From Candidatus Anstonellales archaeon (GTDB lineage: Archaea; Micrarchaeota; Micrarchaeia; Anstonellales; J096), in assembly GCA_038890615.1 (NCBI GenBank), contig JAWAFI010000001.1, positions 342,889-406,888 on the forward strand: a stretch of 64,000 bases of DNA, read 5' to 3'. Position numbers and translations under genes: made by a program. Below, one piece after another: positions 1-64,000 of this stretch; within the stretch, counting starts at the first letter, position 1; each line of letters starts with the position of its first letter. Under the pieces are notes generated by a model. The model was not told where the DNA came from, did not search any database, and saw nothing but the letters and a program-made list of their open reading frames with translations.

Positions 1-1
1 T

Positions 2-340
2 CTTATCTTTGGGAGGGAAGGCGAAGGGCTGCATTCAGACGAGCTTGCAAAGGCAGACGCCCTTGTCCACATAGAAACCTCCCCTGCTTACCCTTCCTTG
101 AATGTTGTAAATGCAGTTGCCATAACCCTATTCCATATATCCTCTTTTCCACCAGCTCCAAAACATCAGCTATATGAAAAGAAGCTTTCAGCCCTTGTCT
201 CCTTGGCAGAAGAATTAGGAGGAAAGGAGCTCTCAAAAGCAATGCGCTCAATCATTGTGCGCTCATCGCCAACTGAGAAGGAGCTCAATGCGATGCTTCG
301 TTTCTTCTCTTCATCAAAGCACAAGAGGCTTACTCAATAA
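2..340 (+). CDS. SpoU/TrmH-family (SPOUT) RNA methyltransferase, C-terminal part; 5' end outside window
   Basis: Frame is open from nt 2 (ORF track starts it only at an internal TTG at 98). Translation ...LIFGREGEGLHSDELAKADALVHIETSPAYPSLNVVNAVAITLFHI matches the conserved SPOUT C-terminal motifs (GxExxGl ... IPm ... SLNvs.A). A ~60-aa unconserved tail follows. Confidence 0.6.
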   Translation, partial: LIFGREGEGLHSDELAKADALVHIETSPAYPSLNVVNAVAITLFHISSFPPAPKHQLYEKKLSALVSLAEELGGKELSKAMRSIIVRSSPTEKELNAMLRFFSSSKHKRLTQ

Positions 341-981
341 ACTCCTAATCCATAGTAGTATCTTAACTGATTGCTTATGAATTCATCGTCCCAATATTTT
401 GAATTATGTGCTGGCCCTCTATGCTCAAACAATGCGCGAAGGGATTTCATAACACGATGTACGCTTTCCATGCTCATGACTTCAATGGAATAATTCATAA
501 TAGCAATCCAACCATTCTTTTGGCTCTTGTTTGCTTCCAAAGGCGGGTGCTTGATTTCGCCTCCTATTTTGCCTCCTTCAAAAAGAGGCGGATATATCCT
601 TGTATATTCTGTACTGCCATGTGCAAATGCGCTTACAATGATTGCGAATGCACCATACCTCCATGCCTCGTTTGCCACTTCCAGCCCTGATTCGTCTTTT
701 TCCATCTTAAGGTCAGTAATTACTAGGTGATAGCATCCTTTCCTTATCTTCTCCATTGCTTCCTTACCGCTTTTTGCATATTCTACCTCAAAGGGCAATT
801 CTCCAAAGAACTCTTTTGCAGCCTTTCTGTTTTTCTCTTTGTCGTCAACTACAAGCATCTTGCTTATCCTTTCTTTTTTAAGCCAAGAAACAATTGCCTT
901 TGTTTCTTCGTCTAGCATAGGTTCTGCTAAAAGTTTTTTTCTTTCCTTATTGGATCCATACTCTTTTTTCTTTTGCCTCAT
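334..981 (-). CDS. Response-regulator receiver-domain protein with unassigned C-terminal region
   Basis: CheY-like signature: acidic pair in MLVVDDKE, phospho-acceptor Asp in HLVITDLKM, conserved Ser in IIVSAFAHG. ATG at 981. No histidine kinase nearby. Confidence 0.7.
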   Translation of the reverse strand: MRQKKKEYGSNKERKKLLAEPMLDEETKAIVSWLKKERISKMLVVDDKEKNRKAAKEFFGELPFEVEYAKSGKEAMEKIRKGCYHLVITDLKMEKDESGLEVANEAWRYGAFAIIVSAFAHGSTEYTRIYPPLFEGGKIGGEIKHPPLEANKSQKNGWIAIMNYSIEVMSMESVHRVMKSLRALFEHRGPAHNSKYWDDEFISNQLRYYYGLGVY

Positions 982-1001
982 AAACTACATATCCCCTCAA
1001 C

Positions 1002-1010
1002 TTTTTTAAT
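1002..1010 (+). promoter_or_regulatory. TATA-box-like element upstream of tRNA-Met
   Basis: TTTTTTAAT centred ~27 nt upstream of the tRNA 5' end at 1033, the canonical archaeal TATA distance. Confidence 0.45.
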
Positions 1011-1032
1011 TGTTGCCCTCTTTTAACCTCTA

Positions 1033-1147
1033 GCCAAGGTAGCTCAGCCTGCGAAGAGCGCCAGACTCATAAGAATGAGTGTTGAGCATCCTGCTATGAA
1101 AGAACTGGGCAATCTGGAGGTCGGGGGTTCAAATCCCCCCCTTGGCA
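1033..1147 (+). tRNA. tRNA-Met(CAT) (elongator Met or Ile2-type) with a ~40-nt intron at the canonical 37/38 position
   Basis: Hand-folded cloverleaf. Acceptor GCCAAGG/CCTTGGC plus discriminator A. D stem GCTC/GAGC. Anticodon stem CCAGA/TCTGG with loop CTCATAA (CAT at 1068-1070). T arm GGGGG-TTCAAAT-CCCCC. Inserted ~1072-1112 segment begins GAATGAG, complementary to the anticodon region as in bulge-helix-bulge introns. G1:C72 argues against an initiator. Confidence 0.85.
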
Positions 1148-1729
1148 TCAGAACAGCCTTTTCTGCATGACCCTCTCAAGCGTTTTCCACTTCTTCCTCA
1201 CATAGGGCTTAAGGACTTCAAAATTGCCCTGAAGGGCTGCAATTGTTTTTTTGTCAGAGGGATAGCCGCTTCCAAAATCCACTGTTTTTCTCCTTATCTC
1301 TTCAATCTCCCTATCCCTAATTACCTTTGCAATTACAGAAGCAGCAGAAACTATCTTGTACTTTTCGTCTGCCTTGAATGAAAGCACTATATCCCTGTCC
1401 TTTGGAAGCATGGCCCTGAACCCTTTCCTGTTTACAGAAGGCAAATCAGCATAAATCTTTTCAGCCCTGCTTTTCCTTATCAGCTCAGCCATTGCCTTTG
1501 CCTCAAGCACATTTATGTTTTCCTTGTCTATCTCTTCAGGCATTATCTTTTTTACAGCATAGTCGCTAGGGAGCACCTTCTTAAAGAATTCTTCCCTCTC
1601 TTCAGGGCTCATCTGCTTCGAGTCCCTGACATCCAACCTTTCCAATATCGCTTCGTTCCAAAAAATAGCAACAACAAGAGGCCCTATTACAGAACCCCTC
1701 CCTGCCTCATCCAGACCTGCCCTTGCCAT
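1148..1729 (-). CDS. rnhB: Ribonuclease HII
   Basis: N-terminus MARAGLDEAGRGSVIGPLVV (DEAGRG catalytic motif), later SASVIAK and DSKK-type motifs; typical ~190 aa length. Confidence 0.9.
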   Translation of the reverse strand: MARAGLDEAGRGSVIGPLVVAIFWNEAILERLDVRDSKQMSPEEREEFFKKVLPSDYAVKKIMPEEIDKENINVLEAKAMAELIRKSRAEKIYADLPSVNRKGFRAMLPKDRDIVLSFKADEKYKIVSAASVIAKVIRDREIEEIRRKTVDFGSGYPSDKKTIAALQGNFEVLKPYVRKKWKTLERVMQKRLF

Positions 1730-1735
1730 AGGGGG

Positions 1736-2002
1736 TCAAACTTCAGAGGTTATATTCTTCCTGTCAACGAGCACATAGTCCCCGACAGCAAGAACGCATT
1801 CATATGGGGCACACACAAGCCCATCTTCTTTCTTCATCTTTGAGGCAAGCTCGCTGTCTGGGTTTGGGTCAACAACAAGAGCCTCTATGCTCCCTGTCAC
1901 TTCATTTATATTTATATCCACTACCTTTCCGAAATCTTCACCTTCATTGGTCACAACCTTCTTTCCAGACAACTGCCTTGCAATAGCGTACTTTCCAGCC
2001 AT
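1736..2002 (-). CDS. PRC-barrel domain protein
   Basis: 88 aa; LSGKKVVTNEGEDFGKVVDININEVTGSIEALVVD matches the PRC-barrel pattern (G..V....G..lG.v.d...d...g.i..lvv). Confidence 0.7.
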   Translation of the reverse strand: MAGKYAIARQLSGKKVVTNEGEDFGKVVDININEVTGSIEALVVDPNPDSELASKMKKEDGLVCAPYECVLAVGDYVLVDRKNITSEV

Positions 2003-2063
2003 ATGATCACCGCTGCTTTTTCTACTTCTCCTTATTCATTTTTAAATCTTTGCTATTCCTTCC

Positions 2064-3224
2064 TCACTCAACGACTGCATAAGCTGAGAGCCTCCACATA
2101 TGGCCTATCTTCCTGCTTATGGCAACCTTATTGCCCTTCTCAACCCATACAGGGTACTTAAGCCTTATCTCTGCGGAGTGCTTCTTTATCTTGTCAACAA
2201 ACCCTATCGTTGTGGCTGTGTTTACAGAAACCACAACCTGCTCTGAAGGCGTAAGCCCCTTGTTTTCAAAGTCCTTCCTATCAAGCATATGCACCTTGAC
2301 TTTTAGCAGGTCCACAGGGTCTTCTATCTCGCCATCCCTTCCTATCACAATCCCAACCATCTTGTCTTTCTTTGTGATTGCCGGGTCCAATTCAGTGCCC
2401 ACAGCTATCAGCCCTCCAGGGGTTGCTTCCTCAAGCCTCTCGTTTTCCTCTGCAAGCGAGGTTATCCTAAACCTCTTTACTATATGGCCGCTGCTCTTTA
2501 CAATATCCCCTTTTCTAAGCACCCCCCTTGCCAGGCTCCCTCCTATTACCCCTCCTACAAGCTTTTCAGGAGGGGTGCCTGGCTTGTTCACATCAAATGA
2601 CCTAACAATAAACATCTTTGGGGGGGCATTAATATCCCTCTTTGGCGTCTTTATGTTGCTCTCTATCGCCTCAACCAGCTTGTCAATGTTTATCTTGTGT
2701 ATAGCAGCTACTGGGACTATTGGGGCATCAACACCATTTTCTGACAGGAAATTCTTTATCTCTCTATAGCTTTCATATGCCCTCTCCTTGCTAACTAAGT
2801 CAAGCTTTGTCTGCACAACCACTACATTCCTTATTCCCATGACTTTTAGTATGAGCATATGCTCGATTGTCTGCGGCTGAGGGCATTTTTCGTTTGCTGA
2901 TATTAAGAAAAGCACCCCATCCATAAGCGCTGAGCCTGAAATAGCAGTAGTCATAAGCGCTTCATGCCCAGGCGAATCCAACAAAGATATCCTTCTTTTT
3001 GGCTCAAGCTTCTTTTTGCACTTAGGGCATTTTGGCTTTACCGACCACGCATTGCACGCTTCGCAGTAATGTGATTCAAACGTTGCATACCCAAGCTTTA
3101 TGCTGATGCCTCTTTTCATCTCTTCGCTGTGTGTATCTGTCCATTTGCCTGTCAGGGCTTCAACAAGGGTGGTTTTTCCATGGTCGACATGCCCAAGAAT
3201 ACCTACATTTATTTCAGATTGCAA
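2064..3224 (-). CDS. eif2g: Translation initiation factor aIF2 gamma subunit
   Basis: GTPase G1 GHVDHGKTTL, G3 DSPGHE, NKxD-like TKLD, zinc ribbon CEAC...CPKC inserted in the G domain as in aIF2-gamma. TTG start abuts the S6e stop. Confidence 0.95.
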   Translation of the reverse strand: MQSEINVGILGHVDHGKTTLVEALTGKWTDTHSEEMKRGISIKLGYATFESHYCEACNAWSVKPKCPKCKKKLEPKRRISLLDSPGHEALMTTAISGSALMDGVLFLISANEKCPQPQTIEHMLILKVMGIRNVVVVQTKLDLVSKERAYESYREIKNFLSENGVDAPIVPVAAIHKINIDKLVEAIESNIKTPKRDINAPPKMFIVRSFDVNKPGTPPEKLVGGVIGGSLARGVLRKGDIVKSSGHIVKRFRITSLAEENERLEEATPGGLIAVGTELDPAITKKDKMVGIVIGRDGEIEDPVDLLKVKVHMLDRKDFENKGLTPSEQVVVSVNTATTIGFVDKIKKHSAEIRLKYPVWVEKGNKVAISRKIGHMWRLSAYAVVE

Positions 3225-3623
3225 CTAATCTCCCTCTTTCCCCCCTTCCTTCTTTTCCTGCTTGGGCATCAACTCGTCAAGCTTCTGGATTCCTTCTTGC
3301 TTGACAATGCAGTTTAGTTGGCTTATGTCTTCTCCAACAATGTTCCCCCTTATCCTTTTTCTCTTCCTTTCCCCTTTTTTCCCTCTGAAACCAACCCCAG
3401 GGGAAAGGAAAGCGCTTGAAGAGCCAGCACCCTTCACATCTGCCCTCATAGGGGCCCCTGTGCTGTCGCTCCCTCCTGTTATTACTAGTATATACCCTGG
3501 AAGCCCAACCATTCCGCCATCTATCTCATCCCCTATTTTTTTGCCTCGGAGCGCCATGACCTCGCTTTCGCTTAGCTCTTTTGAATATGCCTTCCCTTGC
3601 TTTGTGCCAACTACTATCTTCAT
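3225..3623 (-). CDS. rps6e: 30S ribosomal protein S6e
   Basis: MKIVVGTKQGKAYSKEL...ITGGSDSTGAPMR...RKRKRIRGNIV is the S6e pattern; conserved S6e - aIF2-gamma adjacency. Confidence 0.9.
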   Translation of the reverse strand: MKIVVGTKQGKAYSKELSESEVMALRGKKIGDEIDGGMVGLPGYILVITGGSDSTGAPMRADVKGAGSSSAFLSPGVGFRGKKGERKRKRIRGNIVGEDISQLNCIVKQEGIQKLDELMPKQEKKEGGKEGD

Positions 3624-3689
3624 TATATCTACCGAATAAAAATAAAAAAGAAGAGTTTAAAAAACTGATGGCAAAGATGCAACGTTTTA

Positions 3690-3914
3690 TTATGCGTTCT
3701 TCATCTTCACTCTGTATACATGGCCGTCTGTCTTGACGAAGTAAAGCCAGCCAGCCTCTTTCTTCATATATTCAGAGCCGACTTTGAGCTTCCTTCCTCC
3801 TTTGTTGTGCTTCATGGGCACTCTCCATACATACCCATCATTGGCCAGGTAATACAGATATCCTTTCTCTACTTGCACAGGCTTTGTAGAAACCCTTTCA
3901 TGCTTTCCCATCAT
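3690..3914 (-). CDS. Small hypothetical protein with an internal duplication (GYLYYLANDGYVWRVPMK / GWLYFVKTDGHVYRVKMK)
   Basis: ORF track extends to a GTG at 3965. However, GGTGA lies directly upstream of the ATGATG at 3914/3911 and GCTTTTAAACC lies ~30 nt further upstream, supporting the shorter form. No family recognised. Confidence 0.5.
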   Translation of the reverse strand: MMGKHERVSTKPVQVEKGYLYYLANDGYVWRVPMKHNKGGRKLKVGSEYMKKEAGWLYFVKTDGHVYRVKMKNA

Positions 3915-4012
3915 ATCACCGAGAGTTATAAGAGAGAAAAGGTTTAAAAGCCTTTCTCTCGGCACCTATCTCGAAGATCATGACACATTTATTCTTCCTT
4001 GACACATTAACT

Positions 4013-5059
4013 TCAGGCAAAATACCACACATACTCCCTTAGCTTTGAAGCTGAGCAATGCTTCTCAAGCAGCTTGCTCCTTTCCTCCATCTCCTTCCTC
4101 TTCGCCCAGATAGCAGCCCTGCTCCTTAAAAGCTGTGGGAAATTGATCCTTCCACTTGAATTCCTGAAAGCAGGCATTCCTGCTACAAGAGCAGACCTGT
4201 ACCTAAGCATCTTCCAGCTGCTTTTTGTCCTAGCGTTGTATAGCGTAGAAAGAGCAAGCAGATCCAATGCTTGAGCTAGCTCAATCTTCCTGAAAAAAAC
4301 AGGAGCGTTCTCAAGCAGCCAAGGCTCTGCATCATCGAGAGAAACAGCGCCCCAAACAGTATTCAATGCTTCCCTCATGCTTCTCGCTCTCATGAATTCC
4401 CCTACATAAGAAAACATGTCTTGCTTAATGTCCCTGCCCCTACCAGCCATGCCTTCCAAGCTGTTCAATGCTGCCCTTACATCGCCGTTGCTTTGTGCAG
4501 CTATGGCTTCTATATCCTGCTGCCCAATGCTTATCCCTTCTTTTCTTGCCACGCTCGCAAGCAGCTTTGCTATCTCTTTTTCAGAAACCCTGCTGAACTT
4601 CACTGCCTTTGCGCCTTCCCTCAGAACCTCAAATCCTCTAGCCCAAATGTCTTGGAGGGTCATTATAAGAGGCACCTTTTTCTCCTTTGCTTTATTCATT
4701 ATTTCTTTCAGTATAGATCCAACACCTCCTCTATTTGGCTGGAGGCAGTCTACATCATCAAAAAGCACAGCCCTCCTTCCTGCGAAAAGCCCCCTTGCAT
4801 CAAGCGAGCTGCTTATCCTTTCCACATCATCAATTCCTTCTATTGAACCCGGCTCAACCCTTACTAAATCCCAGCCCATCTCTCTTATTATTGCAATGGC
4901 AGCGCTGCTTTTGCCAGTGCCAGGCGGCCCATAAAGCACAAGCGGATACGCTTCACCTTTTGCATATGCATCCATCCATTCATTGCATTCTTGGACAGCT
5001 TTGAAGTTGCCCACAATCCCTTCAAGATTTTCAGGCCTGTATTTTTCAGCCAGCATCAT
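4013..5059 (-). CDS. Replication factor C-like AAA+ clamp-loader subunit (large-subunit-like N-terminus, short form)
   Basis: MLAEKYRPENLEGIVGN (RFC box II), Walker A GPPGTGKSS, Walker B-like VLFDDVDCL, sensor region. The EWMDAY segment resembles the RFC-large pattern. Start taken at ATG 5059/5056 rather than the TTG at 5071. Confidence 0.8.
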   Translation of the reverse strand: MMLAEKYRPENLEGIVGNFKAVQECNEWMDAYAKGEAYPLVLYGPPGTGKSSAAIAIIREMGWDLVRVEPGSIEGIDDVERISSSLDARGLFAGRRAVLFDDVDCLQPNRGGVGSILKEIMNKAKEKKVPLIMTLQDIWARGFEVLREGAKAVKFSRVSEKEIAKLLASVARKEGISIGQQDIEAIAAQSNGDVRAALNSLEGMAGRGRDIKQDMFSYVGEFMRARSMREALNTVWGAVSLDDAEPWLLENAPVFFRKIELAQALDLLALSTLYNARTKSSWKMLRYRSALVAGMPAFRNSSGRINFPQLLRSRAAIWAKRKEMEERSKLLEKHCSASKLREYVWYFA

Positions 5060-5073
5060 AGATATAAACAACC

Positions 5074-5083
5074 TTTAAAAATA
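5074..5083. promoter_or_regulatory. TATA-like box in the 40-nt divergent RFC / surface-protein intergenic region
   Basis: TTTAAAAATA lies ~20 nt from both ATG 5100 (+) and ATG 5059 (-). Confidence 0.4.
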
Positions 5084-5099
5084 AGATCCTACTATTATC

Positions 5100-8000
5100 A
5101 TGCACACACGAGCTCTGTTTCTTGTTTTTCTTATTGCCCTTTCATTCTCAGCATATACTCATGACAGGCCGTGGAATGAGCCATATTATTCAGAATACTG
5201 CCCTTATGTAATTTCAATCCCCTATTTCCCAGAGATATGGGATGTGAAGGCAATGACACCCCCGCTTGATTCCCTAAACCTAAGCAGGGTTGCCTATGGG
5301 CCAGAGGTTTCAAAGGAAATAGAATCAGCGCGGAAGAGCTACGGGAATGCAAAGGAAGTTTATACTTGGAGCATAACATGCTCCCTATCTTGCTTTCCAG
5401 GCCTTCCTTCAAACATAGTGTTCATACTTGAAAAGGTGGTATTTGAGCGAAGCGCGCCTACCCAATCAGATTTCAGGGAGTTGCTAAACTATGGCATTGA
5501 CCTTATATTGCAGGCAATAAGCCCCTACCTTGCTTACCCATCATACTGGAAGGGCACTGCAAACAGCGCCCTTGATGCCCTTGACAAAAGCTTCCAGATA
5601 AATGACATGGAATGGGGCAGGGTTTACTCATTGTACAGGGAAATGGACTATATGGGGCTGTGCAATGCTGATTACCTTGGGCCTGCATCCGCTGAATGCA
5701 AGTATTCAAGGCAAATGCTTTCTGCTCTAGGGCATACAGACGCTGGCAGGGCTGGCTCTTATTCCCGCGCCTTCTCCCACTTGAACAAACTCACACAATC
5801 TTTCTACAGCCAGAAGCCAGACTTCTCTTCTTACTCATTGGCAATGGAGGAGCTGTGGGGCCCAAATGGAAGCATAATTTACGCCCGCGAAATCCAAAGC
5901 CAGTCCTCTTCAGCCATAGAATCAGCCAAGGATTCGTTAAAAAGCGAGGAATTTTCTGCCGAATCCCTTTCCTCCCAAGCCAAGTCATCTCTTAAGAAGC
6001 TAAAGGACGAGAAGGTTGGGCTCATAGCATCCCCAAGAGAGGTTTCAACAGTCCAGCAGCAAAGCTTCTTGGCTTCAATGCAGTCCTTTGAGGATGCTAT
6101 CCAGGCAGGAGATTCCCACATGTCATATGCCAAAAAGCTCCAATCCGAAAAGCCGCGCGGCTGGCTCGCAGAATCAATGCAGAACCTGCAGGAAGCAAAG
6201 CTCCTATATTCGCGGGTCGCATCAGAAAGCCCTGCTCTTCTTGCTGATGCCCGCTCTGCAGTTTCTTCAAAAAGGCAAGATGCCATGTCAGCAACAGCCG
6301 AGCTGTACAATATGCAGCTTTCTCTTAGGCAAAAGGAAAGGCTTGAAGCGCTCAACTCATCGCTTCTCTCATCTGAATCCCTGCCTCTTGGCGACCAATA
6401 CTTATTATATGAAAATATTATCAAGGAATGCAAAACAATAAATGAAGAGGCAAAGAGCGGCAGCATAGCTGTGCTTTCCTACAAACTCAGCTCGCTGCGA
6501 GAGCTTATGGAAAAGGCAAAGAAAGATGGCATTCCAATTCAAGAAGAGGAGCAGCGCCTTGCCCTGCTGGAGGAAATGGGCCCAACAGAAGATGGGATTC
6601 AAAGCATACAAGATTCAATAATCCTCAAGGCCTCAATAAAGTACGCAGAAGTGCCCTTCCTGCGCGAGCAGGTGCTTTCCTACCTTTCCACAGGGGCATT
6701 CCCAGACCTGCAGGCAAAAGTCAGGCAGAAAGAGCGTGGCTTAGTGTACGATAGCTTCTCTTTTGAGCTTGCCTTGGGGAGCCTTCATGCGCTTGAAGCG
6801 TTCTACATTGAAACTCTGGAGGAGATTGAAGGGCGAAAAGGAGAGATAGCGCTCTCTTCCCTAATATTGGAGCACAGCTCACGCCCAATAGTTGCAACCC
6901 TTGATTCCCCTTCTCTGGTTTCTGCCTACATAGTTGCCACGAACCCGACTGATTATTATGCTTCAGGGGCATCAGCCTCAATCCCATTCCCGCTCCAGGT
7001 AATCTCTTCTGACCTTCAAAATGTGAAAACATTTTCATACAAGAGTGGCACCCTAAACCTCTACTTTGATGTTGCGCCCCACGAATCAAAAACAATAAAG
7101 GTTTCTAAGGAAGCAGTGCTTGCTTCCACAATAAAAATAGAAACAATGGCAGAAGGCAAATATGGGAATGCATACGTTGATGAGGAGCGCTCAATATTCT
7201 TGGAGATAGACTGCGATGCACTGGAGATACCGCTAACTGATGAAGGAACTATAGACGGAGTCCCATTTTACAACTCTATCATGGCTAAGCCAATAAAGCA
7301 GGGAAAGCACACGCTCTCCTTTTCCTACGTTGTGCCAAATGCCTACAATGTGGAGTATACCAGTGTCTCTGCAACGCCCGTATCAGGAGGCACCTACTTC
7401 TCCTACACAATAACCCTAACCCCGCATATGGATTTGGATGTAGCTTACCTTCCAATAGAATACGGAGCCAATGCAGAGCCTATATCTTACCATGAGATTG
7501 AAACAGCCGCTTCCTACGTGGTGATAGCCAAAGTGCACAACGGGGAGCAGGCAAAGGTGCGAATCTTTTGGACAGCAGAAAATATAAGCAGCGAAATAGA
7601 TTCCCTTGAATCCCAGCTTAGCTTGCTGAACCTTACAGAATCCGAGCAGTTCCAATTTGACCAAATAGAGCTTATGGCAGACAGCGCTGAGAAGGCGAAG
7701 CTTCTCCTTTCGCTGAAAAAGGCAGTTGACAAGCGCCTTCTTGAAGAAGCGAAAAAGGCAGCCCAGCTTGAGCAGGAGCAGGAAGCCCTCTCCTCATTAA
7801 TAAGCCGCTACTCATCCGCACTTTCGCTTGCCAACTCGCTTGGCGAGAAGACCCTTTCCCCAACCATTTCTGCAGACCTTTCGGCGCTTATTGAAGCCAA
7901 CCGCACAGGGGCCAAGGTTGACTTCTCAATAGAAAAGAGAAGGATAAAGGAATTCAAAGAAGCCCTTTACAATTACTATTATTCGCTCAAGGAAAAATCC

Positions 8001-8609
8001 TATGGCTGCAATTCCTCTCTTTCAAGCGCTGATTCCTTATTCTCATCGCTGGAGCTTTCCCCATCACTTGAAACTGCTGTGCGCATAAGCTCAATCCTAG
8101 AGGCAACAGAGCGCGAGCTCTCTTCTTGCCAGCCACTGCCCCAACCAGAAACCCCTGCAGCTTCGCTTTTGAAAGAAGTGGAATCCCTTATATCGCGATA
8201 TAACAACGAGTTTGCTGATGCAAAGGAGCTGGGCCTAACCTCCCTACTTCCCTACACAACACAAGGGGTTGAATCAAGCTACCAAAAGGCAAAGAAAGCA
8301 GGGGAAGCAGAGCTACAGCGCTTCAAGGAGCTTCTTTCCTCGGTTATGGAACGGCTGGAGGAAAAGGCAGAGTCTTCTGCCTCTTCCCTTGAAAAATTGG
8401 GCATCGACTCATCAAGAGTAAGAGACCATATAAAAGAAGGCCGATACATAAAAGCAATAGCAGCTGCACAATCCCTCTTAAGCTCAAGGGGCAAGGACAA
8501 CAATCTTCTAATCATAGGTGCAGTTGCACTGGTTGTGCTTGGAGCCGTTGCTTTCCTGTACATGAAAGGGAGCAAGGAAAAAGAATTAAGGAGGCTAAAG
8601 AAAATCTGA
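5100..8609 (+). CDS. Large (1169 aa) cell-surface protein with N-terminal signal peptide and C-terminal TM anchor
   Basis: N-terminus MHTRALFLVFLIALSFSAYT; long Ser/Leu/Glu/Ala-rich, probably helical regions plus a central beta-like part. C-terminus NNLLIIGAVALVVLGAVAFLYMKGSKEKELRRLKKI (TM plus basic tail). No family recognised. Confidence 0.7.
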   Translation: MHTRALFLVFLIALSFSAYTHDRPWNEPYYSEYCPYVISIPYFPEIWDVKAMTPPLDSLNLSRVAYGPEVSKEIESARKSYGNAKEVYTWSITCSLSCFPGLPSNIVFILEKVVFERSAPTQSDFRELLNYGIDLILQAISPYLAYPSYWKGTANSALDALDKSFQINDMEWGRVYSLYREMDYMGLCNADYLGPASAECKYSRQMLSALGHTDAGRAGSYSRAFSHLNKLTQSFYSQKPDFSSYSLAMEELWGPNGSIIYAREIQSQSSSAIESAKDSLKSEEFSAESLSSQAKSSLKKLKDEKVGLIASPREVSTVQQQSFLASMQSFEDAIQAGDSHMSYAKKLQSEKPRGWLAESMQNLQEAKLLYSRVASESPALLADARSAVSSKRQDAMSATAELYNMQLSLRQKERLEALNSSLLSSESLPLGDQYLLYENIIKECKTINEEAKSGSIAVLSYKLSSLRELMEKAKKDGIPIQEEEQRLALLEEMGPTEDGIQSIQDSIILKASIKYAEVPFLREQVLSYLSTGAFPDLQAKVRQKERGLVYDSFSFELALGSLHALEAFYIETLEEIEGRKGEIALSSLILEHSSRPIVATLDSPSLVSAYIVATNPTDYYASGASASIPFPLQVISSDLQNVKTFSYKSGTLNLYFDVAPHESKTIKVSKEAVLASTIKIETMAEGKYGNAYVDEERSIFLEIDCDALEIPLTDEGTIDGVPFYNSIMAKPIKQGKHTLSFSYVVPNAYNVEYTSVSATPVSGGTYFSYTITLTPHMDLDVAYLPIEYGANAEPISYHEIETAASYVVIAKVHNGEQAKVRIFWTAENISSEIDSLESQLSLLNLTESEQFQFDQIELMADSAEKAKLLLSLKKAVDKRLLEEAKKAAQLEQEQEALSSLISRYSSALSLANSLGEKTLSPTISADLSALIEANRTGAKVDFSIEKRRIKEFKEALYNYYYSLKEKSYGCNSSLSSADSLFSSLELSPSLETAVRISSILEATERELSSCQPLPQPETPAASLLKEVESLISRYNNEFADAKELGLTSLLPYTTQGVESSYQKAKKAGEAELQRFKELLSSVMERLEEKAESSASSLEKLGIDSSRVRDHIKEGRYIKAIAAAQSLLSSRGKDNNLLIIGAVALVVLGAVAFLYMKGSKEKELRRLKKI

Positions 8610-10061
8610 TATAGTTGTTTGGCCCTTTCTCTTAACTTCTTTTGGGGCTTCCTTTGCTCCAACAACCCTATCCCTGCTAGCCCTGCCATCCATCTCCTTC
8701 CTCATCCTTCCAAGTATGCTCTTCATCTTCTTCTCTTTGGTGAACGAAGCCCAATAATGGAATTCGTCCCTGGTGCCCTCGCTCATGAGCACATAAACCT
8801 TCCCATCCATGAACCTTCCTGCCCTCCCTCTTCTTTGTATTGTCCTTATCTCGCTTGGTATCGGCTCGTAAAAAACCACCACATCAACCTTCGGTATATC
8901 AAGCCCTTCTTCGCCTATAGAGCTCGCAACCATTATGTCAATCTCCCCGCTCCTGAACCTGCTTATTACCTCCTCTTGCTTCTTCCTGCTGTATCCCTCT
9001 TTTTTGCCTATGAAAACCTCTGCCTTTATTCCTTTCTCCTTAAGTTTTTCCACTATGTGCCTGACCTGCTCCCTATATTGCGCAAAAATTATGACCTTCT
9101 TGCCTCTTATCCTTTCAACCAGTTCCAAAAGCTTGCCCATCTTTGGGTGCTCCATTCCCTTTAGCCTTTTTTCAATCTCAATGACCTTAGGATGCCTTGA
9201 CACTATTGCTGCGCTTTTGCCCTGCTTTGCCCTTAGCCCATCAAGGTACTTTAAGAAAGCATGCACGCTCTCTGTTTCAAGGAGCTCAAGCATGTGGTTC
9301 AGGTGGAGCGCAACATTGTAATTCACAAGGAGCCTATACTTCATCCCGTGCTGTATGCCCATTATCTTCTTTCCAACTTCAATAAGCTTTGCCTTTGATT
9401 TCAATGGAAGGGGGAAGCCGGCTTCGCTCATTAGCTTGGCATAATGCTCTAGCAACCCCTTAAGCTCCTTTATTTCAGCTGCTATTGGCCCTAAACCAAC
9501 CTTTACCCACTCTATCTCTATGTTCTTTACATAGCCTTTGACATCCTCATCGCTTGCTGCCCTTATCTCTATGTTTTTTATCTTTAGGTTCTTGACCACT
9601 TCTTCAATCCTTGCTTTCTTGCCTCCTGGGGATGCTGTGAGTGCCAGGAAAAGGCAGTCAAACTTCTGCGCAATCTCAACATATGCGTAATCACCTACAG
9701 CCCTGTGCGCTTCATCAAAAACTATCAGTGAGGCATCCTTTACTAGGCCTTTCCTCATGTCATTCCTTACTGTTTGGGGCGTTGCAAATATTGCTTCACA
9801 TTTCCACAAATCCTCCCTATTCCTGCTTTCACCAGTTATAAGCACGCCTTCCTTCCCTGTGAGCTCCCTATAAGATTGCCAATGCTGCTCGCAAAGGGGC
9901 TTGGTAGGGGCCATGAATATGCATCTTCCTCCAACCCTTTCCATAACTGCAAAAGCAACAAGGGTTTTCCCAAGCCCAGTAGGCAGCACAACAAGCGTGT
10001 TTCCCTTGCTGAGAGCAGATTCAACGATATTTTTTTGGTATTCCCTCAATTCAGCCTTCAC
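8595..10061 (-). CDS. Hef/FANCM-like superfamily-2 helicase (helicase module only)
   Basis: LREYQKNIV, Walker A PTGLGKT, DEAH box (VFDEAH), TASPG, motif VI QRRGRAGR; basic K-rich tail. No ERCC4 nuclease domain. GTG start. 15-nt convergent overlap with 5100..8609. Confidence 0.85.
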   Translation of the reverse strand: MKAELREYQKNIVESALSKGNTLVVLPTGLGKTLVAFAVMERVGGRCIFMAPTKPLCEQHWQSYRELTGKEGVLITGESRNREDLWKCEAIFATPQTVRNDMRKGLVKDASLIVFDEAHRAVGDYAYVEIAQKFDCLFLALTASPGGKKARIEEVVKNLKIKNIEIRAASDEDVKGYVKNIEIEWVKVGLGPIAAEIKELKGLLEHYAKLMSEAGFPLPLKSKAKLIEVGKKIMGIQHGMKYRLLVNYNVALHLNHMLELLETESVHAFLKYLDGLRAKQGKSAAIVSRHPKVIEIEKRLKGMEHPKMGKLLELVERIRGKKVIIFAQYREQVRHIVEKLKEKGIKAEVFIGKKEGYSRKKQEEVISRFRSGEIDIMVASSIGEEGLDIPKVDVVVFYEPIPSEIRTIQRRGRAGRFMDGKVYVLMSEGTRDEFHYWASFTKEKKMKSILGRMRKEMDGRASRDRVVGAKEAPKEVKRKGQTTISDFL

Positions 10062-10116
10062 AAAGCAATAACTCAGTTATATTTAAAAAAGCCAACTCTT
10101 CTTATAAAAAGCAGGA

Positions 10117-10188
10117 GCGGCTGTAGTCTAGTCGGTAGGATATAACCTTGCCAAGGTTAAGACCCGGGTTCAAATCCCGGCAGCCGCA
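10117..10188 (+). tRNA. tRNA-Gly(GCC)
   Basis: Acceptor GCGGCTG/CAGCCGC plus A; anticodon stem TAACC/GGTTA with loop TTGCCAA; T arm CCGGG-TTCAAAT-CCCGG; 72 nt. Confidence 0.9.
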
Positions 10189-10337
10189 TATGGTTGAGAA
10201 CGAGTTCAAAGCCAACCTCCCTGTTGAGATTAGGAAAGAGCTCTCTGGGGAATGGGCCTTTAAAGAAGTTTTCAATTTTAAAGAAAAAACTCAAACAGGA
10301 AAAAACTAGAGGAAGATCTTTTTTCTGGAAAAAACAT

Positions 10338-11237
10338 ATGGCTACATGGGGCACATTACTCCGCTATGATTCAGAAAAAAACTGCATTATCTTTTATAGA
10401 TACGGGGAGGATAAACCACCCATTTCCCTAAAGCTCAATGATAAAAAGGATAAAATAGTTGGCATAAAAACTGAAATAGATGAAACATACAATAAAGCAT
10501 TTACTTTTGTTTTTGACATTCTTTCATCAGGGCTAATAAAAAAAGAGCTTGTGTCTTTTTTTGGATTTCCAAAAGAATTGGTTGATGAAGCCTCAACAAA
10601 AGCCCAGGAAGTGCTTGAAATAAGGGAAATGAATAAGAAAAAACCAGGAACAAAAGAGCTAAAAAAAGAGCTAGGAGTTATATCACCTTTAATTTACAAA
10701 GAACCAGAAATACCATCCTCAATTGCCAAAAAACCCTATGTAGTGGTGCAGGGCGAGGCAGCAATCCTAAGCAAAGACAACCCACACGATGCGCTTTATA
10801 CTTTTGGGGCAGGCCCCTGCTCAATTGTTGCAGCAGTGGTTAAGAACGAAAAAGGGGAGGTGGAGAAGGTTGCCCTGGCTCACCTTGATATTTTTGTAAG
10901 CAAGCAGGACATGAGGAAGCTTTTGGGCATCATCAACTTCGGGAGCCACCAAGTAGAATTTTCAATAATAAGCGGGCAAGAAAACCTGGTGCTTAAAATA
11001 TACGAAGTCCTCAACGAATTCAACAATGTGAAAGACATAAAGTATTTTGATGTTGACCTTGAAGGATCAAGGAATGACAGCCTTGCAATAACAAAAGAAG
11101 GAAAAATTTTCTATGGGGAAAACCAAGAATGGAACCAAATGGCCAGTAGAAGGATAGACCAAACAAACAGGATGTTCAACACACAACTTAACATAACCCA
11201 TCTAGGCGAAAAAGAGCAGAAGATTTTGGTAAAGTAA
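10338..11237 (+). CDS. Hypothetical protein with C-terminal CheD-like (Thr-Cys-His) deamidase-fold domain
   Basis: C-terminal ~150 aa align by eye to CheD: TFGAGPCSIVAAV..(21 aa C to H)..LAHLD versus T. maritima TLGLGSCVAV...MAHVMLP, and DLEGSRNDSLAITKEGKIFY versus DTGGNRARSVEYNIETGKLLV. Start placed at the first ATG (10338); the ORF-track TTG at 10194 begins 6 nt after tRNA-Gly. Confidence 0.6.
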   Translation: MATWGTLLRYDSEKNCIIFYRYGEDKPPISLKLNDKKDKIVGIKTEIDETYNKAFTFVFDILSSGLIKKELVSFFGFPKELVDEASTKAQEVLEIREMNKKKPGTKELKKELGVISPLIYKEPEIPSSIAKKPYVVVQGEAAILSKDNPHDALYTFGAGPCSIVAAVVKNEKGEVEKVALAHLDIFVSKQDMRKLLGIINFGSHQVEFSIISGQENLVLKIYEVLNEFNNVKDIKYFDVDLEGSRNDSLAITKEGKIFYGENQEWNQMASRRIDQTNRMFNTQLNITHLGEKEQKILVK

Positions 11238-11276
11238 ATTTTTAAAGAAGGAATGTAAAAGCAATTGAGGAGTAAA

Positions 11277-11765
11277 ATGCCAAAAAAACTATGCAGCTGC
11301 AATCCAAAGCAGGAGGATTACGAGAAATTTATGAGAATGGCAATAGAGGAGAGCATTATTTCTGTGAAGGAAGGCCAGACTCCTTTTGGAGCCGTAATAG
11401 TCAAGGATGGAAAAATAATAGCAAAAGCGCACAACAGTGTCTACAAAACCTCTGACCCAACTGCGCATGCTGAAATGAACGCTATACGCATTGCATCATC
11501 AAAGGCAGGCATAAACCTAAAAGGGGCGATATTGTTCTCTTCCTGCGAGCCCTGCCCAATGTGCTTCTCTGCATCTCATTGGGCTAAGATAAGCGAGATT
11601 GTATACGGCGCAACAATAGATGACGCAAGAAAGCTGGGGTTCAGGGAGATTTCCATATACAACAAAGATTTCCTTTCGAAAGGTTCTTCCATAAAGATCA
11701 TTCCAGGCCTCCTGCGCAAGGAAGCGGTCAAAGCGATGAAGAAGTGGAAGGGGCGGCCTTACTAG
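11277..11765 (+). CDS. CDA-fold zinc deaminase, guanine-deaminase-like (alternatively TadA-like)
   Basis: HAEMNAIR and SCEPCPMC zinc motifs. PFGAVIVKDGKIIAKAHN and DPTAHAE resemble B. subtilis-type guanine deaminase. GAGGAG Shine-Dalgarno 5 nt upstream of ATG 11277. Confidence 0.75.
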   Translation: MPKKLCSCNPKQEDYEKFMRMAIEESIISVKEGQTPFGAVIVKDGKIIAKAHNSVYKTSDPTAHAEMNAIRIASSKAGINLKGAILFSSCEPCPMCFSASHWAKISEIVYGATIDDARKLGFREISIYNKDFLSKGSSIKIIPGLLRKEAVKAMKKWKGRPY

Positions 11766-11769
11766 AAAG

Positions 11770-11853
11770 TGCAGGGAGTGGGATTCGAACCCACGAACCC
11801 ACTTAGGGACAGGCTCCTGAGGCCTGCGCCTTTGACCACTTGGCGATCCCTGC
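11770..11853 (-). tRNA. tRNA-Leu(CAG)
   Basis: Reverse complement folds as acceptor GCAGGGA/TCCCTGC plus A, anticodon stem CAGGC/GCCTG with loop CTCAGGA, long variable arm (TCCCTAAGTGGGTTC), T arm GTGGG-TTCGAAT-CCCAC; 84 nt. Confidence 0.9.
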
Positions 11854-11938
11854 TCCTCTTCTATAACATCCCCTTGCTATTTAAGCGTTCTTTTAAACCT
11901 CTTTACCCTATCGGCAGCTTCTTCCCTGTATTTCCTTA

Positions 11939-12571
11939 TCATTTCTGCAATCCCTTGTCCTTTGCAAGGTCCTCTGCCATCCTGCCTTCATTATCCTGCA
12001 GCAACGGGTTTGCCCCAAGCCTCATGAGCTCAATGCACCCTTCTTTATTGCCCCATATTGCTGCGATCATCAGCGCTGTCCTTTGCATGCAATCAGTTGC
12101 ATCTATATTAGCCCCTTTTTTGACAAGTGGCTCAATCAATTTTGGGCTGTTTATGGCAGCAAACATAAGCGCAGTCATTCCACTCTTCCTTTTTGCATTT
12201 GGGTCTGCGCCTGCATCAAGCAGGATGCTGGCAATCTTCTCGCTGTCGCTCCAAACAGCAATAATAAGGGCTGTGTCTCCATCGCAATTTTTCTGTTCTA
12301 TGCAAGCCCCCATGCTAATAAGGGCTTTAACTACATCCTCTTTTCCGCTGAAAACAGCTTCCATCAAAGGGGTCCAGCCATCAAGCCCTACAGCATTGAC
12401 AGAAGCGCCTTTTGCAACAGCATCCTTGCACCTTTCTAAATAGCCTTCCCTAGCTGCCAATATAAGCTCATGCTCTAGTTGGTTTAATAATCTTTCAGGG
12501 TTTTTAAGAAATCTGCTGGGCATCCTCTCCTTGCTGTACACCGCCTTCCTTCCCTTTTCCTTTTCTTTCAT
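11939..12571 (-). CDS. Ankyrin-repeat protein (about 5 repeats)
   Basis: Repeated G.TPLM.A...G....V..Li..GA..n units (GWTPLMEAVFSGKEDVVKALISMGACIEQ, DGDTALIIAV..., SGMTALMFAA..., MQRTALMIAA...). Confidence 0.9.
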   Translation of the reverse strand: MKEKEKGRKAVYSKERMPSRFLKNPERLLNQLEHELILAAREGYLERCKDAVAKGASVNAVGLDGWTPLMEAVFSGKEDVVKALISMGACIEQKNCDGDTALIIAVWSDSEKIASILLDAGADPNAKRKSGMTALMFAAINSPKLIEPLVKKGANIDATDCMQRTALMIAAIWGNKEGCIELMRLGANPLLQDNEGRMAEDLAKDKGLQK

Positions 12572-12618
12572 GGCAATACCGTTTCTCTCTGCATTATAAT
12601 TAGCACTTCCCGAAACCC

Positions 12619-12626
12619 TTTAAAAT
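12619..12626 (+). promoter_or_regulatory. TATA-like box upstream of the L41e micro-gene
   Basis: TTTAAAAT ~38 nt upstream of TTG 12661, leaving room for a short leader carrying AGGTGA (12651-12656). Confidence 0.35.
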
Positions 12627-12660
12627 CCTCGCATTCTAAGCAGTTAATAAAGGTGAGCAT

Positions 12661-12774
12661 TTGGGAGCCAAGCCAAGGAAGTGGAAGAAGAAAGGCAAGA
12701 TGCGCTGGAAATGGGTAAAGAAGAAAAGGAGAAGGATAAAAAGGCAGCAGAAGAGGAGGGTAGGGAAGCTTTAA
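12661..12774 (+). CDS. rpl41e: 50S ribosomal protein L41e-like micro-protein (not in the ORF track)
   Basis: ATG 12700 to TAA 12774 encodes [24 protein letters not shown], the extremely basic ~25-aa L41e pattern (M.aKW.KKR.RRLKRKRRK...). An in-frame TTG at 12661, 4 nt downstream of AGGTGA, would add [13 protein letters not shown]. Start is uncertain between 12661 and 12700. Stop overlaps the kbl stop on the other strand. Confidence 0.55.
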
Positions 12775-14018
12775 ATCCCTAGCTCTTTTGCGCATGAGCT
12801 TATTTTCCCAATGAATTCATCAATATCAGCTTTTGAGTGGGCGGCGCTTAGCTGGACTCTTATCTCATCCTTCCCTTTTGGCACAACAGGGAAGCTTATG
12901 TTTGTAACCAAAATTCCATTCTCAAAAAGAGCATCTGTTAGCTCCTTTGCCTTTGCTGCATCCCCTATAAGCACAGGCTGTATTGGGTGCTCTGATTCAG
13001 CAGAGAACTTCAGCCCTGCGTTCTTTGCCTTCTCCTTAAAGTATCGTATGTTTTCATTTAGCTTCCTGATGAGCCCCTTACCCTCTGGGGAATCAACAAC
13101 ATTGAGAGCTTCAAGCGCAGCAGCAGCAGTTCCTGGGGATACAGGGTTTGAGTATATGTAAGTGGCAGCTGATTCCCTAAGGTAATCAACAATAATCTTG
13201 TCCCCAACAACATATCCCCCATCGCTTCCAAATCCCTTTCCAAAGGTGCCTACAAGCAAGTCGCACTTTGCCCCTGCCTTCTCTTCGCACCCCCTTCCTG
13301 TTTCCCCAAAGCACGCAACCCCATGGCTGTCGTCAACCACGCTTATCACCCCTTCTTCATAATCGCCATCGTGCTTATTGCAAACCTCAACCATCTTCCT
13401 AAGATCAGGGCATTCCCCTAGCATTGAGAATATGCCATCGCTTACCACTATTGCCCTCTTGAACTTCCCTGCATTTTCGCTTAGCACCTTATCCAACTCT
13501 TCATAATCCATATGCTTGAATATCGCCCTGTTTTCCTTTGGAAGCCCTGCAACCCTTATGCCATCTATTATGCTCCTGTGGTTCAGCTCATCTGAAACTA
13601 CAAGCGTTTCCCCCCCAACAAGCGAGGCGCTGCTCTGCCCTTTTATTATGCAGTGGAGCACTGCCATGTTTGCAGCAAATGCAGAAGAGAAAACCATCCC
13701 TGCCTCTCTCTTGTGGAACTCAGCCACCTTCTCCTCAAGCTCAACATGAACTTTAAGCGTTCCAGCGATGAACCTGACAGCGCCTGGCCCAGAGCCGTAC
13801 TTCTTTGCAGCTTCTTCTTCTGCCTTGTTTACCCTTGGGTTGAACCTGAGCCCCAAGTAGTCATTTGAGTTGAACACTAAGTATTTTTTCCCTCCAATAA
13901 TCGCCTTTTTGTCTTTGGTAAATCCTTCAATCACTTTCTCCCATCTTTTAGATGTTTTTGAGTCATCTGTCCTCTTCAGCTCCCTTGCTATTAGCTCATA
14001 GAATTTTTCCTTCGGCAT
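12771..14018 (-). CDS. kbl: 2-amino-3-ketobutyrate CoA ligase (glycine C-acetyltransferase), PLP-dependent
   Basis: Alpha-oxoamine synthase family layout: [33 protein letters not shown] (PLP Lys). Divergently paired with tdh. Start at ATG 14018 ([10 protein letters not shown]...) rather than the upstream ORF-track start, which overlaps tdh. Confidence 0.9.
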
Positions 14019-14040
14019 GTGCCTTATATCTTCCCCAACC

Positions 14041-14049
14041 TTTTTTAAT
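14041..14049. promoter_or_regulatory. Shared TATA-like element of the divergent kbl/tdh pair
   Basis: TTTTTTAAT lies 26-27 nt from both ATG 14018 (-) and ATG 14071 (+). Only 52 nt separate the two start codons, implying leaderless transcripts. Confidence 0.45.
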
Positions 14050-14070
14050 CCTGCTTTTCTTAACCCCATT

Positions 14071-15024
14071 ATGAAAATACTTGTAACGGGCGCAGCAGGC
14101 CAGATTGGGTCTGAGCTTGTGCCTGCCCTTCGCGAAAGATATGGAACCGAAAGCGTGATACCTCTATACCACCACACCATTCCCAAAGGCATTGAGAAGC
14201 CTTACATTATAGGGGATGCCACTGACAAGGATTTCCTTTTTGGAGCAATAAAAGACAATGAGATAGATGTTATTTACCACCTTGTAGGGATTCTGTCAGC
14301 AAAAGGGGAGAAGGACCCTGACCTTGCCTATTCAGTGAATATGGGCAGCCTGAAAAACGTGCTTGACATTGCCAGATGGCTCAAGGAGAATGGCAAGCCA
14401 ATAAAAGTATTCTGGCCAAGCTCTATTGCTGCCTTTGGCCCAACAACGCCAAGGGACAAAACGCCACAGCACACTGTGCTTGAGCCATCCACAATGTACG
14501 GGGTCACAAAGGTTGCGGGGGAGCTTCTTGTAAATTACTATTTCAAAAAATTCGGAATAGACACACGAAGCGTCCGCTATCCAGGCATAATAAGCTGGAA
14601 AACGCCTCCAGGCGGGGGCACCACAGATTACGCAGTTGAGATTTTTCATGAAGCTCTAAAGAACAAATCATACACATGCTTCTTAAACAAGGGAACATAC
14701 TTGCCCATGATGTATATGGATGATGCCATAAGGGGGACTATAGAGCTTATGGAGGCAGAGCCTTCACGCATAAAGGTAAGGACAAGCTACAACATTGCTG
14801 CAGTAAGCTTCGCCCCAGAGCATATTGCAGAGGAAATAGCAAAGCATATCCCTGGATTCAGGATTTCATACAATCCTGACTTCAGGCAACAGATCGCTGA
14901 TTCTTGGCCGCGCTCAATAGACGATTCCGCAGCACGCTCTGATTGGGGGTGGAGCCATCGCTATGGGTTGAAGGAAATTGTGGAAGCCATGCTTTCCAAC
15001 CTTAAAAGGGAGCTTAACCTTTAG
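14071..15024 (+). CDS. tdh: L-threonine 3-dehydrogenase, NAD-dependent epimerase/dehydratase (extended SDR) type
   Basis: MKILVTGAAGQIGSEL Rossmann motif, YGVTK catalytic Tyr-x3-Lys, ~317 aa. The pairing with kbl is the classic threonine-to-glycine pathway. Confidence 0.85.
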   Translation: MKILVTGAAGQIGSELVPALRERYGTESVIPLYHHTIPKGIEKPYIIGDATDKDFLFGAIKDNEIDVIYHLVGILSAKGEKDPDLAYSVNMGSLKNVLDIARWLKENGKPIKVFWPSSIAAFGPTTPRDKTPQHTVLEPSTMYGVTKVAGELLVNYYFKKFGIDTRSVRYPGIISWKTPPGGGTTDYAVEIFHEALKNKSYTCFLNKGTYLPMMYMDDAIRGTIELMEAEPSRIKVRTSYNIAAVSFAPEHIAEEIAKHIPGFRISYNPDFRQQIADSWPRSIDDSAARSDWGWSHRYGLKEIVEAMLSNLKRELNL

Positions 15025-15025
15025 C

Positions 15026-16330
15026 TTAAGCATTTTGCTTAACGAACTCCACAAGCTCCCTTGCAATCTTCTCTGCTTTTGCCTTGTCTTTTGATTCTGC
15101 GAAGACCCTTATGAAATTCTCTGTGCCAGAAGGCCTTATGAGGAACCAAGAGCCATCTTCCATGTCCACCCTGACCCCATCAACCATGTTCGCTTGAGGG
15201 TATTTTGCGTATATTGCCTCCATTGCCTTTTTCTTTTCAGTGCACTCAACCTTTTCTTTAATCAGCCAGTACTTTGGCATCCTTCTTAGGGCATTTTCAA
15301 TCCCTTCCTCTGCCTCTATCTCAAGCATCTTAAGCCCAGTTAGGAAGCCGTCCTTTGCGTAGCTGAACTCAGGCCACACAGTGCCCCCAACCTCTTCCCC
15401 TGCCATAATGCCACCTACCTCAATGAGCTTTTCAACTATGTACGGCACCCCAACTTTAGTTTTGACAACACTCCCCCCTGCTGCTTTTACAACCTCATCA
15501 ACGACGTTGCTTGTGCCAACTGTGCTTACCACAATCCCTTTTTTGTGCCTAAGCTTTCTTTCTGCAGCCAAGGCAAACACCACATCCCCAGAGACAAAGC
15601 CAGAGGGGGCTGCAAGCGATATCCTGTCTCCATCTCCGTCCCATGCGATCCCTATGTCAGCATTGCCTTCCTTGACAAAATTTATGAGCTCCTGTATGTT
15701 TGCTTCCTTTGGCTCAGAGGGCCTTCCAGGGAAAGACCCATCAACCTTCTCATTGAAAACAAATAACTCAGCAATCTCCCTAAAAAGAGGCAGCACATTG
15801 ACTGCAGTGCAGTTTGAGCAGTCAACAGCAACCTTGAGCTTAGCTTTCTTTATGAGCTGAATGTCAGCATGCTTCCTTATCTCGCTTAGATAAGTTTCCA
15901 TAACACCTTTCACTACTATATCCTTCCCTATTGAATTCCACGCAGAAGGCACCACAACCTTCTCTTCAAGCATTGCATTAGCCCTTTCTTGGGGTATTAT
16001 TACCCCGTTCTTGTCAACAATCTTTATCCCATTCCATTCCTTTGGGTTGTGTGAGGCAGTTATTATTGCAACCCCATCAAGCTTTCTGTGCCTTATCATG
16101 AATTCAGCAACAGGAGAAGGCACAAAGCCAAGGACTTCAACATCAGTGCCCCCTGCTTCTATCCCGCTTATCAATGCATGCGCATAAAGCTCAGAAGAGC
16201 TTCTGCAATCCCATGCAACCCCAACCCTTTTCCTACCTTTTGAGAAGTTGTAGCCTATCTCAACTATTCTCCTTAGGTCAAATTTCCCTGTTATCTCCCT
16301 TACCCCTGATGTTCCAAATGAAAGTGCCAT
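15026..16330 (-). CDS. Phosphoglucomutase/phosphomannomutase-family mutase (phosphoglucosamine-mutase-like)
   Basis: Active-site TASHNP (IITASHNPKEWNG), metal loop AWDGDGDR, sugar-binding GEEVGG, phosphate loop RPSGTE. Confidence 0.9.
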   Translation of the reverse strand: MALSFGTSGVREITGKFDLRRIVEIGYNFSKGRKRVGVAWDCRSSSELYAHALISGIEAGGTDVEVLGFVPSPVAEFMIRHRKLDGVAIITASHNPKEWNGIKIVDKNGVIIPQERANAMLEEKVVVPSAWNSIGKDIVVKGVMETYLSEIRKHADIQLIKKAKLKVAVDCSNCTAVNVLPLFREIAELFVFNEKVDGSFPGRPSEPKEANIQELINFVKEGNADIGIAWDGDGDRISLAAPSGFVSGDVVFALAAERKLRHKKGIVVSTVGTSNVVDEVVKAAGGSVVKTKVGVPYIVEKLIEVGGIMAGEEVGGTVWPEFSYAKDGFLTGLKMLEIEAEEGIENALRRMPKYWLIKEKVECTEKKKAMEAIYAKYPQANMVDGVRVDMEDGSWFLIRPSGTENFIRVFAESKDKAKAEKIARELVEFVKQNA

Positions 16331-16350
16331 AAAATGTATAAAAGCAACCT

Positions 16351-16362
16351 TTTTAATAAAAA
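16351..16362. promoter_or_regulatory. Shared TATA-like element of a divergent pair (mutase / 16380 ORF)
   Basis: TTTTAATAAAAA is centred 26 nt from ATG 16330 (-) and 24 nt from ATG 16380 (+). Confidence 0.45.
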
Positions 16363-16379
16363 GCGCAAAGGCACTTTTT

Positions 16380-17018
16380 ATGGTTGTGCCTCTTTTCCTG
16401 GCTGTGCGCCAAAGAAAGCAGGAGCTTCACGAGATAAGACCATCCCTCTTCTCAAAAATATTTCTTGAGGACAAAAAGACTTCCGAAAAAATCCAGAAAG
16501 CTCTTGAGAAAAGTCCCAGGGAGCTTGAGCTCATGCTAACCATAACAAGAATGAAACCATATTGCATTTTGCCAAACCACTTGGTTGATAAAGCTGCAGA
16601 GGCAATAGAATTGGCAGGGCTAAAGACACTTAAGTCTTCCAATAAGGAAAGGGGCACTTATGTCTATAGCCCAGATGCCCTTTCAGAGTTCTTATTTTTC
16701 TTAGGGGTAAACGCTGTGTCACCGCGCGAGTACCTTAAGACGTGTGACCAGATAGAATTACTCATGGAATTCTTGAGACCCAATATACTCCAAGAAGGAA
16801 GTACAACCATAAAAATCTACGCAGAGGGGCTTGAAGGAAGCATAAACTTCACAGCCCCTAAAAACTCAAATTGCAGAGAGATGATAGAAGAATATGGGGC
16901 TGCAATAAAAAAACTAGAAGCTTTTGGGGTGAAAAACCTTGGCAAGGTTGTTGCTGAATTAAGGGTGAACAAAAAGATAGGAGGGCCAGCTAGAACTAGC
17001 ACAATCATTTTCCCTTGA
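16380..17018 (+). CDS. Hypothetical protein (212 aa)
   Basis: Long ORF with a correctly spaced TATA box; no motif recognised. Confidence 0.55.
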   Translation: MVVPLFLAVRQRKQELHEIRPSLFSKIFLEDKKTSEKIQKALEKSPRELELMLTITRMKPYCILPNHLVDKAAEAIELAGLKTLKSSNKERGTYVYSPDALSEFLFFLGVNAVSPREYLKTCDQIELLMEFLRPNILQEGSTTIKIYAEGLEGSINFTAPKNSNCREMIEEYGAAIKKLEAFGVKNLGKVVAELRVNKKIGGPARTSTIIFP

Positions 17019-17028
17019 GGTTGTCAAT

Positions 17029-18168
17029 CTAATAAGGGCCAACTCCGGTTCCGCTGCTGCTCGTTTTCTCGGTGTTTATGTCCAGCACATCCTCCTTTTT
17101 CCATTCCTGTTGCCTATTTCCTGCAACATCCTTTGCCCCACTTATTTTTATGTCAAGGCCTGTTGCCCTTTCCTCTTTGTCCAGTATCTCGTACTTGGCG
17201 ACATAAGTAAGCTCGTTGATCCAGCTGCCTCCTTTTGGGCCCAGAACTTTAAGGGCTTTTGAGAATTCTATGCTTGGCTCGCTTGCTTCCATTGGCTCAC
17301 TGTACTTAACTCTCACTTCTATTACCTTTCCAATATCCTTCCTCGTTATAAAATCGTCGCTTATCTCAAGCCCAACAACATAAGGCCTTATCATATCTAC
17401 CATAAACACAGCTCCAGAATATTCTTCTTGCAGGTTTCCAGCGCTATCCCTTCCGCCGCTCACTTGTGCATCAACTCTTTGCGCCTCAAAGCTGCTCTCC
17501 TTTATGCTATAGAGCATTTCATAATCGTTATCGCTTATCCAGCTTCCTTCCTTGAATGCAAGCACTCTTGCCATATCAGGGCTGAAAACAACAGAGGGAT
17601 TGCCTTTGCCCATTTTTTCGCTGTATCTTATCCTAACTGCAAGAGTGCCCCCAACATCCTCTGTGCTTATCTTTGAATCAGAAGCTTCTACTAAGGCGAC
17701 CTTTGGCCCAACATTGTCTATGCTGAAGGCGTCCCTTTCTACATATTCTTCATTCTCGTTGCCAGCCAAATCCCTTGCCCCTGTCACTATTATGTCAAAC
17801 CCTTCTGCCTCCAAGCCTGCGTTGCCTATCATATACTCTGCTGCATAGCTGTATTCATCAATCCATCCTTCAGTACTTGGTAAAAGCAAATGGCTAAGGT
17901 CACGGCTGAACCTTATGCTTGGCTCAACCTCCCTATCCATGCTTTCGCTAAACCTAACACTTACCCTGAAAACACCCCCGGCATCTGCTTTTGTTATCAG
18001 CTTATCAGATACCTCTACTTCTGCAACATAAGGAGCTGTGCTGTCTATCAAGCTCTCATTAGTTTCGTTTGTTATATTCTGCGTTTCATTCTTGAGCTCA
18101 TTGGGAAAATCAATGCACCCAAAGAAGAGCATCACAGCAAAAACACCTACAGCTAAAAATTTATTCAT
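17029..18168 (-). CDS. Lipoprotein-like surface protein with three tandem ~110-aa Big_5/SbsA-type Ig-like repeats
   Basis: MNKFLAVGVFAVMLFFGC signal/lipobox-like N-terminus. Three repeats each read P.V..vE.SD..It..D.GG...V.vR.SE.M....PS..FS ... G.W......Y...Y.i ... v.GarD.AGN. Confidence 0.75.
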   Translation of the reverse strand: MNKFLAVGVFAVMLFFGCIDFPNELKNETQNITNETNESLIDSTAPYVAEVEVSDKLITKADAGGVFRVSVRFSESMDREVEPSIRFSRDLSHLLLPSTEGWIDEYSYAAEYMIGNAGLEAEGFDIIVTGARDLAGNENEEYVERDAFSIDNVGPKVALVEASDSKISTEDVGGTLAVRIRYSEKMGKGNPSVVFSPDMARVLAFKEGSWISDNDYEMLYSIKESSFEAQRVDAQVSGGRDSAGNLQEEYSGAVFMVDMIRPYVVGLEISDDFITRKDIGKVIEVRVKYSEPMEASEPSIEFSKALKVLGPKGGSWINELTYVAKYEILDKEERATGLDIKISGAKDVAGNRQQEWKKEDVLDINTEKTSSSGTGVGPY

Positions 18169-18218
18169 GCTCTCACACAACTCAATGGCTCTTTTGATTT
18201 AAAATAGTATTGTTTTGG

Positions 18219-19382
18219 TTAAGTCATCCTCCTAAGTATATGGACCACTGCAGTAGCCCCACTGCCCCCAACATTATGGGTAAGCCCTATCTCTGCCCCG
18301 CTTACTTGTCTGTTCCCTGCTTCGCCCCTCAGTTGCCATACTGCCTCGACAACCTGCTTTACCCCTGTTGCCCCTACCGGATGCCCGCATGCTTTCAAGC
18401 CTCCGCTGGTGTTTATGGGAATCTTGCTTCCAAGGTAAGTAAGGCCCTCTTCTACTGCCTTGTAGCCCTGCCCTTTTTCGAAGAAGCCCAAGTCCTCTAT
18501 TGCTAGGAGTTCAGCAATTGTGAAGCAGTCGTGCACTTCTGCAAAATCAATGTCCTGCGCGCTTATGCCTGCCCTTTCATAGGCCTTTTTGGCAGCGATC
18601 CGCGTAGCATTCAAGGAAGTAAGACTTTGCCTATTGTTTAGGGCTAAGCTATCGCTTGCCTGCGTGCTTGCAGCTATCTCTACAGGCGTGTCAGTGAATT
18701 CCTTTGCCCTTTCCAAAGGAGCTAGCACAACCGCTGCAGCCCCATCTGTTATTGGCGATGAGTCAAACACCTTGAGCGGATCTGCGATCATCTTTGATTT
18801 CATCACTGTTTCCACTGTAATCTCATTCTGGTACTGCGCATATGGATTAAGCGAGCCGTGCTTGTGGTTCTTGACAGCAACCATTGCCAAGTGCTCTTCT
18901 TTTGCGCCAAAGTCATTCATATACCTAGTTGCCATTAGCGCATAAAGCCCTGGGAAAGTTGCCCCAAGGAAGAGCTCCCATTCCTGGTCCCCTGCTCCTC
19001 CAAGCACTTTTGTTGTTGCCTCTGTCCCTATATCTGTCATTTTCTCAACGCCACCTACTACCACTATGTCGTGCATCCCTGATGCCACTGCCATAAACCC
19101 TTGCCTGACTGCCATTCCTCCTGAAGCGCAGGCGCCCTCCACCCTTGTCATGGGTATTGGGTTAAGCCCCATGTAATCAGCAAGCAAAGCCCCCAAGTGC
19201 TCCTGCCCTGCAAAGCTACCTCCTGCCATATTCCCAACGTACCCTGCCTCTATGTCCTTGCCTCCTACTCCTGCGTCTTCAATTGCCTTTATGCCTGCTT
19301 CGAGTGTCAAGTCCCTAAGCCCCTTATCCCAATGCTCCCCAAACTTTGTCATTCCTACTCCTATCACAGCTACTTTCCTCAT
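18219..19382 (-). CDS. Acetyl-CoA acetyltransferase (archaeal thiolase)
   Basis: Thiolase fold with active-site region [11 protein letters not shown]-terminal [17 protein letters not shown] and GGSG. 4-nt ATGA overlap with the upstream HMG-CoA synthase gene. Confidence 0.9.
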
Positions 19383-20422
19383 TCTACCAACCCCTTCAAT
19401 TTTCTCCTCAGCTTAACATACCTTGCATAAGTAACATATTCTTTGTCTGCTATCATTTCCTCAACGCTTGGCCCAACTTTCTGCAATTCTTCAATACCTT
19501 CCTTGACCTCAATCACAAAGGAATCGCTCCCTGCACCGCTGCCGAAGCTTGTTGCAAGTATCTTTTGCCCTGGCTTGGCAACATCAAGAACTGCGCAAAG
19601 CCCAAGCATTGTTGCCCCTGAGTAAGTGTTTCCTATTCTTGGCACCAAAAGGCCAGGCATAAGCTTCTCCTTTGGTATTCCAAGCTTCTTTGCTGCTTGG
19701 GTTGGAAACTTTGCATTTGGCTGGTGGAACACCACATAATCAAACTCGTTTAAACTGTACCCCCCTTTCTCAAGTATGCCTTTTGTTGCACCTATTATGT
19801 GCTTGAAGTATGCTGGCTCCCCAGTGAACCTCCCTCCATGGCTTGGGAACTCTGCCCCTTGCCTTCTCCAAAAATCAGGGGTGTCAGTGCTGAAAGAGTA
19901 TGTCATCTCTATATGCGCTATGCCGCTCTTCCCTACAACTATAGCCCCAGCCCCTGCAGCAGCGCTGTACTCCAATGCATCTGCAGGCCTTCCCTGCGCA
20001 GTGTCAGAACCTATTGCTAGCGCGTATTTCATGAGCCCTGAGTCAACCATTCCTATGCCTATCTGCACTCCTGCAGTGCCTGCCTTGCATGCGAACTCAA
20101 GGTCAGCAGCAGTTAGCGAAGGCGTTGCATCTATTGCCTCTGCAACTATTGTTGCCGTTGGCTTCACTGCATATGGATGGCTTTCGCTCCCAACATATAC
20201 AGCCCCAATATCCTTTGGGTTTATCCTGCCTCTCCTTATGGCAACCCTTGCTGCCTCAACAGCCATTGTTGCTGCATCCTCGTCAAAAGCAGGTACTGCC
20301 TTTTCCTTTATGCCAAGGCCATCCTCTATTCTTGCTGGGTCCTCTCCCCATACTTCTGCTATCTCCCTCGTCTGTATCCTGTATTTTGGTATATAAGCTC
20401 CATACGAAACTATATCTGCCAT
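19379..20422 (-). CDS. Hydroxymethylglutaryl-CoA synthase (archaeal type)
   Basis: [16 protein letters not shown], catalytic Cys context [22 protein letters not shown] motifs; 347 aa. Confidence 0.9.
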
Positions 20423-20535
20423 AGCGAAAACCCTCCAGCAGGTATTTTAATATTGCTTGCCTTGCTTCGTTGATCGTAGAAATTGAATTAATAAAACATA
20501 TTTAAATAAACACTAAAAATAACTTAAGGTTAAGG

Positions 20536-21267
20536 ATGAAGCCTCTTGCTTTGATTATTTTGGTTTCAACGTGCTTTGCTATCCCCTTAATCACTGTTGA
20601 AAGGGATGGAACAGCCATAATAGAAATTGATGAGCCCTTCCAAAATACATTCAGCTTTGATGTTATTGAGGGGAACTTCAGTATTGAAGGCACAGAAGTA
20701 ATTCCTTCAACCCACCTTACGCTCCAAACACAAGACATTACCTCAAAGAACGGAACAGAATGGTCCTTAAAGCTTCCTTTCCGCGCAACAGTGCTCCTGC
20801 CAAAGCCGGTTTCAATAGTGAATACACCTAACATAGAAAAGGTTTCCTTCTCATTTGACAGGGTTTCTGTTGTTGCTTCCCCAGGGAACCTCTATTACTC
20901 ATTGGATAAGCAGGATGCCTCTTCAGTCCCTCTTTCCACTGTGCTTGCCGCATTGGCAATGCTGCTGATTGCAGCAATAGCTCTGCTCATCTACTTCTTC
21001 CTTAAGGAGGGGGGAAAACCAGCAGCGCAGGTTGTTCAGCACCAAGCCCCAAAAGAAGACATTTTGCGTTTGCTCACTGAAAACGAAAAAGCCCTTTATA
21101 CTAAGATAGCAGAGAGGCCTGGAATAACACAGAAGGAGCTGTTTGCGCTTTCAGGCCTACCTAAATCAACGCTTTCAATAACGCTCAAGCGCCTCATCTC
21201 AAAAGGCTTGGTGGATCGTGCGAAGGTAGGCATTTCTGTAAAGCTTTATCCTGCCAAAAAGCCATAA
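20536..21267 (+). CDS. Membrane-tethered winged-helix (MarR/TrmB-like) protein: signal peptide, extracytoplasmic domain, TM, cytoplasmic wHTH
   Basis: N-terminus MKPLALIILVSTCFA, TM VLAALAMLLIAAIALLIYFFL, then LTENEKALYTKIAERPGITQKELFALSGLPKSTLSITLKRLISKGLVDR (wHTH). Confidence 0.7.
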   Translation: MKPLALIILVSTCFAIPLITVERDGTAIIEIDEPFQNTFSFDVIEGNFSIEGTEVIPSTHLTLQTQDITSKNGTEWSLKLPFRATVLLPKPVSIVNTPNIEKVSFSFDRVSVVASPGNLYYSLDKQDASSVPLSTVLAALAMLLIAAIALLIYFFLKEGGKPAAQVVQHQAPKEDILRLLTENEKALYTKIAERPGITQKELFALSGLPKSTLSITLKRLISKGLVDRAKVGISVKLYPAKKP

Positions 21268-21342
21268 TTTATCCCGGTTCAAGTCTGTTCAACCCTGTTC
21301 ATGCTCATATTTAAATACCATTCAGAATGATGGTTGCTGGTG

Positions 21343-22125
21343 ATGCATATGGAAGCAAAAACAATGTTTTTGGGTTTGCTCCTGCTTGGTTTTTTCACAG
21401 CAGGGCTAAGCGCCCAAGGCCCTTATGGGCAGGGAGCATGCGCACAGGTAATTACATATGCTGAGAACCCCTCAACAGGGGGGGTTGAGGCATTCCCAAC
21501 GCCTTGCGATGTGCCAAAAGGATGGAAAACAGTTTCAGGCCCTAAGGGCAGCTTAGGGGATGGCCAGAAAAATCAAGGAAGTGCAGGGGGAGGGCAGGGC
21601 AATGGCCTGCAAGGTCAGGATGGTACGAGCAATGGCGCAAGCTCTGATTTCATAAGGGTTTTTGTATACGATGCCGGCAACCCTGTTAACGCTATTGGAG
21701 TGCTGCTTAAGGATGGCATAGTAGTTGATGCAACCATGGGCCACAGGCTGAATCTCAAAGGCGAAGGCGAATACACCCTTATGGTTATAGCTGTTGGTTA
21801 TCCTATAAAAACCCTTGATGTTTCAGCAGGCGACTACACTATAGACCTTTCAAGCAACACAATACAATCAGCCGAAGCAGGCTCAATGCAGGTGTGTGCC
21901 AACACAGGCCCCCAGATGAGCGCAGAGCAGGCAAAGAACAGGGTTAGGTCAAAGTTTGGCGAATTAAAAGATATAGTTGGGCAGGTGCGCCTAGAATTCA
22001 AGGACTGCAAAGCGCTCTACAAGATGAAGGTAAGGAAGCAGATGAGGCTTTTTGGAGTGCTCCCTATTCCATTTGATGAAGAATTGGAGGTGGCAGTGGA
22101 TGCACAGACAGGTGAGGTAAGCTAA
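21343..22125 (+). CDS. Secreted protein with Gly-rich linker, CarboxypepD_reg-like beta domain and C-terminal PepSY-like domain
   Basis: Signal peptide MFLGLLLLGFFTAGLSAQG. C-terminal ...LYKMKV...ELEVAVDAQTGEVS resembles the PepSY ending (vdA.tGev). Start chosen at ATG 21343, ~25-30 nt from CATATTTAAATACC. Confidence 0.6.
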   Translation: MHMEAKTMFLGLLLLGFFTAGLSAQGPYGQGACAQVITYAENPSTGGVEAFPTPCDVPKGWKTVSGPKGSLGDGQKNQGSAGGGQGNGLQGQDGTSNGASSDFIRVFVYDAGNPVNAIGVLLKDGIVVDATMGHRLNLKGEGEYTLMVIAVGYPIKTLDVSAGDYTIDLSSNTIQSAEAGSMQVCANTGPQMSAEQAKNRVRSKFGELKDIVGQVRLEFKDCKALYKMKVRKQMRLFGVLPIPFDEELEVAVDAQTGEVS

Positions 22126-22128
22126 CTT

Positions 22129-23277
22129 TTAATTTCCTAATTTTTCAGCTGCCTTCTTGAATTCTGCTGAGCTCCTGTAAACATCCCTATTCCCCATCAG
22201 TATCTTAAGCCCATTTTTTATAAGCTCAATAGGCTCCTTCATATAGCTGTCCTTTGTTTTTTCTATTTCCTTTACGATATACCAAAGCTTTGTGCTCTCG
22301 ATAATTTCGCATGCTTCAGCAACCCTCTGGAGCGCCATGGATGAATTTCCATTGGATAAATAGTAAAGGGCTGAGATAACTTTCTTCTTTGCATATTCTT
22401 CAGTTCCCTTGTACTTGAGGCTGTCTCTAATTTGCTCTAGCTCCTCCTTTGAACTAGGATCTTCTTTCCTTATCTTCTTTTCCACTTCCTTAAGCATATC
22501 TATATGCTTCTTATCCCTTTCCCAAAGCGATAGCAAAGCGTACCTCTGTGCCTTGCTCTTGCCCTCAAATAGCAGGAGCACCTCCTTGAGCATCACATCC
22601 CTAACTTGCCTAAGCCCGTATTCCCTGAGCTTGTTGTATGCCATTATGCCGCTGCTTTCCTTGTCCCTCCAATTGCCAAACCTGTTCCTAAATGCCACTA
22701 TCTTGGAGCAAGCTGCAGCTATAAGGGCGCGCTTCCTGAAAATAGAGATGGTTCCATCCTTCATCTCATCAAGGTATTTGTACACCTCTTCAAGCTTTTC
22801 ATTGGCCAGCTGCTTGCTCAATGACCTTGCAAGCGTTGTGTTTTCAAGAATGAAATCAATATCTCTTTTCACTGCTTCGATCTCTTTGCTTCCCATAGAT
22901 TCCCCATTTTCAGCAAGCTGCGCATTTATTTTCTCAGCGATCTTAAGGACCTTGTCCCGCTTCTTAAACTCTTTGATGTAATTTTCCCCAATGTGCTTTA
23001 GCATCCTCACCCCTTTTGCTATGCTGACAACGGCTTTCTTCTCCTCCTCCCATTCCTTGAATTTTATCTCCACCATGCCCCCAAAGAAGCGCATCTTCAT
23101 GTCTTCTGGGTGTTTGGTTATTACTGACTGCCCGTTTTCATCCTTGCCTACTATATCCCTTCCGCTTAGTTTTGCCAGCTTGGAGGAAGGGTTTTCTTCA
23201 AGAAGCACGCTTTTCCTGAACTCATTCCTTAATTTTGCGAGCTCCCCCTCAAGGAGCTTTGAGGCCTTGCTCTTCAT
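22129..23277 (-). CDS. Hypothetical all-helical protein (382 aa), downstream partner of the caspase-like gene
   Basis: Long K/E/L-rich ORF, same strand, 35 nt downstream of 23313..24314. No motif recognised. Confidence 0.6.
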   Translation of the reverse strand: MKSKASKLLEGELAKLRNEFRKSVLLEENPSSKLAKLSGRDIVGKDENGQSVITKHPEDMKMRFFGGMVEIKFKEWEEEKKAVVSIAKGVRMLKHIGENYIKEFKKRDKVLKIAEKINAQLAENGESMGSKEIEAVKRDIDFILENTTLARSLSKQLANEKLEEVYKYLDEMKDGTISIFRKRALIAAACSKIVAFRNRFGNWRDKESSGIMAYNKLREYGLRQVRDVMLKEVLLLFEGKSKAQRYALLSLWERDKKHIDMLKEVEKKIRKEDPSSKEELEQIRDSLKYKGTEEYAKKKVISALYYLSNGNSSMALQRVAEACEIIESTKLWYIVKEIEKTKDSYMKEPIELIKNGLKILMGNRDVYRSSAEFKKAAEKLGN

Positions 23278-23312
23278 GCATATCTATTCCTTTTCTCCTT
23301 TTAATACCCTTT

Positions 23313-24314
23313 CTATTTTATTGGAACGCCCTTGAGGTAAGTCCTTTTTGGAACATCGTACTCAACACCAATTATTTTGCCTTCAGGGTTGAGGATGTAA
23401 TGGGTCCTTTCTGTCACATCCTGCGGGGCAAAAACAGTGCATTCCAGCTCCTTTGAAATCAGATGGCCGATCCCTCCAATGTTCATCCCCCCTGTTGAGC
23501 ACGAAAGAAGCACAACAGTTGGGTTGTCCACGAAGAATTTCTTGAGCTTGGCTATCTCTTCCTTGTCGCTCAAGTCAATCATACCCATTTCATTCTTATC
23601 GCCAAGGGTTATGTTGGTCGGCTCCCCATGGCCTGCCAATATGAGCGTATCTATCTTTCCGTACATATTTGAGAAATATACAATGTTTGAGTATAGCTTC
23701 TCCTCTTTCTCTACTTCAAATAAGATGACATTGTAGTATTTAGCCAATCTTTCAAGCTCAGCCCCTTCTTTGTAAAAAGCCCCTATATAATCGCTTTTGT
23801 TGAAAGCCACAAGGAGCAAGGGCTTTTTGCTTGCCTTTTTAAGATTTGAGTATACCTTTTCAAGAAGATTTTTTGTATACCTCCCAAAGTTTTCTATTCC
23901 TAATTCCCTGTAAAGCGTAAATGTATTTTCAATCCCTATTGCATTTATAGCATAGGCAAAGTTGAGCACTGTTATGGGCTTGGGCTTTTTTATGCCGCTG
24001 TCCTTGAGCATCTTCTCTGCTTTGAGGTAAACTTCTTTGTTTATGGAAAGCAGCACTTCCACATCCGGGTTGAATTGAAGCATAGAAGTAAAGCACAGCA
24101 TATCACTGAAATTTGCCCCCCTATTTTTTATAACTCTTATGAGTTCTAAGAACCTGTCAAGCACCTTTTCTTCAACTAGATTCTTTCTTAAATAAGGGTT
24201 GCTTATCAGCGAATCCATCACCCAACCAGCATCAAGGCCCTTTTCTTCTGCTTTCTTGATTAGCAGTTCAAGCCCTTCCTGCTGCTTTTTTTTGTCAGCT
24301 TCCTTAAGAGGCAT
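23313..24314 (-). CDS. Hypothetical protein with C-terminal caspase/metacaspase/CHAT-like His-Cys signature
   Basis: PLLLVAFNKSDY (beta strand), IDTLILAGHGEP (His229) and PTVVLLSCSTGG (Cys272, codon at 23499-23501) mimic the SGHG ... D(S/C)CHSG pattern of peptidase C14/CHAT. An alpha/beta-hydrolase reading (HG oxyanion hole plus S-x-S-x-G elbow) cannot be excluded. Confidence 0.6.
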   Translation of the reverse strand: MPLKEADKKKQQEGLELLIKKAEEKGLDAGWVMDSLISNPYLRKNLVEEKVLDRFLELIRVIKNRGANFSDMLCFTSMLQFNPDVEVLLSINKEVYLKAEKMLKDSGIKKPKPITVLNFAYAINAIGIENTFTLYRELGIENFGRYTKNLLEKVYSNLKKASKKPLLLVAFNKSDYIGAFYKEGAELERLAKYYNVILFEVEKEEKLYSNIVYFSNMYGKIDTLILAGHGEPTNITLGDKNEMGMIDLSDKEEIAKLKKFFVDNPTVVLLSCSTGGMNIGGIGHLISKELECTVFAPQDVTERTHYILNPEGKIIGVEYDVPKRTYLKGVPIK

Positions 24315-24364
24315 AAAGGAAATTCGCTCACAACCTTTTTAATCTTAATCTATAGAGCTACTTA

Positions 24365-25045
24365 TCAAATATAAGCTGGCAGGTTGTAAAAGAGAGATAT
24401 AAGCACAATCAAGGAGTATTGGATTGCATAAGAGGACAGGGGATACCTACCCATCAAAGAAATTATCGGAGCCTTAACGCTGCTTTTCTCAAGCTGTTTT
24501 GTTGCAAATGCAGCAATTGGAGTGCAGAGCGAGGTATAATTGTATGGTGCAGGCAGGAGCAAGGCAGCAGGCAAGAAAACCAGCGAAACCCAAGGGCTGC
24601 TGCCTTTTCTTATAAGCATGCCAAGAGCAGCCTGCGAGAAGACAAGAGGTAGCGGGTAATCAAAAAAATAAGAGGTTGGATCAAGAGGGTAAAGGAAAAC
24701 TGCTGGAAGAAGCAGCGCAAGCGCCTCTCCAAACAAAATGCACAGAGCATAAACAGCAAGGAAGCTTGCAAGTATCTCCACCTTCCTCATTATTGGCAAA
24801 TAAAAGAAGTTAACAAAAAACGCAACAAGCAAAATATCCACTGCCCTAACCATAAGCCTTTCCCTGCCCCTCCCAACAAGGAAATAACCTATAAGCACTG
24901 CGAATATTGGCTCTGCCAACCTTGTTAAAATCCTCAGATTGCTTGTCTCAACTGGCTGGAACAGCACTATCGCAAGGAAGTGGTCAAGCACCATCAGCGA
25001 TATGGCTATGCCGCGAAGGGTATCAAGGCCTTCCTTTCTTTCCAT
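24365..25045 (-). CDS. Polytopic membrane protein, DUF1624 / heparan-alpha-glucosaminide N-acetyltransferase-like
   Basis: LDTLRGIAISLMVLDHF N-terminal motif followed by multiple hydrophobic helices. Confidence 0.6.
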   Translation of the reverse strand: MERKEGLDTLRGIAISLMVLDHFLAIVLFQPVETSNLRILTRLAEPIFAVLIGYFLVGRGRERLMVRAVDILLVAFFVNFFYLPIMRKVEILASFLAVYALCILFGEALALLLPAVFLYPLDPTSYFFDYPLPLVFSQAALGMLIRKGSSPWVSLVFLPAALLLPAPYNYTSLCTPIAAFATKQLEKSSVKAPIISLMGRYPLSSYAIQYSLIVLISLFYNLPAYI

Positions 25046-25092
25046 CACTAACCTATGCGCATCATTATTAAGATTTGCTGTTATTTATCATA

Positions 25093-26358
25093 ATGGAATT
25101 TAAGGATTTGATAAAGAAAGGCACGCTACTCTTATCCATAGAGAGGGCAGGCTTCAGGAAGCCAACAGAGATACAAGAAAAGGCAATACCGCCTCTCCTT
25201 GAAGGCCAGGATGTGATAGGAAAGGCAAGGACCGGCACAGGAAAGACAGGCGCGTTTGCGCTGAGCATGCTAAGCAGCATAAAGCCCTATCTTTATGGGC
25301 TTATAGTAGTGCCTACAAGGGAGCTATGCTTGCAGATAGTTGATGAGTTCAAGAAGCTTGGAAGGAATGAAAGGTTCAGCATAGTTGCGGTATACGGAGG
25401 GGTTTCAATAGGAAGGCAGGCTGACCAGCTTAAGCACGCCAGCATAGTTGTAGCCACGCCTGGAAGGCTGCTTGATCATATAGGCAGGGGCAACATAGAC
25501 CTATCAAAGATAAGCTTCTTAGTATTGGATGAGGCAGACAGGATGCTGGACATGGGCTTCATAGACGACATAAGGGAAATACTTAGACATCTTCCTGAAG
25601 ACAGGCAATCTGCGCTTTTCTCAGCAACTCTACCTCCTGAGATAATAAGGCTTTCGCAGGACTTTATGCGCGACCCAATAACAATTGATGCAATAGGGGA
25701 CAAGCACACAGTAGAAACCTTGGCGCAATACTATGTCCATGTGCCCCAGAACAGGAAGGTGTCTGCGCTTGCAGAGCTACTCCGCACAAGGAAATACGAT
25801 GCTGCGCTTGTATTTACCAGGACAAAACGCACTGCTGATTTCCTTTTTCGCATTTTGTCAAAGGAGTTTAAGGCCTCAAAGCTTCATGGGGATATGAGCC
25901 AGAAAAACAGGGAGAGCTCAATCACGAGCATGCGCAAGGGCCATTCACAAGTGCTTATAGCAACAGATGTTGCAGCAAGGGGCATTGACATCTCAAGCAT
26001 TGACCTTGTAATCAACTACGACATCCCGGAGGATTCTGACTCTTACATACACAAGGTAGGAAGGACTGCAAGGGCTGATGAGAAAGGGGAGGCAGTGAGC
26101 ATAATCTCCAACATGGAAGAGCATAGGAGGATTGAGGAATACTCTTTCAGGACAAGGGCGCCGATAGAAGAGATAAAGGTTGCTGACTCTTACAAAGGGC
26201 GCGAGTATTATGAGCCAAGGCAGGAGGACATCGTGTTGAGGAGGCCAACCTTTGGCGTTGTTGAGAGGCGCAGAAGCACAGGCTCACACAAAAGAAGAGT
26301 TTATGGAAGGACCCAAAGTGGCAGGGGCCATGGCCACGCAAGGGGAAGGCGTGGCTAA
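25093..26358 (+). CDS. DEAD-box ATP-dependent RNA helicase with RG-rich tail
   Basis: Q motif GFRKPTEIQ, motif I ARTGTGKT, PTRELC, DEAD (VLDEADRM), SAT, HGDMSQ, motif VI VGRTARA; C-terminal RRSTGSHKRRVYGRTQSGRGHGHARGRRG. Confidence 0.9.
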   Translation: MEFKDLIKKGTLLLSIERAGFRKPTEIQEKAIPPLLEGQDVIGKARTGTGKTGAFALSMLSSIKPYLYGLIVVPTRELCLQIVDEFKKLGRNERFSIVAVYGGVSIGRQADQLKHASIVVATPGRLLDHIGRGNIDLSKISFLVLDEADRMLDMGFIDDIREILRHLPEDRQSALFSATLPPEIIRLSQDFMRDPITIDAIGDKHTVETLAQYYVHVPQNRKVSALAELLRTRKYDAALVFTRTKRTADFLFRILSKEFKASKLHGDMSQKNRESSITSMRKGHSQVLIATDVAARGIDISSIDLVINYDIPEDSDSYIHKVGRTARADEKGEAVSIISNMEEHRRIEEYSFRTRAPIEEIKVADSYKGREYYEPRQEDIVLRRPTFGVVERRRSTGSHKRRVYGRTQSGRGHGHARGRRG

Positions 26359-26362
26359 AGAA

Positions 26363-27313
26363 TCACCCTAAGATATAATTGAAGAAGTATCCAGTAAGTA
26401 CAAACGAAATGAAAAGGCTAACCACAAAGATTGCAAGAAGCTTTGGCTTAAGCACCTTCCGCAGTATTATTATTTCAGGGAGGGAAAGCCCTATAACACT
26501 CATCATGAATGCAAGCGCAGTTCCTATGGCGACCCCTTTTGAAATAAGGACTCCAATTATTGGAATCATGCCTGCTGCGTTTGAGTAAAGGGGTATTCCT
26601 ACAAGCACTGCTAGAGGCACTGCCAGAGGGTTGTCCTTTCCTGCTACTGAAGCAAGGAAGTCACCAGGGGCATAGCCATGTATTATCCCTCCTATTCCAA
26701 TACCAACTAAAAGGTAAGGCAACACCCTCGTTGTTATGTCCTTTGATTCAGAAATTCCAAATCTAACCCTTTCCTTCCAATTCATCTGCTTTTCAACAAC
26801 CTCATTTGCCTTTATCTTGTATACAAAGTCTTCAACTTCGCTTTCAAGGCCCATCCTGCCTATGGCTATCCCCGTAGCTGATGCAATGATAATTCCGCTG
26901 CCTATGTAAAGTGTTGCAATCTCCCATCCAAACATGGCCAGAAGCATTGTTGCTGCAACCTCATTTATCAATGGGGACGCTATCAGGAAAGAAAAGGTTA
27001 CGCCTAGTGGAACCCCTGCCTCTACAAAGCCAATGAAAAGAGGAACTGCGGAGCAGGAGCAAAAAGGTGTAGGTACCCCAAGTAACGCTGCCATCACATT
27101 CCCAATCCCTTCTCTCTTCCCCCCAAGCCATTTCTTCACCTTTTTAGGGGTAATGAAAGTCCTTGCTATGCCTATAAAAAACACAACTGCTGCAAGAAGC
27201 AAGGTCACCTTTATTGAGTCATAAACAAAGAAGTTTATTGCAGAACCAAGGCTGCTTTCTTCTGATAGCCCAAGCAATGAATAGGTTAACCAATCCGCAA
27301 ACTCCTTTATCAT
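26363..27313 (-). CDS. Permease (PF03773-type, ArsP-like) of the ArsR - thioredoxin-like - permease cluster
   Basis: Polytopic membrane protein with the PFCSCSAVP motif typical of this permease family. 4-nt overlap with the upstream thioredoxin-like gene. Confidence 0.8.
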   Translation of the reverse strand: MIKEFADWLTYSLLGLSEESSLGSAINFFVYDSIKVTLLLAAVVFFIGIARTFITPKKVKKWLGGKREGIGNVMAALLGVPTPFCSCSAVPLFIGFVEAGVPLGVTFSFLIASPLINEVAATMLLAMFGWEIATLYIGSGIIIASATGIAIGRMGLESEVEDFVYKIKANEVVEKQMNWKERVRFGISESKDITTRVLPYLLVGIGIGGIIHGYAPGDFLASVAGKDNPLAVPLAVLVGIPLYSNAAGMIPIIGVLISKGVAIGTALAFMMSVIGLSLPEIIILRKVLKPKLLAIFVVSLFISFVLTGYFFNYILG

Positions 27314-27549
27314 TTGGCACCCTCTACTATCCTCCTAAGCTCCTCTACCTCCGGAATACTTCCTTGGCAAACAATTTCACTATCTATCACCAGCGCCGGG
27401 GTTGAAATCACCCCGTATTCTGCGATCTTTTCATAGTCCTGCACCTTCTCTATATCTGCTTTTACTCCTGCAAGGTCAAGAGCTCTCTTTACATTTTCCT
27501 CAAGCATTCTACATCTTTTGCACCCGATTCCCAATACCTTTATTTTCAT
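27310..27549 (-). CDS. Thioredoxin-fold 'redox-active disulfide protein 2'-like small protein
   Basis: MKIKVLGIGCKRCRML (CxxC at the start of helix 1), ~79 aa. AGGTGG Shine-Dalgarno upstream of ATG 27549. Confidence 0.75.
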   Translation of the reverse strand: MKIKVLGIGCKRCRMLEENVKRALDLAGVKADIEKVQDYEKIAEYGVISTPALVIDSEIVCQGSIPEVEELRRIVEGAK

Positions 27550-27550
27550 A

Positions 27551-27793
27551 TTACCACCTAGCAATATCTTTGAGCACATTCAACCCTTTTTTGGATAGGG
27601 AATAAATTCTTCTTGACCCCTCCTCCCTAACCTTTACCAACCCAGCCTCTAGGAGAACTTTTAGATGCTGGGAACAAGCCGGCTGGCTTACCTTAAGGTG
27701 ACTTAGAAGTCTGCATGCGCACTCTTCACCCTTGGCTAGCCTTTTCATTATTTTAAGCCTGTTTATATCAGCAACTGCCTTCAGCACTTTCAT
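27551..27793 (-). CDS. ArsR/SmtB-family transcriptional regulator
   Basis: LKAVADINRLKIMKRL...EECACRLLSHLKVSQPACSQHLKVLLEAGLV is the ArsR wHTH with a metal/redox Cys pair. Confidence 0.85.
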   Translation of the reverse strand: MKVLKAVADINRLKIMKRLAKGEECACRLLSHLKVSQPACSQHLKVLLEAGLVKVREEGSRRIYSLSKKGLNVLKDIARW

Positions 27794-27835
27794 TTAATTC
27801 ATATAAGTATAAACTTATATGTTTTTAAAACTTTG

Positions 27836-28963
27836 TTAATAAAGCGTTTCCTCTATCTTATAGAATTTCTCAGAAATGGGCCCAACAAGGAAGAAGGAGC
27901 CAAAAACAAGCACGCGCTCATGCTCCAATGCTTTTTCTAATGCCTTCCACATGTCTGGCTCTGCAGAGCATCCTAGCTTATCAGCAATCTCGCTAGCAGG
28001 CGTGCATTCCATAGGCCCTGGGAATTCAGTTGCTATTATCTCCTTTGCTTTTTTAGGCATGAAAATATTTTCAACTTTTTTTCCTTTTCTGCATGCGAAC
28101 ACAACTGCCAAGTCCTTTTCCTTGTAGCAGTCAATATGCCTGCTTACCTTTTCCCAGCCTGCAGGATTCTTGGCCACATCAAGTATTATCCCGCCAACCC
28201 TTTCAAACCTGCCATGGAGCTTTGCGCTGGCAATACCCTTTTCGATTGCATCACCCCCAACCCCAATGATTCTGCACAATGCTGATGCAATTGCTGCGTT
28301 ATCCTTCTGCCAAGGCCCTTCCATCCCTATTTTGCCAAAATAAGGGGCAGGCCAGATAACCTTTCCTCGCATTTTCCTTATCTCTTCAAGCGCCTCCCCT
28401 TGCTCAAGGGTTATTGCTGTTATGCCTTCTTTGATTATCCCTGCCTTCTCTTTTGCTACTTCCCTTAAAGTGCTTCCCAATATATCCTCATGATCCATTG
28501 AAACTGATGTAATTGCCACAGCCTTTTGCTTGCTTATTGATGTAGGGTCATGTGCCCCTCCTACACCTGCCTCTACCACTGCATAATCAACCCCTTCATC
28601 TGCGAAGTAGAGATATGCCATAGCTGTGAGATGCTCAAAGAATGAGAGGTTTCCTGCTTGCTTAACTTCCTCAAACAATGAGCAGAACCTCTTTTCCCCA
28701 ATTAGTTTCCTGTTCACGACAATCCTTTCAAGGAGTGTCTGCAAGTGGGGGGACATGAAGAGGCCTGCCTTTAACCCATCTGCCTCCATTGAAGAATGCA
28801 CCATCGCAGCAACAGAGCCCTTCCCATTAGTCCCAACAATATTGACTGCATCAAATTTTTCCTGCGGGTCCCCAAGGTTCTTCAATGCCTTCCTAAACCT
28901 CTCTAAATCTGTGCCCATCTTAGGCATTGAGTAAAGAAAATCTCTTACCTCTTCAAAGCCCAT
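27836..28963 (-). CDS. folC: Folylpolyglutamate synthase / dihydrofolate synthase (Mur-ligase family)
   Basis: P-loop VGTNGKGS, ...YAVVEAGVGG..D, SVSMDHEDILG. Start at ATG 28963 (MGFEEVRDFL). Confidence 0.85.
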   Translation of the reverse strand: MGFEEVRDFLYSMPKMGTDLERFRKALKNLGDPQEKFDAVNIVGTNGKGSVAAMVHSSMEADGLKAGLFMSPHLQTLLERIVVNRKLIGEKRFCSLFEEVKQAGNLSFFEHLTAMAYLYFADEGVDYAVVEAGVGGAHDPTSISKQKAVAITSVSMDHEDILGSTLREVAKEKAGIIKEGITAITLEQGEALEEIRKMRGKVIWPAPYFGKIGMEGPWQKDNAAIASALCRIIGVGGDAIEKGIASAKLHGRFERVGGIILDVAKNPAGWEKVSRHIDCYKEKDLAVVFACRKGKKVENIFMPKKAKEIIATEFPGPMECTPASEIADKLGCSAEPDMWKALEKALEHERVLVFGSFFLVGPISEKFYKIEETLY

Positions 28964-29438
28964 AAAAATCCCTTCGCAATGATGCAATTGCACATATGCC
29001 TGTAATTAGGAGAGCTGCAGCAAGAGGGCATGCTCCACCAGGCCCTTTGCCCTTGTCAATCACATTGTCAACAGACAAGAAGTAGCCGCTGAACCACTCA
29101 TCTCCCCTGAATTGCATGCTGCCGCTTATCCTGCCGCCTGCATAAAATGGGTTTGCCTCATATTCCTCCTTGCCTACAATTATTTTTGATTCCTTTGAGC
29201 GGCTTATGTATTCCCAGTCGCATCCCCTACCATTGACATACTCCTGCGTAGTATAATTTTCTATATTGAGCTTGACAGAGTAGTACTCTATTCGGCGCTT
29301 TTCCCCAAACATACTGTTTATCTTCTGTTGCACATGCTCTACAGAAGCCACTTCAGCAGTTATGCTGCAAATAGGCATTGGAGCAGCAGGAACTGCCCAG
29401 GCGAAGCCCAAGAGCAAAAGGGCAACAGCATATTTCAT
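28953..29438 (-). CDS. Secreted hypothetical protein with C-terminal hydrophobic helix plus basic patch
   Basis: Signal peptide MKYAVALLLLGFAWAVPA; C-terminus GKGPGGACPLAAALLITGICAIASLRRDFYGL. Confidence 0.55.
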   Translation of the reverse strand: MKYAVALLLLGFAWAVPAAPMPICSITAEVASVEHVQQKINSMFGEKRRIEYYSVKLNIENYTTQEYVNGRGCDWEYISRSKESKIIVGKEEYEANPFYAGGRISGSMQFRGDEWFSGYFLSVDNVIDKGKGPGGACPLAAALLITGICAIASLRRDFYGL

Positions 29439-29551
29439 GCCTTTCCTTGTGCATTACCATTTTAAACCCTTACAGAACCTTTAACCCACCATCTAACTTA
29501 ATTCAACCATTAACAGTCAATCTCCAACACATTACCTGTTTTAGGCATACA

Positions 29552-29560
29552 TTTTTAAAC
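29552..29560 (+). promoter_or_regulatory. TATA-like box upstream of 29581 ORF
   Basis: TTTTTAAAC centred ~25 nt upstream of ATG 29581. Confidence 0.35.
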
Positions 29561-29580
29561 AAAATACCACAAACAAAATT

Positions 29581-29952
29581 ATGGGGGAACTTCAGTATAG
29601 GTTAAGAAGAGGGCGACCTATAGACACTGTTAAGCTTCCAATGCCATTGCTTGACAGTGGAGCAGTAGGGAATGAGATATTTGCAAAGAAAGTAGAGAAT
29701 TTGATAGCCAGCAGGGTGATTCCAAGGGAAGATGCAAGGGCTCCATTAATCGCATTGCGAAACAACAACAGGCAGATGGCTCTGGAATCCATAAAGGGGC
29801 TCCTAATGTCCCCTGATCCTGACAAAGTAAGCTCAGGTATAGAACTTGCAAGGGCTTGCAAGGCAACTGAGCTCAGCCACATGATTAAACCACTGGAGAG
29901 AAGCCCTGCCCACGCAGAGAAGGCAAAATTTGCACTCAGGGACCTTTCTTAG
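29581..29952 (+). CDS. Hypothetical protein (123 aa)
   Basis: ORF with a correctly spaced TATA box (leaderless pattern); no motif recognised. Confidence 0.4.
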   Translation: MGELQYRLRRGRPIDTVKLPMPLLDSGAVGNEIFAKKVENLIASRVIPREDARAPLIALRNNNRQMALESIKGLLMSPDPDKVSSGIELARACKATELSHMIKPLERSPAHAEKAKFALRDLS

Positions 29953-29985
29953 CATCCTTTTTAGTAAACTACTTTTAAGGAATGC

Positions 29986-31278
29986 TTAACCTTCTTCTAT
30001 CTCTTCTATGGATTCCTTTAGCTTCCTTTCCTTGTCTGCTATTATTCTAACATTCCCTATATCTTTCCTCCCCCATACTCCGCTTATGCCTTTCTCTGCA
30101 TTGGCTATCTTTGAATATGCTTCCTCAAGAGTATTTCCCTCTGCATAGAGTACTAATGACCTGCCCTTCCCTGAGTAAAGCGCCCTGTTTGCTTCGCTTA
30201 CATTGTGGTGCAGGAGCAAAGCCCCTGACCTTATTATCTCCATCTCATTTATCTTTACCTCCCTTGGCTGGGTTATCTTTGGGAAGCCAACAGGCACATA
30301 TACCTTGGCTATGCTCGCCCTGTTTTTGAATTCCAACTCAAACGGCTCTTCATTCGCCATCCTAACTACAACATCCACCAAGTCCCCATTTATGAGCGAG
30401 AGCGCATTTATTCCATCAGGGACCCAGATTGCAGGCACCATCGTTTCAAACGAAATGTTTTTGCCTACATGCCAGCCAAACTTGGCAACACCCTTGTAGC
30501 CGTGCTCAAGGAGCTTTTTGGATGCCCTCTTGACCGCATCATAAACTTCCTCTTTTTGTGCTTCGCTAAGGAAAAAGAGCTGCTCTGCAGTATAGCTGCC
30601 CATCCCTTTTGTCCCAGGCCCCTGGTTTTCCTCGTAAAGCCTGTTCTCGCTGTAAATTATTGGGGAAAATTTCATGCTCTTCCCGTTGCTGAACCCGTAA
30701 ACCGCGAATGCCTGCCCTGTCTCCCTCCCTCTTAAATAAGCTTCCCCGTGCTTTGATATAACCTTGGCAATAGCCTTCTTTGCTATCGTTGTGCTGTCTT
30801 TCTTGTGGTTCCAAAAGTAGTAGTCAAAGTAGCCCTTCATCTTCACTGGCGATATGAATACAGAACCTATTTCTTTTGCAAAAGAAAGCGCCTCATCAAC
30901 GTCTTTTGTTATTTTATGTGGCAAGTGATGCTTAGTGGAGCTTTCTATTATCTCTGAAAGTTTTTCCCTGTCGGTGCAGCATTCGCACTGCTCTTTTGTT
31001 GCTGTAGCTACCTTTACGCCAACCTTCTCAAGGGCATCTGCAAACCCTGCGCTTATCGATGGCCAGTCTGTGATTATGCTGTACTCTATGCCTTCCTTGA
31101 GAGCCCACAGCGCTGCAGCGCTAGGCGTTATTTTTTCAAATATGAAACTCTTTGTTGCTATCCTCATTGCCCCTGGGTTTGGCCTTCTTGCAAGCACAAA
31201 CACCTCTGCTGTTTTTGCGCATGCCCTTGTCAATACATGAACACTTGCCCCGCCCCTGCCTGCGCACATTATCTTCAT
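29986..31278 (-). CDS. Divergent PurD-like ATP-grasp protein (phosphoribosylamine-glycine ligase family)
   Basis: MKIMCAGRGGASVHVL versus the PurD N-terminus MKVLVIGsGGREHAL; GPGTKGMGSY versus GPNTGGMGAY; C-terminus GKGRSLVLYAEGNTLEEAYSKI...GVWGRKDIG versus GGRVL.v...g.tl.eA......i...g..yRkDIG. Other PurD motifs are poorly conserved. Confidence 0.65.
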   Translation of the reverse strand: MKIMCAGRGGASVHVLTRACAKTAEVFVLARRPNPGAMRIATKSFIFEKITPSAAALWALKEGIEYSIITDWPSISAGFADALEKVGVKVATATKEQCECCTDREKLSEIIESSTKHHLPHKITKDVDEALSFAKEIGSVFISPVKMKGYFDYYFWNHKKDSTTIAKKAIAKVISKHGEAYLRGRETGQAFAVYGFSNGKSMKFSPIIYSENRLYEENQGPGTKGMGSYTAEQLFFLSEAQKEEVYDAVKRASKKLLEHGYKGVAKFGWHVGKNISFETMVPAIWVPDGINALSLINGDLVDVVVRMANEEPFELEFKNRASIAKVYVPVGFPKITQPREVKINEMEIIRSGALLLHHNVSEANRALYSGKGRSLVLYAEGNTLEEAYSKIANAEKGISGVWGRKDIGNVRIIADKERKLKESIEEIEEG

Positions 31279-31368
31279 TTGCCCCCCTCCAGAATTTTTT
31301 CAATGAATCCAATAACCCTGAAAGCTAATGAGCTCCTGCATTCCTTCAATACTTCAAACTTCATTTTC

Positions 31369-32358
31369 TTATTCATAGACAACTGAATAGCCTGATGCAT
31401 TTACTGTTACAATTACTGTGCCTCCTTTGAAGGTCTCATACAACGCTATTCCTTTTGTGTTCAGCTTATTCTCTATGCTGTACCTGCTGTTTGTTGGTTC
31501 GTATGAGGAGCCAGTGATCACTGCCTTCTCAGGCGAAACCTTAAGCAGGAAGATGTCTGTTGCGGCAGTGCCAAACCCAGTGCCGTAGTATGGCACCTCA
31601 AGGACCTTGCAACCTATTTCTTTGTCAAACTTGTTGGCAAGGTATCCCTGTGCCCCTCCAAGTATGTTTCCAGTAAGGAGTATGCACGAGCCCCTGTCCC
31701 TTATTGCCACAACAATGCCATTGTTCTCCTTCTCTTCCTCCTTGGTTGAGAACACAAAGGTGCCGTCTTCTTTCACGTTTGGGTTGTACACAGTTATTTC
31801 CATCCCATTTATGCTGTAAGCCTTGGGGTGCCTTACCTTTTCGTAGATCCTTGCCTTTGCTTTTGCATAAGCTACATTGCCTTCATCGTCCCCTATCCCA
31901 TTTGTCCACATGCTTTCAATTACGAACTTATCAGCAACTGCTTTGAGCTCATCAGTCCTGCCAGCAACGCTGTTGCTAACTATAAGGAGTTCAATGTCAT
32001 CTGCACCTAATGCCTTTATCTTGTCAGCTGTCCCTTCAACCCCAGCGTCAAAAAGTATGTCAACATCACCTTTCTTTATGTATACTGTTTCCCTGTGCCT
32101 GTTGTCATCTGTCTTGAAGAAGTAAACCTTCATTGTGCTTTCAGGGTTGTAAACATAGCCGACAGTGTAATTGCTGCCTTCCACTTCGCCTGAATAATTT
32201 GCCTGCCCCCCTACTGTTGAGTTCTGTTGCTCTCCAAGCGTTATTTCGAACTGGAGGTTTTTCTTTCCACTGCTGCTGCCTCCGCCATCACTTGGTTGCG
32301 AAGTGCAGCCAAACATCGCTGCAGCCAAAATAATTAGCAAGATGAATTGCACCCTCAT
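31369..32358 (-). CDS. Lipoprotein with a ComEC-type metallo-beta-lactamase-fold domain lacking the catalytic residues
   Basis: MRVQFILLIILAAAMFGC lipobox-like. VDILFDAGVEG / LLIVSNSVAGRTDE / CILLTGNILGG / KVLEVPYYGTG align with ComEC MBL motifs (DVGQGD, THPDADHIGG, LLTGD, LKVPHHGS), but His/Asp ligands are replaced. Confidence 0.7.
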   Translation of the reverse strand: MRVQFILLIILAAAMFGCTSQPSDGGGSSSGKKNLQFEITLGEQQNSTVGGQANYSGEVEGSNYTVGYVYNPESTMKVYFFKTDDNRHRETVYIKKGDVDILFDAGVEGTADKIKALGADDIELLIVSNSVAGRTDELKAVADKFVIESMWTNGIGDDEGNVAYAKAKARIYEKVRHPKAYSINGMEITVYNPNVKEDGTFVFSTKEEEKENNGIVVAIRDRGSCILLTGNILGGAQGYLANKFDKEIGCKVLEVPYYGTGFGTAATDIFLLKVSPEKAVITGSSYEPTNSRYSIENKLNTKGIALYETFKGGTVIVTVNASGYSVVYE

Positions 32359-32395
32359 GCATTAAGATGCACTATTAGGTTTAAATACTGAACGG

Positions 32396-33706
32396 TCAGT
32401 TGCCCATCAGGACCTGGTATGCTTTGCTTCCTTTGCTTACATAAACCCCCTTAAGCTTTGGATCAGCCATTCCAACCCAGTCAAGCACTACCCCATCCTT
32501 GCCATCTTCAAGCACAACCTCCCATTCCAGCTCTGAAAATTCCAAGCTCTTTGTGCACCACCCTTGGCCTATTTTGGCATTCCAGAGTATTGCAAGGTCT
32601 TCCTCCCCATAAACCCTTTCTCCCATTGCCATTGCCATCTTTTCATTGCTGCAGCTTCCTTTGTCAAGCTTGCATATCACCAGCCTTATCTTGTCAGCGC
32701 TATCGTTTACTAGAATGGATGTTCCCTCAAAGGCAAACTGATTTTCCCCAACCCTAACAAAGCCCTTGCCCTCTTGGAATTCGCACCCAACAGGGTTTAG
32801 CACAACCCTCTCCCTTTCCTTCCCTAGGCAGAGCTTTGAGGAATGCGTTTCATTGTTGTACTCCAAGCAGGTGGTCAGATAAGTTGAGTTCCCGAATGGA
32901 ATGCTTAGTGGTCTTAGTTTTGCTTCCCCTCCTAAGCCGCTCATTGCAGGTATTGGGTCTTTCATTATTATCCTGACCCCTCCTTCCTCAAGGTCTTCCT
33001 CCCCTGCATACTCCTTTCTATTCAAGGGGTCGCTGATTGCAAAAGTGAATGAAGGCGGCTTGGGCTTTTGCCTCTCTACAGAGGTAGCTTCCACTACAAA
33101 CACCAGCTCATCTTCAGTTGCCTCAAACCTGAAAACAAGCCCGCTTGTCCCAAAAAGCTCAATCTCCTTTCTGTCTTCTACCTCAATGAAGCTGCCATCC
33201 ATATAAACCTCAACCCTTCTCATCCCAGTATCGCTTACAGCCCTCCTTATCCTCCATTTTGAGTCCTTGAAAATCACCCCATCAACAAGCATTATTGAAT
33301 TCCCTTCTGTGCTTTTTAGCACATCAAAGCATCCTTGGGCACACACTGAAAGCAAGGAATATTCCTTGCCAAGGAACATCACATTTATGCATTCCTCTGG
33401 GTATTCAGCATAGTAAACTGCCTCTAACAATGCCCCCCTGCCCCTAATCACTGCAGGCACAAGCCTTATGCCTTGCTTTTCTTTTCCTGAGCACCCTCCT
33501 TCAAGCATGCTCAAGCTCTCCCCATCAAGCTCAACAGGGCTGAATCTGCCTTCATATGCCCTTACCACTACAACGTCCTGCTTTCCTTCTGTTGCGCTTG
33601 TATTTTGGCCAATGCTTCTATTGGCGCTATTCCCATCTTCAGGCTGTACGCATCCCAAAAAAGCCAGCGCAAGACCAAGCGCAACCAAAAGCCATCTCAT
33701 TGGCAT
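32396..33706 (-). CDS. Lipoprotein-like secreted hypothetical protein (~436 aa)
   Basis: MPMRWLLVALGLALAFLGC signal/lipobox-like at the internal ATG 33706; Cys-containing beta-rich body; no family recognised. Confidence 0.6.
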   Translation of the reverse strand: MPMRWLLVALGLALAFLGCVQPEDGNSANRSIGQNTSATEGKQDVVVVRAYEGRFSPVELDGESLSMLEGGCSGKEKQGIRLVPAVIRGRGALLEAVYYAEYPEECINVMFLGKEYSLLSVCAQGCFDVLKSTEGNSIMLVDGVIFKDSKWRIRRAVSDTGMRRVEVYMDGSFIEVEDRKEIELFGTSGLVFRFEATEDELVFVVEATSVERQKPKPPSFTFAISDPLNRKEYAGEEDLEEGGVRIIMKDPIPAMSGLGGEAKLRPLSIPFGNSTYLTTCLEYNNETHSSKLCLGKERERVVLNPVGCEFQEGKGFVRVGENQFAFEGTSILVNDSADKIRLVICKLDKGSCSNEKMAMAMGERVYGEEDLAILWNAKIGQGWCTKSLEFSELEWEVVLEDGKDGVVLDWVGMADPKLKGVYVSKGSKAYQVLMGN

Positions 33707-33775
33707 TAATTCGTGGGCATAATTTAAAAACCTTCCAAACAAAAACCATTTTAAACCAGAAGCGCAACTTTCTCC

Positions 33776-34840
33776 ATGGCTCTCAAAGAGCTTCAAATAA
33801 GGATGCTCCTCTTGGCACTTCTGCTGCTCAGCCCTTTATGGGCAGCCCGCCTTTATGGCTCAATATCAATACCCGAGGGCTCAATGGTGCATAATGCAAC
33901 CCTTCTCATAAAAGGGGAGGGATTCTCCTACCTCTATTCCCTCTACGGAAAGCAAAACTATTCACTTGAGCTTCCAGAGGGCAACTATACCATAACTGCT
34001 GAATTCGTCTCAGCTGATGGCTTGCTGCTCTATTCATTCTCCAACAAGACCTCGCTCTCACAAGACACAAAGCTTGACATCCTCTTTGTGCCCCCAAAAG
34101 AGGAGTTTCCTTATTGGCTTATCATACTTGTATTTTTCCTTATGCTTGTTGCGCTTTTCTTTTTCTACCAGCGCTACCAAGAGGAGCAGTGGAGGTATTA
34201 CCAAGAGGCGCAGAGGCAGAGCCAGCTCGATGCAGAGACGCCTAAATCCCCGGAAGATGAGCCCAAAAAGGCAAAGGAGAGCAAGCCAGCAGCCAAGAAG
34301 GAAGCAAAGGCAAGGAATGCCATTAAAGAGGAAAAGAAGGAGCCAAAGGAAGAGGAGGGCAAGGCACATAAGGAAAAGATTGAAGAAATAAAGAAGGGCC
34401 CAAAGGAAGAGAAAGAGGAAAAGCCAGAGCCCATTGCATCATTTGAGGTTGAGTTTGAAGGCGAGGAAAAGCAGGAAAGGCCAAAGGAGAGCGAGCTGCC
34501 CTCTGATTCTCGTAAGCTCATCCTTGAGCTGAAGCTGCACAGAGGAAGGATGCTGAAGAAGGACCTAAAGAGAATCCTCAAGTACCCTGATTCAACCCTT
34601 GACCTTGTGCTTGCAGAGCTGGAGGATTACGGCTTCATAAAAGTAAGCAAGGAGGGAAAAGAGAAGGTTGTTGCCCTTTCAGGCATTGAAGAGGAAAATA
34701 AGCCAACACAAAGGCCAGCCCCTTCCAAGGAGCCAAAAGCCCAAAGAGCAAAAGCAGGCAAGAGCCGGGAAAGGCTGCCAGTGAAAAAGCCAGCAAAGAA
34801 AAAGCCAAGCAAAAGAAGAAAGGCAAAGCATAAAAAGTAG
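33776..34840 (+). CDS. Membrane-tethered winged-helix protein: signal peptide, CarboxypepD_reg-like domain, TM, K/E-rich linker, wHTH, K-rich tail
   Basis: GSISIPEG...NATLLIKGEG...YSLELPEGNYTITAEF (carboxypeptidase-regulatory-like), TM YWLIILVFFLMLVALFFFY, K/E/P low-complexity linker, then SRKLILELKLHRGRMLKKDLKRILKYPDSTLDLVLAELEDYGFIKV (wHTH) and KKPAKKKPSKRRKAKHKK. Confidence 0.7.
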   Translation: MALKELQIRMLLLALLLLSPLWAARLYGSISIPEGSMVHNATLLIKGEGFSYLYSLYGKQNYSLELPEGNYTITAEFVSADGLLLYSFSNKTSLSQDTKLDILFVPPKEEFPYWLIILVFFLMLVALFFFYQRYQEEQWRYYQEAQRQSQLDAETPKSPEDEPKKAKESKPAAKKEAKARNAIKEEKKEPKEEEGKAHKEKIEEIKKGPKEEKEEKPEPIASFEVEFEGEEKQERPKESELPSDSRKLILELKLHRGRMLKKDLKRILKYPDSTLDLVLAELEDYGFIKVSKEGKEKVVALSGIEEENKPTQRPAPSKEPKAQRAKAGKSRERLPVKKPAKKKPSKRRKAKHKK

Positions 34841-34915
34841 CGGGCTCGGAGGGATTTGAACCCCCGACCTACACCTTAGGAGAGTGCCGCGCTATCCAGG
34901 CTGCGCTACGAGCCC
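34841..34915 (-). tRNA. tRNA-Arg(CCT)
   Basis: Reverse complement: acceptor GGGCTCG/CGAGCCC plus G; D arm GCGC-AGCCTGGAT-AGCGC region; anticodon stem GCACT/GGTGT with loop CTCCTAA; T arm GGGGG-TTCAAAT-CCCTC; 75 nt. Confidence 0.9.
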
Positions 34916-34942
34916 AAAAAAGAGCTTAATTAAGTTAGTTGA

Positions 34943-35053
34943 TTACTCCTCTTCCTCGTCTTCCCACTCTTCCTCCTCTTCTTCAAGCTCTTCCTCCTCT
35001 TCCTCCTCGTCTTCCCAGTCTTCTTCATCTTCGTCATCCAGGTCTGCAAACAT
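34943..35053 (-). CDS. Candidate 36-aa hyper-acidic micro-protein (not in the ORF track)
   Basis: ATG 35053 to TAA 34943 encodes MFADLDDEDEEDWEDEEEEEEELEEEEEEWEDEEEE. GGTGA (35063-35059) lies 5 nt upstream of the ATG, and TTTAAAG/TATTTAAT boxes lie further upstream. It sits between the DUF373 gene and tRNA-Arg on the same strand. Confidence 0.4.
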   Translation of the reverse strand: MFADLDDEDEEDWEDEEEEEEELEEEEEEWEDEEEE

Positions 35054-35105
35054 ACTTATCACCTATGCTTTAAAGAATTAGAAACCATTAAATAGCTATC
35101 GCGGG

Positions 35106-36326
35106 CTATCCCATGCTTATAATCAAGCCTTCCCCAACCTCCCTTATCCTATCCAGGCTTATCTCTATGTTGGTCCCTGTGGTGCTCTTTATTACAATCC
35201 TCTCTTTCTTAGGGTCAATCCCAACTGCGCTCCCTATGAGCATCCCATTTTGGTCTATTACTTCTTTACCAACTATGCTCATCTTAAGGAGCGCCTCTGT
35301 CCTAAGCCCTTTCACCACGCTTATGCCTACAGCAGTAACAATGCCAACTGCTATTATGCCTATAACCAAGTCGCTGAACCCTATGTATGGCTCGCTCTCA
35401 TTTGTAATCCATCTTGCAAACCAGTTTATCACGAAGTATATTGCTATTATGCCAATGGTGTACATTCCGTAGGTGGCTATCTTGTAACTCCTGTTCTTCT
35501 CAATCAGGGCATCAACAACCCCTCCTATTATGAAAAGGAAAGCCGCCCAAGGCATTATTATCATTGCCCCTAGCACGAACTCTCCTATCTCCTTTACTCT
35601 GTCATCACTATGGATTGCCTGCATTCCCATCCACAGAGATATTATGAAAAGGAGTAAGGAAGCCCCTCCTGCTATCCATCCAGGCCTCTCCACTGAGAAC
35701 TTAAAGCTTTTCAAGCTGCTGCCAATAAGCTCATCTATGCCAAAGCCCTTCAGCAAAAGGTAGAAGCCAACTATTATCCCGACATACTGCCATGGCAGGT
35801 TGAGAAGCGTTATGGCTGAAACCACAAGTATAAAAAGCGCAGGGACTCCCAGCAAAAGCCTTGCGTAGTAGGGATCCTTCAGCTTCTCGAGCAGCACAAA
35901 GTAGGTTTTTTCAAGCTCTTTTGCTTGCTTCATCACGATGTTCTTCACTGCTTCTACCTTTACCACTGTGTTAATCATAGGCAGCACTTCTTCATCTCCC
36001 ACCCCATCTCCCACTACTATTGCGCTCTCTGGCTTGAAATCATAAACAATCATGTCAAGCTGCTTCTTTATCAGCTGGTTGGCAGAGTATCCCAAGTTTT
36101 TGTGGCCTGTGAGCACTGCAATCTCAACTTCCCTACCTCCCTTCTTCAATTCAGAGTATATCTGCACTGCTGCGAACATGGCGTTTGCATCAGGCTCCTC
36201 AGGGTCTGCGATTGCCATCTTAATTGCTGCTGCCTTTACATTCTCAAGCCCAACCACAGGCCCCCTTACCTTTGCCTTTTCAAACAAGTCATTGTCTATG
36301 TCTATGCAAAGGACAAGGGTTCTCAT
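35106..36326 (-). CDS. DUF373-family archaeal integral membrane protein with C-terminal PRC-barrel-like segment
   Basis: MRTLVLCIDIDNDL N-terminus typical of DUF373, cytoplasmic N-domain, ~6 hydrophobic helices, C-terminal GKEVIDQNGMLIGSAVGIDPKKERIVIKS. Confidence 0.65.
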   Translation of the reverse strand: MRTLVLCIDIDNDLFEKAKVRGPVVGLENVKAAAIKMAIADPEEPDANAMFAAVQIYSELKKGGREVEIAVLTGHKNLGYSANQLIKKQLDMIVYDFKPESAIVVGDGVGDEEVLPMINTVVKVEAVKNIVMKQAKELEKTYFVLLEKLKDPYYARLLLGVPALFILVVSAITLLNLPWQYVGIIVGFYLLLKGFGIDELIGSSLKSFKFSVERPGWIAGGASLLLFIISLWMGMQAIHSDDRVKEIGEFVLGAMIIMPWAAFLFIIGGVVDALIEKNRSYKIATYGMYTIGIIAIYFVINWFARWITNESEPYIGFSDLVIGIIAVGIVTAVGISVVKGLRTEALLKMSIVGKEVIDQNGMLIGSAVGIDPKKERIVIKSTTGTNIEISLDRIREVGEGLIISMG

Positions 36327-36388
36327 TGCTATCACTTTCTACAAAAATGCTTTTAAAGGTTGAAGGTATTAAACTTAGCGGTGATTTT

Positions 36389-36790
36389 ATGAAAACAGCA
36401 TTAGATGTTGAGCCAAACATTATCATCAAAAAGGTTGCAGAAAGCCTTAAAGGCGTAATCAGCAAGCCTGCTTACATAGATTTCGTAAAGAGCGGCGCGC
36501 ATGCTGAGAGGCCGCCTGAGCAAGAGGACTTTTGGTATATAAGATGCGCCTCAATACTTAGGCATGCATATGCCAACCCGGTTGTGGGGGTCAATAGGCT
36601 AAGGAGGCATTATGGGGGCAGGAAGAACAGGGGCTTGCTCCCTGAAAAGCACAGGCCAGCAGGGGGGAAGATCATAAGGGATGCACTAAGGGCACTTGAG
36701 GCAGCAGGATTCCTTGAGAGGGCTGAGCATGGGAGGAAGCTAAGCGCAAAAGGCAGGAGCTTCCTTGACAAGGTGGCGAAAGAAGCATGA
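36389..36790 (+). CDS. rps19e: 30S ribosomal protein S19e
   Basis: MKTALDVEPNIIIKKVAESLK...PEQEDFWYIRCASILR...GGRKNRG...GGKIIRDALRALE. GGTGA 5 nt upstream of ATG 36389. Confidence 0.9.
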   Translation: MKTALDVEPNIIIKKVAESLKGVISKPAYIDFVKSGAHAERPPEQEDFWYIRCASILRHAYANPVVGVNRLRRHYGGRKNRGLLPEKHRPAGGKIIRDALRALEAAGFLERAEHGRKLSAKGRSFLDKVAKEA

Positions 36791-37044
36791 GCGAGATTGA
36801 TGAATCTTTAAGAAAAGAGATGCAGCTCAAGGCATTGCTAAGGCAATGCTTGGAGAATGATGCTTATGAAAGGCTTATGAATGTGAGGCTTGCGAATGAG
36901 GAGCTTTACCTAACCTCTTCTGAAGTGGTCATAGCCAATTCAAGGAGGCTTGGCAGGAAGCTCAATGATGCAGAGATGCTTACCATTCTAAGGCGCCTGA
37001 AGGGGCCAAAGCAAAGCGGCTCCATCAATATAAGGAGAAGATGA
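36787..37044 (+). CDS. PDCD5/TFAR19-like double-stranded-DNA-binding protein
   Basis: ...LLRQCLENDAYERLMNVRLANEELY... matches the dsDNA_bind (MTH1615-type) family. ATGA overlap with the S19e stop. Confidence 0.8.
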   Translation: MSEIDESLRKEMQLKALLRQCLENDAYERLMNVRLANEELYLTSSEVVIANSRRLGRKLNDAEMLTILRRLKGPKQSGSINIRRR

Positions 37045-37048
37045 TTTT

Positions 37049-37201
37049 ATGGCAAAAGACCTTAAGACAAAAATGAGGCTTGCAAAAGCTGCAAGAAGGA
37101 CAAAAGGGCTTTCAAATTTCGTTTTAGTAAGGACAAGGAGAAGAATAAAGAGTGCAGGGAAGCGAAGACATTGGAAAGGCCCAAAGCTTAAGCTAAGGTG
37201 A
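37049..37201 (+). CDS. rpl39e: 50S ribosomal protein L39e (not in the ORF track)
   Basis: Encodes MAKDLKTKMRLAKAARRTKGLSNFVLVRTRRRIKSAGKRRHWKGPKLKLR (50 aa), the L39e pattern (...LAKA...vP.wv..kT.rrv.....rRhWrr.klk). Confidence 0.85.
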   Translation: MAKDLKTKMRLAKAARRTKGLSNFVLVRTRRRIKSAGKRRHWKGPKLKLR

Positions 37202-37205
37202 TGCT

Positions 37206-37601
37206 ATGGAAGAGCGCATTTACACAATAAGCCTGAGGGAGGCATTCAGCCACAGCAGGGCAAAAAAGGCAGAAAGGGCTGTTAAAGAGATAAAGGAATA
37301 CTTAAAGAAGCACACTAAGAAGGAAAAGGTGTCTATAAGCAATGCAATATCGCAGGCGGTCTATGCAAGGGGCTACAAGAAGTGCCCAAGGAAAGTCAAA
37401 GTAATAGTCAGAATAGAAGAAGATTCTGCAAAGGCCTACCTGTTCGGGGAAGAGCCCAAAAAGGAAGAGCCAAAGAAAGAGAAAAAAGAGGAGAAGCCTG
37501 AAGGCAAGGAAGAGCCCAAAAAGGAAGAGCCAAAGAAAGAGGAGCCCAAGGAAGGGGCAAAAAGCAAGGCAGAAAATAAGCAAGCAAAGAGCTCCACATG
37601 A
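37206..37601 (+). CDS. rpl31e: 50S ribosomal protein L31e with K/E/P-rich C-terminal extension
   Basis: MEERIYTISLREAF...RAKKAERAVKEIKEYLKKH...ISNAISQAVYARGYKKCPRKVKV core, followed by EEPKKEEPKKEKKEEKPEGKEEPKKEEPKKEEPKEG. Confidence 0.9.
   Translation: MEERIYTISLREAFSHSRAKKAERAVKEIKEYLKKHTKKEKVSISNAISQAVYARGYKKCPRKVKVIVRIEEDSAKAYLFGEEPKKEEPKKEKKEEKPEGKEEPKKEEPKKEEPKEGAKSKAENKQAKSST
37448..37541. repeat. 34-bp perfect repeat at 60-bp spacing inside the L31e tail
   Basis: GGAAGAGCCCAAAAAGGAAGAGCCAAAGAAAGAG occurs at 37448-37481 and again at 37508-37541 (coding EEPKKEEPKKE). Confidence 0.9.
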
Positions 37602-38242
37602 AGCTGTCCTACTTCAGGAACGAGAATATAGGGCTCTACTTTTTCACCAATGACAGGGTTACTATTGCCCCTCCTGCACTGCCTGAAAAGGATGCAGAGG
37701 CGATAGGCAGGAGGCTTGGCACCAAGGTAGTGCGCACCGAGGTATGCGGAAGCGATTTTATAGGTATTTACTGCGCAGGCAACAACAACGGCATAATAAT
37801 CCCAGAAATGGCAACAAAAGAAGAGGCAGGATCCATTGAAGGGGTTGAGGTATTCCAAATAAGGAGCAGGGCAAATGCATTTGGCAACAACATAGCTGCA
37901 AACTCTAAGGTTGCCCTAGTTGGCCCAGTATACAATTCAAAGGAGAAGGAAGCAATAAGGGATGCGCTTGATGTAGAAGTAATAGAGGTTGACTTAGCTG
38001 GCTACCCTACAGTAGGGTCTCTTATAAGGATGAACGATACCGCCTTCCTTCTGGGCTACAAGGCAGAGGAAGAGATTGATCATCTTAAGGAAATTCTTGG
38101 CATGGAGGGAAAGGCTGGCTCTGTGAACATGGGTTCGCCAATAATAAAATTAGGTTGCGTTGTAAACAACAAAGCTTATATAGCAGGATCTGCCTGCTCT
38201 GGGGTCGAGATCGGTACCATGGAAGAGGTGTTTATGCTATGA
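37598..38242 (+). CDS. eif6: Translation initiation factor 6 (aIF6)
   Basis: Pentein-repeat aIF6 pattern: MKLSYFRNENIGLYFFTNDRVTIAPP..., ...GNNIAANSKVALV..., ...VGSLIRMNDTAFLL... Confidence 0.9.
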   Translation: MKLSYFRNENIGLYFFTNDRVTIAPPALPEKDAEAIGRRLGTKVVRTEVCGSDFIGIYCAGNNNGIIIPEMATKEEAGSIEGVEVFQIRSRANAFGNNIAANSKVALVGPVYNSKEKEAIRDALDVEVIEVDLAGYPTVGSLIRMNDTAFLLGYKAEEEIDHLKEILGMEGKAGSVNMGSPIIKLGCVVNNKAYIAGSACSGVEIGTMEEVFML

Positions 38243-38547
38243 TACAATACGCTGATTTCGCAAAGCTCGAGCTGGTTGTCGCGAAGGTCTTAAGCGTGGA
38301 AGATGTGGAAGGCGCTGACAGGCTCTACAAGCTTACCCTTGACATAGGCGGCTCAACTGCTACTGTTGTGGCTGGGATAAAGGGCTTCTATAAAAAAGAG
38401 GAGCTTTTAGGCAAGCAGCTTGTATTGCTAAAGAACCTTGAGCCGCGAATAGTAAAAGGAATAAAATCAGAAGGCATGATACTGGCTACTGCTGGGTCTG
38501 TAATAACCCTGGACAGGGAGCAGCGCCCAGGGGAAAGGGTGATGTGA
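38239..38547 (+). CDS. tRNA-binding domain protein (EMAP/Trbp111/CsaA-like OB fold)
   Basis: FAKLELVVAKVLSVEDVEGADRLYKLTLDIGG...VVAGIKGFYKKEELLGKQLVLLKNLEPRIVKGIKSEGMILA is the characteristic pattern. ATGA overlap with the aIF6 stop. Confidence 0.8.
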   Translation: MIQYADFAKLELVVAKVLSVEDVEGADRLYKLTLDIGGSTATVVAGIKGFYKKEELLGKQLVLLKNLEPRIVKGIKSEGMILATAGSVITLDREQRPGERVM

Positions 38548-38703
38548 ATGAAAGTAAAAGGGTTTTTTAAAAAGCTAAAAAAGAGGTTCGAGATTGAGGT
38601 GGATGCAAAATCAAAGAAGGAGGCAATGGAAAAGGCCTATTCTTACTTCGGCTCAAAGATGGGCATGAAGAGAGGAACAGTTGAGATAACAGAGGTGGCA
38701 TGA
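38548..38703 (+). CDS. rplX: 50S ribosomal protein LX (L18Ae/L20A family; not in the ORF track)
   Basis: Encodes MKVKGFFKKLKKRFEIEVDAKSKKEAMEKAYSYFGSKMGMKRGTVEITEVA (51 aa). It matches the LX C-terminal pattern (A.e.vys.lGSkH..kR..i.I.ev) and the conserved L31e-aIF6-LX-PfdA position. Confidence 0.75.
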   Translation: MKVKGFFKKLKKRFEIEVDAKSKKEAMEKAYSYFGSKMGMKRGTVEITEVA

Positions 38704-39087
38704 ATGCAGAGCATAGAGCAGGAGTACCAAGTGCTCCTAAGCCAGAGGTCTGTTTTTGCCTCTGAGCTTGAGAACCTTGCCTCGCTTTTGGCAGTGCTTA
38801 GCGGAGCAGCTGTATCGCTTGAGGAAATGAAGAACAGCGCCTGGGTCTCGCTTGGGGCGCAAGCAGGTTTCATACTTGCAAAGGAGATAAGCGATGAGGT
38901 CCTTGTGCCAGTTGGCTTCCGCTTCTACTTGAAAATGCCAAAGGCTTCTGCCAAAGAAAAGATAGAGAAAAGGGTTAATCAAGTAAGGAAGGCAATAGCC
39001 AAGCTTAATGAAGAGGTGGAGAAGATTGAGAGGCGCATGCTTGAGATGCGCAAAGAGGCGCTGAAGGCGAGAAAAGGAGATGTTTGA
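38704..39087 (+). CDS. pfdA: Prefoldin alpha subunit
   Basis: Two coiled-coil arms flanking the beta-hairpin region VLVPVGFRFYLKM; conserved operon position upstream of ftsY. Confidence 0.85.
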   Translation: MQSIEQEYQVLLSQRSVFASELENLASLLAVLSGAAVSLEEMKNSAWVSLGAQAGFILAKEISDEVLVPVGFRFYLKMPKASAKEKIEKRVNQVRKAIAKLNEEVEKIERRMLEMRKEALKARKGDV

Positions 39088-40057
39088 CCTACTCAAGAAG
39101 CATATAAGCAACTTTGTTGAAGGCGCAAAAGAGTTCATTGGTGAGAAGAAAAAAGAGGTTAGCCAGGAAGTTGCAGCAAAAGTAGCCACAATAGGGAAAG
39201 GGGTAAAGGAAATAGCCACTGGGGAGCTTGAGATAGAGGAAAAGGACTTAGAGCCCCATCTGCGCGAGCTTGAGATAAGCCTGCTCTCCTCAAATGTTGC
39301 CCAAGAAGCAGTGCAGCAGGTCATTTCAGACCTGAAGAAAGACTTGGTGGGCAGGAAGCTCAAAAAAGCAGAATTGAACTCTGTTGTAAAGGCATCCCTT
39401 CGCTCATCGTTTGAACGTCTCCTTATGAAGGAGCGCCCCCTGATAAAAGATTTCATCAAGGGCAAGCCTTCTGTAATCCTTTTCTTTGGCCCAAATGGCA
39501 CTGGCAAAACAACAACAATAGCAAAGGTTGCCCTTCTCCTAAAGGAGCAAGGCTATAACCCAGTAATTGCTGCAGCAGACACATTCCGTGCTGCTGCAAT
39601 AGAGCAGCTTGAGAAGCACGGAGCCAACATAGATGTCAAAGTTATAAAGAGCAAGTATGGCGCTGACCCTGCTTCTGTTGCTTACACTGCCAAGCAGTAT
39701 GCAATTGCCCATTCCTGCGATGTGGTGCTTGTTGACACAGCAGGGAGGCAGGACCTTAACAGGAACCTCATGAAGGAGCTTGCGAAGATAGCTAGGGTTT
39801 CTTCCCCCGATGCTAAGTTTTACATAGGTGAAAGCATTACAGGCAATGCGATAGTTGAGCAGGTGAATGCATTCAACAAAGAGATAAAGATTGATGGTGT
39901 AATCCTGACCAAGGTCGACTTAGACCGGAAAGGCGGCAGCGTAATATCTGTTGAGAAGGCTACAGGGGTCCCGATCCTATATGTGACAAACGGCCAGGGC
40001 TACAAAGACATAGAGCCTTTTGATGGGAAAAAATACATTGACCTTTTGCTGCCATAA
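39080..40057 (+). CDS. ftsY: Signal recognition particle receptor FtsY
   Basis: SRP-GTPase motifs GPNGTGKTTTIAK, DTFRAAAIEQL, DTAGR, TKVDLDRKGG, plus an N-terminal helical domain. Confidence 0.95.
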   Translation: MFDLLKKHISNFVEGAKEFIGEKKKEVSQEVAAKVATIGKGVKEIATGELEIEEKDLEPHLRELEISLLSSNVAQEAVQQVISDLKKDLVGRKLKKAELNSVVKASLRSSFERLLMKERPLIKDFIKGKPSVILFFGPNGTGKTTTIAKVALLLKEQGYNPVIAAADTFRAAAIEQLEKHGANIDVKVIKSKYGADPASVAYTAKQYAIAHSCDVVLVDTAGRQDLNRNLMKELAKIARVSSPDAKFYIGESITGNAIVEQVNAFNKEIKIDGVILTKVDLDRKGGSVISVEKATGVPILYVTNGQGYKDIEPFDGKKYIDLLLP

Positions 40058-40126
40058 AATACCTCTTTGGTTGCCACTAAATTGTTTTTGGCAAAGATAT
40101 TTAAACCACCCATGCAAATAGCTCCC

Positions 40127-41125
40127 ATGAAAAAACAGCCTTCACGAGAAAGCACAAGCCAGCAAGAGAGCGTTATGCTCGCAGGGGCGCTCCTCGTTGG
40201 TGTTGTGCTTGGGATTGCAATAGGTTACGGTGTTTTTGTTCTTATGGCACCGCCACAGCAGCAAATCACCCAAACAACTGCAAACAACACAACTTCCTTC
40301 CAGATAAGCAACGCAAAGATCCAAGAGCAGCTGGGCTACTTTGAGGAATACTATGCACTAATGGGCCAGAAAATAAAGTTCACCCTTGTCTCAGCAAAGC
40401 TTAACCAAGAGGGTTTGATAGAGGCTTCTGTAAAGGAGGCAACAACAGGGCAAGAAATAACATTCTACTTTACCCAGAAATACAACTTTGTGCCCCAAGG
40501 GCCTGTAAACCTAAAGGAAGTGCTTGACCAGATAAAGCAGCAGTTTGTCATACCAACAGCAGAAAAGCCAGTGGTTAAGCTCTTCATAATGAGCTACTGC
40601 CCGTACGGCAACATAGCTGAGAATGCCATAAAGGACGTGATTCTCCTCTTAGACAACAAGATTGATTTTGAGCCAGTTTATATAATTTCAGGGAGCAACG
40701 GCAACTACCAATCCCTGCATGGGGTAAACGAGCTGAACCAAGACATAAGGGAGAAGCTAATCTACAAAGAGTATGGCTCAAAGGTTTGGATGGAATACGT
40801 ATATGCTGTGAATGCCCAATGCTCTCTAGACACAATTGAGACCTGCTGGAAAGAAGTAGCTGATTCAATGGGTATTGATTCTTCAAAGATACAGCAGAGG
40901 TACGATTCTGAGTTCAATGCAATTGCTGATGAAGAAGTGCAGAAGACCATTAGCTACCAAGTAACTGGCTCCCCAACGCTGCTAATAAACGGGAAGCCGT
41001 ACAATGGGCAAAGGTCTGCAAGTGCATACTTGGAAGGGATATGCTCTGGCTTCAATAACCCGCCTTCAGAGTGCAGCGCAGAGCTTAGCGGGGCAACATC
41101 AGCACCTTCAGGCAGCTGCGGCTGA
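40127..41125 (+). CDS. Membrane-anchored thioredoxin-fold (DsbA-like) thiol:disulfide oxidoreductase
   Basis: TM LAGALLVGVVLGIAIGYGVFVLM, CxxC in FIMSYCPYGN, VTGSPTLLINGKPY (cis-Pro loop region). Start uncertain (TTG 40067 / ATG 40112 / ATG 40127). ATG 40127 lies ~25 nt downstream of ATATTTAAACC. Confidence 0.65.
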   Translation: MKKQPSRESTSQQESVMLAGALLVGVVLGIAIGYGVFVLMAPPQQQITQTTANNTTSFQISNAKIQEQLGYFEEYYALMGQKIKFTLVSAKLNQEGLIEASVKEATTGQEITFYFTQKYNFVPQGPVNLKEVLDQIKQQFVIPTAEKPVVKLFIMSYCPYGNIAENAIKDVILLLDNKIDFEPVYIISGSNGNYQSLHGVNELNQDIREKLIYKEYGSKVWMEYVYAVNAQCSLDTIETCWKEVADSMGIDSSKIQQRYDSEFNAIADEEVQKTISYQVTGSPTLLINGKPYNGQRSASAYLEGICSGFNNPPSECSAELSGATSAPSGSCG

Positions 41126-41167
41126 GCCAAAGCCTAACCTTTTAAACTATTTTCCCCTTTTTCTTGC

Positions 41168-41827
41168 ATGCACTTGGCTTTTATACCAGATGGCAATAGA
41201 AGGTGGGCTGCAAGCAAGGGCCTCAAGCTTGCAGAGGCATATGAGGTTGGCATAAAAAAAGTCAAGGATGTTGCAGAGTGGTCGCTAAAGCACGGCGCAG
41301 ACCAGGTTAGCTTCTGGGGGTTCTCAACAGACAACTTCAACCGCTCAGAGTCAGAAAAGGCGCAGTTGTTTGCCCTTTTCAGGCGCTTCCTGATGCAGGT
41401 TGTTGAGGAGCTTTCAGAGACAGATAAGGTATCAATCCTATTCACTGGGGACATTGACAGGTTCCCAAAGGACATTGCAGACATGATGCGGGATGTTATG
41501 AGCCGCACAAAAGGCAGGTCAAAAATAATAAACATATACGCTGCTTATGGGGGGCGCGAAGAGATAGCGCAAGCAGCTGCAAACCTCTCAAAGCAGGGAA
41601 AGGAGATAACCGTTGAATCAATCTCAAAAGAGATAAGCCCCATGCTTTCTGACATAGACATCATAGTGCGCACTTCTGGGGAGAAAAGGTTCAGCAACTT
41701 TGCCCTCTGGAAGGGGGCATACGCTGAATTCGTGTTCCTTGACAAGTACTGGCCTGAGCTGACAGAGCAGGACATAGAAAAGATATTTGCTGACTTCAAA
41801 AGCAGGGAAAGGAGGTTTGGAAAGTGA
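41168..41827 (+). CDS. uppS: Cis-prenyltransferase (undecaprenyl/di-trans,poly-cis-polyprenyl diphosphate synthase)
   Basis: HLAFIPDGNRRWA, FSTDNFNRS, RTSGEKRFSNFALWKGAYAEF, RRFG motifs. Confidence 0.9.
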   Translation: MHLAFIPDGNRRWAASKGLKLAEAYEVGIKKVKDVAEWSLKHGADQVSFWGFSTDNFNRSESEKAQLFALFRRFLMQVVEELSETDKVSILFTGDIDRFPKDIADMMRDVMSRTKGRSKIINIYAAYGGREEIAQAAANLSKQGKEITVESISKEISPMLSDIDIIVRTSGEKRFSNFALWKGAYAEFVFLDKYWPELTEQDIEKIFADFKSRERRFGK

Positions 41828-42165
41828 AGGCACTTGGCAAGCTGATGAACTTGACAAAGGGTTCGCTTATTGCAAAGGAATGCTTCTTGGTTGAAACAAA
41901 TTTTGAGAGGGCAAGGGGTCTTATGTTCAGCCAAAAGAAATGCTTGGTTTTCAAATGCGATGGCTTCCTTCCAGTCCATTCGTTCTTTGTGTTCTTCCCA
42001 ATAACTTTGCTCTACATAAAAAAAAGGAGGGTTGTGGAGAAGCACCTCCTAATGCCTTTTACAGCGCATTACAAGAATAGCCACCCCGCAGAATACATGA
42101 TTGAAGTGCCTGGGGAATGCAACGCAAAAAAGGGCGATAGGGTTGCTTGGGTGGAAGATAGTTGA
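41824..42165 (+). CDS. DUF192-family protein
   Basis: ...RARGLMF... and later AEYMIEVPGE... fit the DUF192 (COG1430) pattern. GTG start overlapping the uppS stop; ATG 41845 is an alternative. Confidence 0.65.
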   Translation: MKALGKLMNLTKGSLIAKECFLVETNFERARGLMFSQKKCLVFKCDGFLPVHSFFVFFPITLLYIKKRRVVEKHLLMPFTAHYKNSHPAEYMIEVPGECNAKKGDRVAWVEDS

Positions 42166-43438
42166 GCAAGGGGCTTATAGGATCCCGCTAAAGGCCTTAA
42201 GCAGTGATGAAGAGGGCCTTCTCTCAACATTCCTTTCAAATGTTTCGCTCCAAGAATCAGAGCTTTCTTCAATAAAGGCAGAGCTTGACTCATTTGCCCA
42301 TTCTCAGGGAATATACCTTGACCATGGCCAGCTTGGCTACCTTTCAGAATACCTTTTCCACCATGTATTCGGCTTTGCCTTCCTAGATTTCCTGCTAAAG
42401 GACGATTCAATAGAGGAGATAAGCATACCTCAGGTAGGCAAGAACGCATATGTTTTCATAAGGAAGAAGGGATGGCAGAAGGTCAACGCAATGTTTACAA
42501 CAGAAGAGGCAGTTATGGAAACAGCCAACAAGATGGCGAAGTCATGCGGAAGGCGCATAACCTACAAGAGCCCTCGGCTTGATGCAGTGCTGCCAGATGG
42601 CTCGCGCCTGCATGCCTCCTTATTCCCAATCTCAGGGGGTGAGCTGACAATAAGGAAGTTCAGGCAAAGCCCGTTCTCCCCCCACGAGCTTTTCTCCTCT
42701 TCTACCTATCCTCTTGAAGCGCTTTCATTCCTTTCCTTCGTATTCCAGTCAGACCTTTCAATACTCATTGCAGGCAACACAGCAAGCGGTAAAACGACTT
42801 CTTTAAACTCCTTCTTCTCATATGTGCCCCTGAATGAACGGGTTGTTATTACTGAGCAAACCCCAGAGATAAACATACCCCATGAGCACGTAGTCCGCCT
42901 TGTTGCAAGCCCTGAATCAGGGGTGGGAATGAGCGACATAATATACGACACTTTCAGGATGAGGCCTGACCGCCTTATAGTAGGGGAAGCAAGGAGCGCC
43001 CAAGAAGTCAATGCCTTGTTTGATTCCCTGCTCGCAGGTCAGGCGAGGGGTTGCTATGCAACATTCCACGCAAACAGCTCATCAGAGGCTCTCAAGCGCC
43101 TCTCCCTCTTGGGAATCTCGGAGCTTGACCTTAAGGCAATAGATTTGGTTGTTGTGCAGAAAAGGATGCTCCGCTATGACCCAAAAGAGCGGAAGAATGC
43201 CGAGCTAAGGAGGATGCTTGAGATTTTTGATGTCAAGGAAGGCAAGCAGGTGTTTATGTTCAACGGAAAAGGATGGAAAGAGAGAAGCACCCTTTCTCTC
43301 AGCCGAATCTCCTCCTCGCTTGGGATAACAGCAAAGGAGCTTTCAGCCCAAAGAAAGGCAAGGGAATCTTTCATAAGGAAGCAAAGGGATTTCAGCAGCT
43401 TCGTAAGCGCCTTCCAGAAGGAATTCTATGGACTATAA
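42101..43438 (+). CDS. Type IV filament / archaellum-type secretion ATPase (FlaI/ArlI-PilB-VirB11 superfamily)
   Basis: Walker A AGNTASGKTTSLN, Walker B/Asp-box region DRLIVGEARSAQE, His box GCYATFHANS. Start uncertain (ATG 42101 lies inside the DUF192 gene; in-frame TTG at 42143). Confidence 0.85.
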   Translation: MKCLGNATQKRAIGLLGWKIVEQGAYRIPLKALSSDEEGLLSTFLSNVSLQESELSSIKAELDSFAHSQGIYLDHGQLGYLSEYLFHHVFGFAFLDFLLKDDSIEEISIPQVGKNAYVFIRKKGWQKVNAMFTTEEAVMETANKMAKSCGRRITYKSPRLDAVLPDGSRLHASLFPISGGELTIRKFRQSPFSPHELFSSSTYPLEALSFLSFVFQSDLSILIAGNTASGKTTSLNSFFSYVPLNERVVITEQTPEINIPHEHVVRLVASPESGVGMSDIIYDTFRMRPDRLIVGEARSAQEVNALFDSLLAGQARGCYATFHANSSSEALKRLSLLGISELDLKAIDLVVVQKRMLRYDPKERKNAELRRMLEIFDVKEGKQVFMFNGKGWKERSTLSLSRISSSLGITAKELSAQRKARESFIRKQRDFSSFVSAFQKEFYGL

Positions 43439-44801
43439 GGCCCCTCTCTCGTTTTTGGTTTCCATAGCAATACTCTCCCTTCTGCTCCCGCTCTCGCTCT
43501 CTTTCCTTTTCTCATCCATAATAGCCCTCATCGTGCACCAATACCCTCGGATGAAGGCAAGGGAGAAAGAGGCATTAATAGAGGCAGAGCTTCCTTATTT
43601 CTTAAGGCAGCTTGGCACATTCCTTTCGCTCGGAATCACATTCGAGAGGGCTTTGTCCAAAAGCCTCACCCCTTCGCTTGCAGAAGCCCTTAAAGGGGTA
43701 GAGCAGGCAAAAAACCTCCCTCTTTTCCTTTCAGCAAAATCATCTTCTTTTGAATCGCTCCAGATAAGGAGGGCTCTTGCGCAGGTGGTTAATGCTTACC
43801 TCCATGGCTCAGGCAAGGAGCTAATTTCGCTTGGCAACGAGATGGCGGGCTACATGCTCTTCTCCCTAAAGGAGAGCAGCTCAAGGATAACAACAATAGG
43901 GCTCATCTATGTTGTTGCCCTTTCTGTTGTACCAACATTCCTTATCATCCTCTCATCTGTTTCTGGCTACCTTGAGTTCTCAATAAGCCCTGAGCTCCTT
44001 TGGGTCCTTCTAATGCTTGCTGTGCCTTGCCTTGCGTTTGCAATCCTTATGCTTGCAATAGCCTCTTCCCCACCCCATCCATTCTCCCCAAAACAAGTGA
44101 ATTACTACCCCCTCCTGCTTGCTCCTGTTGCGGTTGCCTTTCCTTCATTCTCCCTGCTGTGGGCAGCGATGGGGGCGTTCTACTTTTTATATGCCTTCCT
44201 GTCAGCCCAAAAAGCAGAGGATTATTCTGACCTTTCATCTGCCCTGCTTTCTGCTTCTGCGCTCAAGGGAAGGCCTGCTCAGGAAATACTAAATGCACTT
44301 AGCACCTCAAAGTTTTTTTCAGGCATAAAAGCCCACTCCTCAAAAGACATTGGGCGGGCAATAAGGGAATTCATAAGGGGCAAGGAGGAGGTTGTTGTGC
44401 GGGTGGGTGAGCTTCTTGAGGGCGCCTACACTGCTGGCTCTGACATGGCAGATGCCTGCGGCCACTCTGCATCTGACATACTCCGCTACCTTGAATACAG
44501 GAGGGAGCTCATCTCCTCCCTTGGCATGCAGAAGTACACCATCCTTCTTGGCGCCCTGCTTATCCCTCTTATTTTATACATGGCCAATTCACTTTCCTTA
44601 AACCTCGGCTCTTATTTGGGCGAGCAGTGGGGGCCAAAGGAAGAGCTTATAGGAGCTTACTTGGTTATCTACTCCTCCTTGAGCTCATTCTACATCCCTT
44701 CTGTTTCAATGGAAAAAAAGGAAGCAGCAGCCCTTTCAGCATTCCTTTTCATAGCCCCTGCTCTTTCATTCTTTCTCCTAAGCCTTTTAAAGCCATTCTG
44801 A
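43428..44801 (+). CDS. FlaJ/TadC-like polytopic membrane platform protein (T2SS-F-type)
   Basis: Overlaps the ATPase stop by 11 nt. Two blocks each combine a cytoplasmic helical segment (LPYFLRQLGTFLSLGITFERAL) with TM clusters. Confidence 0.65.
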   Translation: MDYKAPLSFLVSIAILSLLLPLSLSFLFSSIIALIVHQYPRMKAREKEALIEAELPYFLRQLGTFLSLGITFERALSKSLTPSLAEALKGVEQAKNLPLFLSAKSSSFESLQIRRALAQVVNAYLHGSGKELISLGNEMAGYMLFSLKESSSRITTIGLIYVVALSVVPTFLIILSSVSGYLEFSISPELLWVLLMLAVPCLAFAILMLAIASSPPHPFSPKQVNYYPLLLAPVAVAFPSFSLLWAAMGAFYFLYAFLSAQKAEDYSDLSSALLSASALKGRPAQEILNALSTSKFFSGIKAHSSKDIGRAIREFIRGKEEVVVRVGELLEGAYTAGSDMADACGHSASDILRYLEYRRELISSLGMQKYTILLGALLIPLILYMANSLSLNLGSYLGEQWGPKEELIGAYLVIYSSLSSFYIPSVSMEKKEAAALSAFLFIAPALSFFLLSLLKPF

Positions 44802-44806
44802 GCTTT

Positions 44807-45205
44807 ATGCTTATGTTTGATGCTTGGGACATAGCATACGGGCTTTTCATACTCGCAATACCTTTACTTAAAAAGAAGCCCATAAAAGAGGTGGCTATTG
44901 TAGCCATTCTTTCCTTAATAACCTTGCTTTCCCTAAAGCTCTACTTTGCAGTCCCACGGCCCTGCTCAGGCCAGGAATGGTGCCCTGCATCTTATTCATT
45001 CCCAAGCGGGCATACCTTATTTTCATTCTCTTTCTCATCATATTATGTGGGCTCTGATATATTCCTGATGCTATATGTAATCTCAGTCCTTACAGGCATG
45101 GAGCGCGTCATAAGCGGGGTGCACACGCCTGCTGATGTAGTGTTCTCGCTTGGGCTTTCAATAATTGTATCTACGCTTGCGAGGTGGATAAATGATAGGG
45201 CTTAA
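44807..45205 (+). CDS. PAP2-family (acid/polyprenyl-diphosphate) phosphatase, short form
   Basis: PAP2 motifs SFPSGHT and SGVHTPADV with TM helices. Start at ATG 44807, just downstream of the FlaJ-like stop. Confidence 0.8.
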   Translation: MLMFDAWDIAYGLFILAIPLLKKKPIKEVAIVAILSLITLLSLKLYFAVPRPCSGQEWCPASYSFPSGHTLFSFSFSSYYVGSDIFLMLYVISVLTGMERVISGVHTPADVVFSLGLSIIVSTLARWINDRA

Positions 45206-45701
45206 TGAGAGGAAGGCAATCCATGTTGCAGCAGGAGCAGGCCTTATGTTCCTTACTTACGTGGCCCAGCCCTACCTTCTCCCTATCCTTTTCGTCCTAT
45301 TCATAGTGTTCCTTTTGGTTATGCACGAGTCAAAGGAAGGGGTTATGAAATTCCTTCTTCCAGGCCTTGCAGCCCCAACTGTAAACTATGTTGCAGGCCT
45401 TTGCATAGCCCTTCCCCTCCTTGAAATGAATGAGTTTAGGGCTGTGCTGGTTGCTCTTGCCCTTAGCGACAGCTTCGCTGCGCTTTTTGGGAAGCACCAC
45501 CCAATCAAGCGGATGAGCAACGGAAAATCGCTTGGAGGGGCTTTTGCATTCTTTGCTACCTGTCTCCTTACTTTTCTCTTCCTTCCATTTCCAACCTTCC
45601 TTATTTTTGCGCTTGCGCTCTCCTTGATAGAGCTGCTTACACCACTCGATGACAACCTAACAATCCCTGTTTCAGGGGCTATACTTCTTTACTTCCTTTA
45701 G
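45192..45701 (+). CDS. CTP-dependent polyprenol (dolichol) kinase-like / CTP_transf_1-family membrane protein, short form
   Basis: DSFAALFGKHHPIKRMSNGKSLGGAFAFF (D..A...G......KS.eG) and ELLTPLDDNLTIP motifs. GAGGTGGA Shine-Dalgarno upstream of ATG 45192. Confidence 0.65.
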   Translation: MIGLNERKAIHVAAGAGLMFLTYVAQPYLLPILFVLFIVFLLVMHESKEGVMKFLLPGLAAPTVNYVAGLCIALPLLEMNEFRAVLVALALSDSFAALFGKHHPIKRMSNGKSLGGAFAFFATCLLTFLFLPFPTFLIFALALSLIELLTPLDDNLTIPVSGAILLYFL

Positions 45702-48257
45702 CCTGCCTTTGACCACTTCTTTCCCCCCAAAGCTGCCGCCGCATTGATAAACAACTTCCTTTGCCCTAATTATCCCTTTTTCGCCAAAAGCCCCGAATTT
45801 CCCTTGCTTACCTATGAGCAAAGCCCCTTTTACCCCTTCCTTCCTCATCCTTTCAAGCAGGCGGTCTATAATTGAGTCCTCAACTATCTCCTCTACATAG
45901 TCCTTTCCCCTTGCCTTTTCCATTTCCTTTTCCACAATCGCCTCTTCAAGGCGCTCAACCTCCTTGCGGAGCTCCTTCCACTCATTAAAGAACCTTTCTG
46001 AGGTTTTTGGCAAGTCCTCCTTTGCTACCCTAAATACGCTAGCTGACTTTGAAAGATACTCCTCCTGCTCGTGCACATACTCAAGGGCTGCTTCCCCTAC
46101 CTTGTAAACAATCCTTTCTACCCCGTCCTGAACCCCCTCCCTCCTCACTATCTTAAATAAGCCAAATTCCCCTATGTTGTCATGCATCTGGTGGGTTCCG
46201 CCGCATGCCTCAACATCAACCCCTTCAATGATCACTATGCGGAGCTCCTTGCCAGGCACAGCCCCTCCTTGGTATATCCCAAACCCATACTTTTGCTCCG
46301 CTATGTTCCTTGGGATTATCTCAATGCTTATCTTCCTTTCCTCCCTTATCCACTTGTTTATCATCCTTTCCATTTCCTTGAGCTCATTGTCTTCTATTCT
46401 CTTATAGTGGGTGATGTCAAGATGGGCTATATTCTCTGATTTCTTTGCGCCTGCCTGGTAGCAGTGCCTTCCCAACACAGCCCTTGCTGCTGCGTTTATG
46501 AGGTGAGCTGCAGTGTGGTGCTTTGCAATCCTCTTTCTCCTCTCTATGTCAACGCTGCACCTAACCTTCATTCCTTCCCTAAACTTTGAAGCATCCCTTA
46601 CCTTATGGAATATAACTCCGTCCTTCCTGAAGACCTCAACAACCTCTTCTTCATTAATTTTTCCCTTGTCGCACGCCTGGCCCCCGCCTTCAGGGTAGAA
46701 AGCGCTCCTGTCAAGCACAATGTAGTTTCCATCAACCCTAAGCACAATGGCTTCGAAATCCCCTTCTTTGCCATAGTAGAGAGGCTCTGTTTTCTCTACC
46801 CCTTCTGTCTTTAGGTCAAAGCCTCTTTCTGCTATATCCTCCTTTTCGCTTATGAGCGAATAGAAATTCTCAGGCACCTTTATCTCCAGCCCTTTCTTTG
46901 CTGCTTCCTCTGCAACATATTCAGGCGGTATCCCATTGCTCTTGTAGAGCTCTACAAGCTTTTCAGTAGTTATGCTGCCCTTGGCTATCTCCTTCTCAAC
47001 CTTTCTCCCTGCCTTTTCTATTGTTTCCCTATACTTCCTTTTCTCCTCCTCAATTACCTTCCCTGTGCTTTCAACCCCTTCCTGCAGGTATGGGAACATT
47101 TCTTCCAAGAAATCAGCATGGAGCTCGCAAAGCTTTGCATAGTCCCATTCCCAGCCAAACTTCTGCTCAAACCCGAATGCCCTCCTCAATATCATGCGCA
47201 GGTTATAGCCGCCTCCTGAATTGCCTGGAAGCATGCCGTCTGTTGTTGTGAAGAGCACCGTTAGCACATGGTCTGCAGTTGCGTAAATCGCCTGAAGCAT
47301 CCTTAGCTCATTCTCATCAACCCCAATCTCCTCAACTACTTTCCTTTCAAGCTCTTTTGCGCCTTTTGTTTCTTCCATGTTTATCCTTCCCAAGCGCATG
47401 GCATATTCTCCCATTCTCTTTTCATCCACATCTACACCTGCCTGAGCCTTCATATATTCAACTGCCTTGGCCATAACGATCTCATAAGAGGTTGGGGTTC
47501 CATGAGTTATCCAGCTGAGCCTTGCCAGCCCTGCGCCCATGTCTATAACTTTTGTGTTGAGCTCCTTTCCGCTATCTTCGTACTGCATGAAAACGCAGTT
47601 CCCCAGCTCAAGCCCATCCTTAAAGTATTCAAGAGAAGGCCCGTAGTTGCCACCTCCTGCCCAAACATCCTCAACAAATGTAATGTCCTCCTGCCTTATT
47701 CCTAAGGCTCCAAGGTAGCCTATGTCGTGCTCTATTGCTTCTTCCTTCCAGTAGAAAACCCCTGTCTTTTCAGTGTTAAAGGCCAGCTGGCCCACCATAA
47801 CAAAGTTGGTATAATGCCTTCCTGTAACCCCAACATTGTCCACATCAGGGAATCTTATGCACGGCTGGGGGATTATAACAGGGTTTGCTATTGGCTCAAG
47901 CTCGCCCCTAACTGTGTAGGGCTGGAAGTCGTTTATGCTTGCTATTGTGAAGTAAAGGTCATCCCTCCACCTTGCCACTGTTGGGAAGGGCTTGACATAG
48001 CCATGCCCTGTTTTTAAAAAATAGTCCTTTATGACATTCCAAGTTTCAATATAGCCAAGCTTTTTGCCAACCTTGCCTATGAAAGAGTAGCCAACGCATT
48101 CAGAGTCCCCACAGTACTCTCTTTCTTCTATGCTCCAGAAGCTCTTCCCGCAGCCTTTGCACTTCTGCCTGCTGAACCCCCTTTCCCTTAGCACACGAAG
48201 CTCATAGTGCTTCTTCCATTCATTGCTGAACTCCCTACGGAGCTTTTCCTTGTCCAT
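45672..48257 (-). CDS. alaS: Alanine--tRNA ligase (archaeal type)
   Basis: Class II core, editing-domain HTAAHLINAA ... CGGTH motifs, C-terminal DHHA1-like region; 861 aa. 30-nt convergent overlap with 45192..45701. Confidence 0.95.
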   Translation of the reverse strand: MDKEKLRREFSNEWKKHYELRVLRERGFSRQKCKGCGKSFWSIEEREYCGDSECVGYSFIGKVGKKLGYIETWNVIKDYFLKTGHGYVKPFPTVARWRDDLYFTIASINDFQPYTVRGELEPIANPVIIPQPCIRFPDVDNVGVTGRHYTNFVMVGQLAFNTEKTGVFYWKEEAIEHDIGYLGALGIRQEDITFVEDVWAGGGNYGPSLEYFKDGLELGNCVFMQYEDSGKELNTKVIDMGAGLARLSWITHGTPTSYEIVMAKAVEYMKAQAGVDVDEKRMGEYAMRLGRINMEETKGAKELERKVVEEIGVDENELRMLQAIYATADHVLTVLFTTTDGMLPGNSGGGYNLRMILRRAFGFEQKFGWEWDYAKLCELHADFLEEMFPYLQEGVESTGKVIEEEKRKYRETIEKAGRKVEKEIAKGSITTEKLVELYKSNGIPPEYVAEEAAKKGLEIKVPENFYSLISEKEDIAERGFDLKTEGVEKTEPLYYGKEGDFEAIVLRVDGNYIVLDRSAFYPEGGGQACDKGKINEEEVVEVFRKDGVIFHKVRDASKFREGMKVRCSVDIERRKRIAKHHTAAHLINAAARAVLGRHCYQAGAKKSENIAHLDITHYKRIEDNELKEMERMINKWIREERKISIEIIPRNIAEQKYGFGIYQGGAVPGKELRIVIIEGVDVEACGGTHQMHDNIGEFGLFKIVRREGVQDGVERIVYKVGEAALEYVHEQEEYLSKSASVFRVAKEDLPKTSERFFNEWKELRKEVERLEEAIVEKEMEKARGKDYVEEIVEDSIIDRLLERMRKEGVKGALLIGKQGKFGAFGEKGIIRAKEVVYQCGGSFGGKEVVKGRLKEVKKYSP

Positions 48258-48267
48258 GTGCTTCTAT

Positions 48268-49953
48268 TCACGCTTTTCCTTGCTGGCTTTTTAATTCTTT
48301 TCTAAATTCATTAAGCTGGTTAAAAGCCAGTTGTTGTTGCCACGGATCCCCGAAATTGATGAGAAGAATAAGATTGAAAAGCACTGTTGGGTCTTTCTTC
48401 TTTATTGCCTCCTGGACCTTTTCCTTTATAATTTTTTCATCATTAGTAGTAATGCCAAGCATGGAGGCAGCAACGCTTACCCTTGAATTTACAACTTCCT
48501 TGTACTCGGCAAGCTCTTTGCTGTCTATGAAGTATGACCTCTCCTTAAGCATATTCACTGCTGAAAGATAGCCTACTGCTTTCCTTCCTTCGTCAGTAGT
48601 CGGATCCATCTCTGCAATCTGGTGCATATCTTTGGCGGTTTTTCCAATTACCTTGGGATCCCCATCTATTACATGCGACATTGCTAATGCGTAGCCTACA
48701 ATCTCAGGTGGTGCATTGCTTTTAGCAAGCTTTTCAGCAATAGCCTTTGCCTTGTGCCTCTGGCCGTTTGCCATTGCCTTATGTAAGCTATCAATTTTTT
48801 TGTAAAGGCTCTTGATTCCATCCTGAGTCATTCTGCCATTTTCATCAACTTCAAACTTATATCCTTTCCTTGGGTAGAACACCGTATACCATAATTCTGA
48901 AAGTTGATAGGTTGCGCTCTTCATTGAATTGTACACTGTCCTTGCGAGGTGAATAGGGAGCTTTAATATGAATTCATCGGCAAATGACTTCACATAGTCC
49001 CCATTACTTAAAATTTCTCCTTTGCTCTTTTTCTCTGCTATTCTTTCCTTGTAGGTGCCATATGCGTCAAGCATTGCCATAACCCCTACTATAATCGGAT
49101 CTGCAAAGCTTGCGCCTTGCTTTCCAATAGAAGCAAAACCGAGCCCAAGGGAAGCCCCTCCGCTGCCCCAATAAATAGGCCCGAGTGAAAGAGCAGGATT
49201 CTTTGAAATACTAAGCCCATAAATATCCCTCCTAAACTCAATTGCACTGTTCTTTGTTATTGCAAGACCTGCATAGGTACTACCGCTCTTCTCTGTTTGG
49301 CCTGATATCGAGGCGCTAAGAGAATGCTGTAGTTCTCCTTTGTCATTCACAACTGTTTGCACTCCTACGCCTCCATAAACAGTTTTAGTAGGCGTTAACC
49401 TTAAAATTTTCTTTGCAGCTCTTGAAAATCTAGCCCCTGCATAAAGGTGCTTTTCAGCTCCAGGTCTGTAAAACAGCTGCTCAAGCGCATTATTCATGAA
49501 TTTCTTGGAGCTCATACTATCCCCGGGCTCAAGCACATATCCTTTTTCGGTTTGGGTTATCTTGTCGCCAATCATCTCAGGCCGGAGAACCCCTGTTTCA
49601 ATCAGCACATGAATGCAGATATTCATTGCTCCCTTCCCTGCCTCACCGTTGAAATAGAGCTTTCTTCCATTCTCTATCCTTGTTGCTGCTTCTTCAAGTA
49701 TTTTTATAACTTCTGATATTCTTCCGCCTGTGCTACTGTCTGTGATGGCAATTAACTCTGCGAGGCTTATTTTACTCCTATTCTTGAATGCTTTCTCAAC
49801 TTCTTCCTGCACCTTGTCCAAATTAGTGTAGCCAACCCTGTCTGCGAAAAGCCTTGTTGATTCAATAGCTTGCTCCTTTGTAAGCATTATTTTGCTTGCA
49901 TTTGTCCTGCCTTCAACAACCTTATCAAGATTTTGGATCTGTTTTTCTACCAT
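48268..49953 (-). CDS. Hypothetical protein (561 aa), downstream partner of the giant protein
   Basis: 9 nt downstream of 49963..53829 on the same strand. Helical ends and a central G/S-rich beta-like region (GPIYWGSGGASLGLGFASIGKQGASFADPIIVGVMAML). No signal peptide or known motif. Confidence 0.6.
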   Translation of the reverse strand: MVEKQIQNLDKVVEGRTNASKIMLTKEQAIESTRLFADRVGYTNLDKVQEEVEKAFKNRSKISLAELIAITDSSTGGRISEVIKILEEAATRIENGRKLYFNGEAGKGAMNICIHVLIETGVLRPEMIGDKITQTEKGYVLEPGDSMSSKKFMNNALEQLFYRPGAEKHLYAGARFSRAAKKILRLTPTKTVYGGVGVQTVVNDKGELQHSLSASISGQTEKSGSTYAGLAITKNSAIEFRRDIYGLSISKNPALSLGPIYWGSGGASLGLGFASIGKQGASFADPIIVGVMAMLDAYGTYKERIAEKKSKGEILSNGDYVKSFADEFILKLPIHLARTVYNSMKSATYQLSELWYTVFYPRKGYKFEVDENGRMTQDGIKSLYKKIDSLHKAMANGQRHKAKAIAEKLAKSNAPPEIVGYALAMSHVIDGDPKVIGKTAKDMHQIAEMDPTTDEGRKAVGYLSAVNMLKERSYFIDSKELAEYKEVVNSRVSVAASMLGITTNDEKIIKEKVQEAIKKKDPTVLFNLILLINFGDPWQQQLAFNQLNEFRKELKSQQGKA

Positions 49954-49962
49954 CTAATCACC

Positions 49963-52900
49963 TCAAAATATCCAATACCAGTAGCCTCCAATCCCTATTG
50001 CCCAGCTTTGCCCTACCTTTTCGAACTTTATGTCAAGCACTCCACTGCTGTCAGAGCCTTTTTTCATATCAACTGCCACCCCCATCACGAGCTCCTTTAT
50101 AGGCCCTCCTTCGAAATTCGTCTTGCCCCCTCCAAGATAAAACCTTATGTCAGTAAGCGCAAGCTTTCCTTCATTATTTACCCGCAAGCTGTATATGCCT
50201 CCATGGAAGGTTAGGAGCTCGTCAGTTACATCCTTTGCCTGCGCATTGGCGTCAATGAGGACCATGCCCTGTTTTGTGAACCCAACATACCATTTGAGCC
50301 CATTCTTTGTCCTTACCTCAATCCCTACCTCACCAAGAGTTATTTTTGCGTCCTTGAAATATTCTGCTATCTTTTCAGGGGTTATGCTCTGGGCCATATT
50401 TCCCTCCGTATAGCCCATCACCAGCGTGATATTTCCGCTCTTTATCCCAGCGTAGAGGCTATCCGTGCTAATTACGCCTTCAGAGCCGCTTTCCTTTATC
50501 TTTTTCACTACCACCCCTAGAACTGCGCTTGAGATAGGCACAACAACCTGCGCCTCTTGCACCTCAGTCATTTTTTCTGCTTGTGTGTACTCAAAAAGCC
50601 CCATTGATGCCGCAACACCTCCATCTATCTTTATGAAAGCGTTTACCCCATAATTCCCCTCTTTCCCGTAAAGGGCTGCAAGCTCAAGCTTTCCAAGCCC
50701 CTTCTTGTTCACAGCATAAAGAGCGCCGTAGTAGGTTTGCGATAAAGCAAAGAGCGACAATGCTGATCTGCCTCTCTTCAAGTACCTTTCAATATTGCTC
50801 TTTATTCTGCCAAGCTCTGCGTGAAGCTTTCCCTTGTCTCCTTCTGTAGAATTTATTTCATCCAGCTTTTCCTGGTATCTTTTCAGTTCTTCTCTTATAT
50901 TCACGTTTATGTATGCCAGCTCAAGAAGGGCAAAGCTGAACTCCTGCGCATAATTGTAGTAACTCAACTGGACAGTCTGCTTTGTATTGTTGCCTTTTCC
51001 ATATGTTCCCTGGAGTATGATGCTGTCCATTCCAAGCAGCGTTTCTTTTGCAAATGTGCCAAGTATAAGACCGTCCCATTCCTCCTCACTAAGATGACCT
51101 CCAAAAGTCCCACCCACCCCTGTTCCTTTTCCTGAATATCTCCTAAGGTTGAATATGCTTGCATCAACGGAAATATTGCCTTCTTTCATTCCATAGCTAG
51201 CAACATAGTAGTTGTTCTCTTCCTTGCTTTCCCCTGCGATTCCAAGCCACATGAAATCCTTTTTCCTGTCTCTGCCTACGAAATAGCCAGCCATCAACCC
51301 ATAGTCTAGGCTTTTTTCCCCTCCTTTTATTACAGGTGGCCCGTATACTTCAACATAGCCGTATTTGTTTCCTTCGCTCATGAGCAACCCAACAGCGCTT
51401 GCGTTGTCTGCAGCAGCAGCGAATGCAGCAAAGTTGTTTGTGCTCATGCTCAAAAGGCCGCCAACTAATCTATCTTCGCTTGCCATTATTTTCATTTCAG
51501 CAGAGTTTCCTGACATCGCTATAAGCAATCTGTCAAGGCCCTCTTTAGGTGCGTCGAAATGCACCCTATACCAATAGCCAGTTTCAGTGTCATGGAAGTA
51601 GCCTCTTACACTGTATCCTTTCTCTGTTTTATCAAAGAAAAGCAGTGTGTTTCCCTTAAGCAGGCCTTCTTTGACCATTAGGTCAAGCGCTGTGTGGAGC
51701 TCTTCCTCCTCTTCACCTACAACCGCACTTACTCTGCCGTCAAATGTCCAGTTCTCCCCATTGGATATGTCATTAAGGATAGAGTCCAGCCTATATCTAT
51801 GGAAGTCAGTGGTTATAGTAGTATCTAACCTCCCTATCCCTATAAAGCTCGCTGTTATTGTTCCATACCCTACGTCTCTTTCACCCCTATCATAATACCT
51901 TCCACTCAATACCCCCGTCGTTTCAAGAAACTTCGTTTTATCAAAAAATTTTGGGCGCTCCATCTCTACTATAAATTTGCTTAGCGAAGAAGAGAGAATC
52001 TTGAAAGGAAGGACAGGAACATACCTTTTTGTGCTGAGTATGCTCCTTGTTTCAGCGTCGAAAGGCATTCCGAAATTCGGCCTTTCATAAGGCCCTCGCA
52101 GTTCTTCCACTGCTTGTTCCCCTCTTGTGAGCATAGGGAACAATGCATTTGCTCCAGGATAGAGCGAAAATGCGGAGGGATAGCCTCGTTGGGAAATATA
52201 GAAGTTCCTTACCCACTGCTCAGTAGGACCTAGCAGGCGCATACTTTCATCTCTTATTTGGGCATTAGACCCATACCCATATATGGTGCTTGCTGCTGTG
52301 CTTAACCCCCTGTCTTGATACATTTCATTAATTAGAATTTTCATCATTTCCTGCAGGGAGAACGAAACTACCTCTTTCTTTCTTTCAAAATGCTCCACAA
52401 CCTTGCTCTCAGCTTCCCAAGTGTAGTAGCTTATTATTTTTGACTCAGCCACCGTCACAGCATTAAGCACGTCTATGAAAACCCCCAAGTCCTCAATCTG
52501 GCCTAAAAGGTGGGGGTAAAAAGAGTTTATTAGTTCCAGCTTTGTTGAATCAAGCTTTACTGCCCCGAAGTGTTCGGCGAACAGCCTTAACCACTCAACT
52601 TCATCCATCTTTGAGTCCAGAACATATTCATAACCTTTCTTTTCCTCATTCCATTTGCCCATAACTCCTACATAATTGCTTTCCCTTATAACTGGCACAA
52701 GATTGCTGTAGAACGAGTACTGTTGGAGCAGGTCAAGGTTTTTCAGGAGCGAAACATGCTCTAGCTGCTTCTCCTTGTTTTCCTTGGTGAATGTGCCATA
52801 CTGTGCTGCAAACCCCCCCCTCCACCCTTGGAACCCTTTATCATTTTCTATCTTTTGCAATGCTTTCAGCAATACTTCATAGGCGTCTTTGCCATCCACT

Positions 52901-53829
52901 CCGAACCATTTCTTTAGGCTTTCTTTTGGCCCATATTTTTTCTCAATAAGGTAGTTCACTCCCTCCCTTCCGTTCTTTTTTTCTATTTCTTTTAGAAGCT
53001 GTCTTAAATTAGCTACTGACTGGGCTGCATCAAAAGTTGAGGCATCTGCAGCCATTGCACTACTAAGGTTAGCATATCCTTCATTAAGCTGCATTACCTT
53101 TTGCACAACATCCTCTTCTTCCCCTATAACCTTTGCTAATTTCTCCCTGTTCCTTCTTACAAAATCCTTAAGCCGTGCTGCTCCTTCAAGCTGAGAGGGC
53201 CATTTTCCTTCTTTGATGGCCTCAATCAGCAACTTATTTACATATTTCTTTACCTGTGGATCCTTGCTCATTTCACTGTAGAGCTTTTCTGCAACTAGTC
53301 TTCCTTGTGTATCGACATCCCCCACCCTTCCCAAGAGTGCTAGAGATTGGATGAAATATTTTAGCACCATGCTTTTCTGGCTTTCTGTAAGCTCTTTTGG
53401 GTTGAAATATTGTGTTTCCAATTCACTAGGCTCTTCTTTCTTCTTATCTTCCTTTTTCGTTTTGTCTTCTTTCTCTCTCCTTTCTTCAGGTTTAGGTTCT
53501 ACCTTTTTAGGGACTTCTTCCCCCTTTTTCACTTTCTCCTCTCCTTTTGGTTGTGGTTCCTTCCCTGCCTTCCTCCTACCATAAACGATCTCCTCCATCT
53601 TCTCAACGATATGCTCTACGAGCTGTTTTTTAGTAAAATTTGGATTGTTTAGGTTTTTTATAAGGAATTCATCAATAAACTTATCTATCTTTTCCATCTT
53701 CCTTCTGCTTAGATTAAGGTATTCATTCCTTGGGTTTCTTCTGTTATATTTATCTATTGCCTCTAATCTGATTTCTATCATTTTTTTCCAATCATTGTTT
53801 GATATTTTTTCTTGAGCAGACACTGGCAT
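49963..53829 (-). CDS. Giant hypothetical protein (1288 aa): shared N-terminal module, K/E linker, helical region, beta-rich C-terminal half ending ...GIGGYWYWIF
   Basis: Uninterrupted 3.9-kb ORF. GGTGGA 5 nt upstream of ATG 53829. No signal peptide/TM and no recognisable catalytic motif. Confidence 0.7.
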   Translation of the reverse strand: MPVSAQEKISNNDWKKMIEIRLEAIDKYNRRNPRNEYLNLSRRKMEKIDKFIDEFLIKNLNNPNFTKKQLVEHIVEKMEEIVYGRRKAGKEPQPKGEEKVKKGEEVPKKVEPKPEERREKEDKTKKEDKKKEEPSELETQYFNPKELTESQKSMVLKYFIQSLALLGRVGDVDTQGRLVAEKLYSEMSKDPQVKKYVNKLLIEAIKEGKWPSQLEGAARLKDFVRRNREKLAKVIGEEEDVVQKVMQLNEGYANLSSAMAADASTFDAAQSVANLRQLLKEIEKKNGREGVNYLIEKKYGPKESLKKWFGVDGKDAYEVLLKALQKIENDKGFQGWRGGFAAQYGTFTKENKEKQLEHVSLLKNLDLLQQYSFYSNLVPVIRESNYVGVMGKWNEEKKGYEYVLDSKMDEVEWLRLFAEHFGAVKLDSTKLELINSFYPHLLGQIEDLGVFIDVLNAVTVAESKIISYYTWEAESKVVEHFERKKEVVSFSLQEMMKILINEMYQDRGLSTAASTIYGYGSNAQIRDESMRLLGPTEQWVRNFYISQRGYPSAFSLYPGANALFPMLTRGEQAVEELRGPYERPNFGMPFDAETRSILSTKRYVPVLPFKILSSSLSKFIVEMERPKFFDKTKFLETTGVLSGRYYDRGERDVGYGTITASFIGIGRLDTTITTDFHRYRLDSILNDISNGENWTFDGRVSAVVGEEEEELHTALDLMVKEGLLKGNTLLFFDKTEKGYSVRGYFHDTETGYWYRVHFDAPKEGLDRLLIAMSGNSAEMKIMASEDRLVGGLLSMSTNNFAAFAAAADNASAVGLLMSEGNKYGYVEVYGPPVIKGGEKSLDYGLMAGYFVGRDRKKDFMWLGIAGESKEENNYYVASYGMKEGNISVDASIFNLRRYSGKGTGVGGTFGGHLSEEEWDGLILGTFAKETLLGMDSIILQGTYGKGNNTKQTVQLSYYNYAQEFSFALLELAYINVNIREELKRYQEKLDEINSTEGDKGKLHAELGRIKSNIERYLKRGRSALSLFALSQTYYGALYAVNKKGLGKLELAALYGKEGNYGVNAFIKIDGGVAASMGLFEYTQAEKMTEVQEAQVVVPISSAVLGVVVKKIKESGSEGVISTDSLYAGIKSGNITLVMGYTEGNMAQSITPEKIAEYFKDAKITLGEVGIEVRTKNGLKWYVGFTKQGMVLIDANAQAKDVTDELLTFHGGIYSLRVNNEGKLALTDIRFYLGGGKTNFEGGPIKELVMGVAVDMKKGSDSSGVLDIKFEKVGQSWAIGIGGYWYWIF
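53657..53815. repeat. Direct repeat copy A (159 bp, 1 mismatch to copy B)
   Basis: TTTATAAGGAATTCATCAATAAACTTATC...CAATCATTGTTTGATATTTTTTCTTGA is identical to 57196..57354 except 53702 C versus 57241 T. It codes the N-terminal module of the giant protein. Confidence 0.95.
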
Positions 53830-53860
53830 CTATCCACCTATAAAAATAAGGGCTGGGCAT

Positions 53861-53870
53861 ATATTTAAAC
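53861..53870. promoter_or_regulatory. TATA-like box in the 61-nt divergent region between the giant gene and 53891 ORF
   Basis: ATATTTAAAC is ~25 nt upstream of ATG 53891 (+, leaderless pattern) and ~36 nt upstream of ATG 53829 (-, which additionally has GGTGGA). Confidence 0.4.
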
Positions 53871-53890
53871 CTAATCTTTCTTTCCCTATT

Positions 53891-54652
53891 ATGGAAAAGC
53901 AGGAGAAACTAATTACAGAGCTTATGGCCGCCGAGAGAAAATATCTCGAGCTCCACTTCATTACCCTCTATAAGCTCACAACAGGAGTAGAAGCAGAGCA
54001 AGAGCTGCAGGAAAAGGCAGAGCTTGAGAGAAGGATAGCAGAGCTCCATTCAAAGCTTTCAGGCTTAAAGCTCTTCTTCCCATTCCAAAACAACATAGAG
54101 GCGCTTACTGCAAGGATTTCTGCCCATACAGAGCAGGAGGTTGTAAAGGCGCTGAGGGAGAAGAGCGGGGAGCTCTACGAGCTGATAAAAAGCAGAGGTG
54201 TTTTGATAAGGCAGAACTTTGACAGGCAGGAAGATATTGCCCGTTTGATCTGCTTTGTCAATAGGCTTGGTGGTTCAGAGGAGATAATAAAGATGGTGAA
54301 GGAAGGAAAGTGGGACAGGGAGATGCAGGTAAAGGATGCTGCTGAGCTTGCCAAGCACCTTAACAGGGCAGGCATAACCTGCAAGGCTCAAGGGGATAAG
54401 GTAGTGCCTGGGGAGATGGAAGAGAAGGAGCGCCTTATCCAAGTTGATGAAAGGAAAATTTGGCTTCCAGCGCAGAAGGCAGAAGAGCTTGAGAGGCTCC
54501 TAAAGGAACTCAACGAGGTAAACCTCAAGATACAGCTGAAGAACGCAGAGAGGCAGATAAAGGTGTTCAGCGAGCAGGAGGAGAAAGATTTCACTGAGCT
54601 CCAGATTAAGTATTTAGAGCTGATAAAGAAAAAGAAGGAGATTATAGGTTAG
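53891..54652 (+). CDS. Hypothetical coiled-coil protein (253 aa)
   Basis: E/K/L-rich heptad-like sequence at both ends with a small central globular part; correctly spaced TATA box; no family recognised. Confidence 0.55.
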   Translation: MEKQEKLITELMAAERKYLELHFITLYKLTTGVEAEQELQEKAELERRIAELHSKLSGLKLFFPFQNNIEALTARISAHTEQEVVKALREKSGELYELIKSRGVLIRQNFDRQEDIARLICFVNRLGGSEEIIKMVKEGKWDREMQVKDAAELAKHLNRAGITCKAQGDKVVPGEMEEKERLIQVDERKIWLPAQKAEELERLLKELNEVNLKIQLKNAERQIKVFSEQEEKDFTELQIKYLELIKKKKEIIG

Positions 54653-54654
54653 AG

Positions 54655-56280
54655 TTACTCAAAATCTTCCTTCTCTGACTCAGGAGCCTTTGATGTTGTG
54701 CTTCCCTTTGCACTTATTATATCATCAATCCTAAGCATGAGCCTTGCTGTCTCTGTTGCGCTTGCAATTGCCTGCCTCTTGACTTTAGTTGGTTCAAAAA
54801 TGCCTTTCTTCTTCAGGTCTCCTACTTCCCCTGCCATAACGTCGACGCCATATATATGGCCCTTCTGGTGCATGTTCCTTAGCTTCACGATTGTTTCAAT
54901 TGCATCCATGCCAGCATTCTCTGCAAGCGCCTTCGGCACTGCTTCCAATGCATCTGCAAATGCCTGTATTGCAAGCTGCTCCCTCCCTCCTATCTGCTTT
55001 GCATATTCGTTGATCTTGTTGCTTAGTGCCATCTCTGCTGCGCCTCCGCCTATAACATAAGAGCCCTCTTCAATTGTTGAGATCACAGCTCCCCTTGCAT
55101 CTACAATAGCCCTCTCAACCTCGCTAACAACATGCTCTGTGCCTCCTCTTACGAATATTGTAACGCTCTTTGGGTTCTTGCAGTTTTCTACAAAAACCAT
55201 AGCTTCCCCGCTTATTTTCCTTTCTTCAACAAGGCCTGCATATCCCAAATCACTTTCTTTTAAGTCATCCAAGCTTGTGACTATCTTCGCCCCTGTTGCC
55301 CTTGCAAGCTTCTCCATGTCGCTTTTCTTCACCCTCCTAACTGCAAGGATTTTCTCCTTTGCTAGGAAGTGCTGTGCTGTGTCATCAATGCCTTTCTGCA
55401 CAAAGACCGCAGTAGCCCCGCTCTTCTTTATCTTCTCAACCATGTCTCTAAGCATCTTCTCTTCCTGCTTTAGGAAGCTCTCAAGCTGCTCTGGCCCTGT
55501 GATCTCTATCTTTGCGTCAGTCTCTGTTTTCTCAATCTCAAGGGCTGAATCAATAAGTGCTATCTTGGCATCCTTGACTAGCTTAGGCATCCCAGGATGG
55601 ACCACTTCTTTGTCAATAACAACCCCTTTCACAAGCTTGGTGTCCATTATCTCCCCGCCTGCCTTTTTCTCTATCTTTATAAGCTCAGAGTCAATGCTTT
55701 TCTTGCCATCCTTGTTTTCTACCACTTGGAGCACTGATTCAACGACATAGCCAGCAAGCACCTCTTTTTCTGCAGGGCTGCCTATTCCTTTTGATCCCAT
55801 TGCAACAAGCGCTATCTTTGAAAGCACATCCTTGCCGTCTGCGCCCGTTGAAATCTCCTTAAGGAATTCCTCTGCCTTTGCAGAAGCGAGCTCGTAGCCC
55901 TTTATTATAGTTGTTGGGTGTATTCCTTGCTCTAGCAAGTCCCCTGCCCTCTTAAGCAGATTACCTGCTATTACCACAGAGGTAGTGGTGCCATCTCCTA
56001 CCTCCTTGTCCTGCGTCTTTGCTATCTCTACCATAAGCTTTGCAGCAGGGTGGTCTACATTCATCTCCTCAAGTATCGTTGCTCCATCATTTGTTATCAC
56101 TATGTCCCCCATGTCTGTCACAAGCATCTTGTCCATGCCTTTTGGCCCAAGAGTTGTCTTTATTATGTTCGCTATCGCATAGCCAATGGCTATGTTTATC
56201 CTCATTGCATCCCTGCCTATGACCCTTTGGGAGCCTTCAGGCAATACCATTACCTGCTCTCCAGTTACCTGTTTAGCCAT
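54655..56280 (-). CDS. ths: Thermosome subunit (group II chaperonin)
   Basis: [25 protein letters not shown]..., [30 protein letters not shown] motifs. GGTGAGG Shine-Dalgarno upstream of ATG 56280; the ORF-track GTG at 56289 lies inside that SD. Confidence 0.95.
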
Positions 56281-56375
56281 ATTCCTCACCTCACAAAATA
56301 TACACTAATTTTGCTCAGAGTATTTCTTAAATCTTTAATTTTAGCAAATCTTTATAAATTTTTGCATTAAACTCC

Positions 56376-57572
56376 TTACTTGTTTTGTTTTTCTCTCATC
56401 TTTTCTTCTTCAGCGGCTATTTTCCTCTGTTTCATTAGCAAGTCTATTTCGTAAGGATAAAAAACCTTAGAGATGCCCGACGTCATGAACGTTATAGCGT
56501 CTTCAAGAGGACATTTTGGGTCTTTTATACATGCCTTGGCCAACTCAATAAGCATAAGTTCTTCTGATTCTGTGAGTTGTCCTCTATATTTTTCATTTAT
56601 CTCTTTTATATTGTAAGAAAAAATAACATAGTCTCCTTGTTCTAGCATCCTTTTAAGCTTTTTCCTAAATTCCTCCAATTGATTATTTATTTCCTGAAAA
56701 CCTATATCAGTATTTGCTCCTGCGAGCATTAGATCAACGATCTTTTCAACTGGGCAACCAACCACAATGCAATTATGAAGTTCTTGCCCTAATTCATTAG
56801 CTCTTTTCTCTCCAATCTCTGCTCTTCTCGTTTTATTTATCATCAATAGCATATCTCTATCACTTGGATTAAGATTTTTTTCTTTCATCCCTCTTATTAC
56901 CCTCTCCCTTAAATCCTTTTCTATCCCTATTTTCTCGATGCTTTTTGAGGCTTTTTCCATATTTGGTGGGGCAGGTTTTTTCTCTTGGACATTGCTCTTT
57001 GGTGCTTCTTCTGATGGAAGTTTTGTTGGTGGAGGAGAGGCATTAGTTTTTTCTACCACAGTAGCATTGGCTTTAGTTCTCTGCCCATCAACTGATGTTA
57101 CAGGGCTGTTATAAGTTTTCTTTACTCCAGCAATCTCTTCCATTTTTTTTACTATGCTTTCTACGAGCTGCTCTTTACTTAGCTTGTTTATATTATTTAT
57201 AAGGAATTCATCAATAAACTTATCTATCTTTTCCATCTTCTTTCTGCTTAGATTAAGGTATTCATTCCTTGGGTTTCTTCTGTTATATTTATCTATTGCC
57301 TCTAATCTGATTTCTATCATTTTTTTCCAATCATTGTTTGATATTTTTTCTTGATGTTCTTTCGTCTCTTTTGCCCCACCACGGTTGCTATAGCTAGTGG
57401 TAGCTGATGTTCCGCAAGCAATGCTAAAAGAGAGAAACATGGCTAGAGCTGCTCCTGCTAATTTTTTTAGCAACCATTTCTTTGTTGGTTTCTCTTCTGC
57501 CAACGGCTCTAAACACTTAAACTTTGTTTTATAGGTCTCTTTTCCTTTTTCGGTAATTGTTTTGCTTTTCAT
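56376..57572 (-). CDS. Membrane-anchored/lipoprotein-like hypothetical protein carrying the module shared with the giant protein
   Basis: Basic N-terminus, hydrophobic helix LAGAALAMFLSFSIAC, then EKISNNDWKKMIEIRLEAIDKYNRRNPRNEYLNLSRKKMEKIDKFIDEFLI (repeat copy B), P/S/T/K linker and an unassigned helical C-terminal domain. Confidence 0.6.
   Translation of the reverse strand: MKSKTITEKGKETYKTKFKCLEPLAEEKPTKKWLLKKLAGAALAMFLSFSIACGTSATTSYSNRGGAKETKEHQEKISNNDWKKMIEIRLEAIDKYNRRNPRNEYLNLSRKKMEKIDKFIDEFLINNINKLSKEQLVESIVKKMEEIAGVKKTYNSPVTSVDGQRTKANATVVEKTNASPPPTKLPSEEAPKSNVQEKKPAPPNMEKASKSIEKIGIEKDLRERVIRGMKEKNLNPSDRDMLLMINKTRRAEIGEKRANELGQELHNCIVVGCPVEKIVDLMLAGANTDIGFQEINNQLEEFRKKLKRMLEQGDYVIFSYNIKEINEKYRGQLTESEELMLIELAKACIKDPKCPLEDAITFMTSGISKVFYPYEIDLLMKQRKIAAEEEKMREKQNK
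57196..57354. repeat. Direct repeat copy B (159 bp)
   Basis: See copy A (53657..53815). Offset is 3539 bp in the same orientation. Confidence 0.95.
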
Positions 57573-57585
57573 GAGTGTTATTTTT

Positions 57586-57897
57586 CTAATCTCTCTTTTT
57601 AAATTTTTCTATGCTTACCTTTCCTTTTTCTATATAATGAGGGGTTCCTTTTGGTATTACTATCTCCTCTCCTTTCATGAGCATAATCTCTCTAGTGCCT
57701 ATGTGAACTACGCTGTCCTCAAGTGCTATATAACGTTGGCTTTTTTCATGGATGTGCTCTTTGAATGAGCCCCTCGCACTCCTGTTTTCTCGCTCATTCC
57801 AAGAAAGCGTTATATCCTTTCCCTCCTTCTTGACTATAAAACTTTTCCTCCATTTTTCCCCCTTCTTCTTAAATAAGCCTAAAATCCTCTCTTTCAT
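57586..57897 (-). CDS. Cupin-domain protein
   Basis: HIHEKSQRYIALEDSVVHIG (HxH...E motif 1) and GEEIVIPKGTPHYIE (PxGxxH motif 2). Confidence 0.65.
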   Translation of the reverse strand: MKERILGLFKKKGEKWRKSFIVKKEGKDITLSWNERENRSARGSFKEHIHEKSQRYIALEDSVVHIGTREIMLMKGEEIVIPKGTPHYIEKGKVSIEKFKKRD

Positions 57898-57898
57898 C

Positions 57899-58360
57899 CT
57901 AATCCATCTCCCTTGCTGCCTTGAAGCTCAACTCAAGTATGCCGTTTTTGTACCTCTTCTGCATGCTCTTGAAGTCTATGCCCTTTACTGCTATCCTTTT
58001 CTTTACCTTCTTCCCATCAAACCTTTGCCCTTCTATTACTATCCCTCCTGTGGCTTCCTTCACTTCTATAGTTTTCTCTTCTACTCCAGGCATTTCCATT
58101 ATAACTTTTACCCCTTCCTTGCTAGGGATTATGTCAACAAGGAACCCTTCATCTTCTGGCTTGAAGCCCTCATTGTAAATCGTTTTTGGCTTGCCGTCGC
58201 TGCCTATCCTTATAGTTACTGAATAGCCTTTTGGCATATGCTCCCTGCTCTGCCTCTTGGGTATGCTGAATAAATCATCATCAAACCCGAACATTCTTTT
58301 TATCATCTTTCGCATTATCTCAAACTCGTCTTCAAAGTCGTCTTCCATAAACATCACCAT
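57899..58360 (-). CDS. Small heat-shock protein (Hsp20/alpha-crystallin family)
   Basis: Alpha-crystallin domain: VDIIPSKEGVKVIMEMPGVEEKTIEVK ... KRYKNGILELSFKA. Confidence 0.85.
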   Translation of the reverse strand: MVMFMEDDFEDEFEIMRKMIKRMFGFDDDLFSIPKRQSREHMPKGYSVTIRIGSDGKPKTIYNEGFKPEDEGFLVDIIPSKEGVKVIMEMPGVEEKTIEVKEATGGIVIEGQRFDGKKVKKRIAVKGIDFKSMQKRYKNGILELSFKAAREMD

Positions 58361-58452
58361 CTAATAATACTTAACAACCATTTAATAATCTTGCCCTAAC
58401 CAATGCCAAAATATTTAAAAACAAGCACAATATAGCAGAAAGAGGGGATCTA

Positions 58453-59685
58453 ATGGATACAAAGAAGTTCCTTGCCTTTGCTGGTTTGGCATTAGTAGTT
58501 ACAGCTCTGCTTTACTTTTTCGCCCCAAGGGACAAGGGTATTTACCTTGATGCAATAATAAAGTCAATGGAGCAGGAATCGCTCGCAAGACCTGTTTCTA
58601 TAAGTGGTTATGAGAACAGCACATCAATGGAAAGGGCATACCAGATAAATTATGATGGGGCAAATGCCATGGTGAAGGCAATATACGCTTTCTACACAAA
58701 GAGCTTGTATGTGATGAATGGCACTGAATACGTTTGCCTTTCTTACCAAGGAAGCTACGCTTGCGACAAGCAGACAAGCAATGACCTAAAATCCATCATC
58801 GTTACAAAGGACCAGGCAGAAAGGATAGCAAAAGAAATGAAATTCCTATGGGCAAACAAGGCTCTTTCAATAAAGGGTATTGAAGAAACCTCTGAGTGCA
58901 CAAAAATTGAGTATGTTATTGATTACACCAAGCTCACTACAGCTCAGCTTAGGGAAATCGGGCTGAGCCCAACTGATTCTGTTGTTTACATTGGCTCATT
59001 TAGGCATGTCTTATGCTATTCAAAGGATTACAAGCCTGTATATAGGGAGCTTTACTATGCCTTGAATGGCAACCAGTACTCTTATAAGAGAGGGTATAAG
59101 TTTGAGGAAGGGAGCACAGTTTTCAGCCCTGCTGCTGATGCCCAGAAGTACGCAGAGGTAAAGGCATCAATAAACAACGTGCTTGTCCAGCTTGAAAAAT
59201 GCCTATCCTCCCCAAGCGCAATCCAGTGCATAGAAGGAGTTGCTTACCATGAGGACAATGAGCAGATATGTGGCATCTTAGAGGACCAAGAGCGCTGCAA
59301 GCTTAGGATTTTGGTTGGAAAGGGCAAACCTTCGCTTTGCGAAGGGCTCAGCGCTCTAAAAGACGACTGCTATGGTCAATACGCACTACAGCTTGGCAAC
59401 ACCTCACTGTGCGAAAAAATCTCCTCAGCCCAGAAAAAGCAGGAATGCATATCAATGATCAGCAGCCGCTGCTACTCTGATTCTGATTGCGCCATAGGGG
59501 GTTGCTCAGGCGAGCTATGCGGCCTCAAAGGCGAGGAGATGGTAAGCACCTGCATATACAAGCCAGAGTACGATTGCCTTAAATATAGCTCATGCACATG
59601 CATAAGCGGAAAGTGCCAGTGGAAGCGCACAGGTGAATACTTAGATTGCCTCTCAAGCCTCGGTAAGGCTGAGGCAGAAGGCTAG
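58453..59685 (+). CDS. Membrane-anchored/secreted protein with Cys-rich C-terminal region
   Basis: N-terminal TM FLAFAGLALVVTALLYFFAP. The last ~170 aa contain >20 Cys, ending CYSDSDCAIGGCSGELCGLKGEEMVSTCIYKPEYDCLKYSSCTCISGKCQWK. AGAGGGGA Shine-Dalgarno and an ATATTTAAAAA box lie upstream. Confidence 0.65.
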   Translation: MDTKKFLAFAGLALVVTALLYFFAPRDKGIYLDAIIKSMEQESLARPVSISGYENSTSMERAYQINYDGANAMVKAIYAFYTKSLYVMNGTEYVCLSYQGSYACDKQTSNDLKSIIVTKDQAERIAKEMKFLWANKALSIKGIEETSECTKIEYVIDYTKLTTAQLREIGLSPTDSVVYIGSFRHVLCYSKDYKPVYRELYYALNGNQYSYKRGYKFEEGSTVFSPAADAQKYAEVKASINNVLVQLEKCLSSPSAIQCIEGVAYHEDNEQICGILEDQERCKLRILVGKGKPSLCEGLSALKDDCYGQYALQLGNTSLCEKISSAQKKQECISMISSRCYSDSDCAIGGCSGELCGLKGEEMVSTCIYKPEYDCLKYSSCTCISGKCQWKRTGEYLDCLSSLGKAEAEG

Positions 59686-59742
59686 CTCTCTATCTTTGTG
59701 AAAAGATAGGCAGCAAGGAGCACGCATGCAGCCAAGAAACCC

Positions 59743-60795
59743 TTATATCAGCAAAGGTATGGCATTGAAGGCAAGCCTTGAAAGCTGGACTATGGTATTC
59801 CTGTTTATGGCCTTGCTTACCCTTTCCATCTCCCCATACTTGCTTAGCAGTGTGTCTATCTCAAGGGCTTTTAGCATAACTCCAAAATCATATAGCCTTC
59901 TGTTGTCCATCCTTCTTACCAAAGCCATTATATACCTATGGAGCAGAAGGTCCTTGAGGTAGCTTGCCCTCCACTCCTTCTCATAAGCATCGGAGTTTCT
60001 GGTTTTGCCTGCTATTGCGCCGCAGCTCATTCCTATAATGACCCCCCCTCCTGTTGTCTGCTTTACCTGCCCTGCTGCGTTTCCTGCAAGCAGCACCTGC
60101 CTTCCATTGACCTCCATAGAGGTTATTTCTCTTAGCTGCATTGGGATTACATTCATCCTCTCAACCTTTGCGCTCATGCCTATGCTCCTTGTGAAAAGCG
60201 AAAAGCTGCTTATTGGCTCGCCAAAAGTTCCTATGCCAAATTCTGCTGTCCCATCCCCTTGGGGTATGACCCAGCCAAAAAGCCCAACCCACCTTGAGTC
60301 AATGTAAACCCTCACTATGCTTTCATCAGGCCATCTGCAATAACCTTTTGCAGTCCTTACAAACCTCTTTATGTCAGGAAAGCCAAACCTCCTTGCTACT
60401 GTTGAGAACGCCCCATCAGCCCCTATTATGACATTGCCCCTGAAATGATCAGCCCTTTTCCCCAGATGGAGCTTTGCTCCGTTGTCAACTGCCTTCTGGG
60501 CAAGCGCCTTGTCCCATCCCTTCCTGTCCACCACATAGGCCACTCCCTCCCTTCCCACGAATATTTCCTTGCCTCCAAAGCTTATGATTGCCCCATCTAT
60601 CCTGTTTAGCACATGCTCCTTCCAGTTTATGTACTTGCGGAGCCCTTCCATGCCATCCCTTGATAAAAGCCCTGAGCAGTGGGATGGCTCCCCAACCTCT
60701 TTCTTGATTTCATAAATATCAACCCTTTCCCCTGCTTCCAATCCCTCTATTGCAGCAGTGCATCCTACAGGGCCTGCGCCTATTATTTCTATCAT
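59743..60795 (-). CDS. Geranylgeranyl reductase-family FAD-dependent oxidoreductase
   Basis: MIEIIGAGPVGCTAA dinucleotide-binding motif, GADGAFSTV, LAGNAAGQVKQTTGGGV motifs. Confidence 0.85.
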   Translation of the reverse strand: MIEIIGAGPVGCTAAIEGLEAGERVDIYEIKKEVGEPSHCSGLLSRDGMEGLRKYINWKEHVLNRIDGAIISFGGKEIFVGREGVAYVVDRKGWDKALAQKAVDNGAKLHLGKRADHFRGNVIIGADGAFSTVARRFGFPDIKRFVRTAKGYCRWPDESIVRVYIDSRWVGLFGWVIPQGDGTAEFGIGTFGEPISSFSLFTRSIGMSAKVERMNVIPMQLREITSMEVNGRQVLLAGNAAGQVKQTTGGGVIIGMSCGAIAGKTRNSDAYEKEWRASYLKDLLLHRYIMALVRRMDNRRLYDFGVMLKALEIDTLLSKYGEMERVSKAINRNTIVQLSRLAFNAIPLLI

Positions 60796-61544
60796 TACTC
60801 TACTTCCATCCTTGGGGCAAGGTAATAAACCACTGTTGCCCCTCCTACTTCATACGTAACCTTAAGGGGGCTGTCTGTCTCAAGATAGAGAGTAATAATG
60901 CTGCCTGCGCTGCTCCCTTTCACAATGTCGTCAAGGTAATTTAAGGGGAATGTAGCCCTTACATTCCCTTCTGCCTTCATCTCCAAAACCTCTTCTCCCT
61001 CCTCATATTCGCTTACCATCCTGGAATTCTCACCTGCAACTTCTAGCCTCAATACCCCATCGCTTATCAAGAACCTCAAGTGGGAGCTTATGAGCTTAGC
61101 GTCCTTTATGCTTTCCTTAAGCAGCGAATCATTCATCTTTATGTAATTTTTGTAGCTTATGGGAGGCTCTTTCTGCACTCCCTCCCCTAAATCAAGCAGG
61201 GGCATCCTGAAGGTCCTTTTCCTTTTTCCGCCTACGAATTCCACAACCATCTCATTCTTTTCAAGCGATACCACCAGCTTCTCATCAGGCCTTGCCCTGT
61301 CAAGCACCTTTATAAGCTTCTCTATGTCAACCCCGAAGCTTTCCTTTTTCTCCTTCTTGCTGGCGTCGTACATTGAAAAAGCAGAGGAAGGCATGAAGAA
61401 GGAGACCATTGAAATCTGCGATGGGTCTATTGCCTTCAGCCTCAGCCCTTCAGGGGTTGCCTCGAAAACACCCTCCCCAACGAGGTTTGCTATTGAGGAA
61501 ACGGCATCCCTGAAGCTCTTTGCATTCTCAACACTCATTTTCAT
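60795..61544 (-). CDS. pcn: DNA polymerase sliding clamp (PCNA)
   Basis: 249 aa with a two-domain PCNA layout: ...FRDAVSSIANLVGEGVFEATPEGLRLKAIDPSQISMVSF..., ...YLAPRME C-terminus. Confidence 0.9.
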   Translation of the reverse strand: MKMSVENAKSFRDAVSSIANLVGEGVFEATPEGLRLKAIDPSQISMVSFFMPSSAFSMYDASKKEKKESFGVDIEKLIKVLDRARPDEKLVVSLEKNEMVVEFVGGKRKRTFRMPLLDLGEGVQKEPPISYKNYIKMNDSLLKESIKDAKLISSHLRFLISDGVLRLEVAGENSRMVSEYEEGEEVLEMKAEGNVRATFPLNYLDDIVKGSSAGSIITLYLETDSPLKVTYEVGGATVVYYLAPRMEVE

Positions 61545-61606
61545 GAGTTCACCGCAAATATGAGCAGGGCGCTATTTAAAAAGCTTGCTTTAGGCATTAA
61601 CAAACC

Positions 61607-61616
61607 TTTTTAAAAA
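61607..61616 (+). promoter_or_regulatory. TATA-like box upstream of 61635 ORF (a second box at 61573-61582 faces PCNA)
   Basis: TTTTTAAAAA is centred ~23 nt upstream of ATG 61635. TATTTAAAAA at 61573-61582 lies ~33 nt upstream of the PCNA ATG on the other strand. Confidence 0.4.
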
Positions 61617-61634
61617 GGGTTGCGAACATCACTT

Positions 61635-62144
61635 ATGGGAAAAGGCGAAGAAATTGACGAAACCAAACTTTACGAGATGGCAAAGAAGGCAACAAGCGAA
61701 GGGGCTCTTTTCGCATCGCTCTACTTAGACATACACGGAGCAGATGAGAAGAAGCTTCAGAATGTTGCAGTTGAGCTGGTCAATAGGATGATGAAGGAGC
61801 AAGGGGTGTTGTTCGTTTTCGGAAAGATAGAAGAGCCGATCCTTCAGGAAGGTGTGTATTCTACTCTCGTGGAGGTTAAGGCAATAGTGGCTGACATTAA
61901 TTCCCTCGCAACCCTGACATATGTTTATACCCCTGTTTCAGTTGACCTGATAATGCCGGATGAGGTCAAGCTTACCTCATCGCAAGTCGGCTCCCTTATG
62001 GTCTACATCTCTAACCAGAGCTTTAACTGGAAAAAGATTTACATAGAGAGGATGCGCACAAAAGAGGAGGCAGAGGCATTTGCAAAGGAGGTGCAGGCAA
62101 GGGAGCAGTTGGGAAAGAAGCTTTTGGAAGGTGAGGGCAAATGA
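61635..62144 (+). CDS. Hypothetical protein (169 aa) translationally coupled to the KaiC-like ATPase
   Basis: ATGA stop/start overlap with 62141..62884; no motif recognised. Confidence 0.55.
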   Translation: MGKGEEIDETKLYEMAKKATSEGALFASLYLDIHGADEKKLQNVAVELVNRMMKEQGVLFVFGKIEEPILQEGVYSTLVEVKAIVADINSLATLTYVYTPVSVDLIMPDEVKLTSSQVGSLMVYISNQSFNWKKIYIERMRTKEEAEAFAKEVQAREQLGKKLLEGEGK

Positions 62145-62884
62145 ACAATTTTTCAAAAAGCGGAATAAGAGGGTTTGATGAGCTCCTTGAAGGCAAGGGC
62201 TTCATGAAGGGCTCTTTGATAGCACTGAGCGGCCCAACAGGAGTGGGGAAAAGCACATTTGCAATGCAGTTCCTTGTCAATGGCGCAGTGCTCTACACAG
62301 AGCCAGGCGTGTATATAACCATAGAAGGAGGGAGGGATTCATTGCTCCTGCAAATGAACGCATACAACTGGGAGCTAGATCGCCTTGAGAAAGAGAAGAG
62401 CGTGCTTATCTTGGACTACCCAATAGAGGAGGTTGACCAATTCCTTACAAGGAACAGCGCTGTGAAGGACCTTGTAGAGAGCGTTAGCGCTGAGAGGGTT
62501 GTCATTGACTCTATACTGCCGCTGGCTCTCATGAAGACCACAGAGGAGGAAAGGCAGTCAATGTTCATAAACTTGGCATCTAACATAAAGTCATGGGGCG
62601 CAACAACCATTGTGATTACAGAAGACTCACCAGTTGACAGCACAGTGCCGCAGACGCGCTACCATTTCGAGAACTTCAGCGACACCTGGATATATATGTC
62701 ATACGACAGGCAGGGCAAGGATGTTTCAAGGGAGATAGAGATAGTAAAGGCAAAGGGTGTAAAGCACTACATGGGCAAGAGGCCCATAGAGATAAGCAAG
62801 GAAGGGGTTTCTGTTGCACTGCCTGAATGGGAAGGGGAAAAGAATAAAAAGATATTGCAGGATAAAAAGCTCAGGAGGAAATAA
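62141..62884 (+). CDS. KaiC/RadA-like single-domain RecA-superfamily ATPase
   Basis: GIRGFDELLEGKGFMKGSLIALSGPTGVGKSTFAMQFL (Walker A), VVIDSI (Walker B-like), 247 aa. Confidence 0.85.
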   Translation: MNNFSKSGIRGFDELLEGKGFMKGSLIALSGPTGVGKSTFAMQFLVNGAVLYTEPGVYITIEGGRDSLLLQMNAYNWELDRLEKEKSVLILDYPIEEVDQFLTRNSAVKDLVESVSAERVVIDSILPLALMKTTEEERQSMFINLASNIKSWGATTIVITEDSPVDSTVPQTRYHFENFSDTWIYMSYDRQGKDVSREIEIVKAKGVKHYMGKRPIEISKEGVSVALPEWEGEKNKKILQDKKLRRK

Positions 62885-62885
62885 A

Positions 62886-63404
62886 ATGTATTATCTTTAC
62901 AAAGTAGAAGATACCATAAGGGTTCCGCCAAACAGAGTAGGGAAAGACTTGAAGCAGGCAGTTCTTGATATAGCCAGGGAAGAATATGAAAGGAGAGTGC
63001 TAAAGGACATTGGCTTTGTGCTTGGGGTTTTCTCTCCTGAAATATTAGGCGATGGAAAAGTTATCCACAACGACCCAGGGGTTTACTACTCAGTGAGGTT
63101 TGACCTTTTGGCTTACAAGCCAGAGGTCAACGAGGTTGTATATGGGGTAATAAAGGATGTTGTTGAATTCGGAGCATTCACTATCATTGGGCCATTCGAG
63201 GCATTGCTCCACATATCGCAGATTGGGGCAGAGAAATACACCTACAACAAGAAGGAAGGCATCCTTGTCTCTTCTGGGAAGAAAAACACCATAAAGCCCG
63301 GCGACAAACTCATAGGGAAGATTTCCACAGCAAGCATGAAAGCAGTCTCAGATGTAAAGATAGGGATAACTTTGAGGGCAAATGGGTTGGGGATGATTAG
63401 ATGA
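62886..63404 (+). CDS. rpoE: DNA-directed RNA polymerase subunit E' (Rpo7)
   Basis: MYYLYKVEDTIRVPPNRVG..., S1 domain GVIKDVVEFGAFTIIGPFEALLHISQI. Confidence 0.9.
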   Translation: MYYLYKVEDTIRVPPNRVGKDLKQAVLDIAREEYERRVLKDIGFVLGVFSPEILGDGKVIHNDPGVYYSVRFDLLAYKPEVNEVVYGVIKDVVEFGAFTIIGPFEALLHISQIGAEKYTYNKKEGILVSSGKKNTIKPGDKLIGKISTASMKAVSDVKIGITLRANGLGMIR

Positions 63405-63589
63405 TAGGCTGCAAGCAGTGCCGCTCTGTATGGAACGAAAATAAGATGGAGAGATGCAAGGAGTGCGGGAGCACAGAGTTAAGCGATAAGTTTGGGGTTT
63501 ATTTCATATTGATTGACCCAGAAAAATCAGAGGTGTCAAAGGAATTGAAAATAACTAAGAAAGGAAGGGTAGCATTGCTTTTTGCTTAG
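63401..63589 (+). CDS. spt4: Transcription elongation factor Spt4 / RNA polymerase subunit E''
   Basis: Zinc ribbon CKQC...CKECGS followed by GVYFILIDPEKSEVSKELKITKKGRVAL. ATGA overlap with the Rpo7 stop. Confidence 0.85.
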   Translation: MIGCKQCRSVWNENKMERCKECGSTELSDKFGVYFILIDPEKSEVSKELKITKKGRVALLFA

Positions 63590-63631
63590 GCATATCAGTT
63601 AAGGTTTAAATTACTGAAAGCAAGATTGTAT

Positions 63632-64000
63632 ATGCAAAAAGAGGAGCAAATTAAAGTTTTAAAGAAGGGCAAGGGAAAGCTCCTTAGCCCAGAGGAAGAG
63701 CAGAGATTTAAGGAAACGGTTGTATCAGAATACGAGAGAATTCTCAAGCAAGAAATTTCATCTTGGCCTATTTTTGAAAAAAGGGGATGGAAATCCTTGG
63801 GCAACCTTCGTTTTAGCGTTAGCTTGAAAGAGGACGGCTCTATTGCTGATTTTAGCCTTTATAAGTGCGATGGGGCATTAGAGCATCTGAACAGGGCACA
63901 TATTTTCCAGGACTTGCCGAAAGAGGTTAAATCGATTTTCAATAAAGTTTTCCCTGATTTTGTTGAGCAGCTTAAAAAAGAAGGGGGTGTTGGCACTAGG
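63632..64000 (+). CDS. Hypothetical protein, 3' end outside window (not in the ORF track)
   Basis: ATG 63632 opens a frame that stays open to the window end (MQKEEQIKVLKKGKGKLLSPEEEQRFKETVVSEYERILKQ...). No motif recognised. Confidence 0.4.
   Translation, partial: MQKEEQIKVLKKGKGKLLSPEEEQRFKETVVSEYERILKQEISSWPIFEKRGWKSLGNLRFSVSLKEDGSIADFSLYKCDGALEHLNRAHIFQDLPKEVKSIFNKVFPDFVEQLKKEGGVGTR

Follow-up and report, generated by a model that had tools for sequence, protein, structure and literature searches.

An orphan two-gene operon encoding a giant protein with a conserved aromatic C-terminus in a Micrarchaeota archaeon

Candidate host-interaction proteins of DPANN archaea typically have a signal peptide, TM segments and adhesion or enzymatic domains that can be recognised. 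Among C-terminal membrane-attachment elements, tail anchors are helices of about 20 residues, and MTS elements of the MinD or FtsA type are amphipathic helices. The molecular basis of DPANN attachment to hosts and of lipid and metabolite uptake is largely unknown, large lineage-specific proteins being the candidates (for the biology of host interaction, see PMC11291902 and PMC11329633). Cryo-ET of the only Micrarchaeon in culture shows one membrane and an S-layer; this organism relies on a host for its lipids and metabolites, and remodelling was seen at the contact sites (PMC8975820). DPANN genomes very commonly contain orphan genes, and the family described here, with two sequences, is uncharacterised.

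The window, i.e., the entire stretch of 64,000 nucleotides that was analysed, belongs to a divergent Micrarchaeota (DPANN) archaeon. As stated in the first-pass annotation, two minus-strand ORFs, here called the giant and the partner, are separated by 9 nt, and alaS follows (Table 1). In the spacer between the giant and the partner, GGTGA precedes the ATG of the partner; the spacer before alaS contains no T-run, and alaS is probably co-transcribed with both genes. The start of the giant gene had been considered genuine, and this holds. The Shine-Dalgarno-like GGTGGA is present, although closer to the ATG than the 5 nt given for it, and the TATA-like box, expected ~35 nt upstream, is found there; the box, the Shine-Dalgarno site and the ATG are all kept in L001, the sole homologous locus. 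The box is located in a 61-nt divergent intergenic region, ~26 nt upstream of the ATG of the divergent gene, and may act in both directions. The divergent gene also adjoins the giant in L001, while its 31%-identical relative at another Micrarchaeota locus (L068) has no adjoining giant; we regard this gene as genomic context. The operon is flanked by alaS and a thermosome gene, and the homologous locus has the same flanking gene.

Table 1. Features of the giant/partner locus (window positions; aa, residues of the encoded protein)
Feature	Coordinates	Strand	Description
Giant gene	49963..53829	-	ORF, 1288 aa; no Cys, signal peptide or TM helix
Partner gene	48268..49953	-	ORF, 561 aa; basic (net charge +14), with a single Cys; signal peptide and TM helix absent
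alaS	45672..48257	-	Same strand, 10 nt downstream of partner; ~55% identity to Micrarchaeota alaS
TATA-like box TTTAAATAT	53861..53869		Centre ~36 nt upstream of giant ATG 53829; from sequence
Shine-Dalgarno-like GGTGGA	53833..53838	-	3 nt before ATG 53829; from sequence
Divergent gene	53891..54652	+	253 aa, coiled-coil-like; 80% identity in L001
Giant N-terminal module, aa 6-82	53584..53814	-	Common to giant and 56376..57572
Giant K/E/P-rich low-complexity linker, aa 86-137	53419..53574	-	From translation; indel-rich relative to P0002
Giant mainly helical region, aa 138-640	51910..53418	-	Hydrophobic-moment and identity profiles
Giant mixed beta region, aa 641-960	50950..51909	-	Strands in low-confidence AF2 model
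Giant predicted long helical hairpin, aa 961-1042	50704..50949	-	AF2
Giant Gly-rich beta C-terminal domain, aa 1043-1288	49966..50703	-	Strand-type periodicity; AF2 pLDDT 32
Giant C-terminal tail SWAIGIGGYWYWIF	49966..50007	-	Hydrophobic/aromatic on both faces; central GG pair
398-aa paralogue	56376..57572	-	Shared module is aa 74-148, after TM or lipoprotein-type signal segment
Partner central G/S-rich strand-like segment, aa 186-300	49054..49398	-	15.7% Gly

Searching 1.84 billion representative proteins exhaustively with HMMER, we found a single relative of the giant, P0002 from locus L001, with 57% identity over the full length. Between the two proteins 59% of residues are identical, and the codons differ at half of the conserved residues, which indicates purifying selection. 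A partial orthologue of the partner (45% identity), the only relative of this protein found, is encoded directly downstream of P0002; the order of giant and partner, and the divergent neighbour, are preserved in L001. The two genes are genuine and evolutionarily constrained, their ORFs being far beyond chance, and codon usage of the giant is native (RSCU distance 0.107). Neither protein, whole or by domain, had a match in Pfam, NCBIfam or PDB, and none was found in PHROGs, phage records, IMG/VR contigs or PADLOC defence models. The description of the pair as an orphan operon of no known family is thus upheld.

The sharing of the N-terminal module with the 398-aa paralogue had also been recognised. 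The two copies are 84% identical over 77 aa and, at the DNA level, 90% identical over 230 nt, with the first ~170 nt nearly identical, whereas identity to the same region of P0002 is only ~30%; the sharing is due to recent duplication or gene conversion. The paralogue has an atypical composition (GC 0.354, RSCU distance 0.242), and its TM or lipobox-like segment (aa 38-56, ...FSIAC) is the only context outside the giant in which the module was seen.

The remaining architecture had been read as a K/E/P linker, a helical stretch and a beta-rich C-terminal part, and all three are present: K+E comprise 37% of aa 1-137, and hydrophobic periodicity is predominantly helix-like in aa 1-500 and strand-like in aa 1000-1288. 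In the helical region, a domain-wise scan of aa 138-640 gave no Pfam matches, and aa 361-400, at 85% identity, are among the three best-conserved blocks of the giant. The best-conserved central core is formed by aa 641-760 (72-85% identity, e.g. TTITTDFHRYRLDSILNDISNGENW). Gly, aromatic residues and LIVM account for 14.2%, 9.8% and 27.6%, respectively, of the C-terminal domain (aa 1043-1288), which has 3.66 amphipathic 9-mers per 100 aa. AlphaFold2 (AF2) models had a pLDDT of 34.5 for aa 636-1288 and 32.2 for aa 1043-1288 (two-sequence alignment), and the best Foldseek match from these models had E 0.055 and TM ~0.1. The only stretch with pLDDT >70 is the helical hairpin, with helices at 325-359 and 364-407 in fragment numbering, where residues ~341-380 have pLDDT 55-76. 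In the partner, the central G/S-rich stretch is confirmed; K+E amount to 7.8% there as compared to ~20% in the flanks, and its composition resembles that of the giant beta domain.

No TM helix or signal peptide was found in either protein by a KD19 scan (maxima 1.65 in the giant and 1.24 in the partner), in agreement with what had been claimed for the giant. Surface proteins of the window that have signal peptides, encoded at 5100..8609 and 58453..59685, reach KD19 of 2.3-2.8, and the former combines a canonical signal peptide with a C-terminal TM anchor, both of which the giant lacks. In the first 70 aa of the giant no Sec signal peptide was found (maximum KD15 of -0.10); its five 19-residue peaks above 1.2 lie at aa 448-1108, and none at the C-terminus reaches 1.2. 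Upstream of the giant ATG, the sequence can be read as resembling a signal peptide; this reading was considered as a cryptic or lost signal peptide and rejected. It is interrupted by TAG, is the antisense of the K/E-rich start of the divergent gene, and is out of frame in L001; therefore, it does not represent a lost signal peptide. The giant has no Cys in 1288 residues, P0002 has two in 1242 and the partner one in 561, with the window mean at 0.95%. However, Cys is scarce in the cytoplasmic thermosome as well (0.18%) but not in secreted proteins of this genome, so Cys depletion is uninformative.

The C-terminal aromatic motif noticed at first reading is conserved in the single homologue. The tail of P0002 is SYAIGIGGNWYWIF, i.e., GIGGNWYWIF instead of GIGGYWYWIF. 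Identity over the last 8 aa is 88%, as compared to 59% overall, placing the tail among the best-conserved blocks, as judged from two sequences in total. The tail comprises 13-14 hydrophobic residues, is rich in Gly, Trp and Tyr, ends in Phe and has no basic residues; a TM anchor would have to be longer and to have a basic end, and the GG pair in its middle could form a turn. Trp and Tyr favour membrane interfaces (Wimley-White interfacial scale). GGxWYWIF-COOH with a hydrophobic stretch before it is also the C-terminus of L083/L085/L086, a Sec-secreted archaeal family that is unrelated to the giant and has a classical signal peptide; by a rough estimate, ~0.06 such families are expected by chance in ~1e9 protein ends. 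This recurrence hints at an anchoring motif, but it could be a coincidence, as beta-rich proteins commonly end in an aromatic strand, judging from pilin controls. No further copy of the motif was found among the other window proteins or in Micrarchaeota loci totalling 1.4 Mb, and the last 60 aa of the giant and of the L085 protein had no NCBIfam match at E<=10. The first-pass annotation named a soluble fold, a non-conserved tail motif and a characterised family as outcomes that would contradict it, and none of the three was observed: the motif is conserved, no family matches, and the fold models have the pLDDT given above.

The surprise claimed for this locus, namely an archaeal barrel of the OMP type, is not supported. 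A genuine OMP-type transmembrane beta-barrel with a BAM-like beta-signal, residing in an outer membrane, be it archaeal or that of the host, would fit the terminal Phe and the hydrophobic or aromatic odd positions from the end (F1, W3, W5 and I9, with Gly at position 7), the Gly/Tyr-rich strand-like segments, the lack of Cys, and the conservation of the tail in P0002. Still, we consider it extremely unlikely. The even positions (I2, Y4, Y6) are hydrophobic too, while position 2 from the end is Q, R and T in the control proteins OmpF, FhuA and BamA, respectively; no signal peptide is present, and Pfam OMP and porin families are unmatched even in the domain-wise scan. In five E. coli barrels, aromatics amount to 13.3-16.6% and LIVM to 15.8-18.3%, and aa 1043-1288 of the giant fall outside these ranges, although these controls come from one bacterium and the proteome of this archaeon is K/E/I-rich. 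The respective values are 12.2% and 22.7% for aa 780-960 and 7.8% and 24.3% for aa 186-300 of the partner. Composition separates barrels from soluble proteins and groups the beta-rich segments of the giant with the soluble class. On the other hand, the alternating hydrophobic/polar strand pattern, which had been taken as barrel evidence, does not distinguish E. coli TM barrels from soluble beta-sandwich pilins, and C-terminal aromatic alternation, being similar in the pilins, is not OMP-specific. The single membrane of the cultured Micrarchaeon also argues against a barrel; to our knowledge, Omp85/BAM is not known in archaea.

A soluble cytoplasmic complex, structural or enzymatic, is a possibility we regard with considerable doubt. 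Its core would be functional, the beta domain would be a sandwich or solenoid, and the tail a buried or oligomerisation strand. The absence of signal peptides and TM helices, the soluble-type composition of the beta segments, the operon with alaS, native codon usage, and the conservation peaking centrally (85% in aa 361-400 and 681-720 vs 40-72% in the C-terminal domain) are all consistent with this, but no catalytic motif or family match was found at any threshold, six consecutive hydrophobic/aromatic C-terminal residues are unusual for a soluble protein, and the N-terminal module is common to a membrane-anchored one. Rather unlikely is an exported host-contact or pore-forming complex, the broader hypothesis of the first-pass annotation. 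Such a complex would be released independently of Sec and, by means of its G/S-rich amphipathic hairpins and aromatic tail, would attach to the host membrane, or insert into it, where symbiont and host are in contact. It would suit a DPANN organism, given the host dependence and contact-site remodelling of the cultured Micrarchaeon, and the only analogues of the two ends of the giant, the 398-aa paralogue and the L085 family, are export-signal proteins; however, surface proteins of this genome have the signal peptide that the giant and the partner lack, the operon is linked to no known archaeal secretion system, and it appears tightly co-transcribed with the housekeeping alaS. Low Cys content and the amphipathic strand density of aa 1043-1288, which equals that of true barrels, could be added in its favour, but the former is uninformative and the latter fails to separate barrels from soluble sandwiches. 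Quite unlikely is a Sec-independent membrane-active DPANN machine docking or inserting at the host contact, where the Trp/Tyr C-terminal hairpin and Gly/Ser-rich amphipathic hairpins of the giant would act with the partner and GGxWYWIF-COOH would be a new archaeal anchor shared with L083/L085/L086. That the pair are structural genes of a mobile element or virus, resident or domesticated (capsid, tail or tape-measure-like), is very unlikely: large orphan genes devoid of relatives are typical of archaeal viruses, and the near-identical duplicated module DNA suggests recent recombination, but PHROG, phage-record and IMG/VR matches are absent, codon usage is native, the site lies between alaS and the thermosome gene with the same flanking gene in the relative, no integrase-like ORF was found in 44-60 kb, and tRNA genes are at least 13 kb away from the operon.

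We tentatively interpret the giant and the partner as a lineage-restricted, native two-protein assembly that is associated with the membrane or envelope and is not an OMP-type barrel, and would not call this interpretation probable. The giant would be a modular scaffold in which the N-terminal docking module, present also on the membrane-anchored, lipoprotein-like paralogue, is followed by a disordered K/E/P spacer, the conserved core (aa ~360-400 and 600-760), the helical hairpin and the Gly-rich beta domain. The last 13-14 residues (WAIGI-GG-YWYWIF) may form a short beta-hairpin or interfacial anchor, which, hydrophobic on both faces, would be buried in the lipid interface or in a partner protein. 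The partner, with its G/S-rich beta segment between basic helical domains, would co-assemble with the giant. Membrane association, co-assembly and the membrane side are what we infer here; the cytoplasmic face is the default since there is no signal peptide, with non-Sec export possible. Such an envelope scaffold is supported by the constraint on native genes whose operon and synteny are kept in the sole relative, by the well-conserved Trp/Tyr-rich tail shared with a family that has a signal peptide, by the occurrence of the N-terminal module behind a TM/lipobox-like segment, and by the compositional kinship of the partner segment and the giant beta domain. Against it are the model pLDDT of 32-34, the conservation of the tail over two sequences, which is weak evidence, the signal peptides and TM anchors of this genome's surface proteins, the absence of the tail motif from the other window proteins and Micrarchaeota loci, and the possibility that the tail is a strand of a soluble protein, buried in its core or in an oligomer interface. 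If the pair is membrane-active, it would represent a new protein family for symbiont-host contact, and a recurrent anchoring role of GGxWYWIF-COOH would make it a new C-terminal targeting signal of archaea.

Similar to bacterial OMP barrels, whose beta-signal is recognised by BamA/Omp85, the giant has a terminal Phe, aromatics or hydrophobics at positions 1, 3, 5 and 9, Gly/Tyr-rich amphipathic strand-like segments and no Cys. Unlike it, these barrels have a signal peptide and polar even tail positions, and there is no sequence kinship. Chaperone-usher pilins, which are soluble beta sandwiches, resemble the giant in the density of their amphipathic strands and in having an aromatic strand at the C-terminus (in E. 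coli, ...HINYY in ElfA, ...DLVYQ in YcbU and ...VLHYD in YcbV), but are small, Sec-exported, non-homologous and have a Cys pair. Tail-anchored proteins and proteins with MinD- or FtsA-type MTS are likewise made in the cytoplasm, lack a signal peptide and carry their membrane-binding element at the very C-terminus. These elements are helical, the tail anchor being a single hydrophobic TM helix of ~18-22 residues, whereas the giant stretch of only 13-14 residues is Gly/Trp-rich and has strand or hairpin character. Large lineage-specific DPANN host-interaction candidates resemble the giant in being large, fast-evolving and lineage-restricted in a reduced symbiont genome, although none of their usual signal peptides, TM segments and adhesion or enzymatic domains are present in it. 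The PGF-, PEF-, CGP- and GlyGly-CTERM signals comprise a signature motif, a TM helix of ~20 residues, a basic cluster and a signal peptide, all missing from the giant; no curated CTERM signature (NCBIfam) was found in its tail, and, lacking a signal peptide, it cannot take the Sec-then-sortase route. Nevertheless, like archaeal sorting and anchor signals (PGF-CTERM/archaeosortase, CGP-CTERM and C-terminal TM anchors), the giant has a conserved hydrophobic extreme C-terminus, and its tail element likewise recurs on an unrelated Sec-secreted family.

The ORF listing placed the genes of the giant protein and its partner exactly where the first-pass annotation had put them, 9 nt apart, with alaS following after 10 nt. 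GGTGA precedes the partner ATG inside the first junction, and no T-run able to terminate transcription was found in the second. Given the short junctions and the lack of a T-run between the partner and alaS, the three genes are likely co-transcribed. GGTGGA is indeed present upstream of the giant start codon (ATG 53829), although its spacing is 3 nt rather than the claimed 5 nt. The TATA-type box, TTTAAATAT, was also found, centred ~36 nt before this ATG, and both the box and the start codon are kept in L001, the only homologous locus. As the box sits in a short divergent region, with the start codon of the oppositely oriented gene ~26 nt away, it may serve both the giant and this divergent 253-aa gene. 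Such a placement would give the former a short SD-containing leader and make the latter nearly leaderless. The divergent protein is coiled-coil-like and has a 31%-identical relative at L068, in another Micrarchaeota genome. No giant adjoins this relative; the 253-aa gene therefore predates the operon and has a wider distribution.

Features of the giant-partner locus, of the remaining window and of related loci
Feature	Coordinates	Strand	Remarks
Giant	49963..53829	-	1288 aa
Partner	48268..49953	-	561 aa
alaS	45672..48257	-	same strand as giant and partner
Divergent intergenic region	53830-53890		61 nt; single TATA-like box; entire region conserved in L001
Divergent gene	53891..54652	+	253 aa
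Paralogue	56376..57572	-	398 aa; shares N-terminal module with giant
Surface protein	5100..8609	+	1169 aa
Cys-rich surface protein	58453..59685	+	22 Cys (5.4%)
tRNA	1033-1147	+	115 nt, Rfam match, not called by ARAGORN; probably an intron-containing archaeal tRNA
T2SSE-family ATPase and overlapping 457-aa polytopic membrane protein	42101-44801	+	second protein without Pfam match; resemble the assembly pair of a type IV pilus or archaellum-like system; ~900 nt beyond the alaS 3' end (44801 vs 45672), opposite strand, two small ORFs between
L068, relative of divergent protein	15870-16688	-	
L010, protein directly upstream of alaS	6330-9191	+	953 aa
L083, tail-sharing family	497-2107	-	
L085, tail-sharing family	2329-3942	-	
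L086, tail-sharing family	8535-9566	-	343 aa, open frame 384 codons; possibly N-terminally incomplete

The alaS gene assigns the window to Micrarchaeota (DPANN), its best matches being only ~50-57% identical; the lineage is uncultured. The operon is an orphan, as had been proposed: three word-indexed searches of 5.8 billion clustered proteins returned a single relative of the giant, P0002 (1242 aa, 57% identical over the full length), from a 5-kb contig of run SRR20820566, and an exhaustive profile search with HMMER, covering 1.84 billion representatives, added no further protein at E <= 0.001. The partner has no relative in protein databases. The P0002 contig encodes a partial partner (45% identical) directly downstream and a copy of the divergent 253-aa gene (80% identical) upstream, and thus the gene order is conserved. 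The giant alignment, scanned in back-translated form, had no match in GTDB genomes, JGI metagenomes, or IMG/VR, and tblastn against phage records was negative too. Similarly, tblastn of both proteins against 80 Micrarchaeota alaS loci found no relative; the slot upstream of alaS is occupied there by unrelated large ORFs, which are ThrRS-like, S-layer-like, or belong to another family. At locus L010, the protein in this position has a signal-like N-terminus and an S_layer_C match (E 1.8e-6), and is unrelated to the giant by BLAST.

In the codon comparison of the giant and P0002, 59% of residues are identical, and half of these conserved residues are encoded by a different codon. The codon usage of the operon is typical of the window (RSCU distances 0.107 and 0.142, window range 0.09-0.24). 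The giant and the partner are genuine genes that belong natively to this genome and evolve under purifying selection.

Consistent with the earlier failure to recognise any family, neither the whole proteins nor their individual domains had significant matches in Pfam, NCBIfam, PHROGs, and PADLOC. These scans took in every Pfam OMP, porin, and autotransporter model and every curated NCBIfam C-terminal sorting-signal model, and returned only sub-threshold noise, for example Ribosomal_S3_C (E 0.01-0.08) and WhiA HTH (E 0.02). Single-sequence and profile searches of PDB sequences yielded nothing below E 0.2. Judged by sequence, the giant and the partner fall outside every described family and form a two-member orphan family, new in that sense. 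Orphans are abundant in the host phylum, and this family is uncharacterised.

The N-terminal module reported to be common to the giant and its paralogue covers aa 6-82 of the former and aa 74-148 of the latter, with 84% identity. The DNA is 90% identical over 230 nt, and the first ~170 nt are almost identical, while the same region of the giant is only ~30% identical to its orthologue P0002. This points to a recent duplication or gene conversion within the host genome. The first six residues of the giant, MP[VG]SAQ, are outside the module and invariant between the giant and P0002, whereas the next ~80 residues are ~30% identical. In the paralogue, a Lys-rich N-terminus and then a hydrophobic segment (aa 38-56, ...LSFSIAC) come before the module, so the protein is predicted to be N-in, C-out, and is possibly a lipoprotein. 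In composition, the paralogue is also the most atypical gene of the window (GC 0.354, GC3 0.316, RSCU distance 0.242); its Lys-rich N-terminus is long, the hydrophobic segment is TM- or lipobox-like (FSIAC), and there are two Cys pairs (CIVVGCP, CIKDPKCP).

The K/E/P linker of the giant was located at aa 86-137 and is indel-prone. The proposed division into a helical and a beta-rich half agrees with hydrophobic periodicity, which is of the helix type to ~aa 500 and dominated by the strand type in aa 1000-1288. The 40-aa blocks best conserved in P0002 are aa 361-400 and aa 681-720 (85% each), and the final eight residues are 88% identical. AlphaFold was somewhat confident about one stretch only, a long helical hairpin at ~aa 976-1015. 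We found neither internal repeats in the giant nor similarity between the giant and the partner. There is no Cys among the 1288 residues of the giant, against the window mean of 0.95% (Poisson probability ~5e-6), two among 1242 in P0002, and one among 561 in the partner. This depletion is uninformative on location, as the cytoplasmic thermosome is also Cys-poor and the secreted proteins of the host are not.

The giant has no signal peptide or TM helix, as previously noted (maximum Kyte-Doolittle 19-mer 1.65), and the same holds for the partner (1.24). For comparison, clear signal peptides are present in two surface proteins encoded elsewhere in the window, which reach values of 2.3-2.8. The longer one, which ends in a TM anchor plus a basic tail and matches nothing in Pfam or NCBIfam, probably represents the S-layer protein or else a major surface protein of the archaeon. 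In the Cys-rich one, an N-terminal hydrophobic segment is accompanied by an eight-cysteine-cluster domain (TIGR04289, E 1e-17); the CGP-CTERM-anchored Cys-rich protein model TIGR04292 also matches (E 4e-21), though below its cutoff. In a local tblastn search, the paralogue similarity seemingly continued in frame upstream of the giant ATG, across a signal-peptide-like MKWSSRYFLSAAISSVISFSCFSII...GG*MPVSAQ. We rejected this cryptic signal peptide with TAG read-through as an artefact: the DNA identity to the paralogue begins at giant codon 5-6, the upstream stretch is read antisense to the K/E-rich beginning of the divergent gene, and in L001 this reading is shifted to another frame, while stops fill the upstream frame of the giant itself.

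We scanned JGI metagenomes for DNA coding GGxWYWIF and then a stop. The number of matches, five, is roughly that estimated for random DNA. Two were out of context; in the other three (L083, L085, L086) the motif does close the protein. These three belong to a single family of beta-rich proteins, ~537 aa in length, which carry a classical Sec signal peptide (MKRKYCLFYAIITMMLLLLASLSVHG...). Their C-terminus, ...GDLKIIGNI[DN]LGIMLGGTWYWIF, has the same GGxWYWIF-COOH as the giant. The contigs also encode GatD, DUF763, dCTP deaminase, and TruA; GatD is archaeal. Beyond the tail, neither BLASTP nor hhalign detected similarity between the giant and this family. Background residue frequencies give a chance of ~6e-11 per protein end, or ~0.06 expected independent families in ~1e9 protein ends, a rough estimate that aromatic-rich C-terminal strands would raise. 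No other tails of this kind were found among 1,360 ORFs from the window and 1.4 Mb of Micrarchaeota loci. The recurrence is suggestive, and the shared ending may be a new C-terminal anchoring motif or a coincidence.

The giant tail is ~13 residues long, rich in Trp, Tyr, and Gly, with GG in the centre. For a TM anchor or a sortase-type signal the tail is too short, and the basic end that these need is missing; it resembles a short hydrophobic hairpin or an interfacial anchor. In the best-supported reading, which is tentative, the two proteins could form a membrane- or envelope-associated scaffold complex attached via this aromatic element, on either side of the membrane. Both ends of the giant have their sole analogues in proteins with export signals, as might be expected of an exported host-contact or pore-forming complex, close to what the first-pass annotation had in mind; still, the giant and the partner have no export signal, unlike conventional surface proteins of the host genome, and we regard export as unlikely. 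A soluble cytoplasmic complex, in which the tail would be buried, is somewhat less probable than the scaffold and slightly more so than export. For an orphan pair, a mobile-element or viral relic also comes into question, and with native codon usage it is very improbable. The remaining probability belongs to some other explanation. The interest of the pair lies mainly in the conserved, recurring aromatic tail and in the relevance of such proteins to contact between DPANN archaea and their hosts.

A bacterial-OMP-like barrel had also been suggested. AlphaFold2 confidence was too low to read a fold both for giant aa 636-1288 (pLDDT 34.5) and, with a two-sequence alignment, for aa 1043-1288 (pLDDT 32.2), and Foldseek on the latter model returned noise only. 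As a substitute for fold prediction, sequence features were compared with those of E. coli K-12 control proteins: five barrels (OmpF, the OmpA, FhuA, and BamA barrels, and the ElfC usher), 12 soluble beta-rich proteins or domains (fimbrial subunits and chaperones, LpxA/LpxD, DegP, PqiB, POTRA, and the OmpA C-domain), and 17 other proteins. The alternating hydrophobic/polar pattern, earlier taken as a barrel sign, proved not diagnostic, as barrels carry 1.7-4.1 amphipathic alternating 9-mers per 100 aa and soluble pilins as many as 3.8, a complete overlap. The value of 3.66 for the C-terminal domain of the giant implies an abundance of amphipathic strand-like segments, but no more than this. 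Composition separates the controls cleanly, with at least 13.3% aromatics and at most 18.3% L+I+V+M in barrels versus at most 10.9% and at least 21% in all others, although these controls come from one bacterium and the host archaeal proteome is K/E/I-rich. Giant aa 1043-1288 (9.8% and 27.6%, respectively), giant aa 780-960 (12.2% and 22.7%), and partner aa 186-300 (7.8% and 24.3%) are all outside the barrel range.

The sole cultured Micrarchaeon has one membrane and an S-layer, as seen by cryo-ET (PMC8975820). Considering composition, tail polarity, the non-diagnostic strand pattern, and this envelope, we hold a true OMP barrel to be very improbable; the idea of a bacterial-type OMP in this archaeon finds no support. 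The odd positions of the tail do fit an OMP beta-signal, but Ile, Tyr, and Tyr at -2, -4, and -6 are not polar, so that both faces of the six-residue end are hydrophobic. The control OMP C-termini, ...VYQF, ...TFRF, and ...GKTW, are polar at -2, whereas ...GGYWYWIF of the giant has Ile there, and C-termini with alternating aromatics, as in the giant, occur in soluble pilins as well.

Follow-up and report, generated by a model that had tools for sequence, protein, structure and literature searches.

Probable gene conversion within an N-terminal module shared by two otherwise unrelated orphan genes of a DPANN archaeon

Two nearby genes in the 64-kb stretch of DNA analyzed here (the window), which belongs to a member of the Micrarchaeota, code for orphan proteins of 1288 amino acids (the large protein) and 398 amino acids (p398) that carry a nearly identical segment close to their N termini. 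We asked whether this repeat is real, how old its parts are, by what route the two genes came to share it, and whether it represents, as an earlier note made from the sequence had suggested, a mobile constant head set on variable bodies in the manner of polymorphic effectors or toxins.

Results

A unique direct repeat lies within two reading frames

Direct comparison confirmed exactly the near-identical 159-bp direct repeat that had been reported: 53657-53815 and 57196-57354 each span 159 nt and differ by a single mismatch (53702 C versus 57241 T), which on the minus strand makes an AGG codon (Arg) in the first and an AAG codon (Lys) in the second. Again as reported, each copy is read in frame on that strand; Table 1 lists the parts of the 1288-aa and 398-aa ORFs that they occupy. 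A repeat finder extended the pair to 53640-53815 and 57179-57354 (176 nt, 97% identity), and past a 6-nt indel it gained another 45-nt stretch with 73% identity; the weaker similarity QLVE(H/S)IV(E/K)KMEEI, described earlier as continuing downstream of the core, is present. The copies have the same orientation and lie 3.5 kb apart. Self-BLASTN of the window gave the pair an E value of 7.7e-80, and the sole other self-match was a 34-nt low-complexity repeat (37448/37508). The pair is thus the only sizeable repeat within the 64-kb window and lies far beyond chance.

Table 1. Features of the locus, with window positions and strand
Feature	Position	Strand	Description
p561, 561-aa orphan	48268..49953	-	10 nt downstream of the large gene; syntenic in the relative, 45% identity
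Large protein, 1288-aa orphan	49963..53829	-	MPVSA, module, K/E/P-rich linker (~aa 86-140), large body to GIGGYWYWIF
Third helix of the module, older diverged part, large protein	53575..53655	-	aa 59-85; 54% aa and 65% nt identity to the p398 tail, many synonymous differences
Repeat copy 1, near-identical core	53657..53815	-	codes for aa 6-58 of the large protein (module helices 1-2)
p253, 253-aa orphan	53891..54652	+	between the repeats; divergent from the large gene; 80% identical in the relative
Thermosome (group II chaperonin)	54655..56289	-	between the repeats; Pfam Cpn60_TCP1, E = 3e-183
p398, 398-aa orphan	56376..57572	-	basic N terminus, hydrophobic helix, linker, module, disordered linker, C-domain
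Third helix of the module, older diverged part, p398	57114..57194	-	aa 127-153
Repeat copy 2, near-identical core	57196..57354	-	aa 74-126 of p398
Predicted signal or anchor helix of p398	57414..57482	-	Cys at position 53

Both copies are present in the genome

A repeat of 159 to 176 nt is near the length of a short read and can confuse assemblers, and an assembly artefact had been named beforehand as a finding that would dismiss the second copy. We therefore compared the window with an independent assembly, the Logan contigs of SRR27730023 (k = 31). Three contigs (L082, L083, and L084) were 100% identical to the window, and at all four junctions between unique sequence and repeat the contigs stopped exactly k-1 = 30 nt into the repeat. 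Since the independent assembly supports every one of the four junctions, the repeat is not an artefact of assembly. The copies, moreover, differ by one base, and a relative known from one 5-kb contig (L001, from SRR20820566) retains the divergent arrangement of the p253 and large genes together with the junction between them. With direct repeats the sole alternative path through the assembly graph would be a deletion plus a circle. The repeat is real.

The geometry foreseen for a recombination between the copies also holds: the repeats are direct and in frame, so a deletion between them would fuse the leader of p398 to the large protein, and it would remove the thermosome gene.

The module is a small helical domain toward the N terminus of two otherwise unrelated proteins

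The earlier note had placed the module at the extreme N terminus of what it called a giant protein. The position is correct, because an in-frame TAG directly precedes the ATG; at 1288 aa, the protein is large rather than giant. Neither a signal peptide nor a transmembrane segment was found in it. In p398, the gene with the lowest GC content in the window, a helix ending in SIAC (aa ~31-53) is followed by the module (74-150), which a disordered linker (150-214) connects to an all-alpha C-domain (214-397). In the lipobox-like part a hydrophobic helix (aa 31-50) precedes S-I-A-C53; compared with the lipobox [LVI][ASTVI][GAS]C, positions -2, -1, and +1 fit, but position -3 is Ser. The n-region is 30 aa long from the ATG start and short from a TTG at 57473, and this alternative start would give p398 a signal peptide of canonical length.

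AlphaFold2 predicted three helices in the module of p398 (81-99, 104-127, and 133-148, pLDDT 60-75) followed by disorder from 150 to 214, in a model with a mean pLDDT of 53; Foldseek of this model against the PDB returned nothing below E = 2.6. The model of the body of the large protein (mean pLDDT 33) was unusable. Beyond the module the two proteins show no relatedness (best BLASTP E value, 1.6), as the note had stated. The module is a small three-helix N-terminal domain of ~80 aa, carried by two otherwise unrelated lineage-specific genes.

The repeat has two age layers

The two parts of the module differ sharply in divergence. In the near-identical tract 155 of 156 nt agree and none of the 51 conserved codons shows a synonymous difference, while in the adjoining third-helix tail only 51 of 78 nt agree and synonymous differences affect 7 of 14 conserved codons. 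Nucleotide identity steps abruptly from 99.4% to ~65%, with homology persisting across the step. If the 28 mismatches were spread uniformly over the 234 aligned sites, the probability of finding at most one of them in the first 156 would be 2.5e-12. The repeat thus has two age layers, with a sharp identity boundary inside continuing homology and synonymous divergence erased in the tract alone, as gene conversion leaves it.

The large protein has one known orthologue (P0003, on the contig of the relative), 57 to 59% identical overall and 50 to 80% along the body. It carries the module in the same place, with the tract only 29 to 31% identical at the amino acid level and 47 to 48% at the nucleotide level, compared with 98% and 99%, respectively, between the two copies within the genome. 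Paralogous copies are here closer than orthologous ones, the pattern of concerted evolution. Because the orthologue keeps MPxSAQ, YNRRxP, and the K/I/E/L pattern, the module is ancestral in the family of the large protein. Its diverged form at the same position therefore indicates a module that is native, evolves fast between genomes, and has been homogenized within this one.

The best reading, and in our judgment a probable one, places ectopic gene conversion, or concerted evolution, within an older module of ~80 aa that both genes carry; the abrupt loss of identity and the contrast in synonymous differences thus bear out the recent gene conversion or recombination that had been proposed. The module would be an old native part of the family of the 1288-aa protein, with a second copy in p398 placed behind a signal or anchor helix. 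Homologous recombination without crossover would recently have copied ~160 to 175 nt, covering helices 1 and 2, between the two genes. The tract would end on one side where homology itself ends, at codon 6 of the large gene, and on the other side within the module, which would explain why identity drops from 99% to ~65% where the proteins can still be aligned.

A single recent partial duplication, in which ~240 nt of the 5' end of the large gene entered an AT-rich gene unrelated to it, with p398 as the chimeric product, would call for neither older paralogy nor conversion. Direct repeats that share one orientation and are separated by only 3.5 kb are what a local duplication would leave, and p398, which lacks any homologue and is atypical in GC content, could be a young chimeric gene. 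One event, however, cannot yield 0/51 and 7/14 synonymous differences in adjacent parts, and it is at odds with the sharp identity step and the 6-nt indel. The tail of p398 is also about as near to the tail of the orthologue (52% at the amino acid level) as to the tail of the large protein beside it (54%), which points to an old copy. We consider such an origin improbable.

Selection acting on the nucleic acid itself, as in a mobile element or a regulatory RNA, might in principle account for the complete lack of synonymous change in the tract. Against this, the segment has no terminal inverted repeats, no RNA structure (z = +1.4), and no Rfam match, and in the orthologue it is homologous coding sequence. 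That such a nucleotide-level element, or the artefact of assembly dealt with above, accounts for the repeat in place of conversion of coding sequence is hardly credible. A MITE or IS inserted in both genes was likewise rejected: inverted repeats are absent, and the orthologue encodes a homologous module at the same position.

The direction of the conversion was assessed from GC3 and from a codon log-likelihood over 53 codons. GC3 was 0.30 in the tract, 0.31 in p398, 0.46 in the body of the large gene, and 0.48 in the first 27 codons of the latter past the tract, and only 2.6% of the 53-codon windows of the large gene were equally p398-like. These values weakly favor p398 as the donor, although the tract sits in the low tail of the codon-score distribution of p398 itself.

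The module was found on only two bodies

We then searched for further carriers. When 1.84 billion representative proteins were searched exhaustively with HMMER profiles, using as queries the large protein (aa 1-1200), its orthologue, and the module of p398, no third body with the module emerged; it was found only on the two bodies and the one orthologue. This result is to be read with the caution that a fast-evolving module of 80 aa is difficult to recognize in distant lineages. A third match (P0004) turned out to be spurious, a translated tandem repeat. Neither the window nor any of 81 related loci contained a third copy. In word-indexed homologue searches p398 and p561 matched themselves only, and the large protein retrieved its one orthologue. 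Among genome contigs the large protein had no match, and the thermosome had matches in Micrarchaeota, with identity of up to 73%; the 80 loci so matched held no relative of the large protein, p398, p253, or p561. Metagenome contigs searched with the large protein and p253, and viral contigs searched with both bodies, gave nothing. No orthologue of p398 is known, and cluster look-ups toward the thermosome neighborhood of the relative, a route to such an orthologue, led to singleton clusters only. Whole proteins, the module alone, and sub-domains had no match above the cut-offs in Pfam, NCBIfam, PHROGs, PADLOC, or PDB sequences, and no toxin, immunity, defense, or phage family was matched across the locus.

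These results bear on the proposal of a polymorphic effector or toxin-like system, in which the module would serve as a constant head for trafficking or anchoring that recombination attaches to interchangeable C-terminal bodies. Since DPANN archaea rely on contact with a host, variable surface proteins would be plausible in them; an identical head does stand on two unrelated bodies, with a flexible linker between head and body in each. The shape is that of the polymorphic toxins (Rhs, CdiA, MafB), which have a common N-terminal segment, unrelated C-terminal parts, and recombination at the common segment. Those systems, however, have a carrier family, toxin and immunity domains, orphan cassettes, and a secretion-associated domain, all of which are missing here, and the head in this locus is just 53 to 80 aa long and ancestral to one particular body. 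The two bodies remain the only ones among the 1.84 billion representatives, in the window, and at the 81 loci, and neither the viral and metagenome scans nor the searches for known toxin, immunity, defense, or phage domains gave support. A small immunity-like gene follows neither body (the downstream genes are that of the 561-aa orphan and that of the thermosome), and the orthologue retains the same pairing of head and body. The notion of a constant head on variable bodies therefore lacks support, and the module is no mobile add-on, since the large protein carries it ancestrally and the orthologue has it in diverged form. The distribution of the module largely refutes the toxin-like reading, which we regard as very unlikely.

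Discussion

The recombination event is real but mechanistically ordinary, and the repeat pair reveals no new kind of system. Partial, domain-limited gene conversion between nearby paralogues has been documented in archaea and bacteria, for instance between the mtrA duplicates of methanogens (PMC4632066) and in a prokaryote-wide survey (PMC6053082). Conversion of this type has in common with the present case paralogous segments that are closer within a genome than orthologues are, a partial tract with sharp borders, and nearby copies on the same replicon; it differs in that homology here is limited to an 80-aa module, both genes are orphans, and a single event is visible.

The value of the locus, if conversion is accepted, is that it offers a clean, datable, domain-limited event in a reduced DPANN genome between genes that otherwise share nothing. 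It would mean that homologous recombination works on segments of ~170 nt in such genomes and that a fast-evolving N-terminal domain can stay matched between two proteins.

Lipoprotein families of Mycoplasma and Borrelia, surface proteins with a conserved leader, have 5' ends in common. Their resemblance to this pair lies in near-identical 5' coding segments, maintained by recombination, among divergent membrane-associated proteins; in those families, however, the shared part includes the signal peptide, whereas here the signal or anchor helix belongs to one gene only and the shared part comes after it.

As to function, we infer that both proteins most likely use the module for protein-protein docking or oligomerization, and conversion would keep the copy in the large protein matched to that in a partner anchored in the membrane. 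A small self-contained domain next to a flexible linker, which could bring two proteins together, recalls dockerin/cohesin or short helical dimerization domains, a likeness by functional analogy only, given that the module has no match in sequence or fold. The two modules may occupy different compartments, because the large protein lacks a signal peptide and the module of p398 is predicted to lie outside the membrane. A more specific and improbable proposal is that the module self-associates, so that anchored p398 would tether the 1288-aa protein, which has no signal peptide, to the cell envelope of this DPANN symbiont, with repeated conversion keeping the copies identical and the domain evolving fast between species. 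Concerted evolution would then serve to maintain a homotypic interface that evolves fast.

The 1288-, 561-, 253-, and 398-aa proteins form a small lineage-specific neighborhood with no homologue beyond one relative, and they are candidates for envelope or host-interaction functions. The thermosome gene in their midst is given a start at 56280 in public gene calls.

Repeat pair and its two host proteins

Direct comparison showed the two copies of the repeat to be 159 nt each with a single difference (53702 C/57241 T), which on the coding (minus) strand reads AGG (Arg) versus AAG (Lys); the coordinates, the one mismatch, and the reading frame of both copies are exactly as described in the earlier note. 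The pair lengthens to 176 nt at 97% identity, and past a 6-nt indel the similarity resumes for 45 nt at 73%. Self-BLASTN of the 64-kb window gave E = 7.7e-80 for the pair; otherwise the window matched itself only at 37448/37508, over a 34-nt low-complexity repeat in coding sequence. This short repeat is part of a 60-nt tandem repeat of 2.1 copies at 37448-37573 (+), within ORF 37206..37601, whose product is a low-complexity stretch of the EEPKKEEPKK type.

The repeat encodes the near-identical part (helices 1 and 2; the tract) of a three-helix segment of about 80 aa (the module), whose third helix (the tail) has diverged. The module is common to a 1288-aa orphan (the large protein) and a 398-aa orphan (p398). 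It is truly N-terminal in the large protein, since an in-frame TAG immediately precedes the ATG, ahead of which lies a GGTGGA motif. Outside the module the two proteins showed no relatedness (best BLASTP E-value, 1.6), which agrees with the claim that their bodies are unrelated.

Features of the repeat locus, of the p398 model, and of the Logan contigs covering the locus
Feature	Position	Strand	Remarks
Repeat copy 1	53657-53815	-	In frame, aa 6-58 of ORF 49963..53829(-), 1288 aa
Repeat copy 2	57196-57354	-	In frame, aa 74-126 of ORF 56376..57572(-), 398 aa (p398)
p253, orphan, 253 aa	53891..54652	+	Between repeats
Group II chaperonin (thermosome)	54655..56289	-	Between repeats; Cpn60_TCP1 E = 3e-183
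p561, orphan, 561 aa	10 nt downstream of large gene		Alanyl-tRNA synthetase comes next
103-aa ORF and Hsp20	Upstream of p398	Same as p398	
p398 hydrophobic helix	aa 31-50		AlphaFold2
p398 module, three helices	aa 81-99, 104-127, 133-148		AlphaFold2, pLDDT 60-75
p398 disordered stretch	aa 150-214		AlphaFold2
p398 all-alpha C-domain			AlphaFold2, pLDDT up to 86
Contig L083	38268-53686		100% identical to window (Logan assembly, SRR27730023)
Contig L082	53786-57225		100% identical to window (Logan assembly, SRR27730023)
Contig L084	57325-64000		100% identical to window (Logan assembly, SRR27730023)

Run SRR27730023 holds this same genome, with 100% identity over 25.7 kb in the three contigs. Since each of them ends exactly 30 nt into the repeat, all four junctions between unique and repeated sequence were seen independently of the window's assembler. 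Direct repeats leave one alternative path through the assembly graph, a deletion together with a circle of 3.5 kb. A relative on the Logan contig L001 supports the order as assembled, since there too the large gene starts beside a divergently transcribed p253 homologue. An assembly artefact, which the earlier note named as the finding that would undo its reading, is thus countered at the contig level by the four junctions and this gene order.

Module history and gene conversion

The large protein had one homologue among 5.8 billion proteins, namely, P0003 (1242 aa, 57% identical), encoded on the 5-kb contig L001 from run SRR20820566, the source of this sole relative. Synteny is conserved there, with p253 80% and p561 45% identical. 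P0003 begins with MPGSAQ and carries a homologous module, recognizable by its YNRRxP and the pattern of K/I/E/L residues; identity to the module of the large protein is only about 29%, versus 50 to 80% for the body. Given this homologous but diverged copy in the orthologue, the module is not a mobile add-on but an ancestral part of the large protein's family that evolves fast.

A profile built from aa 1-1200 of the large protein, its orthologue, and the p398 module was searched with HMMER against all 1.84 billion representative proteins. It retrieved the orthologue, p398 (E = 1.3e-31, in the module region), and one further match, rejected as a module carrier because it is a spurious translated tandem repeat; there was nothing else, although very distant carriers may evade such a search, given how little the true orthologue's own module retains. 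A module HMM detected no third copy among ORFs from all six frames of the window and of 81 loci; scans of metagenome and viral contigs gave no match, and a word-indexed search gave no p398 homologue.

When the two copies in the window genome are aligned, the first 52 codons are identical at 155 of 156 nt, with no synonymous difference, whereas in the next 26 codons, those of the tail, identity falls to 51 of 78 nt and different codons are used at 7 of the 14 conserved residues. With the 28 mismatches distributed uniformly across the 234 aligned sites, one or none would fall in the first 156 with a probability of 2.5e-12. Selection at the protein level cannot erase synonymous differences, so that old paralogy followed by recent homogenization is needed, and ectopic gene conversion between old paralogous module copies is the well-supported reading of these alignments, much as the earlier note had proposed in suggesting recent conversion or recombination. 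On its 5' side the tract stops where homology itself ends (codon 6 of the large gene), whereas its 3' border falls within the module. The event was a recent conversion of about 160 to 175 nt, presumably carried out by the homologous-recombination machinery of archaea acting on direct repeats 3.5 kb apart.

The direction leans weakly from p398 to the large gene. No gene in the window has a lower GC content than p398 (GC, 0.354, and GC3, 0.316; in housekeeping genes, about 0.46 and 0.50), and GC3 is 0.30 in the tract, 0.46 in the large gene body, and 0.48 in the 27 codons past the tract. By codon-usage log-likelihood ratio, the tract is more extreme than 97% of the 53-codon windows taken from the large gene itself and is also in the low tail of the p398 distribution. 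The unconverted tail of p398 is 52% identical (aa) to the orthologue and 54% to the large protein of the same genome, while the large protein and orthologue tails are only 32% identical; these values, from a sample too small to interpret, would argue that the p398 copy is old.

The closest known phenomenon is domain-limited conversion between neighboring prokaryotic paralogues, described for the duplicated mtrA genes in methanogens (PMC4632066) and surveyed more widely (PMC6053082). Unlike in those cases, the genes here have only the module in common, and a single event is visible. The locus neatly illustrates a known process, in a neighborhood of orphan genes of a DPANN archaeon, and is not a new kind of system.

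Proteins carrying the module

The bodies of the large protein and p398, as well as p253 and p561, had no sequence match in Pfam, NCBIfam, PHROGs, PADLOC, or PDB. The p398 model, obtained with AlphaFold2 without an alignment, had no Foldseek match in PDB. The hydrophobic helix of p398 terminates in S-I-A-C53, a sequence that no more than resembles a lipobox, given the Ser at position -3. From the ATG start, a 30-aa basic segment precedes this helix; a TTG at 57473 would yield a canonical short signal peptide. The large protein lacks any hydrophobic segment of the kind expected for a signal peptide or anchor; a K/E/P-rich linker comes after its module, and its body resisted modeling (mean pLDDT, 33).

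Tentatively, the module might be a protein-protein docking or oligomerization domain that a membrane-anchored protein has in common with a large partner, both displaying it on a flexible linker. Counting against shared docking, the large protein lacks an export signal, so that the membrane may separate the two modules.

The large protein and its orthologue share a conserved aromatic C terminus, GIGG(Y/N)WYWIF (at 49963-50000 (-) and L001 4290-4318, respectively), preceded by a Gly/Tyr-rich, beta-strand-like region. It resembles the terminal strand of membrane beta-barrels, although this archaeon is not known to have an outer membrane.

The polymorphic-toxin likeness drawn earlier did not hold: such systems are defined by a carrier family, a toxin domain, and an immunity gene, none of which turned up in the profile and family searches above. 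The predicted geometry is correct, in that a crossover between the repeats would delete p253 and the thermosome gene and place the large protein in frame behind the leader of p398; losing the thermosome gene would probably be harmful.

Gene neighborhood

The nearest thermosomes, in a search of 185,579 species genomes, belong to Micrarchaeota MAGs (up to 73% identity); along with a tRNA gene containing an intron, this assigns the window to a DPANN archaeon of the same phylum. None of the 80 related loci had relatives of the large protein, p398, p253, or p561. Hsp20, the 103-aa ORF, p398, and the thermosome gene form one same-strand string with gaps of 1, 13, and 86 nt; p398 could be a recent insertion between heat shock genes or be coexpressed with them. 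p253, unmatched in Pfam, NCBIfam, and PDB, is under much stronger constraint than its neighbors, judging from its 80% identity to the relative's copy versus 57% and 45% for theirs.

A few kilobases from the large gene and alaS, at 42101-44801 (+), a 457-aa ORF without a family comes after a T2SSE-family secretion/pilus ATPase (PF00437, according to the Logan gene table for L083); the two may form an assembly pair resembling that of a type IV pilus or archaellum. The 410-aa product of 58453-59685 (+) combines an anchor helix at its N terminus with an eight-cysteine-cluster domain at its C terminus (TIGR04289, 64 bits; CGP-CTERM family TIGR04292, E = 4e-21). An Rfam tRNA match across 115 nt at 1033-1147 (+) (57.6 bits), where ARAGORN made no call, is probably an intron-containing archaeal tRNA gene. 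Adjoining tRNA-Arg (34840-34915), a CTCCTCTTC-type tandem repeat at 34945-35045 (periods 9, 21, and 30; about 3 to 7 copies) probably encodes an acidic low-complexity tail on the minus strand.
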